Assembly (NCBI GenBank): GCA_025558095.1
Contig: JAIVFI010000006.1
Coordinates: 845,728-909,727, forward strand
Length of the DNA stretch: 64,000 nt
Reading direction: 5' to 3'
From: Hyaloraphidium curvatum SAG 235-1
Taxonomy: Eukaryota; Fungi; Monoblepharomycota
Below, piece by piece: positions 1 through 64,000 of the stretch. The notes beneath the pieces were generated by a model. It did no database searches. It saw only the letters and a program-made list of their open reading frames with translations, and was not told where the DNA came from. Each line of letters opens with the position of its first letter. The stretch's first letter is position 1. The position numbers were made by a program, and so were the translations under genes.

Positions 1-900
1 CTGCTCCCCATCCTCACGAAGTCGAATCCCCCTCCCTCCCTCACGGCCCTCTTGGACCGCCATCCCTCCTTGCTCCCGCTGCTGAACGGGATCGACGAGA
101 CCCCGGTCAAGATGACCACGCTCCCCATCTCGATCTCGATAGAAGACTCGTTCCGCTGCCATGGCACCGCCGACGCGTGGCGTCGCCTGGCGGATCTGGT
201 GACCTGGCTCATCGAACGGCTAGAGGAGGAGGAGATGACGGAACCGAACTCGCCCGAGGGGCTCAAGAGGAAGTGGCGGCGCTTCCCGCGCACGCTGCGG
301 CTTTCCCTGCGGAGGCGGTCCCTGCCCTACCACGCCTCCCGCGAATCCAAGACCATCGCGACGCCATACTCCCTCCTGGACACCGCCACGGACATGGACG
401 CCCGCGTTGCCAAGACGGTTCGCGCGATCGAGGGCCCTTTCCGCGCGCTGCTCCTCGCCCATCCCTACCCCGGCTCGACGGAAGCGGAACGGCTGGATGC
501 GGCGGCCAAGGACATGGTCATACTCAACCTCGCTGTGACGGGCTTCCAGAAGGAGTGGGCGCAGGGAAGCGCGGACATTGGCAAGTTCCTCGTGCGGAAG
601 GAGCCCGGCGCCGCGGAGCCAGCACCCGAGGGCGGGCAGCAGCAGGCCAAGGACGCCCCGCCCGCGAAGCCGTTCTTTGCAGACCGCCCCGAGGCCGTGC
701 CGAAGGATAAGCCGGTACCGGCGGCGGTGCTGGAGAAGCTCGGGATCGACCCGAAGACGTTCGCGGAGCTGCCGCCCGAGATTCGCGCCGAGATCCTCCG
801 CAACGGCACGCCGCAGGACGGGACCGCGCGGCCGCTGCCACCTCCTCGGCCCGAGAAGAGGAAAGGAGGGCCGATGGACCGGTTCCTGCGCCAAGGTTGA
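1..900 (+). CDS. 3' part of a Y-family DNA polymerase (Pol iota-like): little finger, ubiquitin-binding motif, PIP-like tail; gene starts upstream of the window
   Basis: Frame is open from base 1. SISIEDSF, PRTLRLSLR..SRESK and ILNLAVTGF resemble the Pol iota little finger. GIDPKTFAELPPEIRAEIL is UBM-like; MDRFL sits at the C-terminus. Confidence 0.65.
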   Translation: MLPILTKSNPPPSLTALLDRHPSLLPLLNGIDETPVKMTTLPISISIEDSFRCHGTADAWRRLADLVTWLIERLEEEEMTEPNSPEGLKRKWRRFPRTLRLSLRRRSLPYHASRESKTIATPYSLLDTATDMDARVAKTVRAIEGPFRALLLAHPYPGSTEAERLDAAAKDMVILNLAVTGFQKEWAQGSADIGKFLVRKEPGAAEPAPEGGQQQAKDAPPAKPFFADRPEAVPKDKPVPAAVLEKLGIDPKTFAELPPEIRAEILRNGTPQDGTARPLPPPRPEKRKGGPMDRFLRQG

Positions 901-963
901 GGTCGGGAAACGGTGTACTGAGGCAGCCCAACACGAGAGAGCATCCTAGCCCGATTCAACACG

Positions 964-2900
964 TCAGAGCATCCCCTTGAGGTACGCCCACGTGAGCACC
1001 GTGACGATGATGGCCGCCACGATGCAGGCGAAGGTGATGAAGGGGATCAGGTTGTCCTGGTCCGGGTTTCCGTCCGACTGCCAGGGAACCCGCATGTTCA
1101 TGCCTGGCGGAGCGGCGTGAGACCAGGGCGCGCAACAGAGGCAACCAGGTGAAACCTACCCCACATGCCGGTCAGCAGATTGAACGGCACGATGATACTG
1201 GCGAGCAACGTGACTGCGGGAAAGCTCAGCACGAGGATTGACGTGCTCAGCCGCAATGAGGTGCCCACCTCGATTCGTCATGTCGTTCGAGTTGGCCGTC
1301 GACGCCGAGATCTCGATTTGGATCCTGAAAGGCATGGTTACCTGGGGATGTTAGTCGACGAGACTATTGGAGCCCACCTTGCCAGGTACGAGTTGTGCGC
1401 CCGAGCCAACGTCTGCTCCTGGAATTGAAGGTTGCTCATCATGCCCGTAACGTTGTCCCCGACGTCCGACAGGTACAGCGCCAGCTCCGAGATCCCGAGT
1501 TCGTTGAACCGGCTCTGCAGCCTCCGCTTCATGCTCTTCAGGGTCACGGGCTTGCCCGACAGCAGCCGCATCAGCCCCATCACCCGCTTCTTGCTCTCGT
1601 TGATCCGCGCCACCATCTCCTCCTGGCTCTCCTTGCGCAGCATCCCCACGAGCTCCTCGATGCTCGCGGCCTCCATCTCGGTCGACCGCACCTGCGGCGC
1701 GAACCCGTCGCAGACGGCGTCCAGCAGCGCGTAGCAGATCCAGTCCGGGCCCGCCGACATGTCGTACGTCTGCAGCATCTGGTGCCGCCTGTGCACGGCG
1801 GCGACGGCGGGGAGCGGGCGGCTGTGGAAGGAGAGGATCCACGGCGGGGCCGATTTGCTGCTCCCCATGGAGACGGCGATGTTGAGGTTCAGCCCGCGGA
1901 TCTCGTCCGCGTCCTCGCCGTCCTCGTCGTCCATGGGGTCGATGGCCCGAAAGAGCACGAAGAAGTAGCCCGGGTAGAGCTGCAGCTTCTCCCGGCCCTC
2001 GTAGCCAAAGTCGCCCGAGCGGATCCTGCCCTCGATGATGTCCTCGGCCGTGAGCGGGTGCAGGCCAAACACCTTGGAGAACATGACCATCTCCGAGTCG
2101 GTCACGTCCAGCACGTCGATCCAGAACCACGGCTGGGCCGCGAGCAGGGCGGGGGAGAAGCTGAAGTTGGGGGAGTGGACGGGGTTCGCGAGGTCCGGGG
2201 AGTGGAGGACGAAGCGCGTGACCTGCGGCACGCCGTTGAGTTCATATGACGAGGAGGTGGAGCCGGACTGCAGGAGCAGGCAAGTCAGACGGGGCCAAGC
2301 CGGCGCCAACGTTGGTTCCGTCACCTTGAAGGGGCCCGAGATGCCGTTGGAATCCTTCTTCTCCGCGAACCTGACAGCCGACTCCTGCCACTTGGCCAAA
2401 AACTCCAAATCCAGCCCGCCCGTCTCGATGTGTTTCGGAGAGTCTTTTGGCTTGCCGCCCGTCAACGAAGCCCGGGGCTCCCTTATCCGCTCCGCGGGAA
2501 CCACGTCGTCCCCGTCGTCCAGGTCCAGCGAGTCCAGATCCCCCTCCTCGTCGCTCTCGTGACCGGCGTCGTCCATGTAGTCGTAGCCGGGCAGGCTCCC
2601 GACCACAGACCGCCGCCTGCCGCGGACGTTTGCCGCCGTCCGCACCGGCGACACCGGCGACACCAGCGGCGGGCCGAGGCCGCCATCGCCCTCGCCGTCC
2701 ATTCCCTGTTGCCGCATGAGCAGGAAAAAGTCCGAGGTCGGGCCCTGCGCCTCCGGGGTGCCGAGCAGGTTGCGCGGCGACATGGGCACCATGTTGGGCG
2801 ACGCCGGCCCGAGGCCCGTGCTGCTCGCCGTCCGCGTGGGGAGCAGCGGCGACGGCGGCGCAGCATTGGCCTCCAAACGCGCGGATCCGGAGGCCGACAT
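964..2900 (-). CDS. CorA-family Mg2+ transporter (ALR/MNR2-like), spliced
   Basis: FWIDV, FGLHPLTAEDI, REKLQLYPGYFFV, DWICYALLD. Three short 3' introns rebuild GMWGMN (GMN motif) and two TM helices, ending in TGA at 964-966. Start codon uncertain. Confidence 0.85.
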
Positions 2901-3296
2901 GGCGTCCCGAAGGGCCCGGGGATCCGCGAGAAATCGAGCTTCTGCGGGTGGCGGAGCACGTGGACAGGCCACGACGCCGAGTCGTCAACACCGACGATCT
3001 CCCGTGAAAGCTCCTTCCTGCTACTCTACAGGAGATGCAATGATAGTGCGGGCGCTAACTGTCGAAGATTCCTGGGAGAATGATGGGGAAAAGCTCGACC
3101 AACCGTCGACTTCGCGGAAGCGACGACCTCGGACTTGACGGGGCACGATGCGAGGTATCGGGAACCGTAGATGCTCAAGCGACCTTGGTATCTGACTAGC
3201 AAATGCAGTAAGTGCTATACATCTCGGCGCTGTGAAGCGCAAGAACCCCGCTACATGCTCCCTGGTCACACCGATCTAGCGAAGCCTGCTCGCCGC

Positions 3297-4121
3297 TCAG
3301 TCGCTGCCGCACCACTTCCACTGGATGTGCCACTTCTTCTCCACCTTGAAGTCGGTCGAGTCGGTCGTCAGCAGGGCCTTCTTGTGCGCGTCGCCGCCCC
3401 TGTGACGAACAGCAAATCAGCGATCGGCCGGGGAATCGTGCGGCGAGAGAAGCCCACCAGACCGAGACCTCCTCCTTGATCTGCAGGTTGCGCTTGGCGC
3501 CGCACGGGCACCACACGAGCTGGGCGCTTTCGGCGTGGTCGCTGAAGAGGTAGTCGTCGTTGAAGGGGCCGGCGAAGTTGGTGGTGAAGGTGGCCTGGTC
3601 GGTCTCGCCTAAGGGGGAGGTCCGGAATCAGATCGCGGCGCACGAACGAAAGCGAACGATGAGACCGACCCTGGAAGTACAGCGTCGTCCTCTGCCTCCC
3701 ATTGGTCCCCGCGTCCAGAGCCGCGAACCCTCTGGTGTCGACCTGGTACACCGCGAACGAGAGGCCCTGCGGGTACTTGAGCTTCACGCTGAGCTGGCAG
3801 AACTCGCGGCCCTGGGCGGGGGTGCCGGGGCTCTGGGCGGCGAAGTCGTCGTAGAGGACTGCAGAGAGAGAGAGAGAGAGGATGGTGAGCAGGCGATCGG
3901 GGGGAAGCGAGAAGAGGAGTACCGGTGAGGGCCTGCTTGTCGTCCGAGATGGAGACCGCGGCGGAGCCCCCGGGGCAGCCGCTGCCGCCGTAGGTCACGT
4001 CTTCGATGGAGATCTGATCGTAGGGGATAGCGGGCTGACGCTTGTCGAGCCCGACGACGGGCGAGGCGAGCGCGGAAGCGGCGAGCGCCAGGAGCGCGAG
4101 GGCAAGGGCGACGGGCTTCAT
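3297..4121 (-). CDS. Secreted DUF4360-family protein, spliced
   Basis: Signal peptide MKPVALALALL; VTYGGSGCPGGS; FCQLSVKLKYPQGLSFAV; WCPCG; ends WHIQWKWCGSD*. Confidence 0.85.
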
Positions 4122-4668
4122 GGCGGGCGGTGACGTGGAAAGGAGCGCGGGTGCCGATGTTCGGAGCTTAATGGCGGGGCGAACGTCGTTGGCCTGTTCC
4201 CTTTTATTCAGAACGCGAACGCAGCGGCGATGCCAGCGCATGCATCTGGGATTTCGGGGAAGCACAGCCGACGCGGGATGCTGCACAACCGCAGCGTGCA
4301 GCATGTCATCACATCACATGGCATTCGGGGTTACGTGCATCTTTTGTTGCGCCATGCTGCTTGTCGACGGCCACCTGCCGATGGCCCCGGTCCCATAGCA
4401 GGTAGACAATTGGGGCGATCGGCCGCCGGCCCGTACTAAGGCGATGAGCTGGGGCACGGCGCGGTCAACCCCGGTCAACGACGGATCGCTCAAAGAAGCG
4501 CCAAAAGAATAATGGAAGACGATTATTCTACATATCCGTGTGACCGCCAGCTTGCTGCCTTTGCATCCGTGCGTCAGGGTTGGCCGGTGGGTGGGGGACG
4601 GAATCTCGGGGTCCTCCGCCTGTCCGACTCCCGACCGCCTCCCGCTGCCCGACCGCATCGCGGCGCCG

Positions 4669-6609
4669 ATGTGGAAGTCCAAATCGACGCCGTCGTCCGA
4701 CGCCACGCCGGCGCAGCGGCTCGAGATGGAGATGCTCGCGGCGGTCAAGGCGGCCAACGCCGACATCCTGCGCGGCTACGCGCTGCGGTTCGACGCGCCG
4801 CTCGACCACGCCGACCCCGACGACGGCCAGACGCTGCTGATCAAGGCGGCGATCCACGAGAAGGGGCTGGAGCACCGCGTCTCCCTCTGCCGCATCCTGC
4901 TCGAGAAGGGCGCGAACCCCGACGGCAAGGCAAAGAACAAGAACGCGCAGACGCCGCTCATGTACGCCGCCTCGATGCCCGCCTACAACGTGCCCGTGCT
5001 GCGGCTGCTGCTCGACTACGGCGCGGACATCGACGCCCTGTCGGGCCAGGGCCACACGGCCATCTCGGTCGCCGCCTACCTGGGCCACGAGTCCAACGTG
5101 CGCTTCCTGCTGCGCGAGGGCGCCGACATCGCCGTCAAGGACGGCCAGGGGAAGACCGCCACGGACTGGGCCCGCGACAAGGAGCGGCACAAGATCGTGT
5201 CGATCATCGAGAAGAGCGAGCAGACCCGGTTCGCCAACATCGAGCGGCGCCTGCGGTCGCTCGAGACCAGCCTGGGCCGCTCCTCCTCCACCACGCCGGC
5301 CACCCTCTCCTCGGGACCCTACGCCATCCAGGCGGAGAAGGAGGGCGTCGACGGCGAGGGCGGCCCCGGCGAGGCCCCCGCCAACTACTCCCCCATCCCC
5401 ACCAACATCTCCAGCATCGCCCAGATCCCCGAGCTGATCCTCATGGAGGCCCGCATCGAGGAGCTCGAGCGCCGCGTCGCGCAGCTGATGACGCAGGACT
5501 TTACCAAGGCCCCCAACACCTCGGCCGAGCTGTCTGGCCTGTTCACGGGGATCGTGGGGCTGGAGAACGTCAAGAAGCAGCTCGAGACGTTCCTCCGCAG
5601 CGTCAAGATGGACGTGCAGCGCAAGAAGGAAGGGTTCAAGACAAAGGAGGACAAGTCGGTCCACATGGTGTTCATGGGCAACCCGGGGACGGGCAAGACC
5701 ACCGTCGCGAGGTTGGCGAGCTCCCTCTTCCATCCCCGGGATCGGCTGACCCCGTCATTCACAGAGTCGTCGTCGAGGGCCTCAAGAAGATTGGGATCCT
5801 AAAGCCTACCGCCCCCTTCCTCGAGCTTCAGCGCGAGGACCTCGTCGCCTCGTACATGGGCCAGACCGGCGCCAAGGTCAAGGCGCACTTCGACGGCGCC
5901 AAGGGCGGCGTGATCTTTATCGACGAGGCGTACCGCCTGTGGCGCGGCGAGGGCGGCGGGGGCGGGGACACGGGAGGAGGGGACTATGGCCGCGAGGCGC
6001 TCGAGGCGATCATGGCGCAGATGACGAGCCAGAACAACAGCATCGTGTTCATCTTTGCGGGGTACCCGGCGGAGATGCAGGTGGGTTGGAGCCGGGCTTG
6101 GGAGGTGTCGGGTCGAGATCACTGATTGATCTCCGCAGCGCTTCCTCGACGCCAACCCCGGTCTGCGGCGGCGGATCCCCTACGTCTTCAGTCTGTAGCC
6201 ACTCCCCGCGGTTTCTACCGCTCGGCTGACCCATGTGCCGCCCGCAGCCTTCGACGACTACCGCCCCATCGACCTCGCCGAGATCTTCATCCGCTGCGCG
6301 GCCAAGAACGGCTTCAAGGTCGCCCCCGAGCTGCGCGAAGCGCTCCCGGACATCTTCGAACACTCGTTCAGCAAGGAGCAGCGGTCCCGCGCCAACGGCG
6401 GGCTGTCGGAGCGGCTGTTCAGCTACGCGAAGCAGGACCTCGACCAGGTGGGCGGCATCTGGCGGATCGGGAGGGGACGGAGCTGACCGGATTGCTGTCG
6501 CGCGCCTCAGAACCTGGATGAGGAGGCGACGGGGGAGCAGCTGGTTACGATCGGCAAGGAGAACGTCGAGAAGGCGGTGGAGGTGATGAACGAGCTCGGG
6601 GCGCTCTAG
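4669..6609 (+). CDS. Ankyrin-repeat + CbxX/CfxQ/SpoVK-type AAA+ ATPase, 4 introns
   Basis: Ankyrin repeats (GQTLL, QTPLMYAA, GHTAISVAA); IVGLENVKKQL; HMVFMGNPGTGKT (Walker A); GGVIFIDEAY (Walker B); NPGLRRR. Introns 5712-5764, 6081-6138, 6191-6247 and 6448-6510 give a continuous frame. Confidence 0.88.
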
Positions 6610-6841
6610 TGGCTGGTTGCGGCCGGGCGCCGACCGCCACGGTACCAGAAGCGGATAAGGTGAGAGTGCTCCGGTGTGGCCGAGGCGCCGCCGAGGCTGA
6701 CTTTCCGACCTCTCGGCCGGCATCGCTTGAACCCGTCCGGACAAGGCCAAGCAGAACATTCGCCCTCGACGGCGCTGCTCGACCGCGTCTGAATCAGTCC
6801 TTTGGAGACTTCTGACCTGAAACCGGCTGCGGACCGCCGAC

Positions 6842-8564
6842 ATGTCTCTCGCCATCGCCACCGCGACGGTGGGCGGAGAGCTCCGGCAGCACTTTGATGG
6901 CTGGGGCACCACCATGTGCTGGTGGGCCGGCCAGGTCGGCTCGTGGTCGCCGGCAAAGATGAAGGAGATCCTCGACCTCTGCTTCTCCAAGAACGGGCTC
7001 AACCTGAGCATCGTGAGGTTCAACATCGGCGGCGGCGAGAACCCGCAGTGCCCGTTCGGGGCCGGGCACATGTTCGAGGCCAGAGACATGCCCGGGTACG
7101 CTTCGGCCATGACCAAGACCAAGTCGGGGGCGGACTTCACCTGGACGTTCGACAGGGACAAGGCGCAGCAGAACGTGCTCCTCTACCTTCTGAAGGAGAC
7201 CGCGGCCGGAAACTACCGCGTCAACTACCTCGAGGCCTTCAACAACTCGCCGCCCTACTTCATGACCAAATCGCAGTGCGCGTCCGGGTCCAAGAACGGG
7301 GACAGCGACAACCTGCCGGACGACAACTACGCCGCGTTCGCGGACTACGTCGTGGGGGTTCTCAAGTGGTTCCGCGACACGCACAAGGTCGAGTTCAACT
7401 CGCTCTCGCCCTTCAACGAGCCGTCGAGCTGGTGGTGGAAGGCCGGCGGATCCCAGGAGGGCTGCGCCATGTCGATCAAGGCCCAGGAAAAGATCTTGCC
7501 GCTCTTGGACCAGAAGCTGCACGAGGCCGGGCTGACCAAGACAGAGCTGATTGCCAGCGACGATAACTGTGTCGATGATTGCTATGGTTGGCCAACGTTC
7601 CGCGGCTGCTCTAGCCGAATTGACTGACGTGATACCCTCCGTTTGCCAGACACTTACTTCCGCGGCGCCGAGCTCGATTTCAAGACCAAATCCGGCGGGG
7701 GCCTCAAGCGCATCAACACCCACACCTACGCCGGCGAAAGCATCCCCGCCAAGGACCGCATCGAGCTCTTCCTGGACAACAAGATCCAGGGGCGCAAGCT
7801 ATGGATGAGCGAGTACTCGTCGGGTGGCCTGGGACAGCACCACGGCACGTCGATGGACGGCGCGATCCCGCTGGCAAAGACCATCATGCAGGACCTGAAG
7901 TACCTGGGCGTGGAGGCGTGGATCGTCTGGCAGGTGATCGAGGGGTGGAAGGAGAACGTACGGATCAACCAAAACGTAGGTTTCCGGCGGGCGGGCTTTG
8001 ATCCCCCGCCGACTTCCTTCGATCCAGTGGGGCTGCATCTGGGCCGTCTACTCGGACTTCCCGGTTGGCAACGAGGTCTACCAGCGTGAACGTTACCACG
8101 CCTCGAAGCAGTACTGGGTGCTCAAGCAGTACGCCCACTTCATCCAGCCGGGCTCGACCATCATCACGGTCCCCATCCAGCCCGACCCCAACAACGAGGA
8201 GATCTCGGCCATCGGCGCCGTCAATCCCGACGGCACCGTCATCGTGGTCGCGCACAACCTGACTGGAGCGGACTTCCCGGTCATTTTCGACCTCGGACCG
8301 CGGTTCCAGGTCGCGGACAAGAACGTCGAGCGGTTCCGCACCGGCGACGAGGAGTACTGCCAGGCCGTGCCCGGCGTCGTGATCCAGGGGACATCGTTCA
8401 TGGACTCGCTTCCGAAGCGGACGGTGACGACGTACCGGATCCGGGCAACCCCGGTGCAGGGTCAGATCCCGGCGTTCAACCCGGAGCTGAGCAAGTCGCA
8501 GCGGAAGGAGCTGAAGAGGCAGGAGAAGAAGCAGAAGAAGGCGCAGGAGAAGAACAGGCAGTGA
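6842..8564 (+). CDS. Glycoside hydrolase family 30 (endo-beta-1,6-galactanase-like), 2 introns
   Basis: FDGWGTTMCWWA, LNLSIVRFNIGGG, EAFNNSPPYFMT, PFNEP (acid/base), INTHTY, LWMSEY (nucleophile). Introns 7587-7649 and 7976-8027. Confidence 0.85.
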
Positions 8565-8605
8565 TGCAGTTATGAATGACCGCGATGTTGAACGGAAGAA
8601 GTCGC

Positions 8606-10027
8606 TCATGCTCCATGCCCGTTCGCCGAGCCCGCGAGCCCCTCCGCGATCCCATCGATGACCGGCAGCACCGCCCGCACGTCCTCCTCCGTGGTCCTGT
8701 AGTTGACGAAGCACACCCGCATGCACGTCGCCCCGTCCACCACTGCGGGGGCGAGGAACACCCTCCCGTCCACCTGAACCGCTGTCGCCAGGCGGGCGTT
8801 GAACGAATCGACGTCGCCGCTGCCTGCGCATATGTGGCGGAAGCAGATGGTGGAGAGCTGCGGCTCGTGCAACAGCTCGAAGGACGGATGCGCGCGCACG
8901 GAATCGGCAAACAGCCTCGCGTTGTCGAGGGTGCGGTCGATCCATCGCCTGTACTGGTCGGCACCGTACAACCTTAAGGCCAGCCACAGCTTGAGTGCGC
9001 GGAAGGGCCGCGAGTACTCGAGCGTGCGGTCCACGGCGTTGACGGTGTCGGGCTTGTGCAGCATGTACTTCTCGTCGTGGGCGAATGCGCGGAGGAGGGA
9101 GGACGCGTCGCGGACCATGACGAGGCTGCAGCTCTTTTGCAGGCCCATCCACTTGTGCAGGTCCACGGTGACGGAGTCGGCGCGGTCGAGCCCGCGGAAG
9201 AGGGGAGCGGCGCGCTTGGTGGCAGCTGCTGGCAGGCCGTAGGCGCCGTCGACGTGCAGCCAGACCCCGAACTCGGCGCACACGTCGGCGATGGCGTTCA
9301 GCGGGTCGACGGCGCCGGTGAGGGTGGTGCCCGACGTAGCGATCACGGCGACCGGAGTGATCCCGGAGGCCACGTCTCTCGCGAGAGCTTTCTTCAGCTT
9401 CGCGACGTCCATGCGGCGGGAGCCGTCGATCGGGATGCGGCGCACGGCGTTACGTCCAAGGCCAGCGGTCTCGACAGCGCGAACGTTCGAGTGGTGGGCC
9501 TCGTCAGAGCAGTACACGGCGGCCTTTGAGCCTCCGACACCGTCAATCCGCGATCCCGGAATCGCCCGTTCCCTCGCCGCGAGCACGGCGGTCAGGTTCG
9601 ACGTCTGCCCGCCGCTTGTAAAGTGCCCGTCGGCCGCGGGGTACCCGATGAACTCGGCCATCCACCGCACGGCCTGCGCGTCGAGCTTCTCGGCGGTGCC
9701 CGCGGCGGTGGCGAGGTTCACGTCGTACACGGCCCCCAGCGCTGCGGCGAGCACGCCGGCCTCGAGCCCCGAGGAGCCGATGTACGCCAAATAGAGCGGG
9801 CGCGACGGCGACACCGACGCCTCGAGCGCGGCCACCGCGTCGCGCAAGGCCGCGTGGCTGTCCCCCGGCGCCTCCGGCAATGGGTCCGAGAAGTGCGCGA
9901 CCAGCGCTCCTTCGGGCGTCGGCTCGGCCGGCCGCGGGTGGTTGAACGACGCCCACGCGCCCTCAATGTAGCGCTCGAGCTCATCGAGGAGCGTTGCACG
10001 ACCGTCCAAGTGCTCGCTCGTCGCCAT
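8606..10027 (-). CDS. Group II PLP-dependent amino-acid decarboxylase (aromatic/glutamate/DABA decarboxylase family), intronless
   Basis: FTSGGQTSN, SDEAHHS, GTTLTGAVDPL, WLHVDGAYG, DSVTVDLHKW (PLP lysine), SRPFRALKLW. Confidence 0.93.
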   Translation of the reverse strand: MATSEHLDGRATLLDELERYIEGAWASFNHPRPAEPTPEGALVAHFSDPLPEAPGDSHAALRDAVAALEASVSPSRPLYLAYIGSSGLEAGVLAAALGAVYDVNLATAAGTAEKLDAQAVRWMAEFIGYPAADGHFTSGGQTSNLTAVLAARERAIPGSRIDGVGGSKAAVYCSDEAHHSNVRAVETAGLGRNAVRRIPIDGSRRMDVAKLKKALARDVASGITPVAVIATSGTTLTGAVDPLNAIADVCAEFGVWLHVDGAYGLPAAATKRAAPLFRGLDRADSVTVDLHKWMGLQKSCSLVMVRDASSLLRAFAHDEKYMLHKPDTVNAVDRTLEYSRPFRALKLWLALRLYGADQYRRWIDRTLDNARLFADSVRAHPSFELLHEPQLSTICFRHICAGSGDVDSFNARLATAVQVDGRVFLAPAVVDGATCMRVCFVNYRTTEEDVRAVLPVIDGIAEGLAGSANGHGA

Positions 10028-10486
10028 CGCTCTTGGCGCCGGAAGGAAGGCTGGGTTGCTGGACCCCGGAATTGTGGCAAGGAGGTGCGCGGTGCAGGCG
10101 AGTCATCCGTCGATCAAATGAAATCGGACGAGCACTTGCATTCTTGAGCTTTCGAACGGATGCTCTCTGCCGGTCATGATGATAGCCGGCAGGACTGCTC
10201 TTTGGCCGCCGGGAGGAGTGAGAAACTTTGCCTTCATTCGCGACTTTCACCGCGGCAGCCCGAAACCGTATCAAGGAACATGGGCACATAAACAAGGGAG
10301 AAGAGCATGAAGTAGATGGTTTCGCTGCCTACGAATCGGGGGCCGCGAAGGCGTTGGCTCTGAGTATGATCGTCGCCAGGTTCTGTAGGTTGACCCGTCC
10401 TCTATTCCCTCGCGTCTCCTGATAGAGAAGCGCAAGCCGGCACCTCGTCGGAGGACGGCCACGCGTCCGGCCTTCCCGGATCGCCG

Positions 10487-11773
10487 ATGTTGGCCTTCCT
10501 GTCCCGCCCGGGCGGCGTCAAGGACAACCCGCAGCCGCTGCTCCCCGCGCCGGTTAGCGCGGAAACACGCCGCCGCCGCCGCGTCCGACCCGCGTTTGTC
10601 GCGTTCCTCGTGCTCTCCTTTTTCCTGGCGACGGTATACTACCGCTCGATGGAGTCCCCGTTGCCGGTGGACGTCGCGGACAACGCGTCGGCCCCCGCCC
10701 GACTGGACCCGGAGCTCGCCAAGTACCCGGTGGACTACCGCGCCCACGTGTTCTATTACTCGTGGTACGGCAACCCCGAGAACAACGGCAAGTGGGTACA
10801 CTGGAACCACCGCGTGCTGGTGGACAACGGCACGTCCTACGAGCCGCCCGGCGCCATCGGCTCGACCTTCTGGCCCGCGCTGGGGCCCTACTCGTCGACG
10901 TCGCCTTCCACCGTGAAGGAGCACTTTCGCGCGATCAGGAAGGCGGGGATCGGGACGGTGTGCCTGACGTGGTGGGGCCGCGGCGAGTCGGACGAGAACG
11001 GGGAGAGGGGCATGACGGACGCCGTGCTCCCGCTGCTGTTCCGCACGGCCAAGGAAACCGGGCTGCGGATCTCGTTCCACGTGGAGCCGTACCCGGGGCG
11101 GACCGCCAAGTCGGTCGAGCAGGACGTGGCTGACCTGCTGTCCCGGTTCGCGGAATGGGGCAGCGTGCTGGAGCCCGTGTTCTTTGTCTACGACAGCTAC
11201 CTCATCTCCAAGGAGAACTGGGCGGCGGTGCTCGCGCCGGGCACCCCGCTCCGCCGCCACCCGCGGAAACCGGTGCTCCTCGGCCTCGTGGTGAACCAGC
11301 CGGACCTCGCAGCCATCGAGCAGGCCGGGTGGGACGGCGCCTACACCTACTTCGCCTCCCACACCTTTGTTTGGGGCTCCAACCCCCAGAACTGGGCCGC
11401 CATCGCCTCCTGGGCCTCCCGCGCGGGCCGCATCTTCGTGCCCAGCGTCGGACCGGGGTACGACGACGAGCGCGTCAGGCCGTGGAACTCGCGCAACACG
11501 CGGCCGCGCGAGGGCGGGGCGTACTACGACCGCGGGTGGGAGGCGGTGCTTGCCCTGGACCCGCTGCCCAAGGTGGTCTCGGTGACGTCGTGGAACGAGT
11601 GGCACGAGGGGACGCAGATCGAGCCGGCGGTGCCGCACGTGGGGGGGAACGGGTACAGGTACGAGGACTACGAGAAGGACGGGGACGGGAAGGGGGAGGC
11701 AGGGGAGGTGTACCTGCGGAGGACGAGGAAGTGGATCGAAAAGTGGAGCAGGGCGGTCGGGCCAGCGAGCTAG
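10487..11773 (+). CDS. GH99 glycoprotein endo-alpha-1,2-mannosidase (MANEA-like), type II membrane protein
   Basis: N-terminal TM anchor; HVFYYSWY; FWPALGPYSS; FHVEPY; SVGPGYDD; VTSWNEWHEGTQIEPA catalytic motif. Confidence 0.92.
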   Translation: MLAFLSRPGGVKDNPQPLLPAPVSAETRRRRRVRPAFVAFLVLSFFLATVYYRSMESPLPVDVADNASAPARLDPELAKYPVDYRAHVFYYSWYGNPENNGKWVHWNHRVLVDNGTSYEPPGAIGSTFWPALGPYSSTSPSTVKEHFRAIRKAGIGTVCLTWWGRGESDENGERGMTDAVLPLLFRTAKETGLRISFHVEPYPGRTAKSVEQDVADLLSRFAEWGSVLEPVFFVYDSYLISKENWAAVLAPGTPLRRHPRKPVLLGLVVNQPDLAAIEQAGWDGAYTYFASHTFVWGSNPQNWAAIASWASRAGRIFVPSVGPGYDDERVRPWNSRNTRPREGGAYYDRGWEAVLALDPLPKVVSVTSWNEWHEGTQIEPAVPHVGGNGYRYEDYEKDGDGKGEAGEVYLRRTRKWIEKWSRAVGPAS

Positions 11774-11858
11774 GTGATCTCCGTTGTGTTCTTTGTAGTC
11801 TGGCTGCCCACAGAGCGCAACGGCAGACGGTGACTAATGGTCCGCCGTGTGAACAACG

Positions 11859-12755
11859 TCAGCTCGGGTTGCGGACGATATCCGCGACGACGGCAAAGTG
11901 GTCCGACCGCGGCATCGGCGTGCCGTCCGCGAGGCCGACGTCGACGGGATCCATCATGGCCGGCGCAGCCCGCTCAATCGACAGCCCGGGTCCGGCAAAC
12001 ACGTGGTCCAGCGAGTTCTCGCCGTCCTCTGCATTCACCCACTTGTTCTTTGACGGCGAGCAGGTAGCAAACAAGCCCGTATCCGGGGCGCAAGAAAAGC
12101 CAGGTAGCGCGGCCAGCAATGCCCCCCAAATCTCGGCGTCGTGCCCATGGCCCGCTCCCGCACGGGGCGGACCGACATTAAGGTCCCCCGCGAGCACGAC
12201 CGGCGCCCTCGGCAGGCCGCACGCGAACGCGCCCAGCTCCCTGATCTGCGACAGCCGCACCGCGCGGTTGTCGTTCCACGCGTAGGACGAGCACAGGTGC
12301 GTGTCGACCACCCACACGGGGCCGAAAGAGGGCACCTCGACCAGCGCGGCGACGGCAGATTTCCGCGCCGCGGCCTCGCCCTCCCTGAACACCTCCTTCC
12401 AGCTGCCGCGCGAGGAATACATCTTCCGGCGGACCTCCTTCACGGGGTGCTTCGACAAAACGAGCAGCCCCGAGTCCAGCGTCATGTGCCCGGCGCCGAC
12501 GGTCTCCAGCGGTTTCCCAATCCAGTTGAGCCAGTGGCCCGCGAAGCTGTCCGCGTCTCCGACATGCGGCCATCCCAGCGATTTGAACGCCGCCCTGCGA
12601 CGCGACGGCCAGAGCTCCTGGAGCAGCACGACGTCGGGCCCGTCGGGGTCGCGTGCGAGGGCGGCGAGCGCGTCGGCGACGGCGTCGAGCCGCTTGGGAC
12701 CACTCTTGACGCCGGGGACGTCCCAGACGTTCCAGGTCATTAGCTTTAGAGGCAT
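11859..12755 (-). CDS. Endonuclease/exonuclease/phosphatase family protein (sphingomyelinase-like), intronless
   Basis: LMTWNV, DVVLLQE, SGLLVLSKHP, DTHL, LAGDLN, LDHVF, SDH. Confidence 0.88.
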   Translation of the reverse strand: MPLKLMTWNVWDVPGVKSGPKRLDAVADALAALARDPDGPDVVLLQELWPSRRRAAFKSLGWPHVGDADSFAGHWLNWIGKPLETVGAGHMTLDSGLLVLSKHPVKEVRRKMYSSRGSWKEVFREGEAAARKSAVAALVEVPSFGPVWVVDTHLCSSYAWNDNRAVRLSQIRELGAFACGLPRAPVVLAGDLNVGPPRAGAGHGHDAEIWGALLAALPGFSCAPDTGLFATCSPSKNKWVNAEDGENSLDHVFAGPGLSIERAAPAMMDPVDVGLADGTPMPRSDHFAVVADIVRNPS

Positions 12756-13149
12756 GCCGGGCCGGAATCGTGCCGAGCCGGCGTGGGGTTCCCACGCTCG
12801 ATACACGTCCTGACGCCCACACTTCCTCCTGACGGCATATAATGTCTAGGGTATAATTTCGATCGCGGAAAATGGTGATCAGTCCATGTAGTGGGTCCGG
12901 TGCACTTCGTCACGCTGACGGCTTCGTCATCGCGTCCAGCTGCTCCGCACGAAGATGAACTGCGCGTAGTTGCACATCGCATCCAGCTGGAACCTCAGAG
13001 ACGCCTTGCCATGCGCGCCTCCCTATGGCCCCCGATCCACTAAGCGTCGCAATACCTCGCGATCCCGCACCGCTTGCGCGCCCGGAGCATGTCCTCGCAC
13101 CGGCGGGCATGCGCATCACGTCTCGCACTGGTTCGCGACGTAGCCGAAC

Positions 13150-14700
13150 ATGGTGGCGTACATCGCCTTTAACTGCTCCATCTCTTCACGTCTGAACCTC
13201 ATCCGCTAGGATCGTTGGTTTCTCGAGCATGTTGCAGCTGGCCAGGTCCGTGCCCACCTCGTAGTAGACCCTACTGGCAAACTGCTCGCCGACGGGAGTC
13301 GTGCACCACCGTTTGTGCACGAACAGGCGCTGCATGAGAAGACCGGCCCAGCCTCCGATGCTAGTGCCCGAGCCGCCGGCCTTCCGGCCTTGGTGCCACA
13401 AGACGTCGCAGGCCATCGCTTGCGATCCGATGGTGCTCAAGGCGTACCGGAGCTAGTCCAGGTTCGCGTCTAGCAGGATCGCCTCGAATGGTCTTTTAGC
13501 AGTGGTCCCCGTGGACCCGAATGGGGCCTGATCGATGGCAAGGAGGGCGCCCACCAACGGATGCGGATCCGGTGCCGACGCCAAAGACCGGAACTGACGA
13601 CGAGTGCTCGCGGCGCAGGTAGCCCTCGTGGCAACGGTCGAAGAGGAGACGTGGTTCGGGTTCACGGCCGCAACCAGAGGCATGAGATGTACGGGGTTGG
13701 GGTTTGGACGATGGGGCCGGTGAGAGCTAGGCGCTCTTTGGGAGCCCTAATTGGATAAGGTCTTGTCCGTTAGCAGGTGAGCTCCTTGATTCACGATGTC
13801 GGATCGGGGACGTGTCCATACCAGTCCATGTCCAACGCTCCGGCACCAGACCGGCCCCGGCCATTTTTGATCTGATCGAGCACGACGTCGATGCTTCCAT
13901 TGTACTGATCAACAGTTGACAAAGATTGAAACGGACATCAAGACCATGAAAAGGACCAGCCATGAGAAACGTCCCTCATCCTCCAGCGCATCGTCCTCGG
14001 CAGTAGAAACCTTGAAGAGGCCATCAGCAAGCCAAACCATTGACCTGGTGAAGGAAGGGCCTACCTCACAGCTTGCGCTCGACAGTGCGCCCCGGCAAAC
14101 CCTCCCGGAACTCGTCCCACTCAGAACCAAACTTCAGCTTCAGGACCTCCTCCAGGACACGTGTCTGGGCCTCGGCCTGTGCCCTCCTGACTGCCTCGTC
14201 CGCGCGGAGCTGTTCTGCCTTGACAGCCTGGTCAACACGGCGAGTTTCCGCCTTGGTGGCGCGTTAGCCCCAGAAGTTGCTAATGGGGGAATGCCGGTAC
14301 TCACCTCCCGAAGCTCCGTCTCCTTGACGAGCCCCAAATGCTCTTCCCGGTCCGCGGCTTCACGCTGCAGTCTCTCTTCTCTTACAGCACTTTGGCGCTC
14401 CATTCGCTCTTCCCTCAATGAGGCAAGCAGGCCCGTAGACAGAGTACCTGGTGAACGCGTCGGTTCCAGATGCGACCAAGCGACCAGGCACCGAAGTGTC
14501 ACCTGCGGCAAAAGTAACGCCAAGCAACGCAACCAAAAGCGTGCCACTCGAGAAGAAAGAATTTCGGAAACGCCGAGGCTCCTCGGCGCCTGCAGTTCCA
14601 CCGGAAGGAACGGCCGAGCCCGCCGCGCGCTGCGAGCGGCGAAAGGTGCCACGGACTCGGGCGGTGGGGCTCACGCGGCTCAGACGCGCGGCGTAGCGCG
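13150..14700 (-). pseudogene. Degenerate intron-containing gene relic with a coiled-coil N-terminus
   Basis: Lower GC than the flanking genes; intron-like GT..CTAAC/CTGAT..AG segments; reading frames broken by stops (TGA 14066-14068, TAG 13453-13455). Confidence 0.35.
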
Positions 14701-14859
14701 CCATGGATGATGCCGTAGCCTCGGCGGAGGACAGGCAAGGTTGGCAGTTTCCGGCGTTTCGCCGTGTGGACGGTGACAAGTTGTTTTGTTGTCACTGGTG
14801 TCACCGGACACCGGTCGTGTAATGATCAAGCACAACGCGAATGAGGTTGAAGACTTTAG

Positions 14860-17158
14860 CTAATGCGTATGCGACTTCTCGGCCTCCGGCGGCGCGCTCC
14901 TCGGCGACGGATCCGCCGCGACCGGCGACGGCTCCGTCATCACTGGGGACCCCAGCTGCAGCCCCGACGCCATCGACCCCGACGACATCGACCGCCCCAC
15001 CACGATCCCAGATCCGCCGTACGACCCCGCCCGGTTCACCGCCAGGAAATCCGGGTGGAGCCCCCTCGCCTCCTCCGCCGCGATGACCGCATGCCCGTGC
15101 GGCACCGCGATCTCGATCCCGTCCACCCGCACGATCGACGCCGGCTTCCTCCCGCGCACCCGCGGGCTGAGGTTCCCCGACGCCCCGCGCATGCCGTCGA
15201 TCGCCCCCGACGGCGCGCGGAGGCTCCCCGACGCCATCCGCGCGACGTCCGGGGACAGCGAGAACGAAATGGCGCCGCTGGCCACCCGCGACAGGTCCCC
15301 GCTGGCCATCCCCGTTGGATCGGCGGCGGAAAGCGCGCTCGCGGCACGCAGCAGGGCTTCCCGCCGGGCGAGATCCTCCATCTCCTCCCTCGCCTTGGCC
15401 AGGTCCTCGTCCAGGCTCCTCCGGTCCATCTGCTCCCTCTCCCCCTCCCCTGCCTCGCCCTCGGCCCGCTCATCCCCAATCACGTGGATCTTGAGCGCGC
15501 GGAACACCCTGTCCGTCGTGCTGATGACGAAATCGTGCGCCTTCCTCCTGAAGCTCCCGGGCTTGCCGATGTCGATCTGGCCCGCGAGGTACTCCCCCGT
15601 CGCCTCCAGCTTCTCCCTCCCGTAGGCGGACTTTTCGAGCTGCGTCCGCACCGAGTACCTTTTCCCGACGTAGTACGCCATCAGCCAGAGGTTCGCGACG
15701 AGGAGCAGCGCAATGAGCAGGCCGCAGGCCAACCAGAGCCACTCGAACGTGCCCTCGGGGAGCTGCACGAGGATGGCGATGTTGAAGAGGATCCAGAAAG
15801 GGAGGATAAAGCGGCGGCAGAACATGTCCAGCTCGTGGGCTGCGGGGCCGCGTGAGCGGGGCAGGGCCGGCAGGGGCGCGGGGATCGACCCACCGACGAT
15901 GTGGTTGTTCTCCCGCTGGACGAGGTGGTGGATGATGGCGACCTCGAGGAGGGAGAAGAAGGCGACGATGAAGGAGATGAAGACGTACCAGTCGACTTGG
16001 GTCTGCGGCGCGGGTGAGCACAGGCTTGGACCTCGAACCGGACGCACGTACCGCATAGTTGACGAGAGGCAAGCCCGCCGTCACGGAGTTGTAGAAGCTG
16101 ATGATGGTGAGCACGAGCGTGATGCACAGCCCCAGCCGCTCGGGCACGGCCTCGACGCTGAACCAGTAGCTGACGGCGGTCAGGGCGACGAGCAGCCCCA
16201 GCGGGAGGAAGCTCTTGAGGTAGTACGATCCCGTCTTGCGAGACATGCGGATGTCGAAGAGGAGCATCTCGAACGCCGGCACACCCTCGCGCGCCTCGTA
16301 GCGGATCTTGTCCGTGGTGTACGAGAGGTAGTCCCACGTGACGGACGAGAACATGGCCGCGTTGATGCGCGGGAACACGGGCTCGGACCGCCACTCGAGC
16401 GCGAGCTCGAGTTCATTGTAGCTGTAGCTCGTCACGGGCAGCTGCAGCGTCTGCGAGTCGAAGGGAAACTGCGCCAGCTCGAACTGGTTCCGCAGCTCGA
16501 CGCGGAACTGCCGCGACCAGAATATGTCGCCCGTGTAGGGGGTCAGCTTGACGACCTCGTTGAGCATCTCGCCGCCGACTTCGGTGCCGAAGTAGATGTC
16601 CGGGGACCAGATGTCGTGCGTGGGGCCCTGTCCGTTGCCCAGGCTCGTCGAGCCCTGGTAGCGCCAGTCCGAGCCATTGGAGGGCGGGATGTCCTCCTGG
16701 GTCACGCGCAGCCGGGGGTCGTTCCAGTACAGGCGGAGGAACACGTCGATGTTGAAGGTCGAGGCGACGGGGTCTATAGAGTAGAGGCGATTGACGCGCA
16801 GCTGGGCCCGCACCAGCACGGGCGGGCCGAGGAATCCGGGCCGCGTCATTGCGTCGTACCCGGTGCCCTCGCCCACGGTGTTGGAGACCAGGACTTGGGT
16901 CGCATTGTCCGCGGAGAACCCTTCGAAGAGCCGCGGCGCGAGCCGGCGGCCGTCCGCGGCATCCCCGCAGTTTTGAGGCTCCGGCCGGGTCGGGTCGATC
17001 GCCGTCACTTTCAGAGAGCGTGGCCGGTGGCCCCTGGAGCCCGGCTGGCCGGCCAGCAGCGGGGCGGAAGTGGCCGACCGGGCAGCGTCCCCGGGCGTCC
17101 CCAGCGCCGCCAGCACCGCGAGCAGCAGCGCGGCCGCGGCGGTGGCGAGTCCGCGCAT
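14860..17158 (-). CDS. Pentameric ligand-gated ion channel subunit A (Cys-less/Pro-loop type), 2 introns
   Basis: Signal peptide; YWNDPRL; IWSPDIYF; FPFDSQ Pro-loop; M1 YYLKSFLP; M2 PERLGLCITLVLTIISF; LPLVNY; M3 DWYVFISF. Introns 16003-16051 and 15840-15893. Confidence 0.9.
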
Positions 17159-17362
17159 CGTCCTCAACAGAGTATTATGTTTTCCGGGCGGGAGACGGCG
17201 GCAGTCAGGTGTCGGCCGCGGGCTCCAAGGTGCGTCACGCCCGCCATCCCGAAATCAGGGACGCGCAATGGCATCCTCCGTCGACGCCTCCGAGCACCTG
17301 CGGTCCCGCATCTGAGCTTTCTGAGTTCCCGCTGAGTGACTGCCCACCGGCCGGCGCCCGGA

Positions 17363-18960
17363 ATGGTGTCGCGGCAGTGTCTCCCGGCCGCGGGTTTCCT
17401 TGCCGCCCTCGCCCTTCTCGGGGTGGCGGTTCTGCCCCGCCCCGTCTCCGCGGTCGTGGACGGGTGGGCGGCCGAGAATGCTACGGCACGCATCTTCGCG
17501 GACATCGCCGGGGCCGGCTACGACGCCCGCACCCGACCTGGGTTCTCGCGCGCACCGACAAACATCTCGGCGCAGTTCAGGCTCAACAGCCTGTTTGCCG
17601 TGGACCCCGTGGCGACCAGCTTCACCCTGGACGTCGGGCTGCTGCTGCAGTGGACCGACCCGCGGCTGCTCCTCGACGTGCCGGGCTCGTACCCGCTCCC
17701 GCCGACGCAGGACATCCGCGTGGTGGGCTCCGTGGACCTGGGCAACGGCCATGGACCCCCGCACTTTGTCTGGACCCCGGACGTCTACTTCGAGAACCAG
17801 ATCTCCCGCACCGTGCTCTCGGAGATCGCCAAGTTCAACCCCGCCACGGGCGGCGTGCTCCTCCGCCGGCACTTCCTCGTCGAGCTCAAGGGCGACTTTG
17901 ACTTCCACTCGTACCCGTTCGACAGGCAGTGGCTGCCCGTGTGGCTCACGCCGTGGTCGTACAACTCGGACGAGGTCACGATGTACTGGGCGCCCAGCCC
18001 AGTGTGGCCGGTGGTCAACGGATCGACGTTCAAGCACACCGTCTGGGACTTTGAGACCTACACCATCGAGCGCGAGGTGTTCTACTCGCGGGAAAACCTG
18101 CCCCCGTACGACCGGCTCAAGATGAACATCCTCATCTCGCGGCGGTCGACTTCCTACATCATCAAGGTCATCCTGCCCATCATCCTGCTCGTCTCCCTGA
18201 CGGCGGTCAACTTCTGGCTGTCCGTCGACGCCGTCACGGACCGGCTCGCGCTCGTCATCACCCTCATCCTCACCATCGTGTCCTTCTACAACTCGGTCTC
18301 GCAGGAGCTGCCCTTGGTCAACTACCCCGTGGGTCCCGACGCGCTTTACCCAGATACTGCGCTCACCCGGCCCCGTTCCAGACGACGGTCGACTACTACG
18401 TCGTCGCCGCCTTCCTGGTCGTCTTCCTCTCCCTCATCGAGGTCGCCACCGTGCACCACCACGTGCAGCGCGAGGGCGACGTCGTCCTCGCCACCGAGCT
18501 CGACTACTTCTCCCGCAGGACGATGCTCCCCGTGTGGGCCGCGTTCCAGCTCGTCCTCGTGCAGACGGGGCAGTGGCTCGGGATTTTGACTGGGGTGATC
18601 ATCTTTTCGATCATCATATTCAATGCATGGATCATGAAGTACCGCATCGTGCGGCGTCGCCAGCCCCGGGGCGGGGGCGGCCCGCCACCGTGGCCCGCGT
18701 GGGTTGAGCGTCTGGGCAAGGCGACGGATGCGGGGTACGCGTTCTTGGGGATGAAGCCGCCCGTGAGCGACGAGGAGAGCGCGGTGCGGGTGCTGCGGGA
18801 GCAGGCGGACGCGATCAGGGTGCGGGTGGAGGAGGCGGAGAGGAGGGCGGCGGGGTGGGATGGGTTGGATGCGGTGAGGGTGGACGATGCGGGGTGGGTG
18901 TCTGGTGCGGAAGGGGAAGGTGGCGGTCGAGACCGGGGGCTGTGGGACGAGAAGGGGTAG
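17363..18960 (+). CDS. Pentameric ligand-gated ion channel subunit B (Cys-less/Pro-loop type), 1 intron
   Basis: Signal peptide; YDARTRP; QWTDPRL; VWTPDVYFEN; YPFDRQ; M1 YIIKVILP; M2 TDRLALVITLILTIVSF; LPLVNY. Intron 18329-18381. Confidence 0.9.
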
Positions 18961-19128
18961 ATGCGGGGGGTGATTGTCGCATCCATTCCGCTGCACCGAA
19001 TAGCCACGGCGTTGACTTCGAGCCTCGGATGTTTTCGGGCGAGCAGCACCTGGAAAGCAAGCGGAGATTCGAGCACGCTTCGGGCTGTTGGGCCGCGCGT
19101 GCCGATGCGCGCAGCCGTCCGCGCAAAC

Positions 19129-20082
19129 ATGCTCTCCCGCATTCCCCCTCGCACCGTCGTCTGCACCGTTTTCGACCCGTTCGCCTCCTCTCCGCGCGAT
19201 GCGATGCCCGAACGCCGCACCGTGCGGCTGCCGCCCCCGCCTTCGCCTTCCTTGGCCCCCGCCGACGCGCCGAGTGAATCCTCACCCCGAACGTTTCTGG
19301 CCTACTTCCCGGGCTTCATGTCGCTCCGCAACTCCGTCAAACCCGAATTCCTGCTCTCGAAGTGCCGCGAGCTCACCGCGATGGGACGCCCTTTGGGCTT
19401 CTTCGCGCCGGACTGGTCCGGCACCGGCGACTCCGCCTGCGCAGCAACCGCCTCCCACCACGACCACCCACCCTTGGACTTCAAGGACTGCGGCATCGAC
19501 ACCTGGCTCTCCGACGCCGTCAGCACCCTCCTCTCCGCCCTCCGCCCGTCCCCCTCTTCACCCGCGGACGTGTTCCTCGCCGGCGCCAGCATGGGCGCCT
19601 GGCTCGCCCCCCTGACCGCCGCCGAGCTGCGCAGTACCCCCGGATTGAACATCAGGGGGTTGATGCTGCTCTGCCCGGGGTTCGATTTCGCTTCGCTGCT
19701 GTTCCGCGGGGACCCGGCCGTCGGCGCCGCCAGGAGGGCCGAGCTGGACGAGAAGGGCAAGTTCGTGGTGCCGAGCGAGTACCAGCCGGGTGGGTACGTG
19801 ATCAGCAGGCGGCTTGTGGAGTCGGCGGAGGAGCTGGCGCTGCTGGACGGATCGGACTACGCGGCGGGGGTGCGCGAGGCGGTGAGGGGGATCCCGGTTT
19901 CGGTGCTCTACGCCAAGGACGACCAGAACGTGCCGCCGGAGCACATGGCGAGGGCCGCGGCGTGGTTCGATGCGGGGGATGTGAGGGAGGTGGTGGCGCT
20001 GGAGGAGGGAGGGCACAGGCTGAGCGGGGAGGGGGAGCTGCAAGTGATCTGGGAGTGCTTTGGGAGGCTTGCCTCGCTGTAG
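19129..20082 (+). CDS. Alpha/beta hydrolase, ABHD10-like
   Basis: YFPGFMS..K, DWSGTGDS, GASMG nucleophile elbow, DQNVP, GGHRLS. Start codon uncertain. Confidence 0.8.
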   Translation: MLSRIPPRTVVCTVFDPFASSPRDAMPERRTVRLPPPPSPSLAPADAPSESSPRTFLAYFPGFMSLRNSVKPEFLLSKCRELTAMGRPLGFFAPDWSGTGDSACAATASHHDHPPLDFKDCGIDTWLSDAVSTLLSALRPSPSSPADVFLAGASMGAWLAPLTAAELRSTPGLNIRGLMLLCPGFDFASLLFRGDPAVGAARRAELDEKGKFVVPSEYQPGGYVISRRLVESAEELALLDGSDYAAGVREAVRGIPVSVLYAKDDQNVPPEHMARAAAWFDAGDVREVVALEEGGHRLSGEGELQVIWECFGRLASL

Positions 20083-20160
20083 TCATGCGGCGGGGAACGA
20101 TTCAATACTTCCATAGCAACGATATTCCCAAACAGTATCCGAAATCCAGCCCGAATCGGC

Positions 20161-22369
20161 TCACAAGTTATCTAAGATCCCCTTCAGCTCGTCTGCGACG
20201 TCCCCGAACGACGGCCTCGTAGCGGCATCCATCGCCCAGCACCTCTGCATCAGCGCCCACGTGGCATCCGGGGTCCCGCGCGGCCGCGGGGGCCTGAAAG
20301 GAGGGTCGTTTTGCAGCCGCGCACCGAGCGCCTGAAGGTCAATTTGCCGCAGGGCGGGAATCCACATCCCCTCGTCCTGGATCTCGTCCCAGAGGGGGAT
20401 GTCGCCCTCGGAAAGGAGCTCCCACATGGTCATTGCGAAGGCGTACACGTCCGTGGCTGTACCCGGTTTCGCCCGGGCGGAGAACACTGTGCAGCGAAGC
20501 ACGCAGGTCAGCAGACGCTAGAGTCCCTACGCGTGCATGGGGACAGACTTTCTGGCGCCATATAGTTCGGCGTTCCCCCACCGCGGTCCGTGGACTGCAG
20601 CGCCGCGGTCGTCCGTATCTTGGACATGCCGAAGTCGGAGACCTTGGCGACGCCGTTCGCGTCCACGAGGATGTTGCCGCCCTTGAGGTCCAGATGCAGG
20701 ATCGGCGTCGGCCTCGAATGGAGGTGGTTCATCCCGAGCGCGACCTGAAAGAGGAGGTGGTGCACCACGCGTGGCTCGTATGCCTTTGGCCGCAGCTTGT
20801 CGAGGTAATCCGTGGCGGTGCCACCGGCCATGAAAAGCGTGACGAGGCAAAGGGGCTCGCGGCACCATCCCATGAGGGGCAAAACTGTGCGTGAGGCGCG
20901 GTGGTTCAATCTAGGATGGTTGCAAACGAGCAACAGCCGATCTCACCGTTCTCGTGGTACGGCAGCCGGGACCACAGCTCCATCTCCTGCTCGAGCCCCG
21001 CGATGGCATTTTCGAGCTGCCTGCCCTTGAGGTTCGAGCCGCGGATCATCTTGATCGCGACCTTGGTATACTTCTGGTACGTCCCTTCGATCACCGTGCC
21101 GAAGCCGCCCTGGCCGAGATAGCGCCCCTGCTCGAGGTGCTTGCCTTCGATTTCGTAGCTGCTCTTGGAGCTTCGTTGCTTGTCTGCGGGAGGGGAAGGC
21201 TCCGTCCGGGATCGCGGCGCGATAGCGGGGTCGTACACGCTGTCCCCGCGCGCCTGCTTGGCCATCTCCTGTGCCTCGGCGATTTTGCGCTCGGCTTCCT
21301 GCTCCCGCAATTTGACCTCTTCCAGGCGTTGTGCGAGCTCGGCCTCGCGCTCCCGGGCCTGCCGATCCCGGGCTTCGTTCTCGAGCTGCTGCTGCTTCCG
21401 GAGGGCTTCCGCCTCGCCGGCTTCCCGCTGTCGTTGCCGCGTGGCCTGCTGTTCGGCTTCGATGATCCTCCGCCGCACGGCCTCTGCGGCCCGTTGCCGC
21501 TCCGACTCCCGCAAACGCTCCGCCTCCCGCAAACGCTCGACCTCCAGTAGTAGCTCGGCCTCCCGCGCTCGCTCCGCGTCTCCGCGGCGCTCGGCCTCGA
21601 GTTCCCTCTGCTTCTGCAGTGCCCTTTCCTTCCTTCCCGGATCTTTGAGGGTATCCTTGATTTGTTCGAGCAGGATAAAGGAGACTTGGTTGTCCGTAGC
21701 AAAGGCAAGGGGGTGGGTTTCTCCAGGAAACTTCAGGTCGAGATTGGTCAGGAAAGGATTGAGTTCGACCGCGGAAAGGAGGGCACGGGCGCCCTCGTCC
21801 CCGATCGAGTTGTTCCACAGCTGCAGCTCCCTCAGCACAGTGTTCCACTTCAGCATCTCGGCGAGCGCGCGGGCGCCGTCGTCCCCGATGGAGTTGCGGT
21901 GCAGGTCCAGGTTGGTCAGCGCCAAGTTGGCCTTCAGTGCCTCTGCTAGCGCGCGGGCTCCCTCGTTCCCGATGTGGTTGTTGCTCAGGTCCAGAGTGTC
22001 CAGCGCCGAGTTCCCCTTCAGCGCCTCGGCCAGCGCGCGAACACCGTCGTCGCCAATGGAATTGTTTCGCAGCTTCAGTGCTGTAATTGACGCGTGCTCT
22101 TTCAGCGCCTCCGCAAGCGCGATGGCCTCCATGTCGCCGAGGGACTCTCCGCAGGCGCTGAAGTCCCACCCCAGCCCCGCGAGCCATGGGGACCGGTACT
22201 TCGCATGGCCCGCGAGCCGTGCGCGCCAGTACTCCGCATCGCCCTTTGTCGGCTCGGCGGCCCCTAGCGCCGGCGGTGGGGGGGAGGGTTGCGCAGAGGC
22301 CTGCTGCGGGGGCGGCCGCGCATCGCTGTCCTCCTTCCCCCCCCCGCCGATGCCGAAGAGCTTCTTCAT
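20161..22369 (-). CDS. RNI-type LRR + coiled coil + TKL protein kinase (paralog 1), 2 introns
   Basis: Repeats of LxLxxNxIGDxGARALAEALKxN; E/R-rich coil; LGQGGFGTV, VAIK, HLDLKGGN, DFG, APE. Introns 20885-20946 and 20487-20548. Confidence 0.9.
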
Positions 22370-22424
22370 CGCGCCACCCTCGCCGACCCGCGGCGCTCCG
22401 CAGAGGCCCGCGAGGTAGCGTGGG

Positions 22425-22457
22425 TTGACTGACTGACTGACAACGGGGCAAGGGATT
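22425..22457 (-). promoter_or_regulatory. AATCCCTT-N8-(GTCA)4 motif upstream of LRR-kinase 1
   Basis: The same bipartite motif occurs at 28751-28783 and 45154-45190. Confidence 0.55.
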
Positions 22458-22728
22458 CGCTCGCCCCGCCAAGCTCGTTCCGACGCCGCCCTCCTCCCCG
22501 CCGCCGGTCTGCCCGGAGCGCGAGGGATTGGTTCCGTGCCTGTGACGGACAGCGGGGGACGGCCGGACGGATATCAACGCCGTCCTTCCCGAGCCGTGCA
22601 CCCCAACGGGAGACAGTCGGCGCCTTGCGGCCACATCAAACCCCACTCCTCGGCGTCTGAGCTCCATCCAACGCGCCCTCCCCGCGCCCCACTCTTCATT
22701 CTCTCCCCGCCGCTGCCGGCCCACCGCG

Positions 22729-23022
22729 ATGCCCAACCTCGTGCTCCTCGTGGAGCTCGAAATCGCCCCTGGCAACGAATCCGCCTGCACTGCCGCGATG
22801 CTCAAGAACGCCGCCGCCAGCCGCGAGGAACCGGGCTGCCTGCAATTCGACGTCCTCGTGGACCCCGAGAACGTGCGCAAGGTGCGGTTCTACGAGGTCT
22901 ACAAGGACGCCGACGCGCTGGGGGAGCACCAGAAGACGGAGCACTTCAAGGAGTGGTTGGAGAAGGGGGTGCCGCTGTTGGCGTCGAGGCAGAGGACCAC
23001 GTGGACTAGGATCGCTCCGTGA
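22729..23022 (+). CDS. ABM-domain (antibiotic biosynthesis monooxygenase / LsrG-like) protein, intronless
   Basis: SREEPGCLQFDVL, FYEVYKDADAL..HQKTEHF. Confidence 0.88.
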   Translation: MPNLVLLVELEIAPGNESACTAAMLKNAAASREEPGCLQFDVLVDPENVRKVRFYEVYKDADALGEHQKTEHFKEWLEKGVPLLASRQRTTWTRIAP

Positions 23023-23232
23023 TGACGGTAGTGGGGGGAACGGACGCGTTTCGGGCATTGGGGGACAGTCGCGTCCCGATTTGCCGATTTGGACGCGCTA
23101 CCGGGCTGCCGTGACCAATGAGCCAGTTAGGAAAGGGGAGCGGACGCTCTGGGACAACCTGGAGTGGGACTAGACGACGAGCTATTGAGCCGGCCTCACG
23201 ACCGTGCTATGTACATCAGATTCCTTCTTGGC

Positions 23233-24570
23233 TCAATCCGACACGTCGAACATGACCTTGAGCACCCCCTTCCCCTGCGGATCCTCCCCCTTCTCGCACC
23301 ACTGGTACCCCTCCTGCGCCTGCCCCATCCCAATATGGTGCGACGCCAGCGGCTTCAGGTTGACGGTGCCGTCGGTGATCATGCGGAGCGCGGTGGGGTA
23401 GTCCGGGCCGTAGAACCACGACTGGCCGCACGGAGCGAGCTTCAGATTGTGCCATGCTCCGGCAAGAGCGGTCAACCCACCCCTCGGATCTCGAGCTCTC
23501 GGGGCAGCAGCTGCCACAGGTTCAACTTGACGTGCACCGTCGCGATCCCGACCATCTGCACCACCCCACCCTCCTTGACCGCCAGGCACCCCGTCTCGAG
23601 CGTCGCCTCGTGCCCTGCCGCGTCCACGACCACGTCGATCTCCTCCCCCGCGAACGCCTCCTTAGCCTTCTCCGCGGCCTGCTTCGGGTCCAGCCCCGCG
23701 ACGTCCACCGCCGCATCGGCGCCGAACGCCTTCACCGCCTCGAGCCTCTTGGCCTTGACGTCCGCCACTACCACCCTCCCCGCGCCCTCGCCCTTGGCCG
23801 CGATCAGCGCCAGCTGCCCGATCGGCCCGGCGCCGAGCACCAGCACGCGATCGCCCTTCTTCACCTTCGCGCGGCGCACGGCGTGCAGCGAGATGGCGAA
23901 CGGCTCGCACATCGCGGCCTCCTCGAACGTCACGTGGTCCGCGAGCTTGTGGCACTTGTCGGCGCGGTGCACGTGGTATTCGGCCAGCATAGTCAGGCCC
24001 TCGTACTTGCCCGACTTGTGCGTGGGTTCCAGAGCGACGCGGTCGCCGACCTTGAGGTTCGTCACGCCGGGGCCGAGCTCCGCTACGACCCCGCTGCCTT
24101 CGTGGCCCAAAATAAGTGGGTCCTTGGATTCGGTGCCGGGGGCGGCGCCTTCCCAGTGCGAGGCAAACATGTGCACGTCGCTGGGGAGGTGGAGCGCATG
24201 AGTGGACGATAATGGAGCCCATTGCCGAAACACTGAAGCCAGGAACGGCCTGACACAAGTTTCCGGCGCTGGAATGCTGGCAGGCGGGGAACGGCCCGGC
24301 GCCAGCATCCTCGGACCCCGGGAGACACTTTCCCCGTCCCTTCCTCCGTCCCTCCCAGCGCCTCCATTCTCCCCGTTCCGACCCTCCAGCCGCACCGCAT
24401 TCGGCGTCAACGCACCTCCCGCAGATCCCGACCCGCTTCATGCGCACCAGCACCTGCCCCTCCCCCGGCTTGGGCCTCTCGATGCTGTCCACGCGGAGCT
24501 CCCGGTGCGCGTGCAGGCGGACGGCGTCCATCGCCTTGTCGTCCGGGATCGGCATGGCGGCGGCCGGCAT
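23233..24570 (-). CDS. Zinc-binding medium-chain dehydrogenase (sorbitol/xylitol dehydrogenase-like), 2 introns
   Basis: VGICGSD formed across an intron; ILGHEGSGVV; GDRVALEP; CEPFAI; VLGAGPIG. Confidence 0.88.
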
Positions 24571-25711
24571 GGAGGGTGGAGACAGGGGCGGGGAACGGGT
24601 GGGATTTCGGTGGCGGCGCCGCGAACCCCGGCGCGACCGGCCGTCTTTTGCCACACAAACCACTCGGAGCATATTGAGGTCAATACAGTCGATGATGCGA
24701 GTACTGAATCCAAGGAAGGTGGACTTCCCTTGCTCTTGATTGGGCGTTCAGCTTGAAGGATCGCTGCCCGGTTTCGGCTGCTTGCCCGAGCAGCACTGGT
24801 AGCTTCAAAGTGAGCCCTCCCACGACGCGAGGTGGCTTGCGTCAGCATTCCGTCCATCGTCAAGGTAAGTCGACTTGAAACTGACCTCAAGCGAGCGGTG
24901 CTGGACACTCAGATGCTTCGCAGTGTTTACAGGGTCGTGCAGTGCGCCAACCGGTCTGCGCGGGCTGAAACAGTCCGCCCCAACAGCAGACGGTGCCACG
25001 CCGTTACGCCGGCGTCGACTGGGGGGAGATCCGCAAACTCCCAGGAGCAGGGGAACGTACCGGCGCGCCTCGGCAGCCCGACCTCGGCGGCGGCGACCCC
25101 AAAGACCAAGACCCCAGACCCGGAGCACGCGAGAGGGTACCAACCTGGTGAGCGTTGCCGTTGTTCATGATTGACGCGGCGGAGGATGTCGACGAGAGCG
25201 GGGGAAGGGAGGAAACGGGTGAGTGGGGTTGTTGACGGGGTGGTGGGGTCGGCGGGGCCGCTGCAGCCGAGAGGTCGGGTCTCGCGGGCGTGTTCTTGAC
25301 GACGGTGGGCGGGCCGACACTGGCAGGCTGCTGGGTGGGGGGGGAGTATGCAGTAGGCGAGCGGGAGATCGATCGAAGCCCGAGTATCGCCGAGCTTTGC
25401 CTTTCTCGGACATAATGTGCAGGTCTCGGGGGAACAGGACCGCGGGACCATCAAGCGCTGGAGACAGGGCAGCCAGCATCGGCTGGGGAAGACAGAGCTC
25501 GATCCAGCGTAGAGCGGCGGTGGCGGACGCGATGGGGCCGGGAAGCGGAGATGGAGAGCGAGTGACGTGGCACGAGGCAGAGCAAGATCGGCAAAGTGCA
25601 CGTGGATCATCGAGCGAGCGCAGGGGCAGAGCACGTGTAGTAGTAGCGCATAGAGCCGGAGCACATCCTCGAGGAGCAGTTATCAGCACGTCAGCAGGGA
25701 GTTGTTGAGCG

Positions 25712-25761
25712 CACCGGCCTGGTGGGCGGGAGAGGCGAGGGTCCCGCCCACCAGGCCGGTG
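25712..25761. repeat. Perfect 20-bp inverted repeat with a 10-nt loop
   Basis: CACCGGCCTGGTGGGCGGGA (25712-25731) pairs with TCCCGCCCACCAGGCCGGTG (25742-25761). Confidence 0.95.
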
Positions 25762-25810
25762 GGGGGACCCTGCGCTCTCCCGATCACGGGCGCGGCGGCG
25801 GGTAGAGCAG

Positions 25811-27525
25811 CTAGACGCGCCCGGCCGCGTTGAGCAAGTCACGGAGCGATCGGCGGGTGCGAGCACGAGCGAAGAAGCCGAGGAGTGCAGCGCCTGCGGG
25901 GATCTGACGCCACAGGCGATCGTAGGCGCGCAGGATAAGAGCAACAGGGTAGGAGCGTGCCACAACGTAGTGCTTGGCGTAGCGGACGAGCGCAGCAACG
26001 AGGTCGTCGCGACGCGTTGAGCGATCGTGGATCGCGCGGAACCGAGCTATCACCACGTGGAGGAAGAGCGAGTGGGGGTATGGGTTGTCGAAATCCGGCA
26101 GAGCGTTGACTGGGAAGGCAAAGAGGTCGCGCTTGTTGAAGTGCCGTGAGTGGACCCGGAGGTCAGGCGCAATCCACACCGTGCAGTCCAGGTAGTTCGA
26201 GAGGACGTCGGAAGAGTTGCTGCGCTCGAGGTCGAGGCCGATTTCGCGGAAGTACGGCGCGACGATAGCCATGAAGTCATCGTGGCGGAAGCCGAAGACG
26301 TTGATGTCATCCATGAGGCGCTTCCAGGCGTGCGAGAGGCGGGGAAAGGAGCCGCGCTCGCTGAGAAAGATACGAAGCTCAAGCCGGAGCAGGACCAGGT
26401 TGGCGATCTGCGGGCTGGAGTGCCCACCCTGGGGGATGCCCAGGATCTGGCGGAGCACACGGTCCCCGAGCGAAGCGTACGTGAAGTCGAGAACGATATC
26501 GAGGAGCATCATGAGCTTGTCCGCGTTGTAGAACATCGACCGATTGGCCATGAAGGGGGCCTCATCGGTCGAAATCCACTCGGCCTTGGCTTCGCGCCAG
26601 GACCTGTTGTGCGTCACCACGATGTAGCGATCCTGGTAGCGTTCGTGGCCAAACACGAGGTCGAGTAGCTGACGAATATGGGAGCGGACTGCGTTGTGGC
26701 GGAGCGCGTTGTAGAGGTTGGAGACGTCGTAGGAGTTGACAGCCGTCGAGAAACGCGGCATCTTCGACACGAACTCGGCACCGTTCGACACGAGCGTGAA
26801 GCCGTCGATCGCGGGAAAGGCCAGAGGCAGCAGTTCTCGTAGCGTCTCTGTCACCAGCTGGAGAGCGGCACCCAGTATCATGTCCGGCTTGTGCGTCAGA
26901 ACCTGGACCATCGCGCAGATCGGCCGGAGCTTGTACGGGGTCTTGTGCATCTTCAGCGTGCCGTAGAGGCGGCCCAGGACGGGCTTGGCGCGGAGGAGCG
27001 GAGTTCCGAGGGCCTCCAGTCGGGTATCAAGCCGAGCAGCGATGGCCTCCACCGTCTCGTCGACAACGGTGTAGGAAGGGGAGTCCATGAAGACGGCGTG
27101 GACCAGGTCGCCGTATAGGCGAGGGCAGATAAAGCCCCACACCTGATCGGCGGCCTTGTCCACGTTGGTAGCCACGATCTTCGACAGGAGCGACTTGAGC
27201 TCACGGTCCAGGCGCTTCTCCTCCTGGCGCGAGAAGCGAAGGGCACGGTCTGGGACATAAGTCGTAGCGACGTCGCGCAGGAAGGTAGCGAAGGCGGAGG
27301 ACCACGCCAGCAGAGCAGTGCGCACGGCCATCGGCGTCGTCGGCTTGATGAGCGACTCCACGGCCATGTGGATGGAGCCAATGAACAACTCAGCCTCAGC
27401 AAGGACGTCCGCATCTTTTGCAGGTCGGTGGTTAGGGTTGCGCCCAAAGCCACGGCGGAGCAGAGGGGTCGGCAGGAAGCCAAGGTCGTTGGTGCAGAGG
27501 TGACGACCACCGTGACGAGCCAGGG
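25811..27525 (-). CDS. Penelope-like reverse transcriptase, lacking its N-terminus
   Basis: HLCTNDL..LLRRGFGRNPNHRP; KMHKTPYKLRPI; SYDVSNLY (motif A); QILGIPQGGHSSPQIANL (motif B'); RLMDDI (motif C); NYLD; FNKRDLFAF thumb. Confidence 0.85.
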
Positions 27526-27569
27526 TCCAACACGATCGCCCCGCCCCCATTCCGTTGTCAACCATCGCG

Positions 27570-28601
27570 ATGCCGAACACCGATGCCGGCCCGGACGCGG
27601 CCGCCGACGTTCCCTTCCTCCCTCTCGACGTGCTTGGCCTGGTCATGGAGTGCCTTGTGTCGCAGCGCCGTCGCCGCACGCTCCTCGAGCTGCTCCTGTC
27701 CGACAAGGCGACGTTCGCGTTCGGCCACGGCGTCCTCGTGCGGGAGCTCGCGTTCCGCGGAGGCGCCGACGACGATCGCTGGGCGACGTTCGCGTTCCGC
27801 CCCGACGGCGCGTCGGGCTTCGAGCACGTGCGGACCATCAGCGCCCGCGGGGAGTCGGCGGCGGCGCTCGCGGTGATGCAGCGCGTCGCCAAGAACGTGC
27901 GCCGCGTGACGCTCGAAATCGAGAGCGTGACATACGGCTCCAATTTCTTGAAGGCGATCTCGCAGTGCGCCGCCCTACGCACTTTGGAAGTCACCTTTGT
28001 CCGCGTTGACCTCGACGCCGCGCTCGCCCCCCTCCCTTCCCTCCCCCGCTCAATCTCCCACGTCTTCATCCGCTTCATCCTCATCCCCGACGGCCGCCGC
28101 GTGCTGGAGCTCCTCGCGCGCTCCCCCGCCCTCGAGACGTGGGACCTCGGCGGGCTGTACGACCTCAACCTGCGGCTGCCCACATTCCCGACCCTCGTTC
28201 CGAAGCTGCGCCGCGTGCAGCTCCTGAGGAACGCGCACCTGGCAGAGCTGGCGACGCTGCCGCTGCGGCTGAGGGAGCTGGTCGTGGGGCTGGACGTGGA
28301 CCGGGGGAGGCTGTGGGCCACCAGGAATTTGCTCGAGGGGCTGAGGGAGCTGAGGTTCGAGTACGGCGCGACGTCGGACCTGCTTTCGGCCGCGCTGCCC
28401 GAGTCGCTGGAGAAGCTGACGATCGACGGCGCGCTGCTGTCCCTGGAGCCCGGGGAGTTCACGGCAGTGAGGGAGAAGCTCGACAGGCCGGGGCTGCGGG
28501 TGGTGCTGGTGAGGAAGATCCACTACGGCGCGTCGAGCTGGAACAGGGAGGAAGAGGTCGCGTTCTGGAGGTCGATGCCGAATGTTGTGATCGAGATGTG
28601 A
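27570..28601 (+). CDS. F-box-like/LRR protein
   Basis: N-terminal FLPLDVLGLVMECL followed by degenerate LxxLxL repeats; host-like codon usage. Confidence 0.65.
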   Translation: MPNTDAGPDAAADVPFLPLDVLGLVMECLVSQRRRRTLLELLLSDKATFAFGHGVLVRELAFRGGADDDRWATFAFRPDGASGFEHVRTISARGESAAALAVMQRVAKNVRRVTLEIESVTYGSNFLKAISQCAALRTLEVTFVRVDLDAALAPLPSLPRSISHVFIRFILIPDGRRVLELLARSPALETWDLGGLYDLNLRLPTFPTLVPKLRRVQLLRNAHLAELATLPLRLRELVVGLDVDRGRLWATRNLLEGLRELRFEYGATSDLLSAALPESLEKLTIDGALLSLEPGEFTAVREKLDRPGLRVVLVRKIHYGASSWNREEEVAFWRSMPNVVIEM

Positions 28602-28750
28602 TTCTCCGCGGAAAGGGCGAATAGAACTGAGCCCAGTCTTCCAAGCTGTCCCAACGCAAGTAGCCCCCTTGCAGGCCCACTTGATCGTGCGCCCAATGGG
28701 CCTCAGTCAATCCTACGATGCGGGGACCATGGCTCGGCGGCGGGATTGGG

Positions 28751-28783
28751 AATCCCTTGCTCCGCCGTCAGTCAGTCAGTCAA
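28751..28783 (+). promoter_or_regulatory. AATCCCTT-N8-(GTCA)4 motif upstream of LRR-kinase 2
   Basis: Ends 58 bp before ATG 28842; shared with two other loci in the window. Confidence 0.55.
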
Positions 28784-28841
28784 GCGCGTGCATGTCCTCG
28801 CGGGCCTCTGTGGAGTGCTGCGGGCCTGCGGCAGGGACGCG

Positions 28842-31431
28842 ATGAAGAAGTTCTTCGGCATCGGCCGGCGGAAGGAGGACAAGGATGCGCGGCAGCCCCC
28901 GCAGCCGGCCCCCGCTCCCGCGGCGCCCGCACCGAAGGCCCCCGAGCTCACGAAGGACGATGCGGCGTACTGGCGCGCACGGCTCGAGGGGTACACGGAG
29001 CTCAAGGCGGAGGGCCAGGCCATCGGCGACAGCGGGGTCCGCGCGTTGGCTGAGGCGCTGAGGAGCAACTCGACGCTCACCACCTTGTGGCTGGACAACA
29101 ACTCGATCGGGGACGAGGGCGCTCGCGCGCTGGCGGCGGTGCTGAAGGGGAATTTAGCACTTGCTGGCCTGAGCCTGAGCAGCAATTCCTTCGGGGACGA
29201 GGGCGCCCGCGCGCTCCTTTCCTCGCTCGAGCTCAACCCGTCACTGACGAGGCTGGACTTGGCCAACAACGGAATCTCCGACGCGCTGCTCGAGGAGATC
29301 AAGAAGGTCGTCAGCGATCCGCGGAGGAAGGAGAGGGCACTGCAGAACCGCATGTGCCCTACGTGCAAAATGTGGCCGAAACTGATGGGCTTTGATTACT
29401 GTTCCAGGTCTTGTGCAAAACTGGGCCAGCAAGGGCACGCGAGAGCCGCTCCTGCGCCGACGAAGGATGATGCGCCGTATTGGCGTGCGCGACTTGCGGG
29501 GAAGACGACGTTCGAGCCGGAGGGCGAGGCCATTGGCGACAGCGGGGTCCGCGCGCTGGCAGACGCGCTGAGGGGCAACTCGACTCTTAAAACACTGGAC
29601 CTGGACGAGAACTCCATCGGGGTCGCCGGTGCCCGCGCAATTGCGGAGACGCTGAAGTGGAACTCGGTGCTGGCCACCCTGTTGCTGAAGAACAACTCCA
29701 TTGGGGACGAGGGCGCCCGCGCGCTCCTTTCCTCGCTTGAGCTCAACCCGTCACTGACGAGGCTGGACTTGGCCAACAACGGAATCTCCGACGCGCTGCT
29801 CGAGGAGATCAAGAAGGCCGTCAGCGATCCGGGGAGGAAGGGGAGGGCGCTGCAGAACCGCATGTGCCCTACGTGCAAAATGATGCCGAAACTGATGGGC
29901 TTTGATTACTGCTCCAGGCCTTGTGCAAAGGTGGCCATGCAAGGGCACGGGATCCAGAAGGCCGTCGAGGATCCGGGGAGGAAAGATAGGGTGTTGCTGA
30001 TGCAGAACGACCTCGAGATTGAACGAAACGGGGTCTCCGAGCGCGCGCGGGGAGGGGAACGAGCGAGGGAAGCCGATCGAGCGCGGGAGACCGAGCACTT
30101 GCGGGAGGCCGAGCTGGCGCGGGAGGCCGAGCGGCGGAGAATCGAGGCCGAGCAGCAGGCCGCGCGGCAACGTCAGCGTGAAGCAGCCGAGGACGAAGCC
30201 CGCCGGAAGCAGGAGCAGCTCGAAGACGAGGCCCGGGCACGGCAGGCCCGGGAGCGCGAGGCCGAGCTCGCCCGACGGCTGGAACAGGTCAAGCTGCGGG
30301 AGGAGGAGGCGGAGCGCAAGATCGCTGAGGCGCAGGAGATGGCCAAGCAGGCTCGCGGGGACAGCGGTTACGACCCCGCGATCACCCCCCGCCCCGCCGA
30401 CCCGGCCTCGCCCGCGGGCGAGCGCGGCAGCACCCGCAGCAGCCACGAGATCTCCCCCGCGCACCTCGAGCAGGGCCGTTTCCTCGGCGCCGGTGGCTTC
30501 GGCACCGTGATCGAGGGCACCTACCAGAAGCACACCCGTGTGGCGCTCAAGATGATCCACGGGTCGAACCTGCGGGGGCGGCAGCTCGAGAAGGCGATTG
30601 CGGAGCTGGAGAGGGAGATGGACGTGTGGTCACGGCTGCCTTACCACGTCAATGGTGACTCGACTTCCTTTCTTAGTCCCGATCTGGATTCTGACCGCGT
30701 GCTTGCCAGTGCTCCCGCTCATGGGATGGTGCCGTGACCCGCTCTGCCTCGTCACACTTCTGATGCCCGGCGGGACGGCCAAGAACTACCTCGGCTCGCT
30801 GCAACCCAAACCCTGGGACCCGCGCGCGGTGCACCGGCTTCTGTTCCAAGTCGCGCTTGGGATGAACCACTTGCACTCGCTGCCGACGCCAATCCTCCAT
30901 CTCGATCTGAAGGGGGACAACGTGCTTGTCGATGAGAACGGGGTGGCCAAGATCTCGGACTTTGGGATGTCCAAGATCCGGGCGACGGCGTCGCTGCACT
31001 CCACGAAGCGGTCGGGAGGGACGCCGGTGTTCATGGCCCCCGAGAGTGAGCCCCCCCGGCGCGCTAGCACGCCTCCTCGAGCGCTGACGTACTTTCCTTG
31101 CTCAGCCTTTGCTCGGCCCAGGCCTAAGCCCGGCACCGCCACCGACGTCTACGCCTTCGCCATGACCATGTGGGAGCTCCTCTCCGAGGGCGACATCCCC
31201 CTCGGCGACGAGCTCATGGACGAGGACCTCATGGTCCCCGGGCACGGCGTCGACATGGAGGCGTTCGGCGCGCGGCTCCGTACCGATCCCTCGTTCAGGC
31301 CCGAGAGGCCGAGGGGGTTGCCGGATGCGACGTGGGGGCTGATGACGAGGTGCTGGGCCTTGGATGCGGGGGAGAGGCCGGGGTTCGGGGAGGTCGCGGA
31401 CGAGCTGAAGAGGATCCTCGACGGGCCGTGA
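28842..31431 (+). CDS. (LRR + CxxC..YCxxxC zinc finger)x2 + coiled coil + TKL protein kinase (paralog 2), 2 introns
   Basis: Starts MKKFFGIG, like paralog 1; LGAGGFGTV, HLDLKGDN, DFG, APE. Introns 30655-30709 and 31046-31105 are at the same positions as in paralog 1. Confidence 0.9.
28950..29945 (+). repeat. Intragenic tandem duplication, 510-bp period
   Basis: ACGAAGGA occurs at 28950 and 29460; about 29193-29420 is nearly identical to 29703-29930. Confidence 0.9.
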
Positions 31432-31549
31432 GCTGCCAGGACGAGTCCGCGTGCTTTACACTATCGGCTTCGTACTCATGAGGTATTCCGTGCTATACTG
31501 CTAGTTCTACGCCATCGTGTCCCCAATGAGGGTCTTACGCTAGCTGGCT

Positions 31550-32155
31550 TCACTCAGATCCCTCAGAAGACCGATCATCGGGGCCCGGACGGGCCCGTAA
31601 GTCATCCGCATTAAACACGTACGGGTTGTCGTCCCCGTCGTAGTCATCCTCGTACTCGGACGACGTCTCGCTCTCGGGCCCAAACAGGTCGTCGTCCGTG
31701 CCGTCGCAGTCCGGGCTCATGGCCGTCTTGGCGAGCTCCCACTCCTCCTCTGCCGCCGTGCAGCTCCACCATGTATGCTCCACGTCGTCCCGCCCTTTGA
31801 TACACAGCTTCAGGTGGCCGACCGCGTTTTCGTACAGCTCGCAGAGGTCGAGCGCGCCGCGGCCCTTCTTGTAACGGTCCCACAGGGCGTTCACGTGGGC
31901 GTTTGCGGCATTTCCGTCGCGGAAGGACTTTTCCCGCTCGAGGAGCGGTTTCTTGTGCGCGCGCTTGGGGAACACGCTGAGATGCATGACGAGGGAGGGC
32001 ACGGCGGCCAGGCGCGGTCCGCGGCTCGCGGCGGGCGCGGCCTTTGCCGGCGCGGGCTTCGGCGCCGGCTCCGCGCGGGCGGCGGACGTTTTGGTCCTTT
32101 TCGGGGCCCGGTTGCCCGAAACCGGGGCCGGCTCGGTTTCGGAACGCTTAGGCAT
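31550..32155 (-). CDS. Hypothetical protein (basic N-terminus, acidic C-terminus)
   Basis: Open frame with host-like codon usage; no family recognised. Confidence 0.55.
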   Translation of the reverse strand: MPKRSETEPAPVSGNRAPKRTKTSAARAEPAPKPAPAKAAPAASRGPRLAAVPSLVMHLSVFPKRAHKKPLLEREKSFRDGNAANAHVNALWDRYKKGRGALDLCELYENAVGHLKLCIKGRDDVEHTWWSCTAAEEEWELAKTAMSPDCDGTDDDLFGPESETSSEYEDDYDGDDNPYVFNADDLRARPGPDDRSSEGSE

Positions 32156-32268
32156 TTGGACGGATGTCGGGGACCCGCGTCCCTTCCTTGCGCCGCCGAC
32201 ATGAGTCAAGGCTCATCTTCCAACCAACCAGCACAGCTCATCCAATCTAGGTTCCAATCCAGGTCCAT

Positions 32269-34510
32269 TTAGCTCCCACCGCCCTCCCGCGCCGTCCACA
32301 CCCTGACCCCGCACACCTCGTGCCTCTGGCACAGCCCCCCCGTCGCCGCCGTGAACCCCACGCACGCCTCCTCCCCGACCGCCGCCGCCAGATCCACCTT
32401 TGCCGCGAGCACCCGCCTGTAGTCTCTCCCCCTGAGCGTCGGCACCGGATCCGCGTCCGCCGGCGGGCCGCATTCCTCCCCCTCGAGCAGGCACACGTTC
32501 GGGTCCGCGGGGAGCTCGGTGAGGTACACCGCGAGCTCGCCGGTGGGAGCGGAGTATGCGATGCGGGAGTAGTATAGGGTGCCGTCGTTGAGCTTGGGGA
32601 GGTGGGTGGTGCAGGCGACGGCGAGGCGGTGGTGCGCGGCGAGGGGGGAGCCCGAGGGGGGGACCATGAGGGCGATGTGGTTGCCGTTGGGGTCGTCCGC
32701 GCGGTCCTTCGATTCTGGGAACCGCGTGGGATCAACATGGCGAAGGAGGCGAGGTGCATCGAGGAGATGGGCTCACCGTAGGTATCGAACTCGACCGCCA
32801 CCGCGCGCCTCAACCCGCCGTACCCCAGCTCCGCCCCGCCCGTCCCCAACGCCATCGGCCCCTCTTCGTGATCCCCGTGCAGCACGAACGCGAACCCGTC
32901 CGCGCCGCCGCCGTCGATCCGGAACGCGAACTCGGCGAGCCAGCTCGCGTCCGTGCGGAGGAGGGGGATGGCGAAGAAGGAGCCGCGCTGGTCGTTGGTC
33001 GGCGGGGTGAGCTGCACGGAGAGGATGGGGTGTCGGGAGATGGGGGTGGGGCCGTGCAGGAGGGAGAGTTCGGCGGAGCCTGGTACCGGGCGGCAAGGAT
33101 GAGATTGAATGGCGGATAGTAAGCCACGGCGCGAGACGTACCATTGAGGACGGCGAGCAGCCCCGTGTCGTCGGACGACGGCCGCACGGGCAGCTCAAAG
33201 ACGAGCTCCATGCCGTCGGGCGCGGGGCACGGCGTGTCATCCGGGTCTGCCTCGCCGCCGGTGCCGAGCTCGCCCCGAGCCTTCCGCCACTCGACCGACC
33301 CGCTGACCCGCCCGACGTTCTCGGCCTCCCCGCCCGCCTCGCCCGCCAGAAAGGCGGCCTCGAAGTGGTCCGCGTCCAGCTGCCTCCGCCGCGCGGCCTC
33401 GGCCCCTCCCCCCCCCGCCGCCGTCAACGCCTCCCCGTTCACGTGCTCCACCAATCGTGCCAACGCCTCCTCCGAACACCGCGTCCGCCTCGCCCGCACC
33501 CCCTCCCAGTCCCGCGAGTACTTCCTGATCACGTCCTGCACCCCCTGGCCAGTGAAGGCAAACACGTACGACAGCTTCTTCCCCCACCCGCGCTCGTACA
33601 GCAGCGGCGCGTCCCACGCGTCCTCGCACGGGTCCATGTGGAGGTACCGCCCGCCCCCCGCGCCGTCCTCGATCCACACCTCGCACCACACGTGGTCCGT
33701 CGAGTCGAGAACCCATCGCGCGTCGAAGCCCAGGGAGCGGAGGCACAGGGCGAAGCAGTTTGCCCACTCGCCGCAGCGGCCGCGCCGGCTCTCGAGGAGC
33801 TTCACGGGGTCGTTGTACCGCGGGAAGCGGGTCACGGAACGGCAGTCCGGGCACGCGTACGACTCGACGCGCCGCGCGCCGTGCCGCAGGTCCTCGGGGG
33901 TGGGCTCGGCCATGCCCTTGGACTCCATCCGCGCCGGCTCGCAGCCGCAGGAAGAGCAGGGCGGCGCGTTGACCCAGGTGAAGAACTCGGCCTTGAACCA
34001 CCGCATTGCGGCTTTCGCCAGGGCCGCGAAGAAGTCGTCGCCCTCGGCCAGCGTCGAGAGCACCTCCTCGTGGAAGCGGTCCACGGGCATCGCGTTCCGC
34101 GCGGCCTCCTGCGCGGCGTCCGAGTCGTAGAACTTGCGGGCGTGCGCGACGTGGTGCCGCAGCAGCACGAGCATGTCGCGCTCGCCGAAGGCGGCGTCGG
34201 CGGCGGCCTTCTTGTCGGCCTGCGCCTTGAGGAAGCGCTGTGTGATGGATGCCGCGATGGCGTCCGCAGAGAGGTCCGCGGGGGGCGCTTCCGGGCCTCC
34301 AGGTGGCGTCAGCAATGGCTGCCGTTCCGCAGGCGCTATTTCCGCGGGACCATTTGGCGCCGGTTCCGAGAGGGACGCGTCCGCGGGATCCGAAACGTCG
34401 GGCCGGGTGTCCTCTCCCGGAGCGTCCGGGGGTCCGTTCGGCACGTCGGGGACCCCCGAGTCGGCCGGCATGTCATACTGCCGTTTGACGGCGGGGTCTA
34501 TAGGCGGCAT
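32269..34510 (-). CDS. PNG1: Peptide:N-glycanase with C-terminal L-type lectin domain, 2 introns
   Basis: WFKAEFFTWVN; two CxxC pairs; RFPRYNDP; RGRCGEWANCF, DHVW and HMDPCE triad; WGKKLSY. Lectin motifs GADGFAFVL, GGAELGYGG, AVEFDTY. Confidence 0.92.
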
Positions 34511-34664
34511 TTCCGCCCGTGTCGGGTTGGGAGCGAGAGCAGGGAGACGAGGAACAAGGGACTCGCGCCGAAGTCAGCAAGCTCCAGTCCGCGCGATCCG
34601 AGTTCAAGTCCGTTCTCCCCAATCTACCCTCTCGGCTTGTCCATATGTACACGCACAATGTCCC

Positions 34665-35634
34665 TCACGCATAGCCCATCTTGGCCAGCCCCGCCTTGGC
34701 CTTGCTGCACCACGACCCCGGGTCCTCGTAACCCGTCGACCCCCAGATCTCCGCCATCGCCGCGCCGCACTCGAGCACTGGGGTGCCGGACCAGCTTGCC
34801 GCCGCGAGGGAGGAGCAGTCCGAGGGGGTGGGGGTCCAGACGCAGTTGGCGCCGTCGGCCGAGACGCAGGCTGGATGCAGGGGAGAGGCGTCAATCGGCT
34901 TCCGGCCACGTCTCGACGGACACCAGAAACCCACCGGGATTCCCGTCCGCGGTCAGCTTCACGGGCGTCAGCAACCCCTCGACGCACACGACCCCCGACC
35001 TGTCCGCCTTCGGCCCCGGCGCCGCCTTGTAGTCCGTCCACGCCGCCCCTTTCCCGGCAATCGCGGAAAGGTACCCCTTCTGCAGCGCCGCGAAGCTCGT
35101 TCCCCTCGGCTGCGCGGCCGGGTACTGCTGCGGCACCGCCGCCGACCCCTTCTTCTCCGCGCTCGCCGTGCACACCTGGCTGAAGGCCGCGCCGTCCGTC
35201 GCCGTGCAGGACAGGGGCTGCACGCAGACCTGGCCCCACTCCGGCCCGTCCGTCGCCTGCTCGCACTGCTGCGGCCCGTTGTTGCTGCAGGCAAACTGCG
35301 CCATGCAGACCTGGCACCCCGGCGACGCGCACGAGCCCAGGTCGGTGAGGTTGCGCTTGAAGCACCAGTTCCAGTCGCACCCCGACGCGCACTGCGCGCC
35401 GAAGTTCTGCCCGCACAGCTCGGCGGGGTCGTTGTAGTCGCACGGCGCGCACTGGAACGCGCCGCCGTCCTTGCACGTCGTCACGGCGACAAAGGCGTTG
35501 GCGCCGCACGGGCGGCCGGTGGTCCCATTGCTCGTGGAGAAGCACGGCCACGACATCTCGCCGCAGCCGGCAGTGGCGCGCTGCGCGCAGAGGACGAGGC
35601 AGAGGAGCGCGAGGAAGAAGGCGGCGGCGGGCAT
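34665..35634 (-). CDS. Secreted cysteine-rich protein, 1 intron
   Basis: Signal peptide and many Cys. The spliced C-terminal module reads TPVKLTADGNPACVSADGANCVW..LECG..WGSTGYEDPGSWC. Confidence 0.75.
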
Positions 35635-35870
35635 CGTGCGCGGGGTGGGAGGGGGAATCGGTGCGCCCGGCCGTGGCGCAGCTGAAAACCCGCCCGGCCG
35701 GCGTTCGGACCCGCTTTCATCCCACGTCCTTCCGGACTAAAAGCAACATGGGGTGCTTGCGGAACACGCGGGAGCTTAGTGCTCATCTTGATTCGGATTT
35801 GACAACGTGACGACACAGTTTCCCACTTTACGGCTCGTTCCAAAGCGCGGCGATCGGCCGTCCCATCGAA

Positions 35871-38694
35871 TCACGCCGACACCGTCAGCCTCGCCGTCGC
35901 CGAGCTAGCCCCATAGAGCTGCGTCGCCGCGGCCGATATCGCAACGTTGTTGATCCCCAGCCTCGCCCTCGCCGGGATCCTGTACCCCACGCTCGCCACC
36001 CCGGCCGCGTTGGTCGTCGCGCGGCCCACCACCGCCCCGGCGATCCGGAACACCACCGCCTGCCCCGCCACCGGCGGCCCCGCGGCCGTGAAAGCACGAA
36101 GGGTGGCGGACAGCGTCACCGTGCGGGTCCTCCTCCCGGCGGTGTTGCGCCCCGCCAGCCTCGTCTCGGCAAACACCCGCAAAGCCCACTCGGCGTTCGA
36201 AGGCGCCGCACCGTCGCCCCCGCCGAAGCTGGCCAGCACAGCATGCCGCATGCTCTGTACTATCGGCACCCGCCACGCCAGCCTCGCCGTCCCCGCGGCG
36301 TCGGTGGCGGCGTTCCCGGCGGCGACCCCGGCGATCTGGAAAATGACCTGCTGCCCGGCGACAGCGGTGCCGTTGTCGAACCGCACCGTGGCCAAAAGGG
36401 TGACCATGTTGCCCCTCCGCGCGACGGGGGCCGAGACGGAGATGCGGGTGCCGGCGGCGGGCAGCACTGCGACGTACGAGGTGTACACGACGCCCCTGTT
36501 GGTCGCGTGGATGGCGACGATGGTGCGCTCGCGGGCGTACCCGAAGCGAATGAAAAAGTCGTGCGCCAGCTGGCCCGAAGGAACCGAGACCAACTGCGGG
36601 ATGGTGACCAGGCCGGGGTTGTCCGTCGTCAGCGCGACGACCGTGTCGCCGTACCCGAAGCCGCCAAGCCTGACCCGCATGAGCACCTGGAACCCGGACT
36701 GCGCGCTGTACGGGAAGCTGGCGTCGGCGGGGTTGAGCTCAAGCAGCCTCGCGTAGACGGTGATCTTGCCCCGGCTCCAGGAGTAGTTGTTGCTGTCCTC
36801 GGGGCCGGGGAACGCCACCCCAGAGATGGGCGCCCGCGCGCCGTTGTCGGCCGAGGCGATGACCAGGAAATACTCGCCGCCATTTGCATACCACGGCATC
36901 CTCAGGGTGAGCGACACGAGGTCGGGGTCGAAGTGGGAGAAGCGCCCCAGGCGGTTGGGCCACTCGATCCTCGCGACCTCGTGGAACTCGCCCCCGACAA
37001 AGGTGCGCGTCTTGCTGATGTACACGTCCAGTCTCGCGGTGAGCTCCCTCGTGCCGAGGTTCTCGACCAGGAACCGGGACAGGGTGAAGTCGGTCCCGGC
37101 GAGCACGGTGGTGGGGAACTCGGCGTCGGCAAAGTGCTGGTAGCCGTCGGGGCGGAAGAGGTAGGCGCCCTGGTCGTCGCGCGATATTGCGCGCGAGGGG
37201 TGCAGCGCCCGCGCGCCTTCGGCGTCGTCGGCGAAAAGGTAAGGCCACCCGCGGTACCTGCATTGGGCGCGTCATCGTCAGCATTCCGGGACGAGAACCC
37301 ACACGGGGATGCACCCACGGGTCCTCGTAGTAGTTCATCGTCGCCGCGCCGTAGAAGTTGTGCGCCAGCCCCAGCGCGTGCCCCAGCTCGTGCAGCAGCG
37401 TCTGCCTCAGGCTGTGCACCCCCTGCCCGCCGTTGTAGATCCACTCCATGTCCAGCGTCCAGCCGAACGCGGGGTTGAGCAGGATGTCGGCCTCGATGAT
37501 GCGGCCGCCGGCCGCGCGGACGACGCAGTTGGCGAGGTCGTTGGGGCCCCACGTGAAGCCGTAGATGCGCTGCGCGTCGGGGGTGGAGACCCAGCCGGCC
37601 ATGTCGCTCAAGCCGTTGCCGAACGAGTAGGTGCCGCTGGGGACGGTGATGCGGAAGACGTCGACGAAGCGGTTCCACTGCTCCATCTGCGAGACGTCGA
37701 CGTAGTAGTAGTTGCCGAACGAGGTGGGGAAGGGGTTGAAAAACAGGGGGGCGTTGGACGGGATGGTGGTGACGTAGCGGGACTGCAGGCGGTTGCCCGA
37801 TACGGCGGCGGCGGGGGGCGGGTACGTGACGTTCAGGTTGCTTGCCGGGTCCTCGACCGTCCCGGCGCCCGGCCTGGCATCCGCGGCTGCGGCAGGTCGG
37901 TTCGGACCGTGGAGGCGGCGGAACTCCTCGAGCGTCATTGCGTCGGCCGGCACCTCCACCTGGCCGTCCCTCGCCACGTACTCTTCGGGCGTCTGGAAAA
38001 CGGGCCTGATGATCCTCGGATCGTCCGCGGCGGGCTTGTCGTGCCCCATCTTGGGCTCCGCCTTGATCTCCCCCATGCGGTCCCGGATGAAGGCTCTGAC
38101 GTCGTCGATCCCCGCAGGCCTGGGCGGCCCGGCGCGCTTGCGCAGCCCGCCGGCGTCGCGCGCCCTCGACACCGTGCCGTCGGCGTCGGCCACCAGCATC
38201 GGCCCGCCGCCTACCTCCGTGATTGCGCTGCCAGCGATTTCGAACTGGCCCTGGGTCAGGCCGACGACGGGGGTGCCCTGCAGCGGGCCGGCGGGGCTGA
38301 GCAGGAGCAGGTACCGCCCGCCGACCTGCGGGCGCGGCACGCCGGCCAGATACACCTCGATGCCGTCGATCGTGCCGCCGAAGTACGTGAGGTTGAGCAG
38401 CGCCGGCGGCGGGTTGGGCACGGCGGGGCCGGGGGAGAGGACGTCGAGGGCGCCGAAGGCAAAGTCGGTGAGGACGTGCTGGCCGTGCGGCCCGGCGGTG
38501 CGCGAGGTGGCGGCGACGACGGTGCCCGCAATCACGGCCGCCGAGTCGCGGAGGGCGGCGCGGAACGGCAGCGGCACCACGGAGGCGGCGTCGGCGGCGG
38601 CCGCGAAGATGGCGATGGCCGCCCCGACCAGCGCGGCTGTGGCGGCCCACGCGGCGGCACCCCCGCGGCGAGGAGATCCGAGGCCGCCCATCAT
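35871..38694 (-). CDS. Secreted metzincin (M10/matrixin-like) metalloprotease with C-terminal bacterial Ig-like repeats, 1 intron
   Basis: Signal peptide; IIEADILLN; HELGHALGLAH; Met-turn ATMNY. Intron 37258-37318 joins the two ORFs. Two VTLxATxR..VAGQxVxFxIAG..GxATTxAAG repeats. Confidence 0.88.
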
Positions 38695-39088
38695 TGTTGG
38701 TACGGGCGCTGCTGTCGCGGGGGGGCGCGCGCGCAGAGTTGCGGAGGAAGATCCTCGCGCTTGGCCGTGGCTGACGGCCGGTCTGGCCTCGGCACAGCGG
38801 CCCGATCACAGGCCCGCACACGCCCTGATCGCTCGATGAGCGATGCATACGGAGCATCCACAGAGGCGGATGATGCGTGGGAGGTGCCATGTCTTGCACG
38901 GAGCGGCCTCTCAGCTCCTGCCGAGGGCGTTTGGGACCGCATGTCGGAGGGGATCTTCCGCCCCCGGCCGGTCTGCCCGACGGACGGACCGCGTGCTCGG
39001 GTTGCGCCTGACCAGGACGGGACCTTCTACTAGATCCCAAAGCTCACGAAGTCCCAACAGGAATGCAATCCGAGTCCCGCCGCGTAGC

Positions 39089-39345
39089 TCACAGGCCGTC
39101 GAGGATCATCTTCAGCTCGTGGGCGACCTCCCCGAACGACGGCCGTGCAGCGGCATCAAACGCCCAGCACTTCCGCATGAGCGCCCAAGTGGCGTTGGGG
39201 ATCCGATCCGGGATCTGCGGGCGGAAATCGGGGTCGTTCCGGATCCGGGCATCGAACGCCTCGAGGTCGACGCCGTGCCCGGGGATCACCATGCCCTCGT
39301 CCATGAGCTCTTCGCCGAGGGGGGTGTCGCCCTCGAACAGGAGTT
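39089..39345 (-). pseudogene. 3' fragment of a third LRR-kinase family member
   Basis: ELLFEGDTPLGEELMDEGMVIPGHGVDLEAF..CWAFDAAARPSFGEV closely matches the C-terminus of paralog 2; similarity stops abruptly near 39345. Confidence 0.85.
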
Positions 39346-39464
39346 CTACAAGGCCGAGGCTGGGCAGCCCGGGTCAACAGCATGTTCGGATTCCTTGGTC
39401 GGACCGTTGCTCGCTGATCGTAGAAACTCAGCTCTATTCGGGCATCGGTGGCCAGCCCTTACAT

Positions 39465-40465
39465 CTACTGATGGTAACAAGGGCGATCAACGTCGCTAAG
39501 GTCTTCAATTGGGAAAACATAAACCACATTTTGGAGGTTGGAAACCAAGGCACCGGTATTGTGGACCTCCGTCGCCACGGAGTTTCCCTCCTGCTGATCC
39601 TCGTTCGCAGCCGAATCTCCCAAGCTCCAATGATCCGAATTGTCAGACGGCTCGCTGTCAGGAGCGTTGCTGGTCCTGTCATCCGGCTCAGAGAAGCGAA
39701 AGTCATCGTCATCCACCAAGGCCTCCAGCTCTTCATCCTCTTCCAGCGTACCTCCTCGGTCCCCACCGCTCCAACCAGTATCTTCGCACCAAACCCGCAC
39801 GGATTCGGTGTCCCACGTCATCGTCTGCCAGCGGCCCGGCCTCTTGGCAGTATCGTGCCAGGTTCCCGGAGGTCCCAATGAATCCTCGATTCGGATTTTG
39901 GCGTCGTAGAAGCGATGTCGCACCCTCCATCGCGACCAGAGCCTAACACTGTGTTCCGCGCGAAGCTCCACTAGACAGGGCATGGTCGAAATCATGCGCG
40001 ATAGCTGCCCTGGGCGGAAGATGCTCGACCAGATGTCCAGGATACGCAGGCGCCGCAATCCCGCCAGGGCGCCCAGTGCCGGGGTACCCAAGCGCAATTG
40101 ATGGAGCCGCAGAGTGAGCAGATCAGGCAGGCGCGCTGTGACGACTTCCAGCGGGATCATGAATGATTTGCCGTCCTCTTCAAATGCGGCCAGTAGGAGG
40201 TGGCGTACTCCGTGCGGGAGCGATCCCAGGACAACGCGTAGAGTCTCAGGCTCCGCTTCCCAGAAAGTGAGGATCAAGGTGGTTAGGGAAGTCATACCAG
40301 CGAGCGCAGCAGCGAAAGAACCCGCAGCATCAGATTAAACGAAAAGGCGAGGGAGTGAGAGTTCCTGCAGGTTGATCGCGCTCGAGAGGAGCTCGTACAG
40401 GTCATTGCACGCCGAGGAATAGCCAATGCGCAATTCGCGTCCACCAATCGGCCCCTTGGCGTTCT
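39465..40465 (-). pseudogene. Degenerate LRR (F-box/RNI-like) gene
   Basis: LRR-like repeats continue upstream through an in-frame TAA at 40335-40337 (NLQELSLPRLFV*SDAAG); lower GC. Confidence 0.55.
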
Positions 40466-40624
40466 AGCCTCGGGACATCGGGCTTCGTCCGCGAATCGAC
40501 ATTCATTCCGTCCTGTGCTTCACCCCCTGGACCAACCATGCGTGTCCGTGCCAAATGACCTCCAGCTCGATCGGACGATGCCAATCCACAGAGGTGCATC
40601 TCGAAACCTCCATTCAATAGCATA

Positions 40625-41554
40625 TCACAGGTCGACGTACACCACCCTCTCGTCCTTGGTCCTCGCAATCAACCTCCTCCTCGTCGACCCTCCCGCCGAG
40701 CTCCCGCTCCCGCTCCTGTTCCCCGATCCCGATCCCCGCCCGCTCCCGCTCCCGCTCCCGGCCCCTTTCCCGCCCCCGCTCCCCGCATTGTCGACTTCGT
40801 CGTCGTCGTCGTCGTCCTCCTCCTCCTCGTCGTCGTCGTCCCCATCGTCGGAGCCGTCCGCGGGCGAGAACCGGATCGGGATCTCGACGCAGAAGAGCGT
40901 CTTGGGCCCGTCGTTGAACGCCGTGAGCGCGTGCAGGGTCATCTTTATCGTTTGCTGCACGCAAGTGGGTTGGGGGGGGGGGGGGGGAGGGTCAGCCTCT
41001 GTGATCGGTAGGAAGGGGGGCCCGGGGAGGAACGTACCCCAACGGGAGCGGACGGGTCCACCGTCATGGGTTTCTTGGTGACCAGCGTGAGGTTGCCCTG
41101 CGCCACGGGGCACTTGAACAGCGGGCAGAGCTGCACGCTGCACCCGGCGCGGATCAGCCCCCGTCCTTCGCCTTCCGAGGTGCGCGGTGGGAACCCACAT
41201 GGCGTCCTCCCCCTTGCGCTTCCCGTTCACCTCGGCGCGCATCCGCATCTCGGCGCCGAGCCCGATGGTCTCCTTGACGTCCATCCGCGCCTCCCACCGG
41301 AACTCGCCGCCCACCCGCGGCCGCGCCGGCTTCAGGAAGACCTCGACGACGGGGGCGATTTCGTCGGATTTGAGGTCCGCGCAGCGCTTGACGGCGAGGT
41401 TGGAGGCGATGCGGGGGGCGCGGGGGGCGAGCGGGGCCGCGCGGGCGGGGAGGGGGAGGAGCGCGGGGAGGAGGAGGGGGAGGAGGGAGAGGAGGAGGAG
41501 ATTGAGCGGGAGGAGCGGCCGCGGCGGCCGGCGAGGGGGCGGAGGGCGCGGCAT
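40625..41554 (-). CDS. ML-domain (NPC2/MD-2-like lipid-binding) secreted protein with acidic and Gly-Ser tail, 2 introns
   Basis: Signal peptide; VFLKPARPRVG; spliced LCPLFKCPVAQG; LFCVEIPIRF. Confidence 0.7.
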   Translation of the reverse strand: MPRPPPPRRPPRPLLPLNLLLLSLLPLLLPALLPLPARAAPLAPRAPRIASNLAVKRCADLKSDEIAPVVEVFLKPARPRVGGEFRWEARMDVKETIGLGAEMRMRAEVNGKRKGEDAMWVPTAHLGRRRTGADPRRVQRAALPAVQVPRGAGQPHAGHQETHDGGPVRSRWGTFLPGPPFLPITEADPPPPPPQPTCVQQTIKMTLHALTAFNDGPKTLFCVEIPIRFSPADGSDDGDDDDEEEEDDDDDDEVDNAGSGGGKGAGSGSGSGRGSGSGNRSGSGSSAGGSTRRRLIARTKDERVVYVDL

Positions 41555-41639
41555 CGCGTCGACACGGAGTGAGGGGTGGGTCGATTCCGGGTCCAGGTGA
41601 GGGGTTAGCGAGGAGCTACGGGAATCCGCTAAGCCGTAG

Positions 41640-43180
41640 TCAACCTACCGCGATTGCAGTGCGCGAATGGCGGAGCTGGTCTTGGAGACGACACGGCAGA
41701 CTCCCAGTTGGAATGTCAACGTTTATTGGGGGCGCAAGTGGTTCTCTGGGTTCCTCAGACGGCGGGGGCTCTCGCTCCGCGTGCCAACCACGGGATTCGC
41801 ATCTGACCGGCCGCGGCCGTCGCTGAAGCTGGTTCCAACGGGATCTTCTTGCTTTCTCGAGGAGGCTAGAGGCTAGCGGCGACGATTCACACGAGTTCGC
41901 GGAGCTGCGTGTGCAGTCCATGATGGGCGAAACTTTGGACTCCTTCTTTGGACTGCTGGACCGCTGCGAAGAAGTTGTACACGATGCCATTTCTCCAGCC
42001 TAGTACATCAGCGCGCGGCGCGAACTTCTGCACCGGTGCTTCGCTGCCCGGAAACATCCTGCTCAAGGCGTTCTATCGTGGCCCGTGCGAGAGCAAGGTT
42101 CCTCCGTATCTTGCCTCGCGCTCACCTTTCCCGTCCATCCAGCTGCAAAACGACGTCCAGGGAATCCTCAACCGCCGTTCAGTGACGTCGACATTCGGTA
42201 CCTTCCCATCTTCGTCGCCCTCGCCGCCGTGCCGCAGTTCTCGGGAACCACGAGCTGTACCTGCCGGAGCATGAATGCCTGGATGGCACCAGTGCCAACA
42301 ACGTCACGGATAGAAGACCCCGCAGCATGGAGGACGCGGACAGCCCGAGGACGACTTCTGGGAGGAGACGGTCACGGTCCGTCCGGATTTTGTTCGGGGG
42401 CTTGTAACGCTGAGGCCACAAAGCGTGACGGTGTGCGTCGAAGAATCACCCACCACACCATCACATCGGCCCCATCTGCCGGTCGGCAACGGCGATGCGG
42501 GCTCGCAAGAAGCGCAAGAAGGAAGTCTCGGTAGAGCGCTCTCGGTGAGGGCGCGGTCTCGGTGAGCCGGCCTGCTTGGCGGCCGCGGCACGACGTCGGA
42601 CGCCCACTGACCCCCCCACCCCCCTCCCGCACCGGATTCGACCCTCCTTGCCCTCCACGCCCTCGAAAGCGTATTGCCGGCCATTACGCGAGAGCCACAT
42701 CCACGACCGGCAACCAAACCCTCCGGCTCACCGAGGAGGTTGGGGACACGGAGGCGCCGTGGACCTGGCTCACTCTTCCCTCTCCTCGACCCTTGCTTCT
42801 CCTTCAGGATCTTACACACCGTTGTCTTTCACGTGAGTGGCAGCGTTTCGACATCATTGCCCTGTGAGCTGATCCTTCTGTGACCCTGCTCCGACGACAG
42901 TCGACGCGCGGCGTCAAGGCCGACAGCACGACCGCTCTCCATCAAGTTGCGCATCCACAACGCTGTTAAGATCAGCAGTGGAGGTGCACGCGGATGCTCA
43001 AGCTGCTGCTGCCTGCGCCGAGCCGATCTTCACCGATGGGGCCAGGAACCTCATCTAAACATACCTGTCCGCAGGGTAAGCGGCGGCAGCTACGAAAGCG
43101 TGCGCATGTTGACCAGCATTCCTTTTCCTACGATCTCAACGCTGACGGGCCTGATTTTTGATCTGCACGGATGATGGCGC
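41640..43180. other. Lower-GC degenerate region with stop-interrupted frames; unassigned relic
   Basis: No long host-like ORF; fragments such as METLDSFFGLLDRCEEVVHDAISPA*YISARRELL. Confidence 0.3.
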
Positions 43181-43384
43181 TGCGGTGCTATTATGTGGCA
43201 TATGTGTTGCTTGTATATGGCAAATTACAGTAAGCTGTCCCCAACACGCGTCCCAAGCAGGCAACGAGGGCGGCCGCCTCCGATCGCGCTCCAATTGGCA
43301 GATTAGGTCGATAGATACACCGCATAGCAGGATTCCCGGCACCGCCGACCCCTGCGCGCCCGTCCGCCCCCGCACCGCGACGCC

Positions 43385-45058
43385 TCACGCGTCCGGCGGC
43401 GCCACCATCGTGTCCATCCTCACGCTCTGGTAAATGCTCTGCCCCGCGCCCCTCAGCACCGCCCCCAGGAACTGCCCGTAGTCCGGCCGGACCCCTTGCT
43501 GCGCCGCGAACGGGACCACGTGGAACTCGGCCTCGGGGATGCCTTTGACGTGCTCGGCGAACAGGGCCTCGGTGTTGCGGGTGTACCGGTCCAGGGAGAG
43601 GAAGAGGTACGTGCGGACGCGCTGCACGGACATGAGCTGCGAGAGGAGGTCGCGGTACATGGGGGGGGCGATGCCGTTGGGGTCGGGCTATCCGGGAAGA
43701 AACGGGGGTCAGCGGCGCACACGGAGGCGGGGAAAGGAGACCCCACTATGTGGTCGTGGTACCACCGGTCGTTGGCCTCCCCCGAATCGCGGAACCGCCG
43801 GCCGTGCGGTGGCGCGTCGCCGACGTGCACCAGCACGCGGACCTGGTTCCGCCACGAGAGCTTCGTCGCCTGGCACGCGTGCGGGCGTCAGCCGGATAAG
43901 GGCAGCGGGGGAAAGGGACGCACCTCGCGCAGGCCGCCGAGCACGTCCTCGGCGAAATCGCTCCCGTACCCGCCCCTGCACGCCACCCCCTCCAGGAACC
44001 CGCCGACCTCCTCGGGCGTCCCAAAGTCCCGCACGAAATACGTCGGCACCCCCCTGTCGTCGAAGTCCGTGTACCCGACAAAGGCCATGCGCACGGCGAC
44101 GTGCGGGTACTCGGCGCGGAGGTGCCCGAGGAGGTCGCGGATGGCCTGGTGCACGAAGCCGAGGTAGGTGCCCATGGAGGAGGTGCAGTCGACCATGAAG
44201 GCGATGTCGATTTCGAAGCTGGAAGGGGGGCAGGTGGTTTCCAAGGGGTGGCCGGTCGCGGGGGGAGGGGGGGCCGGCCGGACGCGGGGAGATGGGAGGG
44301 CGGCAGGTCAGCGGCTGAAGGCATCGGGCGGCACGGCGCCGGATTACCTGCTGGCGGCGAAGGACGACAGGTTGTTCATGATCCTGTAGTCCCTCAGCGC
44401 CCTCTCGAGGAAGCTCCTCGCGGCGCCGGGCGCCATCCCGCCCACCGCGCGCTTGATCGCCGAGATCTCGGCCCTGAGCTCCCCGGCGGGCACGTTCAGC
44501 ACGGTGGCGAGGTTCTCGCCGGCGCCGAAGCCCTCGGCGCGCGAGGCGGCGATGTCGTCCCAGCGCGCGCGGTCGGCGGCGAGGGCGGCGGAGAGGGCGG
44601 CGCGGGGGAGGCGGGGCGGGGGGGCGGAGGTGATCGGGTACTGGGCACACGGGTGTGATCAAGCACGGCACACGGGGCGACGGCGGGAGGGGACCCACGA
44701 GGGTTGCGGCCAGCGCGGCCTCGAGCTCGTCGGCCCTCGCGAGAACCTCTGCAGCGTCCGCGTCCATGGCGGCCAGGCTGCCGACGATGTTCCTGTTTTT
44801 GGCTGCGGCCGACAGCCGCTGCACGGCCTGCAGCACGGCGGCCAGCCTGCCCACGCCGGCGCCGACCTCCGCGGCGGTGGCGGCGTCCAGCTCGCCCGCT
44901 GCGGCGACGGCGGCCGACGCCTCGCGCACGGCCGACGCGCACAGCTCGGCGAGCTCCGAGAGCGCGGCCTTGACGGGGAGCTGCTTGGTCGAGCGGCCGA
45001 TGAGCGAGGAGAGGTTGGAGAGCGAGCGGAGCATCTGCGCGGGCGACGGCGCGGCCAT
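43385..45058 (-). CDS. N-terminal helical (MLKL 4HB-like) domain + vWA domain of the alpha-kinase-associated type, spliced
   Basis: IDIAFMVDCTSSMG (MIDAS), AFVGYTDF, GGYGSDFAEDVLGGL, VLVHVGDAPPHG; amphipathic helical N-terminus. Confidence 0.8.
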
Positions 45059-45153
45059 CGCGGGGGCGGCGCGGGGGGACGGCGGGAGGGTGGGGGGCCC
45101 GGAGGCTGGTAGGCCCCGCAGAGCCGGCGGGGGAGAGGAGGGGTGCGGCGACC

Positions 45154-45190
45154 TGACTGACTGACTGACTTTCGGGGAGGGGAAGGGATT
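45154..45190 (-). promoter_or_regulatory. AATCCCTT-N13-(GTCA)4 motif in the 158-bp gap between divergent genes
   Basis: Same motif as upstream of both LRR-kinases, in the same orientation relative to the vWA gene. Confidence 0.5.
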
Positions 45191-45216
45191 GCGCACGGCA
45201 CAGCTCCCGCGTCGAA

Positions 45217-48200
45217 ATGGACGCGCTGGAGGCCGAGCTCGAGCGGCTCCTCGGCGATGCGGCTGCGGCGGCCGCGCTGCCGCTTGTGCTGCGCGATGGG
45301 CCCGGCGGGCGGGAGGCCGCGGCCCCGCCGGCGGTGCGTCGCCCCCGATCCCCCGCCCGCCATAGCTGACCATCTCAATCCGCCCCTCCGCCGCCTCACC
45401 CCCTCTCCCCTCGACGCAATCGTCCTGCTGCATGTTGTGTGTGCGCGATCGGCCGGTCAGAACCGCGAGTTCCACGCCGTCCTCGCCGCGCTGGCCGACT
45501 GGCAGCTCCGCGCCGCCGCCGCCGACCCGGGCGACATCGCGACCCCCGCCGGCCTCGCCGCCCTCGACAGGATGTCCGCCCTCGTGGACGCCGCGCTGGA
45601 CGCCGCGGAGGCGCTCGAGAGCCTGAAGGACGGCAGCGGCGTGCAGGTGGTGCTGCAGCGGCTGGCCACGGTCGGCAAGACCGCAAGCGCGCAGGGGGTG
45701 CAGCAGGTTGCCGGCGCCGCCGCCAGGCCCCCGGAGGACGCGGTGCCCGCGCAAGAACCTCCGGTGGCCGCCCAAGTCCCGGCCCCGGCCCCGCACCCCC
45801 AACCGACCCCGGAACCCGACCCCGACGCCCCCCCCGCCCCCCCACCCCGCGGCTCCTCCGCCTCGCGACGCACCCCCCGCCCGCTCCCCTCCCCACCCCT
45901 CCCCGCCCCGCAACCCCCCTCGCCCACCGACGACGCCCCCCCCGCCCCCCCTCCCCGCTCGCTCACCCCGCCCTCCGCCCCGCCCCGCACGCCCACCGAC
46001 CCCGCACGCACGCCCACCTCCCCCTCCGTCGGCCTCCCCTCCTTCCCGGACCCCGAGCCCCCGACGCCCATCGCCGACGCCCCGGCGCCCCCGCCGCGCT
46101 CCGCATCCCCCTCGCACCTCGACCCCGCCGCCGCCGCCGCGCTGTCCCTCGCCCGCGCGAGGGACGCGCAGGCCAGGCGCGCCGCCTCGCTCGCCCGCCA
46201 GGCGGCCGAGCAGAAGGCCGCGGGGGAGGAAGCGAGGCGGAGGGAGGAGGAGGAGATCGAGAGGAGGGCGGTGGCAGCGAGGAGGGCGAGGGAGATGCTG
46301 GCCGCCGAGCTGCCCGCCGTCGCCGCCGCGGAGGGACCGGGTGGGGGGGCGGCGGAGGCGCGGAGGAGGAGGATCGAGGAGGCGAAGAAGGCCGCGGAGG
46401 AGGCGAGGAGGGCGCGGGAGGAGGAGCGGAGGAGGGCGGAGGAGGAGGAGGTGGAGCGTGCCCGGGTCGCGGAGCAGGAGAGGGTCGCCGAAGAGGCGCG
46501 GAGGGACGGGGAGGCACGCGCGGCCGAGTACGCGCGGATCGCCGAGGACGCGCGGGTCGAGCGGGAGAGGCTGCTTTCCGAGGAGCGGGCGCGGGCGGAG
46601 GAAGAGAGGCGCAGGGCGGAGGAGGAGCGGATCGCGGAGGAGGCGCGGTTGGAGGAGGAAAGGATACGGGTGGAGGAGGAGAGGAGGGAGGAGGAGGAGA
46701 GGTTGGCGGAGGAGGCGAGGAAGGTCGAGGAGGAGAGGTTGAGGAGGATCGAGGAAGAAGCCAGGATCGCCGAGGAGAAGCGCCTGGCGGAGGACAGGCG
46801 CCGCAAGGAGGAGGAAGCCCGCCGGGCGGCGGAGGAGGCAAGGCTGGCCAGGATCGCGGAGGAGGCGAGGATCGCCGAGGAGAGGCGGATCGCGGAGGAA
46901 GCCCGGCTGGCGAGGATCGAGGAAGAAGCGAGGATCGCCGAGGAGCAACGGCTGGCCGACCAACGCCGCCGCGCGGAGGAAGCACGCAAGGCGGAAGAGG
47001 CGCGCAAGGCCGCCGAGGAGGCCAGGATTGCGGAGGAGAAGCGGATCGCGGAGGAAAGGCGCGTGGCGGAGGAAATGCGCCTCGCGGAGGAACGGCGCCT
47101 CGCGGAGGAGGCCAGGATCGCGGAGGAACGGAGGATCGCGGAGGAACGCCGGATCGCGGAGGAACGACCGGTCGCGGAGGAACGGCGCGTCGCGGAAGAA
47201 GCCCGGATCGCCGAGCAGGCACGGATCGAGCAGGCGCGGATCGAGCAGGCCCGGATCCTCGAGCAGGCGCGCCTCGCCGAGGAAGCCCGCCTCGCCGAGG
47301 AAGCCCGCCTCGCCGAGCAGGCGCGGATCGCCGAGGAGGAGCGGCTCTGGGTGGAACAAGAGACCCGCCGCGCCGCCGAGGCCGAAGCCAGGCGCAGGGC
47401 CGAGGCCGCGGAGCAGCTCCGCCAGGCCGAAGTCGCACGGCGCGCGCAGGAGCGCGCGGAGGAGGAGGCGCGCGTGGCGGCGGCGGCGATCGCGGCGCAG
47501 GAGGAGCGGCGCCGCCGGAAGGAGGCGGAGGAAAGGGCGGCGATGGAACGGGCGGCCGAGGCGGAGAGGGCGAAGGAGGAGGCGAGGAGGAGGGAGGAGG
47601 AGAGGTGGAAGGCGGAGCAGGCCAAGCTGGCGCAGGAAAAGGCGCGGCAGGCGGCCGAGGCGCAGCGCAGGGCCGAGGCGGAGGAGCGGCAGAGGCAGGA
47701 GGAGGAGGAGACGGCGCGGCGGGAGGCGGCGGAGCGGCGGGCGGCGCTGGACGGGGCCGAGGCGGAGCGCAGGGCGAGGGAGCAGGCGGCCGCCGCCAAC
47801 CCGCCCCCTCCGCCGGAAGTGCAGCAGCTGTTCCAGGAGATCATGGCCAAGCGCGCGGAGCAGCCCCGGATGGGACCCAAGGACCAGGTGGGTTGCGACC
47901 GGCCGGCCCGCCGGTGCCGTTGCTGATTTGCGACCGCCCGTTGCAGCTCGACCAGGCGACAAACTGGTACAACCGCTCCCTGAAAATCTCCGTCCCCAAC
48001 CCGCACCTGGCCGCGCAGCTCAACGGTATGCTCTCGGGCGAGGCCTTCCAGTGGCTCCTCGCCCTCACGCAGGACCCCTCCCGGCCCCCGTTCCCGCCGG
48101 CCTCGCTGTTCCTCGCCGACGTGTACCTCTCCCGCGCGGCGGCGCAGCCCGAGTTCTTTGGCAACGCGTTCGTGCTCCTCGAGCGGGCGGCGAGGGAGAC

Positions 48201-48330
48201 GGGGGACAGGCAGTGCTGCGAGAAGGCGGCGGGGATGATGGAGAAGGGGTGGCCGGGGATGGCAAAGGACAAGAAGAAGGCCAAGGAGATCATGTCGTGG
48301 CGGGGCAAGGGGGCCGCGAAGGGCAGGTAG
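45217..48330 (+). CDS. BAG-like N-terminal domain + Pro-rich linker + long E/R/A helical repeat + SEL1-like C-terminus, 2 introns
   Basis: Introns 45334-45460 and 47888-47946 give one frame. The C-terminus CCEKAAGMMEKG..DKKKAKEI matches that of the gene at 55059-57618. Confidence 0.75.
46530..47345 (+). repeat. Coding minisatellite: R(I/L/V)AEE(A/R/K) hexapeptide (18-bp) repeats
   Basis: Recurrent CGGATCGCGGAGGA-type units. Confidence 0.85.
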
Positions 48331-48715
48331 TTGTGCTCTTGGATTTGGCTTGCGGTCGCCGTCTGCGATCCGTCGGCAGCATGACGGTTTCTAGTACGCG
48401 CTAGCTTTCTACGATAAAATAAACCGCGTACGGGAGGCCGTAGCACGTGCCACTTCTTGGTCGCGGAAAAGTCGCTTCCAGGGTGGACCCTGTTGATGGG
48501 GCACCTTCCGGCTGCCGACCCGGCCACATACCTCGGACACAAATTGGCAAGCCCGTGCGCTCCTCCTGGGCGAATAGCGGCTGCCACTGCCCGGCCTCCG
48601 GTTTAGGTCTGCGTTTGGGTGGCCGATGACGCCTGCGGGCGGCAAATCGTCGGGGGGGCGGTGCCCAGGCCGCGTCCCTGTGCGGCCCGCCCCCCGACCG
48701 GATTTTCACCGCGCC

Positions 48716-51100
48716 ATGGGGTCACCGGAGGAGGACGGCGCGCCGGGGCCCGGTGCGGACCCGCCGCCCACGCGCGCGGAGCTGGCCGCCGGCGCCGAGG
48801 CGCTGTTTGCCGGGCTGCAGAACATTGGCATCGGGCTGCACCGCGCGACGTTCGCGGAGCGGATGCGCGCGGCGCCCGACGCGCGCCGGCCGGGCAAAGT
48901 GTGGGCGCTGTGCGGGCAGCCGCTGGTGGCCGCCACGATGGGGATGCTCGGCGTGCAGCTGCCGGTGCGCGGCGGCGATCTGCGGCTCGCGGGGAGGGCG
49001 GAGGCGCACTGGCGGGCGCTGCTGGCGGGGGAGCTGGCCGCCTTCCGCGATCGCGCGTCGGGCGGGATTAATCACCGGACGGGCAACGCCGGGGGCCGGC
49101 ACGCCGCGGAGGGGCTGCAGACGGCCGAGACGCTCGCGCTGCTCTATGCCCTCGTGCTGCCCGCCTTCATGGGCCACCTCGTCGCGGGCTCGCTGCTCGA
49201 CGCCCGCCGGCTGCTGGCACACGCGGCCGACGTCGTGCGCGCCGCCGGCCTGCCCCCGGAGGCGTTCGTCGGCAACCCGCTGCCGGAAGACGCCGACGGC
49301 TGGCTGTACATGCAGCACTGGCTCGACGCCGCCTCCAACTTCATGGTCGCCGACGCCGGGTGCGCCGCCGTGGACAGGCTGCCGCTGACCGTCGACTGGC
49401 CGCGCGAGTTCCCGGGCCTGCGGCTGCGGGCGCCGCTCGTGAGGGTGGCCATGCTGCCCCCGCCTGCGCCCGGGGACCCCGCGCCGGAAGAGCTGGCCAA
49501 GCTGCTAGACGGCATCTCTTTCGGCGAGGCGTGGGGCTGGCTGGACCCCGACTCGGCGTTCTCCCCCCCGGAACCGGGCGACGAGCGGCACGCGCACGTG
49601 CTCCGCGAGACGGTGGGGAACCCGGGCCGGAACGGTTTCTTTGCCATCAGCATGATGGTGCTGTTCCTCGAGCTCCACTGGAACAGGTTCGAGGCGTACC
49701 TGGGGGATGCCGGGCTGGACGTCGTGGACCTCGTCGTCGCGGACGATTCCGAGCGGAGGAACGGGGCGGACGGACCCAACGGAGCTGAATCGAGCGCCCA
49801 TTTGTCGCCTGACGACGCGGCCCGCCTGGACGACGCGCTGCACAACCCGCGCTTCCCCGAGGCCGACCGCCGGTGGCGCTACCTGCGCTCGGCCGCCGCG
49901 CAGGTCGAGGCCGCGCTCCCTCCGCCCCTCCGCGCCGCCGAAGCCCAGGGCTGGGACGTCGACGCGTGCCTCGCCCTCGCCCCGCCGGGGTTCCCGCCGA
50001 TGTTCGCGCTGTTCCTCCTGGGGGTCGCAGCGGCGATCAAGCGCATCTCGATGCTGCTCATCTCCCCGCCGCCATTCGCGGAGCTCCTCGGCCCCAACCG
50101 CACCTCCGCCCTCTCCCGCGGCTCATCCGGCTCGGACGACCTCTCCTCCGACTCGGACCGCACCCCCTCCGTGGAACGCCGCCTCACCCTGTGGCTTTCC
50201 ACCTCGGCCTTCGCCTCCGCCTCGCGCACCGCGGCCTCGCTCGCCGCCCTCGCCCGCATGGTCGTCGGCCAATTCCGCCCGCAGCTCGCTGGGCAATCCT
50301 ACACGGCCGGACTGGACCGCGCCGCGGCGTTCGCCGCGTGGTTCTCGGTCATGGTCCTGCGCCGCTTCCCGTCGGCCTTTGCCGGCGCACCCGAAAGCGC
50401 CTACCCGGCCGCCGCCGCCCTGCACTCGGCCCTGCACGCCGACGCCCGCGCGTGCCTCGAGCTCCTGCGCACCGCCGACAGGGCGGAGCACGAGCCCGTG
50501 CGGGTGCTGCTGGGCGCGCTGCTGGACGGGGAGGAGCTCAGGTTGTCGCGGAGGGACGTGCAGATGCTCGCGCTGGCCAAGCGGGCGGTCGGCGGGAAAT
50601 GCAGGCACGGAGTGCGGGTGGGCGGGGGGGAGTGCTGGGCGTGCGCGGCGAGGGATGCGAGGAGGAGGGGTGCGGGGGAGCGGGGGGGGAGGGGGAGCGA
50701 GGTCCATCCCGTTGGGGACGACGGGAACGAGACGGCGTCTTCCTCGGAGGGGGAGCCGGAGGCGTTGGAGGACGGGCCGTACCGCCTCCCCTCCCTCCCC
50801 GAACCCGATCGCCCCCCTCCCCCGCGCCCCGCCCCCGCCGTTCCCCGGGGCATCCTCCGCCCGCCCTCCTCCCCGCCTTCCCACTCCTCCCGCTCTACGT
50901 CGTCCGGCCCCCGCGCGCCGGAGAAGCGCGTGCGGTTCCGGCCCGCCGTGCTCGTGGGCACGACGCATGCGCCGGAGGACTACCCCGCGCGGTCGGCGCG
51001 GGCGCCGTTCGAGCCGGGGTTGGAGGTCGGGTGGGCGCCGATGGCGGGGGGGCTGAAGCTGGCGGAGATGCTGGAGCAGAGGGGGGGAGGGGGGTCGTGA
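48716..51100 (+). CDS. Large helical hypothetical protein, possibly related to fungal transcription-factor middle regions; RVxF motif near the C-terminus
   Basis: Long intronless ORF with host codon usage; KRVRF..VGTTHAPEDY. Confidence 0.65.
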   Translation: MGSPEEDGAPGPGADPPPTRAELAAGAEALFAGLQNIGIGLHRATFAERMRAAPDARRPGKVWALCGQPLVAATMGMLGVQLPVRGGDLRLAGRAEAHWRALLAGELAAFRDRASGGINHRTGNAGGRHAAEGLQTAETLALLYALVLPAFMGHLVAGSLLDARRLLAHAADVVRAAGLPPEAFVGNPLPEDADGWLYMQHWLDAASNFMVADAGCAAVDRLPLTVDWPREFPGLRLRAPLVRVAMLPPPAPGDPAPEELAKLLDGISFGEAWGWLDPDSAFSPPEPGDERHAHVLRETVGNPGRNGFFAISMMVLFLELHWNRFEAYLGDAGLDVVDLVVADDSERRNGADGPNGAESSAHLSPDDAARLDDALHNPRFPEADRRWRYLRSAAAQVEAALPPPLRAAEAQGWDVDACLALAPPGFPPMFALFLLGVAAAIKRISMLLISPPPFAELLGPNRTSALSRGSSGSDDLSSDSDRTPSVERRLTLWLSTSAFASASRTAASLAALARMVVGQFRPQLAGQSYTAGLDRAAAFAAWFSVMVLRRFPSAFAGAPESAYPAAAALHSALHADARACLELLRTADRAEHEPVRVLLGALLDGEELRLSRRDVQMLALAKRAVGGKCRHGVRVGGGECWACAARDARRRGAGERGGRGSEVHPVGDDGNETASSSEGEPEALEDGPYRLPSLPEPDRPPPPRPAPAVPRGILRPPSSPPSHSSRSTSSGPRAPEKRVRFRPAVLVGTTHAPEDYPARSARAPFEPGLEVGWAPMAGGLKLAEMLEQRGGGGS

Positions 51101-51261
51101 CGGGTCGCGTCCGTTGGAGGGCGAGAAGCGATCGTGACCACGTCCCCTGTTGAGCCCCGGCTGCAATACAATGGAAACCCAACCACAGACCCGTACCAAT
51201 AGCCCCATCCGTCCAACTCCCCCGGCAGATCCAACCCCTACGCGCCGTCGTCGTCGTCCCC

Positions 51262-52668
51262 TCAAAGCCCCCTGACGAACGCCTCCACGTCCCCCGCCAG
51301 CTCCGCCGGCCTGTGCATGGCGAAAAAGTGCCCGCCCGTCGGGAACGTGGTGTGCCGGCGCAGGTCGGGGAACTTGTTGGGCAGGAACGCCCGGGGCACG
51401 CGCACGATCTCGCCGACGACGTCCGCCACCGCCGCGGGGCCGGGGATCACGGCGCGGGCGGAGAGGAGGAACGCGGCGGGATCGCGGAAGTTGGCAGAGT
51501 AGTACCGCGCCGAGGAGAGCCCGGTGCGGGTGACGTGGTACAGCGTGACGTCGTCGAGGATGTGCTCCCACCTGGCCTCGACGTCCCTGCCCTGCTCGTG
51601 CGGCGGCGCCCACGCGTAGAACTTTTCCACGATCCAGGCGAGCAGCCCCGCGGGGGAATCGTCCAGCGCCGCGCCGATCGTGCGGGGCTTGGTGGCCTGC
51701 TCGTGGAAGTAGCCCATCTCCTGAAGGATGTAGAGGTAGAATGCGCCCACGGTCTTGTAGCGCCCGTTGTTGGTCAGGCGGTCCATGTCGTCGGGCGTGG
51801 CGATCCAGCGGCCGAGGGAGAAGTAAACCGCGGGTGCGAGCGGGCCGCCGAGCCACCAGGGTCCTTCGAAGCCGAAGAGGAAGTTGACGTGGGTTCCGAT
51901 GAGCTTGAACGCCGGTTGGGCGTCCTGCGCGACGAGCTGCGCGATGGCGGCGACCACCCCCGAGCCGTAGTCGCCGCCCTGGGTGACCACGCCGCCCGGA
52001 TGGGGGCCCAGGTGCACGAGCACGTCGATGAAGGTGCGCGCGGCATCGACGAAGGAAAAGTCGTGCCGGTGCGGCCGGGTGCCGGGGCCGAAGCCGGGGA
52101 GCGAGGCGACGACGACGCGGAAGCCCTTGGAGGCGAGCATCGGGCCGGCCTCGGCAAACTCGACGAAGGAGCCCGGCCAGCCGTGCACGAGGAGGGCGGT
52201 GGGCGTGGAGGCGTTTGCGGCGGGGGGGTCGATCACGACGCAGTGCACCCAGAGGCCGCGGGCGCGCACGAGCACGTGGCGACCCATCGCCTGAAGGGCA
52301 ACCCTCCTAGAAGGCCAATCGTAGTCGTCGAGCCACTTGCGGACCCATTTTTCGAGGCTGGCGCGGGGGGCGCCCAGCCCGGTCCACCCGTCCTCGTCCT
52401 GCCCGACAGTGGATTCCGCCCGGGCCAGCCACCGCTTGAGCTGGGCCTTGAGGTCGTCGACGTCTCCTAAGGGTAGCTGGAAATCCACCACCGTGCCCTC
52501 TTTGGCGTCGCCCGGATCGCCGTGCAGCATCGTGCCCGTCCACACCCGGCGGTCTTCGGGGTCGCGCGGCACCGCCGTGTGCGGCGGCGCGGACAGCACG
52601 CGCGGCAGCACGCCGACGGTGATTGCGGCGAGGGCGCCGAGCGCGGCGACGACGGTCAGCGGGCGCAT
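51262..52668 (-). CDS. Microsomal-type epoxide hydrolase
   Basis: N-terminal anchor; YDW; LLVHGWPGSFVEF; SLPGFG; QGGDYG; DSPAGLLAWIVEKF; GGHFFA. Confidence 0.93.
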   Translation of the reverse strand: MRPLTVVAALGALAAITVGVLPRVLSAPPHTAVPRDPEDRRVWTGTMLHGDPGDAKEGTVVDFQLPLGDVDDLKAQLKRWLARAESTVGQDEDGWTGLGAPRASLEKWVRKWLDDYDWPSRRVALQAMGRHVLVRARGLWVHCVVIDPPAANASTPTALLVHGWPGSFVEFAEAGPMLASKGFRVVVASLPGFGPGTRPHRHDFSFVDAARTFIDVLVHLGPHPGGVVTQGGDYGSGVVAAIAQLVAQDAQPAFKLIGTHVNFLFGFEGPWWLGGPLAPAVYFSLGRWIATPDDMDRLTNNGRYKTVGAFYLYILQEMGYFHEQATKPRTIGAALDDSPAGLLAWIVEKFYAWAPPHEQGRDVEARWEHILDDVTLYHVTRTGLSSARYYSANFRDPAAFLLSARAVIPGPAAVADVVGEIVRVPRAFLPNKFPDLRRHTTFPTGGHFFAMHRPAELAGDVEAFVRGL

Positions 52669-53006
52669 TTGGACGCGATGCGGAGGGGGAGACGGTCGCG
52701 CGATGGTTCCCGGACGCGAACTGGCGGCAAACCCTGACGCGACTCGAGTGCGACTTGCCGCCAACGGCAACGTCTTGTATCCTACGATTTTTGCCGGATG
52801 GCAACATCGCCTTCGGTCTGTCTTGCCATAGGTGGCATTGGCGGGTAGTGGCGGGTAGGGGGAGGGCGCAACGCGGGACGGGGCCGCCCGACTCGTTCGG
52901 GTACTCTCAAGCGCCCAAAGCGCCAAGGCATCCGTGTATTGAGTCCATGTTCCCCATGGGTGTGCAACCATCCATCTCCACGAGCGTAACCCCTCGCACC
53001 CCCCAA

Positions 53007-54843
53007 TCACGCCTGCTCCGAAAACACCAGCGCGTCCGTGCCGACCGTCGCTGGGACGCTCGTGCACTTCCACCGGGTCCCGGCCCACTCGGCACCCCCC
53101 GACACGGGGACCACCGCCCCCGCCGCGTCCGAGCCGGCCGGCATGTCGGCCGTCCTCGCCCACGCGCCGGCGGAGGCGGCGTAGAGCCCGGAGTTGACCC
53201 GTCGCAGGCGTCGATCGCCAGCACGCGGTCGCCGGCCGAGAGGGGGACGTTGTCCGCGGTCGGGAGGCCGGATGCGGGCCCGGGGAAAACGGGGGTCAGG
53301 AGCGGCGAAGGCGGGGCAAAGTTCGCCAACTCGACGGTGAGCAGCTTCGGGGCGAAGGAGGCGTCGCCGTACGCGGAATCCAGGGGTGTGTCCGGCGCGG
53401 CGAAGGCGTTGTTGCCGGCGTACAGCCCGCCCGCGGGGGTGCCCAGGGTCCCGGCCGCCGAGGAGGTGAAGAAAAGGGCACCCTTCTCGGCACCAGAGGT
53501 GCGGGAGCCGAAGGTGTTGCCTTTTGCGTAGAGGAGGTTGAAGAAGGAGAGGGGCTCCACTCCGGACGAGCCGGCGAAGGGTTCGGGGACGTCTTCGGAA
53601 GAAAAGAGCGCCCCGGCGGCGGCGTAAAAGAGGCATGGGGACGAGGCGTACGGTACGGAAAAGTCGTTGTTGACGAGGTAGAGCGAAAACTCGCCGCCGT
53701 TGCCCGGGTTTCCCACCGCGCCGGGCTGCCTGAACATGCCGGTGGCATCGAGATACACCCGCGGTGCGCCGGCAGAGGTGATCGAGTTGCCAGAAACGAC
53801 GAACTTGCCTTTCCACCCCGTGGTATAGGAAGCCCCGCGCGGGCCGGCGGCGTTGAGCGCGAGCCCGATGAGGCGGGACGCCTGCGACGGGGCGACAAAG
53901 GTGTTGTCGGCCGCGAACGACTCCCCCGTGCTGCCGTAGGGTGCCAGCGCCCGGATCGTGGCTCCAGGTGTGTCGCTGTTGGGATTGAAGGTGCATCCGC
54001 GCACGACCCAGGAGGCAGCGTCGATGCTGACGCCCATCTTGGGGTAGGTAAAGGTGCAGCCCGCGATGTAGATCCCGGGCGATCCGTCCGGCGTGGCCTC
54101 CTGCATCGTGGCGGCTGTGATGCACGCCGACAGCCCGTTCGCGTCGCCCGAGGCAACCTGATAGTTGGCAATTTGGAGGTCGTGGATGTAGACAGGGCCC
54201 GAGCCGGGCGCGATGGTAATCACGGAAGTGAGACTGTCGCGCCGAACGATGCAGCCCGACCCCGTGCCGAAGATCTCCAGGCTCTTGGAGACGGAGACCG
54301 CCGCGCCCTCGACGATGGTCCCCTCGAGCACCTGGATCCGGTCCCCCGGCGACGCGGCGGCGACGGCGTCCGAGAGCGTGGCGTAGGTGCCGCCCGTGCC
54401 GGCGGTGATCAAGGTGCCCGTGAAGCTCGGGGGCGAGGGCATCGCCGACACCGCCACGCACGGGTCGTGGAGGAACCTCGCGGCGACGGGATCCTTGTCG
54501 GGCCCGGCGTACCGCCTGTAGAGAGACCGGAAGTCTTCCGAGTCGCCATAGTCGACGCAGGCGACGGAGCCTTGCGGCGCGTCGGGGAAGGAGAACTCGC
54601 TGCCGGGCGGCGGTCAGCTGCGGGCGGCTCGCGAGGCGAATAACCCCACCAAAACATTCCGTCGTCGCACTCGCTGCAGCTGCGGCTGAAAATGGCGCGT
54701 CTGCGGGGGAACGGTTCAGCGCGGGCGGTGACTCCGCGGCGCGGGACCCACAGGGCGGACGGGGCTGGCGCGGCGGCGGCGGGCGGCGCACACTCAAGAA
54801 CTGCGTGAAGTAGGCCCAGCAAGGCCACCGGAAGGATTCTCAT
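53007..54843 (-). CDS. Secreted beta-helix (pectin-lyase-fold-like) protein with a phage tail-fibre-like C-terminal module; 1 intron and a 1-nt frameshift near 53199
   Basis: Signal peptide; intron 54600-54649; YATLSDAVAAASPGDRIQVLEGT. DNVPLSAGDRVL continues in another frame as VNSGLYAASAGAWARTAD..VGTDALVF. Confidence 0.7.
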
Positions 54844-55058
54844 CTGGGGGAGCGGCGCGATGGCGCACGATGGGGGAAGTGGGGTGGTGACTCCGTGGGC
54901 CTTGGGAACGGCGCGCATATCGGACCTCCAGCCGCCGGCCGGATCCTCACTCGGACGGCGGGGCTATTCGTACAACCGAGCGACCCCCGTTCCATGCCAA
55001 GACCCATCCCCGATCCTTCTCCAGCCCTTCCCGCTACAGTCCCGAACCCCGTTCGCAA

Positions 55059-57618
55059 TCACCGCCTCGCCGCCTTCTTCCGAAAGTCCGGGCTCCCCAG
55101 CCCCTTCCACTTGCGTATCTCCTTGGCCTTGAGCACGTCCGGCCGCACCCCCTCCCCGCGCTCGTACATCCGCGCCAGCTCCTCGCAGCACTCGGGCTGC
55201 CCCCTCTCCGCGCCCACGTTGTACAGCGCCAGCACCGTCTTGAGCTCGTTGTCCTTGCGGTACGCCTCGGCCAGGTAGCGCACGGCCTTGATCGACGGGC
55301 CGCGGTCGTTGTACACCAGGTCCGCGAGCCACCTGAACGCCGCGTCGCGGAGCGCCTCGATCAGCCGGTAGAGGTCGCGCGAGGGGCGGCCGGATGCCTG
55401 CTGCAGCTCGTTTGAGCGGTCGATCCACGATACGGCCTGGAGGTACTGCTCGTCAGGGGGCATGCGCGCGCGGCGGTGGCCGAGCTCGGCGATCTCGTTA
55501 AGGCCCTCCTCGAGCTGCCAAGCGAGGGTGGTCAGACGCCAAATCGGGCAGGCGGAGCGCGGACAAACCATCGCCTTTTCGTCCACCGCCTGCTCGCCCT
55601 CCCCGCCGGCATCCGCCGCCACCTCCACCGGCTCCCCCAGCGCCGCCGGGGGATGCCCCAGCGACGGCACGGGCGACACGGGCGACGGCGGCTCCCTCGG
55701 CGGCACGGGCGGCCCCGGCCTCGGCGCCCCGCTCGGCGGCCTCGGCGGCGGCGCCGGCGCAACGCTCCCGGGCCTCGCAGCCAGCGCCCCGACCGCCTGG
55801 GGCGGCACGGGAACCCCGCTACCCGGCCTCCCCCTCGCGCTCAGCTCCGCCTCCAATCTCCGTATGTTCTCCTCCCGCGCCGCGATCTCCCCCGCACGGC
55901 GGGCCTCCTCCTCCTTGGCGGCCGCCACGAGCGCCGCCAGCCGGCGCTCCTGGTCCTCCAGCGCTTCCAAATAGGGGTCGCGGGATTCCGGCAGGGCGGG
56001 GGTGACGTTGAGTGCGGGGGGCGTGGAGCGGGGGAAGGTGCTCGCGCCGCCAGCGGGGAGAACAGGGTCCGAGGTCCAGGCAAGGTCGCCCGAGGGTGGG
56101 GGCAGCGCGGCGTCCGATGTGGCGGAGCGGCGGGTGGGGGGTGGGGGTGCGGGGCCGGGGAAGAAGTCGGAGGCGGTGCGGGTGACCGGATAGCCGGAAC
56201 CCAGGGGGGGTGCGCCGGGGGAGCTCGGCGAGGGGGGGCGCAGGCCGCCTCCGGGGTGCGCGTAGGCTTCCATGTCGGAAGTTGTGCGGTGGATCGGGTA
56301 GCCTGCGCCGGGGCCGCCGGCGGGGGGGAGGCCGGGGAGGACGACGCCGCCGCCCGAGGGGCGGGGCCGGGGAAGGTAGACGTCCAGCGGTTCGCCCGGC
56401 CCCGGTTGAAAGCCCACCGCCTGGCCGTTGAGCGGAGTCGACTCGACCCGCACCCTCACGTCCTCGACCCTCCGCCGCGTCTCGTCCAGCCGACGCCGGT
56501 CGGCTTCGAGCTTGGCCTGCTGCTCGATCTGCGCGCGCACCTCGTCGTCGCGCCGCCTCCGTTCGTCCTCGGCCCTCCGCCTCAGCTCTGCCCGCCGGGA
56601 TTCCTCCTCGGCCCTGCTCCGCTCCTGCACGTCCCTGACGAGGAGCTCCTCGATCTCGGCCTGTTGGCGTTCGCCCTCCCGCGCCGAGTGCTGCGACCTG
56701 CGCTCCCTGTCCAGCCGCTGGTCCAGCCCGATGGCGCGGAAGAGCAGGTCGTCCCTCCGCGTCTCCAGCGGGCGGTCGCCCGGGTCCAGAACGAGCGCCT
56801 GCAGCCGCGCCTGGGCGCCCGCGATGTCTGCCACGAGCCGGAAGTACGGCTCGTTGGGCGGGACCCGCGGCAGGTCCGGGGAGAGCGAGCCGCCGTCGAG
56901 CACCTCGAATGCCAGGCGGGGGAGGGCGCGCAGGCGGCGGTCGAGCTCGTCGAGCTCCGAGGCGAGGATGGCGAGGGAGGTCTGCGCGTCGAGGGCCGGC
57001 AGGGAGGCGGAGGGTGGCGGAGGGAGCGGTGCCCCGGGACCAGTGTTGGGGCGGGCCGGCGGGGGCCTCGACGGGGCGGCGGGCGGCACCCGCGACTGCC
57101 CCCGCAGCGGCGCGACCAAGTTGGCGAGGAACGATGTCCGCGGGGCCGCCGGGGTGGCGGGCGCCGACTCCTCTGCGACGGCGGCGGCGAGGTCGTCCTC
57201 CTTCTTGGCGGCCAGCACATCCAGCAGGGACGCGGCCTCGGCGGCGAGCATCAGCCGCCGGTCCGCGAGGTCGTCGCCGCCGCCGGTCGCGCTCTCGGCC
57301 TGCGCCTTGATGTCCTGCAACGCGCGCTCCGCGGCCTTGAACGCGGCGTTCTAACCCGACGCCACCAGGCCCACGCGGCCCGCGCAGAACACGGTTTCAA
57401 ATCGATATCAAATCGAGGCAGAAAAGATATCCCCGGGTCAAAAGGGAGGGGTTAGGAGGAGTGAGACGTCACAGGGACGGCCTCGCGGTGCCCACCTGCT
57501 GCGCGCCCGACACCTGCCCGCCCTCGAACGCCAGCCGCGTGCGCCGAAGCCGCGGCAGCTCCGTGTCGCGCACCGCCGCCAGCCGCGCCTCGGCACGCCG
57601 CACCGCCGCGTCCGCCAT
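55059..57618 (-). CDS. Two BAG-like helical domains + coiled coil + Pro-rich region + SEL1-like repeats, spliced
   Basis: Intron 57351-57495 links MADAAVRR.. to NAAFKAA..; C-terminal LARMYERGEGVRPDVLKA. Confidence 0.75.
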
Positions 57619-57793
57619 CGCGCCCCGCGGTTTGCTGGGTCCGCAGTCCCTTGCACGCGCTCCCTGCCAAAGCAGGCTGTGCCCGATCGTGCCATCCGTC
57701 CGCTGCATTACCGACGCGGGCAACGCCGCAAGGAGCCGAAAGCGTCCGTGCGACGCGACGAGGGGCACGGAGTCCATTCTTCGCCATCCGCAT

Positions 57794-60278
57794 TCACAGC
57801 CTGGCCTCCAGCGCCTGCAGCCGCTGGTACACCTCCGGGAACCGCGGCCTGTCCTCCGGCCTCTCCTTCCAGCAGTCCTCCATGATGGCCCACAGCTCCT
57901 CGTTCGCGCCCTCGGGCTTGCTCGGCCGCTTGCCCTCCACCCGGACCAGCTTCATGATCTGCGCGGGCGGCGGGGTCGTCGGATGCGGCGGGCACGGCAC
58001 GATGGGGAGGACCCACCATGGGCTGGTTGCCCCTGGCCTCGTAGAACGGGAAAAGGCCCTTGCTCACCACCTCGTACGCCACCATCGCGAAGGCGTACAC
58101 GTCGGCCGGCGGCTTGAGTGACTGCGTGTACAGCTCGGGCGCCTGGCGGCCAAAGATGGATGAGCGCTCCGACCGCCCGCACCACCTCCCAGCCGAACGA
58201 ACCATGAAACCGGGAGTCCCGCCCCACCCCTGCCCCGACATGGTCAGCGCCACCCGGTCCCTCAGCCTCGACATGCCGAAATCCGTGATCAGCGCCCTCC
58301 CGTCGTCCACCAGGATGTTGTACGCCTTCAAATCGCCGTGTAGCACCGGCGTCGGGAGCGAGTGCAGGTAGGCCATCCCCAGCGCGACCTCCTTGAGCAG
58401 CTTCACGCCGATCTTGAGGTCCCAGTTGCGCTTGGAGAGGTACGTGCGGAGGTTGCCCTCCCGGACGAGCGCCGAGATCATCATGGGAGGGTCCTCGCAG
58501 TAGGCCATGAGCGGCAGCACTGCCCCGCGGGGTCCGTCAGTCGAGGCACACACCCCCCCGCCGCGACCGACCCACCGTGCTTGTGCCGCAGCTTCTGCCA
58601 TATCCGCACCTCCTTCTTGAAATCCGCCCGCGTGCGCTCGTCCACGTTGCCCTTGATCACCTTGACCGCGACCTCGTTGAAGTCGAACAGCACGCCCTGG
58701 TACACCACCCCGAACCCGCCCGCGCCGAGCTTCTGGGTCTCGTCGTAGACCACCTTGGACGCCTCGATCCGCAGGTCGTCGGGCTCTTCGGAGCGGGGGC
58801 CGGAGCCGCCGGTCGCGGGGGTCGGGGGGGTCGCGGGGGAGCCGCCGGCGCCGGCGGGGGAGCCGTGCCGGTCCGGCTGCGGGGGGTCGGGGGAGATGAG
58901 CATCACCGGGGGGGAGGCCGGAGGGACGACCACGGGCCGCCGGACGGGCGGCGCGGGGGGCGGGTACGCGGGCTTGGGGGGGAGGGCGGCGGCCTGCGCG
59001 GCGGGGGCGTCGTCGGGCCGGGGGCGGAGGTTGGCGGGGGCCGCGGCAGGTGGGGGGATGAATTGCTGCGGGGGGCGGAAGACGGGGGGGTGCACGCGGG
59101 GGGCGGGGATCGGGGCCGGCGGGCCGTCGATCGGCGAGAAGGGGAGCCCGGCGGGGGGCCCCTGCTGGAGCGGCATGGGGATCGGCGCCGGGACGGGCCC
59201 CGCGGCGCCGACGACGGGCGACTGGGGTGGTACCGCCTCGTCCGACTTGCGGTCGTCGACCTTGCGGTGCCCAAAGATGTTGCCCAGGCCGCCAAACAGC
59301 TTGTGGCCGCCGGCGGGCGCAGGCTTGTCCGGGCCAGCGTTGTTGCCCCCGAAGATGGCGTTCCGCTTGGCGGCGACGTTGCCAGTGGCAGGGCGGCCCG
59401 CGGCGGGGGCGGCGGGAGGGGGAGGGGATGCCGGCCGCTGTACCTCGGGCTTCGGCACGTCCGAGAGGCGGTTGGCCGCCGGCGGCCGGGGGATCTCCGG
59501 CTGGGGAATGTTGGAGTACCGGTTCGGCCACTGCGGGGGCACGGCCGGTGACGGGAGCAGCGACCCCTGCGCCCTCTGCTGGCCCGCGGGCGAGGCGGGA
59601 ACCGGGCTCCCCAAGTCGCCGCCCGAACCCACCCGCCCGAACGGTGTCCCCCGGTGTTCAGCCACCACATCTGGGACCAGCACCGGGGAGGCGTTGGGCG
59701 GGTCCGAAAACACGCGGTAGATGTTGCGGCCGTCGGGCGCCTTCGCGGGTTGTGCGTCGGGGTGCAGCGGCGGGCGCGGGTTGCCCCGCGAGATCTCGTA
59801 CTCGTGCTCGACGCGCGAGTTGAGCTTGTCGAGCAGGTCGGTCGAGCGCTCCATGAGCGAGTTCCAGCGGTCGAAGAGGGTGAACTCGGAGATGGGCACG
59901 TCGAGCGAGGCGATGGACGCCTGGATCTCGCTCAGCTGCCGCCGCACGGTGTTGAACGACACGTTCTGAATAAGTGGAGGGTTTTGGCGGGGCGAGTTGG
60001 GGGGGATCCGGGCCGATGGGGGCGCGATGGGGGGTTGCGGGTCGGGGCCAGAGCGGGTTAGTGGGGGACGGCGGGCGGCCCGCGCCACCCACGTTCGGGT
60101 CGTTTGCCGGGAGCTCGCCCTCGAGCGCGCCGCGCAGGTCGCTCGGCAGCGACAGCGGCATCGTCAGCGCCTCGGGCACGGCATGGCGCGAGAGGGTGTC
60201 CAAGTGCGAGTCGAACACGTTGATCTGGCTGACGACGCTCGCCAGAGCGCCGTCCTGGCTGTCGGAGTAGTCCGACAT
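57794..60278 (-). CDS. BAG-like N-terminal domain + Pro-rich linker + TKL protein kinase, 4 introns
   Basis: LGAGGFGVVY, VAVK, HGDLKAYN, DFG, APE, DVYAF; first intron 59966-60092. Confidence 0.88.
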
Positions 60279-60487
60279 GGCTATCGGCGCGGGGCGGAGG
60301 GGCCCGGAGGCCGCCGGCGCCGCGGGGGAGGGGGATGACGAGCGGTCTCGGTCGGCGCAGCGGCGCAAGACCCGTGCCGCGGCGCGCACCGATCTCGCTC
60401 GTCGAAACACGGGGACCACAAAACATGGTTCGGAACGTTTCATTGCCATCGGATTTCGACGATCTCGGTGTCGCTTGCCGGGATTCG

Positions 60488-62450
60488 TCACGCGAGCACG
60501 TCCCAGTAGCTCCCCTCGGGCCTCTTCCGTTCCGGCAGCTCCCTCTCGAGCCCGGCCGCGACCGCCATCAGCACGTCCTCGTCCCACCACTTGCCCGCGA
60601 TCTGCAACGCAACAGGCATCCCCTCCTCCGTCGGATCGCGCTCCCCGCCGAGGTACCCCACCGGAACGACCACCGCCGGGAGCCCGAGGAAGTTGCAGAA
60701 CCCGGTGAAGAACAGCCCCGCCACCGTCGACGACGGCGTGCTGGCCCCGTGCACCTCGTCGCCCTCGTGGATCGGGAACCCGACGTTGCCCGTCGCCGGC
60801 GTCACGATCACGTCGTACTCGGCAAAGACGCCCGCCGCGAGGTCCATCCCGCGGTGCCGCATCCGAAGCGCCTGGAGGTAGTCCCCCGCCGTGAACGTGC
60901 GGGTGAAGCCGAGGAGCTCGTAGCGGAGCTGCGGGGATAGGAGCTCCCACGGGGTCTTGGCGGCGCTCCCGGCGGGGATCGGGAGGTTGTCCGCCGACGT
61001 GGCCATCTCGGAGACGGCAGAGACGAACTGCCCGCGCTTGATCTGGTGAAGCTCGGGGAACTGGAACTCGGTGACCGTGTGGCCGAGCCGGTCGAGGGCG
61101 TCGACCGCGCGGCGGCAGATGGCTTCCATGCCGGGGTGCTTCAGACCCGCCCAGAGGTTGGTCGGGACACCAATCTTGAGGCCCGTGGGAGGGTGGAGCA
61201 GGGCGTACACGTGGGGAGGGGGCTGCGGCGCGGTGAGCGGGTCCGTGTCCGACTTGCCCGCGACGGCCAGGTACTGTAAGGTGGGAGCGAGGTCAGCTTC
61301 GGGCGGCTGAAGGGGCGCGGGGCCGACGACGAACCGTGAGGGCGAGGTCGCCGACGGTCGCCGAGTGGATGCCCTTGGTCGCCATCGAGAGCTGGCCGCC
61401 GTCGGGACCGAGCGTGAGCCGGCCGCAAGTCGGCTTGAGCCCCACGAGCCCGCAGTACGCCGACGGGATCCGGACCGAGCCGCTGGATGGAAGAATCAGC
61501 CCCCGCCAAGCACGGTCCGCGAGATAGCAGCCCACCCCGCGTCTCCCCCTAGGCTCACGGGGGCGATCCCCGCCGCCACGCTCGCGGCGCTCCCTCCGCT
61601 CGACCCGCCCGACGTCCGGTCGAGGTTGTACGGGTTCCGCCCGGGGCCAGAGAAGGGGTTGATCCCGTTGATGTCCCAGCCGAGCTCGTGCTGTCGAGGG
61701 CGGTGAGTCGCCGACAGAACGGCCACAAGGATTGCAACGTACCATGTTCGTGATCCCGGCAATCAGGGCGCCAGCATCGCGGAGGCGGCCAACGAGCTCG
61801 GCGTCGTAGGTAGAGGGCGAGCCGCGGCAGAGGAAGGCGGTGCCCTGGCGACACTCGTAGCCCTTGACGGCAAAGTTCTCCTGTGCACCGGTGACGGGTA
61901 GTTGCGTCAATGGCCGCTTCAAAGACGGACGCGCCAGCCGGCCCACCTTGATGGTCACGGGTACGCCGTCCAGCGGCCCGATGGCCTTGCCCTCCTTCCA
62001 TCTCGCGGCGCTCTCCTTTGCCGCCCGCCGCACGTCCTCCTCGTCCACCTGAACCACGGCACGCAGCGGCTTCGCCCCAGCGTTCGACTCGCGAATCGCG
62101 GCCAGCACCTTCTCCGCCACCTTTTCCGGGTCCGTCGAGCCCGACGCGTACGCGGCGTTGAACTCGGAAACGGTCCGGAACGCGAAGCCCGACGAAGCCG
62201 GTGGGGGACACAGCGCGCCCCAACCCCCGCCGAGCAGCGCCGCCCCGGCCTGGTCCGCCTTGAGCGCGTGCGCGTCCCACGCCTCTGCAGACGCGTGGCG
62301 GACCGGGAAGAAAACCGGCGCCTCGTCCAGCTGCGGGATGTCACGCTCGTAGGTCCACCTCGGGGTGTCGCCCGCGAGCATCTTCGCGGCGGCCGCGGCG
62401 AGCGCGTCGCCGGAGAGGCGGTAGGGGTCGGAATCGTGCGGCCGCGACAT
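60488..62450 (-). CDS. Amidase-signature family protein (fatty acid amide hydrolase-like), spliced
   Basis: GPLDGVPVTIK, RNPYNLDRTSGGSSGGSAA, GGDAG/GSVRIPS, GLKPT, NFLGLPAVVVPVG. Confidence 0.9.
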
Positions 62451-62637
62451 GCTTCGCGATGAGGACGGGATCGAAGGGCGGAAGGGGTCAGCGGTCGACG
62501 CGATGAGGCGCCGTCGGTCCGTCAGCCTCCCGGCGGCTGAAGGTCCTATACCCTGGACCGGGTTGCGAACGGCGTTCGGAAGCCTTGCCATCACTTGCCA
62601 AACGCAGGAACCAGACTCCCCTGGCGGGACGGCGGAC

Positions 62638-63876
62638 ATGGCGGCAGCGCTGTCAGCAAGCGCTGTCAAGCAGACCGAAGTTATCTCGATCGAATCCGGG
62701 GCCGCGATGCCCGAAGCCGCGAAGGTCCCCCAACCCTCCGCCGGACCCCCCACTCAGGGACCCCTCGCCGCGCAGCCGACCGAGGCTGAGGCGGCCGTGC
62801 CGACCGCTGCAACCGCGCAGCCTGTCGCACCCGCCAGCGCAGCCGCCGCAGCCGCCGCGCAGGCCGGGGCTCCCGCCCCAAACGCCGCCACCGGCGACCG
62901 CCGCCCGGTTGCGGGCCCTACGCTGCCCCCCGCGCAGCCCACCTACGCCGCGACTCTCAACCCGACGTCGCGTATCATCTCCTTCGCCGCACCTGCGACG
63001 GCCATGTCCCTCCTCGAGGAATCGCACCTCATGAAGTGCGGTGCTCCCGCGAAGCTCCCCGACTCCGCCTTCGGCGCGGGGGCGCCATACCTACCTCGCC
63101 TTCACGATGCGCCCATGGTAGCGCTTGACCTCGGCAGGGGCCCTGAGAACATGTCCCTCCACATGGCGCAGAGCCTCGTGGGGCCGGTGCTGAAAACCTG
63201 CCTTGGCGTGGCCGCGGACGCACGCTTCACCTGGGTCGCCAAGCTGCGATTCGGGCCGAACGGGTACCCCTGGTTGTACCTCATCCCGACGGAGGGCTCG
63301 CCCGCCGACCGGGATCAGTTTGTCAAGACTCTGGAAGATCAGAAGTTCCTGCCCATCAAGCTGCGCTCCGGCACGGACTGGAGGATCCGCATCGTGAAGA
63401 CGCTCCGGGAGCACGACCTTCTGGTGCATCTCTACGACTACTACGGGCCACAGAACCCGGCCCAGACGACGTTCTTCCAGTGGCTGACGGCCAACCTCTC
63501 GGCTTACATTCACCACCCCGTGTCGGAGTACCGCTTTGAGGAGCGGGCCGCACCCGCCGGCAACTGCGATCGCCTCTCCTTCGTTGTCCACTGCGAGAGT
63601 GCGTACGATCGCCTGATGGTTCTGCAGTTCCTCCAACACGGAGATCGTTTGTCGATCCCGTACGAGTTCGACGAGCTCGGACGCCCGGTCGGTCCTACCT
63701 TCCCAGTGCGCGTATGCTATGACCACTTGGAGGAGCGGATGCCGAAGTTCACGTTGGGCAACAAGTCTTTGGGAGGCACCAATGGCCGCCAGCTGCCCCG
63801 CGAGAGCGCGCCCCGCGAGACATCCAAGGCTCCTGTTGCCCCCGCCGTAGCCCCCACCACTTTTAGGTTAGGTTAG
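62638..63876 (+). CDS. Intronless ORF resembling a retroelement ORF1 (tandem RRM-like fold), truncated by the telomere
   Basis: Ala/Pro-rich N-terminus, two beta-alpha-beta-beta-alpha-beta patterns, codon usage unlike host genes. The frame ends TTT AGG TTA GGT TAG inside the telomere. Confidence 0.5.
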   Translation: MAAALSASAVKQTEVISIESGAAMPEAAKVPQPSAGPPTQGPLAAQPTEAEAAVPTAATAQPVAPASAAAAAAAQAGAPAPNAATGDRRPVAGPTLPPAQPTYAATLNPTSRIISFAAPATAMSLLEESHLMKCGAPAKLPDSAFGAGAPYLPRLHDAPMVALDLGRGPENMSLHMAQSLVGPVLKTCLGVAADARFTWVAKLRFGPNGYPWLYLIPTEGSPADRDQFVKTLEDQKFLPIKLRSGTDWRIRIVKTLREHDLLVHLYDYYGPQNPAQTTFFQWLTANLSAYIHHPVSEYRFEERAAPAGNCDRLSFVVHCESAYDRLMVLQFLQHGDRLSIPYEFDELGRPVGPTFPVRVCYDHLEERMPKFTLGNKSLGGTNGRQLPRESAPRETSKAPVAPAVAPTTFRLG

Positions 63877-64000
63877 GTTAGGTTAGGTTAGGTTAGGTTA
63901 GGTTAGGTTAGGTTAGGTTAGGTTAGGTTAGGTTAGGTTAGGTTAGGTTAGGTTAGGTTAGGTTAGGTAGGTTAGGTTAGGTTAGGTTAGGTTAGGTTAG
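63863..64000 (+). repeat. Telomeric (TTAGG)n array, about 27 copies, with one TAGG variant near 63968
   Basis: Tandem TTAGG runs to the end of the window, with the G-rich strand pointing outward. Confidence 0.97.

What the first reader, a model, noticed from the sequence alone, without database searches (positions are those of the whole stretch)
45334..60092. Three genes share a long intron with a distant branch point at the same codon of a shared domain
Seen: introns 45334-45460 (+, 127 nt), 59966-60092 (-, 127 nt) and 57351-57495 (-, 145 nt) are all phase 0, length 3n+1, and sit immediately before the Asn of N-x-x-F (NREF, NVSF, NAAF). Each has a consensus branch site (GCTGAC, ACTAAC, CCTAAC) at intron position 35-44, as in the ordinary 50-60 nt introns here. 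It is then followed by an AG-free stretch, placing the acceptor 91, 92 and 101 nt from the branch A. The primary sequences are dissimilar, so the geometry appears conserved. Known: a long branch-to-acceptor distance slows the second splicing step and underlies spliceosomal cleavage of fission-yeast telomerase RNA. Inference: a conserved splicing switch (retention, first-step-only cleavage, or trans-splicing between family members) controlling assembly of this domain.
Basis: partly seen in the sequence, partly recalled or inferred. Interest (0 to 1): 0.75.

Follow-up and report, generated by a model that had tools for sequence, protein, structure and literature searches.

The report
Long-tailed introns in fungal gene cluster
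Four neighbouring genes near a chromosome end of an early-diverging aquatic fungus each carry a spliced intron about twice the usual length, likely because the stretch between the branch site and the intron's end grew by local duplications, which makes this a real but probably ordinary case of distant-branch-point splicing rather than a switch tied to one protein domain.

Summary
The three introns are real. All three joins occur in contigs of the one available run (RNA by its spliced joints). In 35 short introns the predicted branch lies 12-27 nt from the AG; in two of the three long ones the only good branch match lies 91-92 nt away, and the third has no A in the usual zone. The genes are paralogues with a BAG-like three-helix bundle, so the shared codon is common descent. 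The geometry is not domain-specific: a fourth RNA-confirmed intron (44219-44347) in an unrelated neighbouring gene has it, and most of its tail is a 26-nt tandem repeat. A further paralogue appears, from its protein model, to have an ordinary 60-nt intron there. Tails are unstructured, non-coding and unlike each other. Best reading: likely distant branch points resolved by scanning to the first AG, spliced constitutively, arising by tail expansion in a subtelomeric cluster. A second-step throttle is not excluded; no lariats could be mapped. Earlier scan notes report similar AG-free tails in basidiomycetes (unchecked).

The parts
45334..45460 (+). Intron A, 127 nt, first intron of gene A; predicted branch A at 45369 (AGCTGAC), 91 nt to the acceptor
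   Evidence: sequence; RNA joint; branch score 10.0 bits, best proximal -4.7
59966..60092 (-). Intron B, 127 nt, first intron of gene B; predicted branch A at 60058 (CACTAAC), 92 nt to the acceptor
   Evidence: RNA joint; 6.9 bits, best proximal -0.5
57351..57495 (-). Intron C, 145 nt, first intron of gene C; candidate branch As 111, 101 (57452), 87, 57 (57408) and 46 nt from the end; no A nearer than 44 nt apart from the acceptor AG
   Evidence: RNA joint inside one 1709-nt contig
44219..44347 (-).
   Evidence: RNA joint inside one 1379-nt contig; 8.8 bits, best proximal -2.5
44250..44314 (-). 26-nt tandem repeat, 2.5 copies, making up most of the tail of intron D
   Evidence: Tandem Repeats Finder score 79; self-repeat reached in 3 of 300 shuffles
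45217..48330 (+). Gene A: N-terminal three-helix bundle, Pro-rich and Glu/Arg coiled-coil region, Sel1-like C-terminal domain
   Evidence: translation; C-terminus homologous to gene C and P0002 (z 18.3 and 22.6)
57794..60278 (-). Gene B: N-terminal three-helix bundle, Pro-rich region, tyrosine-kinase-like kinase
   Evidence: PF07714 E 1.4e-17 on the kinase exon; gene model; joints
55059..57618 (-). Gene C: two three-helix bundles, coiled coil, Pro-rich region, Sel1-like C-terminus
   Evidence: first 786 residues of public model P0001; weak Sel1 match E 0.0028, below cut-off
56661..57008 (-). Second, intron-free copy of the bundle in gene C (N-E-P-Y-F at the homologous place)
   Evidence: alignment; model pLDDT 72, three helices; fold search
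43385..45058 (-). Gene D: helical N-terminus plus a vWA-like domain (label recalled from the motif; no Pfam or PDB hit on single exons); no detectable copy of the bundle
   Evidence: model; four RNA joints; z at most 2.3 against the bundle; blank
63863..64000 (+). (TTAGG)n array running to the window end, likely the telomere; places the cluster 4-20 kb from a chromosome end
   Evidence: 27.8 copies, 98% matches

Best explanation
These are four spliced introns of 127-145 nt that likely branch at the species-typical place 35-44 nt after the donor and are likely finished by scanning along an unstructured, AG-free tail of about 90 nt to the first AG, giving normal mRNA. Shown: the joins, the branch-like sites, the lack of a proximal match, the lack of AG and of stable folding, and tandem duplication in tail D. 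Inferred: branch use, scanning, and origin. The tail between branch and acceptor likely lengthened by slippage and short duplications of C-rich sequence in a repeat-prone subtelomeric cluster, tolerated as long as no new AG appeared. A, B and C likely inherited one such intron from a duplicated gene, and D likely acquired its own, so two events would suffice.
For: RNA joins for all four, with the bins inside introns A and D at depth 0 while contigs join across them. In 35 short introns (9 RNA-confirmed, 26 predicted) the branch lies at 34-46 in 33 and 12-27 nt from the end in all; the lowest leave-one-out score is 2.3 bits, whereas the best proximal site of A, B and D scores -4.7, -0.5 and -2.5 and C has none. 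Tail MFE z-scores 0.23, 0.56 and -0.29 for A, B, C; no Rfam match; no coding signal. Tail D is largely a 26-nt tandem repeat; self-repeats were reached in 21, 46, 13 and 3 of 300 shuffles for A, B, C, D. Two predicted introns show intermediate steps: a 64-nt intron with a (TC)n run after the branch (27 nt) and an 83-nt intron with a long C run (37 nt). C/G runs of 6 or more are 2.67 per kb in the cluster against 0.7 in the first 43 kb. Paralogue P0002 has a 20-residue insert that begins with V and ends with Q exactly at the intron site, as a read-through 60-nt GT..CAG intron would give.
Against: A, B and C1 are very diverged (19-20% identity to the C2 copy; A versus C1 not significant pairwise), yet all keep a long tail, and three of the four lengths are 127-129 nt; pure drift in a genome of 50-66 nt introns might have shortened some. 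Self-repeat evidence is strong only for D. A predicted 235-nt intron in the same window has an ordinary proximal branch, so lengthening is not confined to tails. In Cryptococcus, branch-to-acceptor distances over 50 nt were described as possibly too large for the second step (10.1101/224170, section 9). The tree of six domain copies is unresolved, so a single origin for A-C is assumed, not shown. The P0002 and P0004 readings rest on protein sequence only.
Confidence: 0.55

Rival explanations
1. The long tail is kept by selection as a throttle: it slows the second step so that part of the transcript is discarded or retained and degraded, tuning these putative signalling genes, perhaps by condition.
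For: Long tails persist in three very diverged paralogues and a head-to-head neighbour, at similar lengths. Retention would truncate every protein: stop codons inside introns A, C and D, frameshift in B. [quoted passage not shown] Human exons with large AG-free zones are more often alternatively spliced (PMC1431707, passages).
Against: Only spliced forms were assembled, C and D inside long unbroken contigs; no shared motif or fold among tails; a paralogue seems to do without. One run, one condition, and contigs lose rare forms, so this is weak.
Confidence: 0.2
2. Productive splicing uses a weak or mid-intron branch nearer the acceptor (A runs 16-21 nt from the end in B and D, TTTGAT 57 nt from the end in C); the consensus site at 35-44 is a relic of a shorter intron or gives unproductive early branching.
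For: Two of the 9 RNA-confirmed short introns have weak branch matches (2.3 and 2.4 bits). B and D have A runs at the usual distance, and C's best-scoring site is 57 nt from the end. Early branching in longer introns is reported in C. neoformans and S. pombe (10.1101/224170, section 9).
Against: Proximal scores of A, B and D are 2.8-7 bits below the weakest short intron, C has no proximal A, and the upstream sites are near-perfect in A and D and at the exact usual distance from the donor. No AG lies between, although use of a downstream branch would free the upstream part from that constraint.
Confidence: 0.17
3. The tails are former or optional coding segments: an alternative proximal acceptor, lost in A-C but used in the P0002 gene, adds about 20 residues to the loop between helices 1 and 2.
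For: P0002 carries 20 extra residues at this site; tails of A, B and D are open in the downstream frame, and that frame scores best of three in A, B and C.
Against: Coding scores of -0.13 to -0.21 bits per base lie below the 5th percentile of real coding pieces (0.01) and in the range of ordinary introns; C's tail has two stops. The P0002 insert begins with V-S, as a GTNAGY donor would read. The intron-free copy C2 needs no such segment.
Confidence: 0.05
4. First-step-only cleavage or trans-splicing between family members assembles or withholds the domain.
For: Same codon and phase in three paralogues would keep chimeras in frame; long distance is one of two features behind S. pombe TER1 cleavage (PMC4299874, passages).
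Against: Cis joins are what was assembled; no exon 1 to foreign exon 2 joint is among the 15 listed of 22 joints or the 5 of 5. TER1 also needs a branch site fully complementary to U2; none of the four has TACTAAC. Intron D is outside the family.
Confidence: 0.03

Closest known systems
Vertebrate distant-branch-point introns with AG exclusion zones (Gooding et al. 2006, PMC1431707; passages read)
   Same: Best branch match at the 5' end of an AG-free zone, none near the acceptor, pyrimidine-rich unstructured spacer, first AG used; zone size kept between homologues without sequence similarity.
   Different: Here the whole intron is only 127-145 nt and the branch keeps the normal distance from the donor; tails are C-rich rather than U-rich; no alternative exon or retention seen; branch not mapped.
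Saccharomycotina distant-branch introns, COF1 and UBC13 (Gahura et al. 2011, PMC3239191; abstract and sections 14-15 read)
   Same: Fungal introns with over 60 nt from branch to acceptor that splice productively; conserved intron position does not imply conserved distance outside the genus.
   Different: Yeast spacers fold into stable stems and hide silent AGs; these tails of A, B and C fold no better than shuffles and none of the four holds an AG, which fits scanning instead.
Early or distal branching in Cryptococcus neoformans and S. pombe (bioRxiv 10.1101/224170; passages and section 9 read)
   Same: Short-intron fungi in which longer introns branch far from the acceptor.
   Different: There these are side events that may stall; here no good proximal site exists and spliced mRNA is assembled.
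Spliceosomal cleavage of S. pombe TER1 (PMC4299874; passages read) and spliceosome-mediated decay of BDF2 (as described in 10.1101/224170)
   Same: Long branch-to-acceptor distance.
   Different: Those release exon 1 as product or for decay; here ligated mRNA of protein-coding genes is found and the branch sites are not perfect U2 complements.
BAG domain (Pfam PF02179)
   Same: Predicted three-helix bundle; BAG structures among the top fold matches (4hwi_B Z 9.6, rmsd 4.2, 88 aligned; 4hwh_A Z 9.5, rmsd 2.3, 79 aligned); Atlas neighbours at 0.82 and 0.79 carry BAG.
   Different: No Pfam BAG hit; unrelated helical bundles score as high; both results are leads only.

Membership tests
Distant-branch-point / AG-exclusion-zone intron | Branch point more than 40 nt from the acceptor | not testable with these tools
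   Needs lariat reads. Predicted at 91, 92 and 89 nt for A, B, D; at least 44 nt for C if the branch is an A.
Distant-branch-point / AG-exclusion-zone intron | No AG between the predicted branch and the acceptor | tested here: met
   all four introns; each alone P 0.02-0.25 by shuffling.
Distant-branch-point / AG-exclusion-zone intron | Best branch match at the 5' end of the zone and none in the usual place | tested here: met
   A, B, D clearly; C has no proximal A but rival sites 46-111 nt from the end.
Distant-branch-point / AG-exclusion-zone intron | First AG downstream is the acceptor used | tested here: met
   RNA joints at the first AG in all four.
Distant-branch-point / AG-exclusion-zone intron | Alternative or regulated splicing (frequent, not obligatory) | tested here: inconclusive
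   Only spliced forms in contigs of one run; contigs drop rare forms.
Yeast structured distant-branch intron | Stable stem between branch and acceptor | tested here: not met
   Tail z-scores 0.23, 0.56, -0.29 for A, B, C; expected unpaired bases 38-53 in the four tails. C folds to -33 kcal/mol but no better than shuffles.
Yeast structured distant-branch intron | Silent AGs inside the spacer | tested here: not met
   None.
Spliceosomal cleavage substrate (TER1 type) | Branch site fully complementary to U2 snRNA | tested here: not met
   AGCTGAC, CACTAAC, TCCTAAC, CGCTGAC; none is TACTAAC (consensus recalled).
Spliceosomal cleavage substrate (TER1 type) | Released 5' exon is the main product | not testable with these tools
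   Contigs cannot show RNA ends; ligated mRNA is present.
Nested, recursive or twin intron, or hidden micro-exon | Internal AG acceptor (and internal donor) at a spliceable distance | tested here: not met
   Only internal AGs are at positions 31 (A), 13 (C), 32 (D), none in B; C and D joins are contiguous in the contig records.
BAG domain | Pfam PF02179 match | tested here: inconclusive
   No hit on exon pieces, the intact C2 copy inside the exon-2 translation, P0001, P0002 or P0004; Atlas neighbours are a lead only.
BAG domain | Three-helix bundle fold | tested here: met
   Single-sequence model, pLDDT 72, helices 8-28, 54-71, 76-115; fold not specific to BAG.
BAG domain | Binds the Hsp70 nucleotide-binding domain | not tested
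   Outside the question; no job sent.

The most novel reading that the evidence does not exclude
An early-diverging fungus with tightly sized 55-60 nt introns uses mammal-style scanning over unstructured 90-nt tails, and a subtelomeric cluster of signalling genes keeps such tails, twice independently and at nearly the same length, as a second-step checkpoint that sets how much full-length protein is made.
Probability: 0.15. Interest if true: 0.62.

Novelty: new member of a known kind. Interest (0 to 1): 0.3.

Why it matters
If lariats confirm the branch sites, these are compact natural substrates showing that a short-intron fungus completes the second step over about 90 unstructured bases, a distance thought to need a hairpin in budding yeast and to be near prohibitive in Cryptococcus. 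They would also show how introns can grow on the 3' side of the branch. For annotation, branch searches limited to the last 30 bases would miss them. The larger claim, a domain-linked splicing switch, is not supported.

Tried and rejected
No whole genome is held, so no genome-wide survey. Run search: one holder, X1, not on record as RNA; its spliced joints show that it is. Depth differences along gene A (about 7-9 at the 5' end, 145 further on) cannot be read from contigs and were not used. Homologue searches: none for C exon 2, self only for P0002, 3 proteins for the six-row profile, 5 hits in the representative library of which P0003 and P0005 are repetitive and were dropped as chance. Two metagenome scans found no DNA for a homologue (503 and 234 pattern matches, none confirmed). 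Atlas search with the C2 copy gave no usable hit. No Rfam family in 43000-61000 at E up to 1. No copy of the tails elsewhere in the window beyond short C-rich matches, so no sign of a local mobile insert. Twin, nested or recursive introns and micro-exons rejected for lack of an internal AG. U12-like words in intron C (ATATCTTT after TCCTAAC; consensus recalled) are in the wrong order for a nested minor intron. The first gene-finding run diverged and was replaced. Long-intron candidates dropped: 43637-43746 (RNA shows 59 nt), 12048-12176 (open frame, one Pfam match across it), 29307-29504 (open frame), 43076-43230 and 6660-6745 (no gene context) and those in low-scoring opposite-strand models. 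The domain tree had no supported branch. The vWA label of gene D got no Pfam or PDB support on single exons. Literature: no paper on nuclear branch-point geometry in this lineage among the listings; searches returned nothing; the library lacks most subscription papers and no supplements were read.
Full report
Source. The window is high-GC eukaryotic DNA with short introns. A public protein model whose first 786 residues are gene C is labelled Hyaloraphidium curvatum, an early-diverging aquatic fungus (Monoblepharidomycetes, placement recalled). The window ends in 27.8 copies of TTAGG, likely a telomere, so the genes in question lie 4-20 kb from a chromosome end. No genome was held.

The observation. 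Introns A (45334-45460, +), B (59966-60092, -) and C (57351-57495, -) have the stated lengths, phase, flanking N-x-x-F, branch-like sites at positions 36, 35 and 44, and AG-free tails of 91, 92 and 101 nt. One public run, X1, holds the region. Its contigs join across B and C (15 of 22 joints listed) and across A (all 5 joints listed). C lies inside one 1709-nt contig with contiguous record coordinates; for A and B the tool marks the letters between as not known, though for A the 476-nt record is accounted for by the upstream piece, 84 bases of exon 2 and a 23-base adapter end. The bin inside intron A has depth 0. Contigs show presence only, so rare retained or cleaved forms would be missed.

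Is the branch really distant? I trained a branch model on 35 short introns picked from the window (9 RNA-confirmed, 26 from high-scoring gene models). The best site lies at positions 34-46 in 33 of 35 and 12-27 nt from the end in all 35 (the search range was 9-32); the lowest leave-one-out score is 2.3 bits. C has no A nearer than 44 nt to the end apart from the acceptor AG, so its distance must be abnormal if the branch is an A, but four rival sites at 46-111 nt outscore the named CCTAAC (215 of 3000 shuffles); the model saw one CTAAC example and under-rates it. AG-freedom alone says little here: 103 of 6985 AG-to-AG gaps in the window reach 90 nt.

The shared domain. Exon 1 plus the start of exon 2 of A, B and C align with each other and with a second, intron-free copy in gene C (B-C1 z 6.8, A-B z 6.7, A-C1 not significant, all linked through P0002 at z 3.6-20). 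The intact copy is predicted as a three-helix bundle that resembles BAG domains among many other bundles; the Atlas gives BAG as a lead and Pfam gives no hit. A and C end in homologous Sel1-like domains; B ends in a kinase. The genes are therefore paralogues, and an intron at the same codon is ordinary common descent.

The geometry does not track the domain. Gene D, head to head with gene A and without a detectable bundle, has an RNA-confirmed 129-nt, phase-2 intron at 44219-44347 with CGCTGAC at position 40 (8.8 bits; 22 of 3000 shuffles), an 89-nt AG-free tail and a best proximal site of -2.5 bits. Conversely, P0002, a full-length paralogue of A and C on another contig, aligns with B's exon 1 up to the intron site and then has 20 extra residues beginning V-S and ending Q directly before N-A-R-F. 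The simplest reading is a 60-nt in-frame intron left in the gene model, that is, an ordinary intron at this codon; an exon piece from an alternative acceptor is the less likely alternative. A metagenome homologue, P0004, starts M-L-T ten residues before Q-N-D-A-F, as a gene call starting at a branch motif 32 nt before the acceptor would. Both are inferences from protein; two scans found no DNA. Of six introns of 80 nt or more that I accept in the window, four (A-D, RNA-confirmed) have long tails, one predicted 83-nt intron has 37 nt and one predicted 235-nt intron has 18 nt.

What the tails are. Those of A, B and C fold no better than shuffles, and none of the four resembles another, matches Rfam or looks coding. 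Pyrimidine content (0.59-0.74) brackets that of ordinary tails (0.67). Tail D is largely 2.5 copies of a 26-nt unit; C has an exact 9-nt duplication; A and B have weaker C-rich periodicity. Two predicted introns elsewhere in the window carry a (TC)n or long C run just after the branch, with tails of 27 and 37 nt. Long C or G runs are about four times denser in the cluster than in the first 43 kb.

Mechanism. Shown: donor, consensus site at the normal distance, no AG, ligation at the first AG. Inferred: U2 binds the upstream site, the first step forms a normal-sized lariat loop, and the acceptor is found by linear search, the model described for vertebrate distant branch points (PMC1431707, passages). 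This differs from budding yeast, where such spacers fold into stems and hide silent AGs (PMC3239191, sections 14-15). The tails likely grew by slippage and duplication, with selection only against new AGs; one event before the A-B-C duplications and one in D would suffice, but the tree is unresolved. Against pure neutrality: very diverged paralogues keep long tails, and three lengths are 127-129 nt. Retention would truncate all four proteins, and distance affects spliceosome-bound intermediates in other fungi (10.1101/224170, passages and section 9), so a throttle remains possible (0.2). TER1-type cleavage needs a perfect branch site as well and yields free exon 1 (PMC4299874, passages); nothing here points to it. 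PMC7969005 (abstract only) describes a distant branch near a donor that enforces mutually exclusive exons; no such exon pair exists here.

Novelty. Distant-branch introns with AG-free zones are a known class. I found no paper on them in this lineage in the searches. Earlier notes of this scan report longer AG-free tails in basidiomycete genes (unchecked). Verdict: real feature, new member of a known kind, switch not supported; interest 0.3.

Noticed in passing
window 63863-64000: Pentameric (TTAGG)n array, 27.8 copies, running to the window end: likely the telomere, with the repeat unit best known from insects (recalled). A paper search for this repeat in this organism returned nothing.
   Followed up: partly
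window 25811-28522 (-): Intron-free 903-codon frame with reverse-transcriptase-like motifs (GIPQGG..SP..ANL, LMDD) that recall Penelope-like retroelements, with no obvious endonuclease at its end (label recalled; no Pfam hit at E 0.01).
   Followed up: partly
window 59228-59888: X1 holds contigs with many letter differences from gene B at depth 119.5 beside exact ones: a close paralogue of gene B likely exists elsewhere and would be the best comparison for intron B.
   Followed up: no
window 44965-45332: One contig runs from inside gene D's first exon through to gene A's exon 1: the head-to-head genes, 158 nt apart at their start codons, may have overlapping 5' ends; strand cannot be told from contigs.
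   Followed up: no
window 53007-57618 (-): The public model P0001 fuses gene C with the next gene downstream; the window shows a stop codon at 55059-55061 ending gene C.
   Followed up: partly
window 40955-41037 (-): Predicted 83-nt intron with branch at position 46 and a long C run after it (37 nt to the AG): an intermediate form of the long tail.
   Followed up: partly
window 24181-24415 (-): Predicted 235-nt first intron of a zinc-binding dehydrogenase gene with an ordinary branch 18 nt from the end.
   Followed up: partly
window 45148-45171: (GACT)n run between genes A and D, giving several CTGAC words in their shared upstream region.
   Followed up: no
window 62682-63302: The telomere-adjacent reading frame is covered by low-depth contigs with many letter differences, suggesting a multi-copy subtelomeric element.
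   Followed up: no
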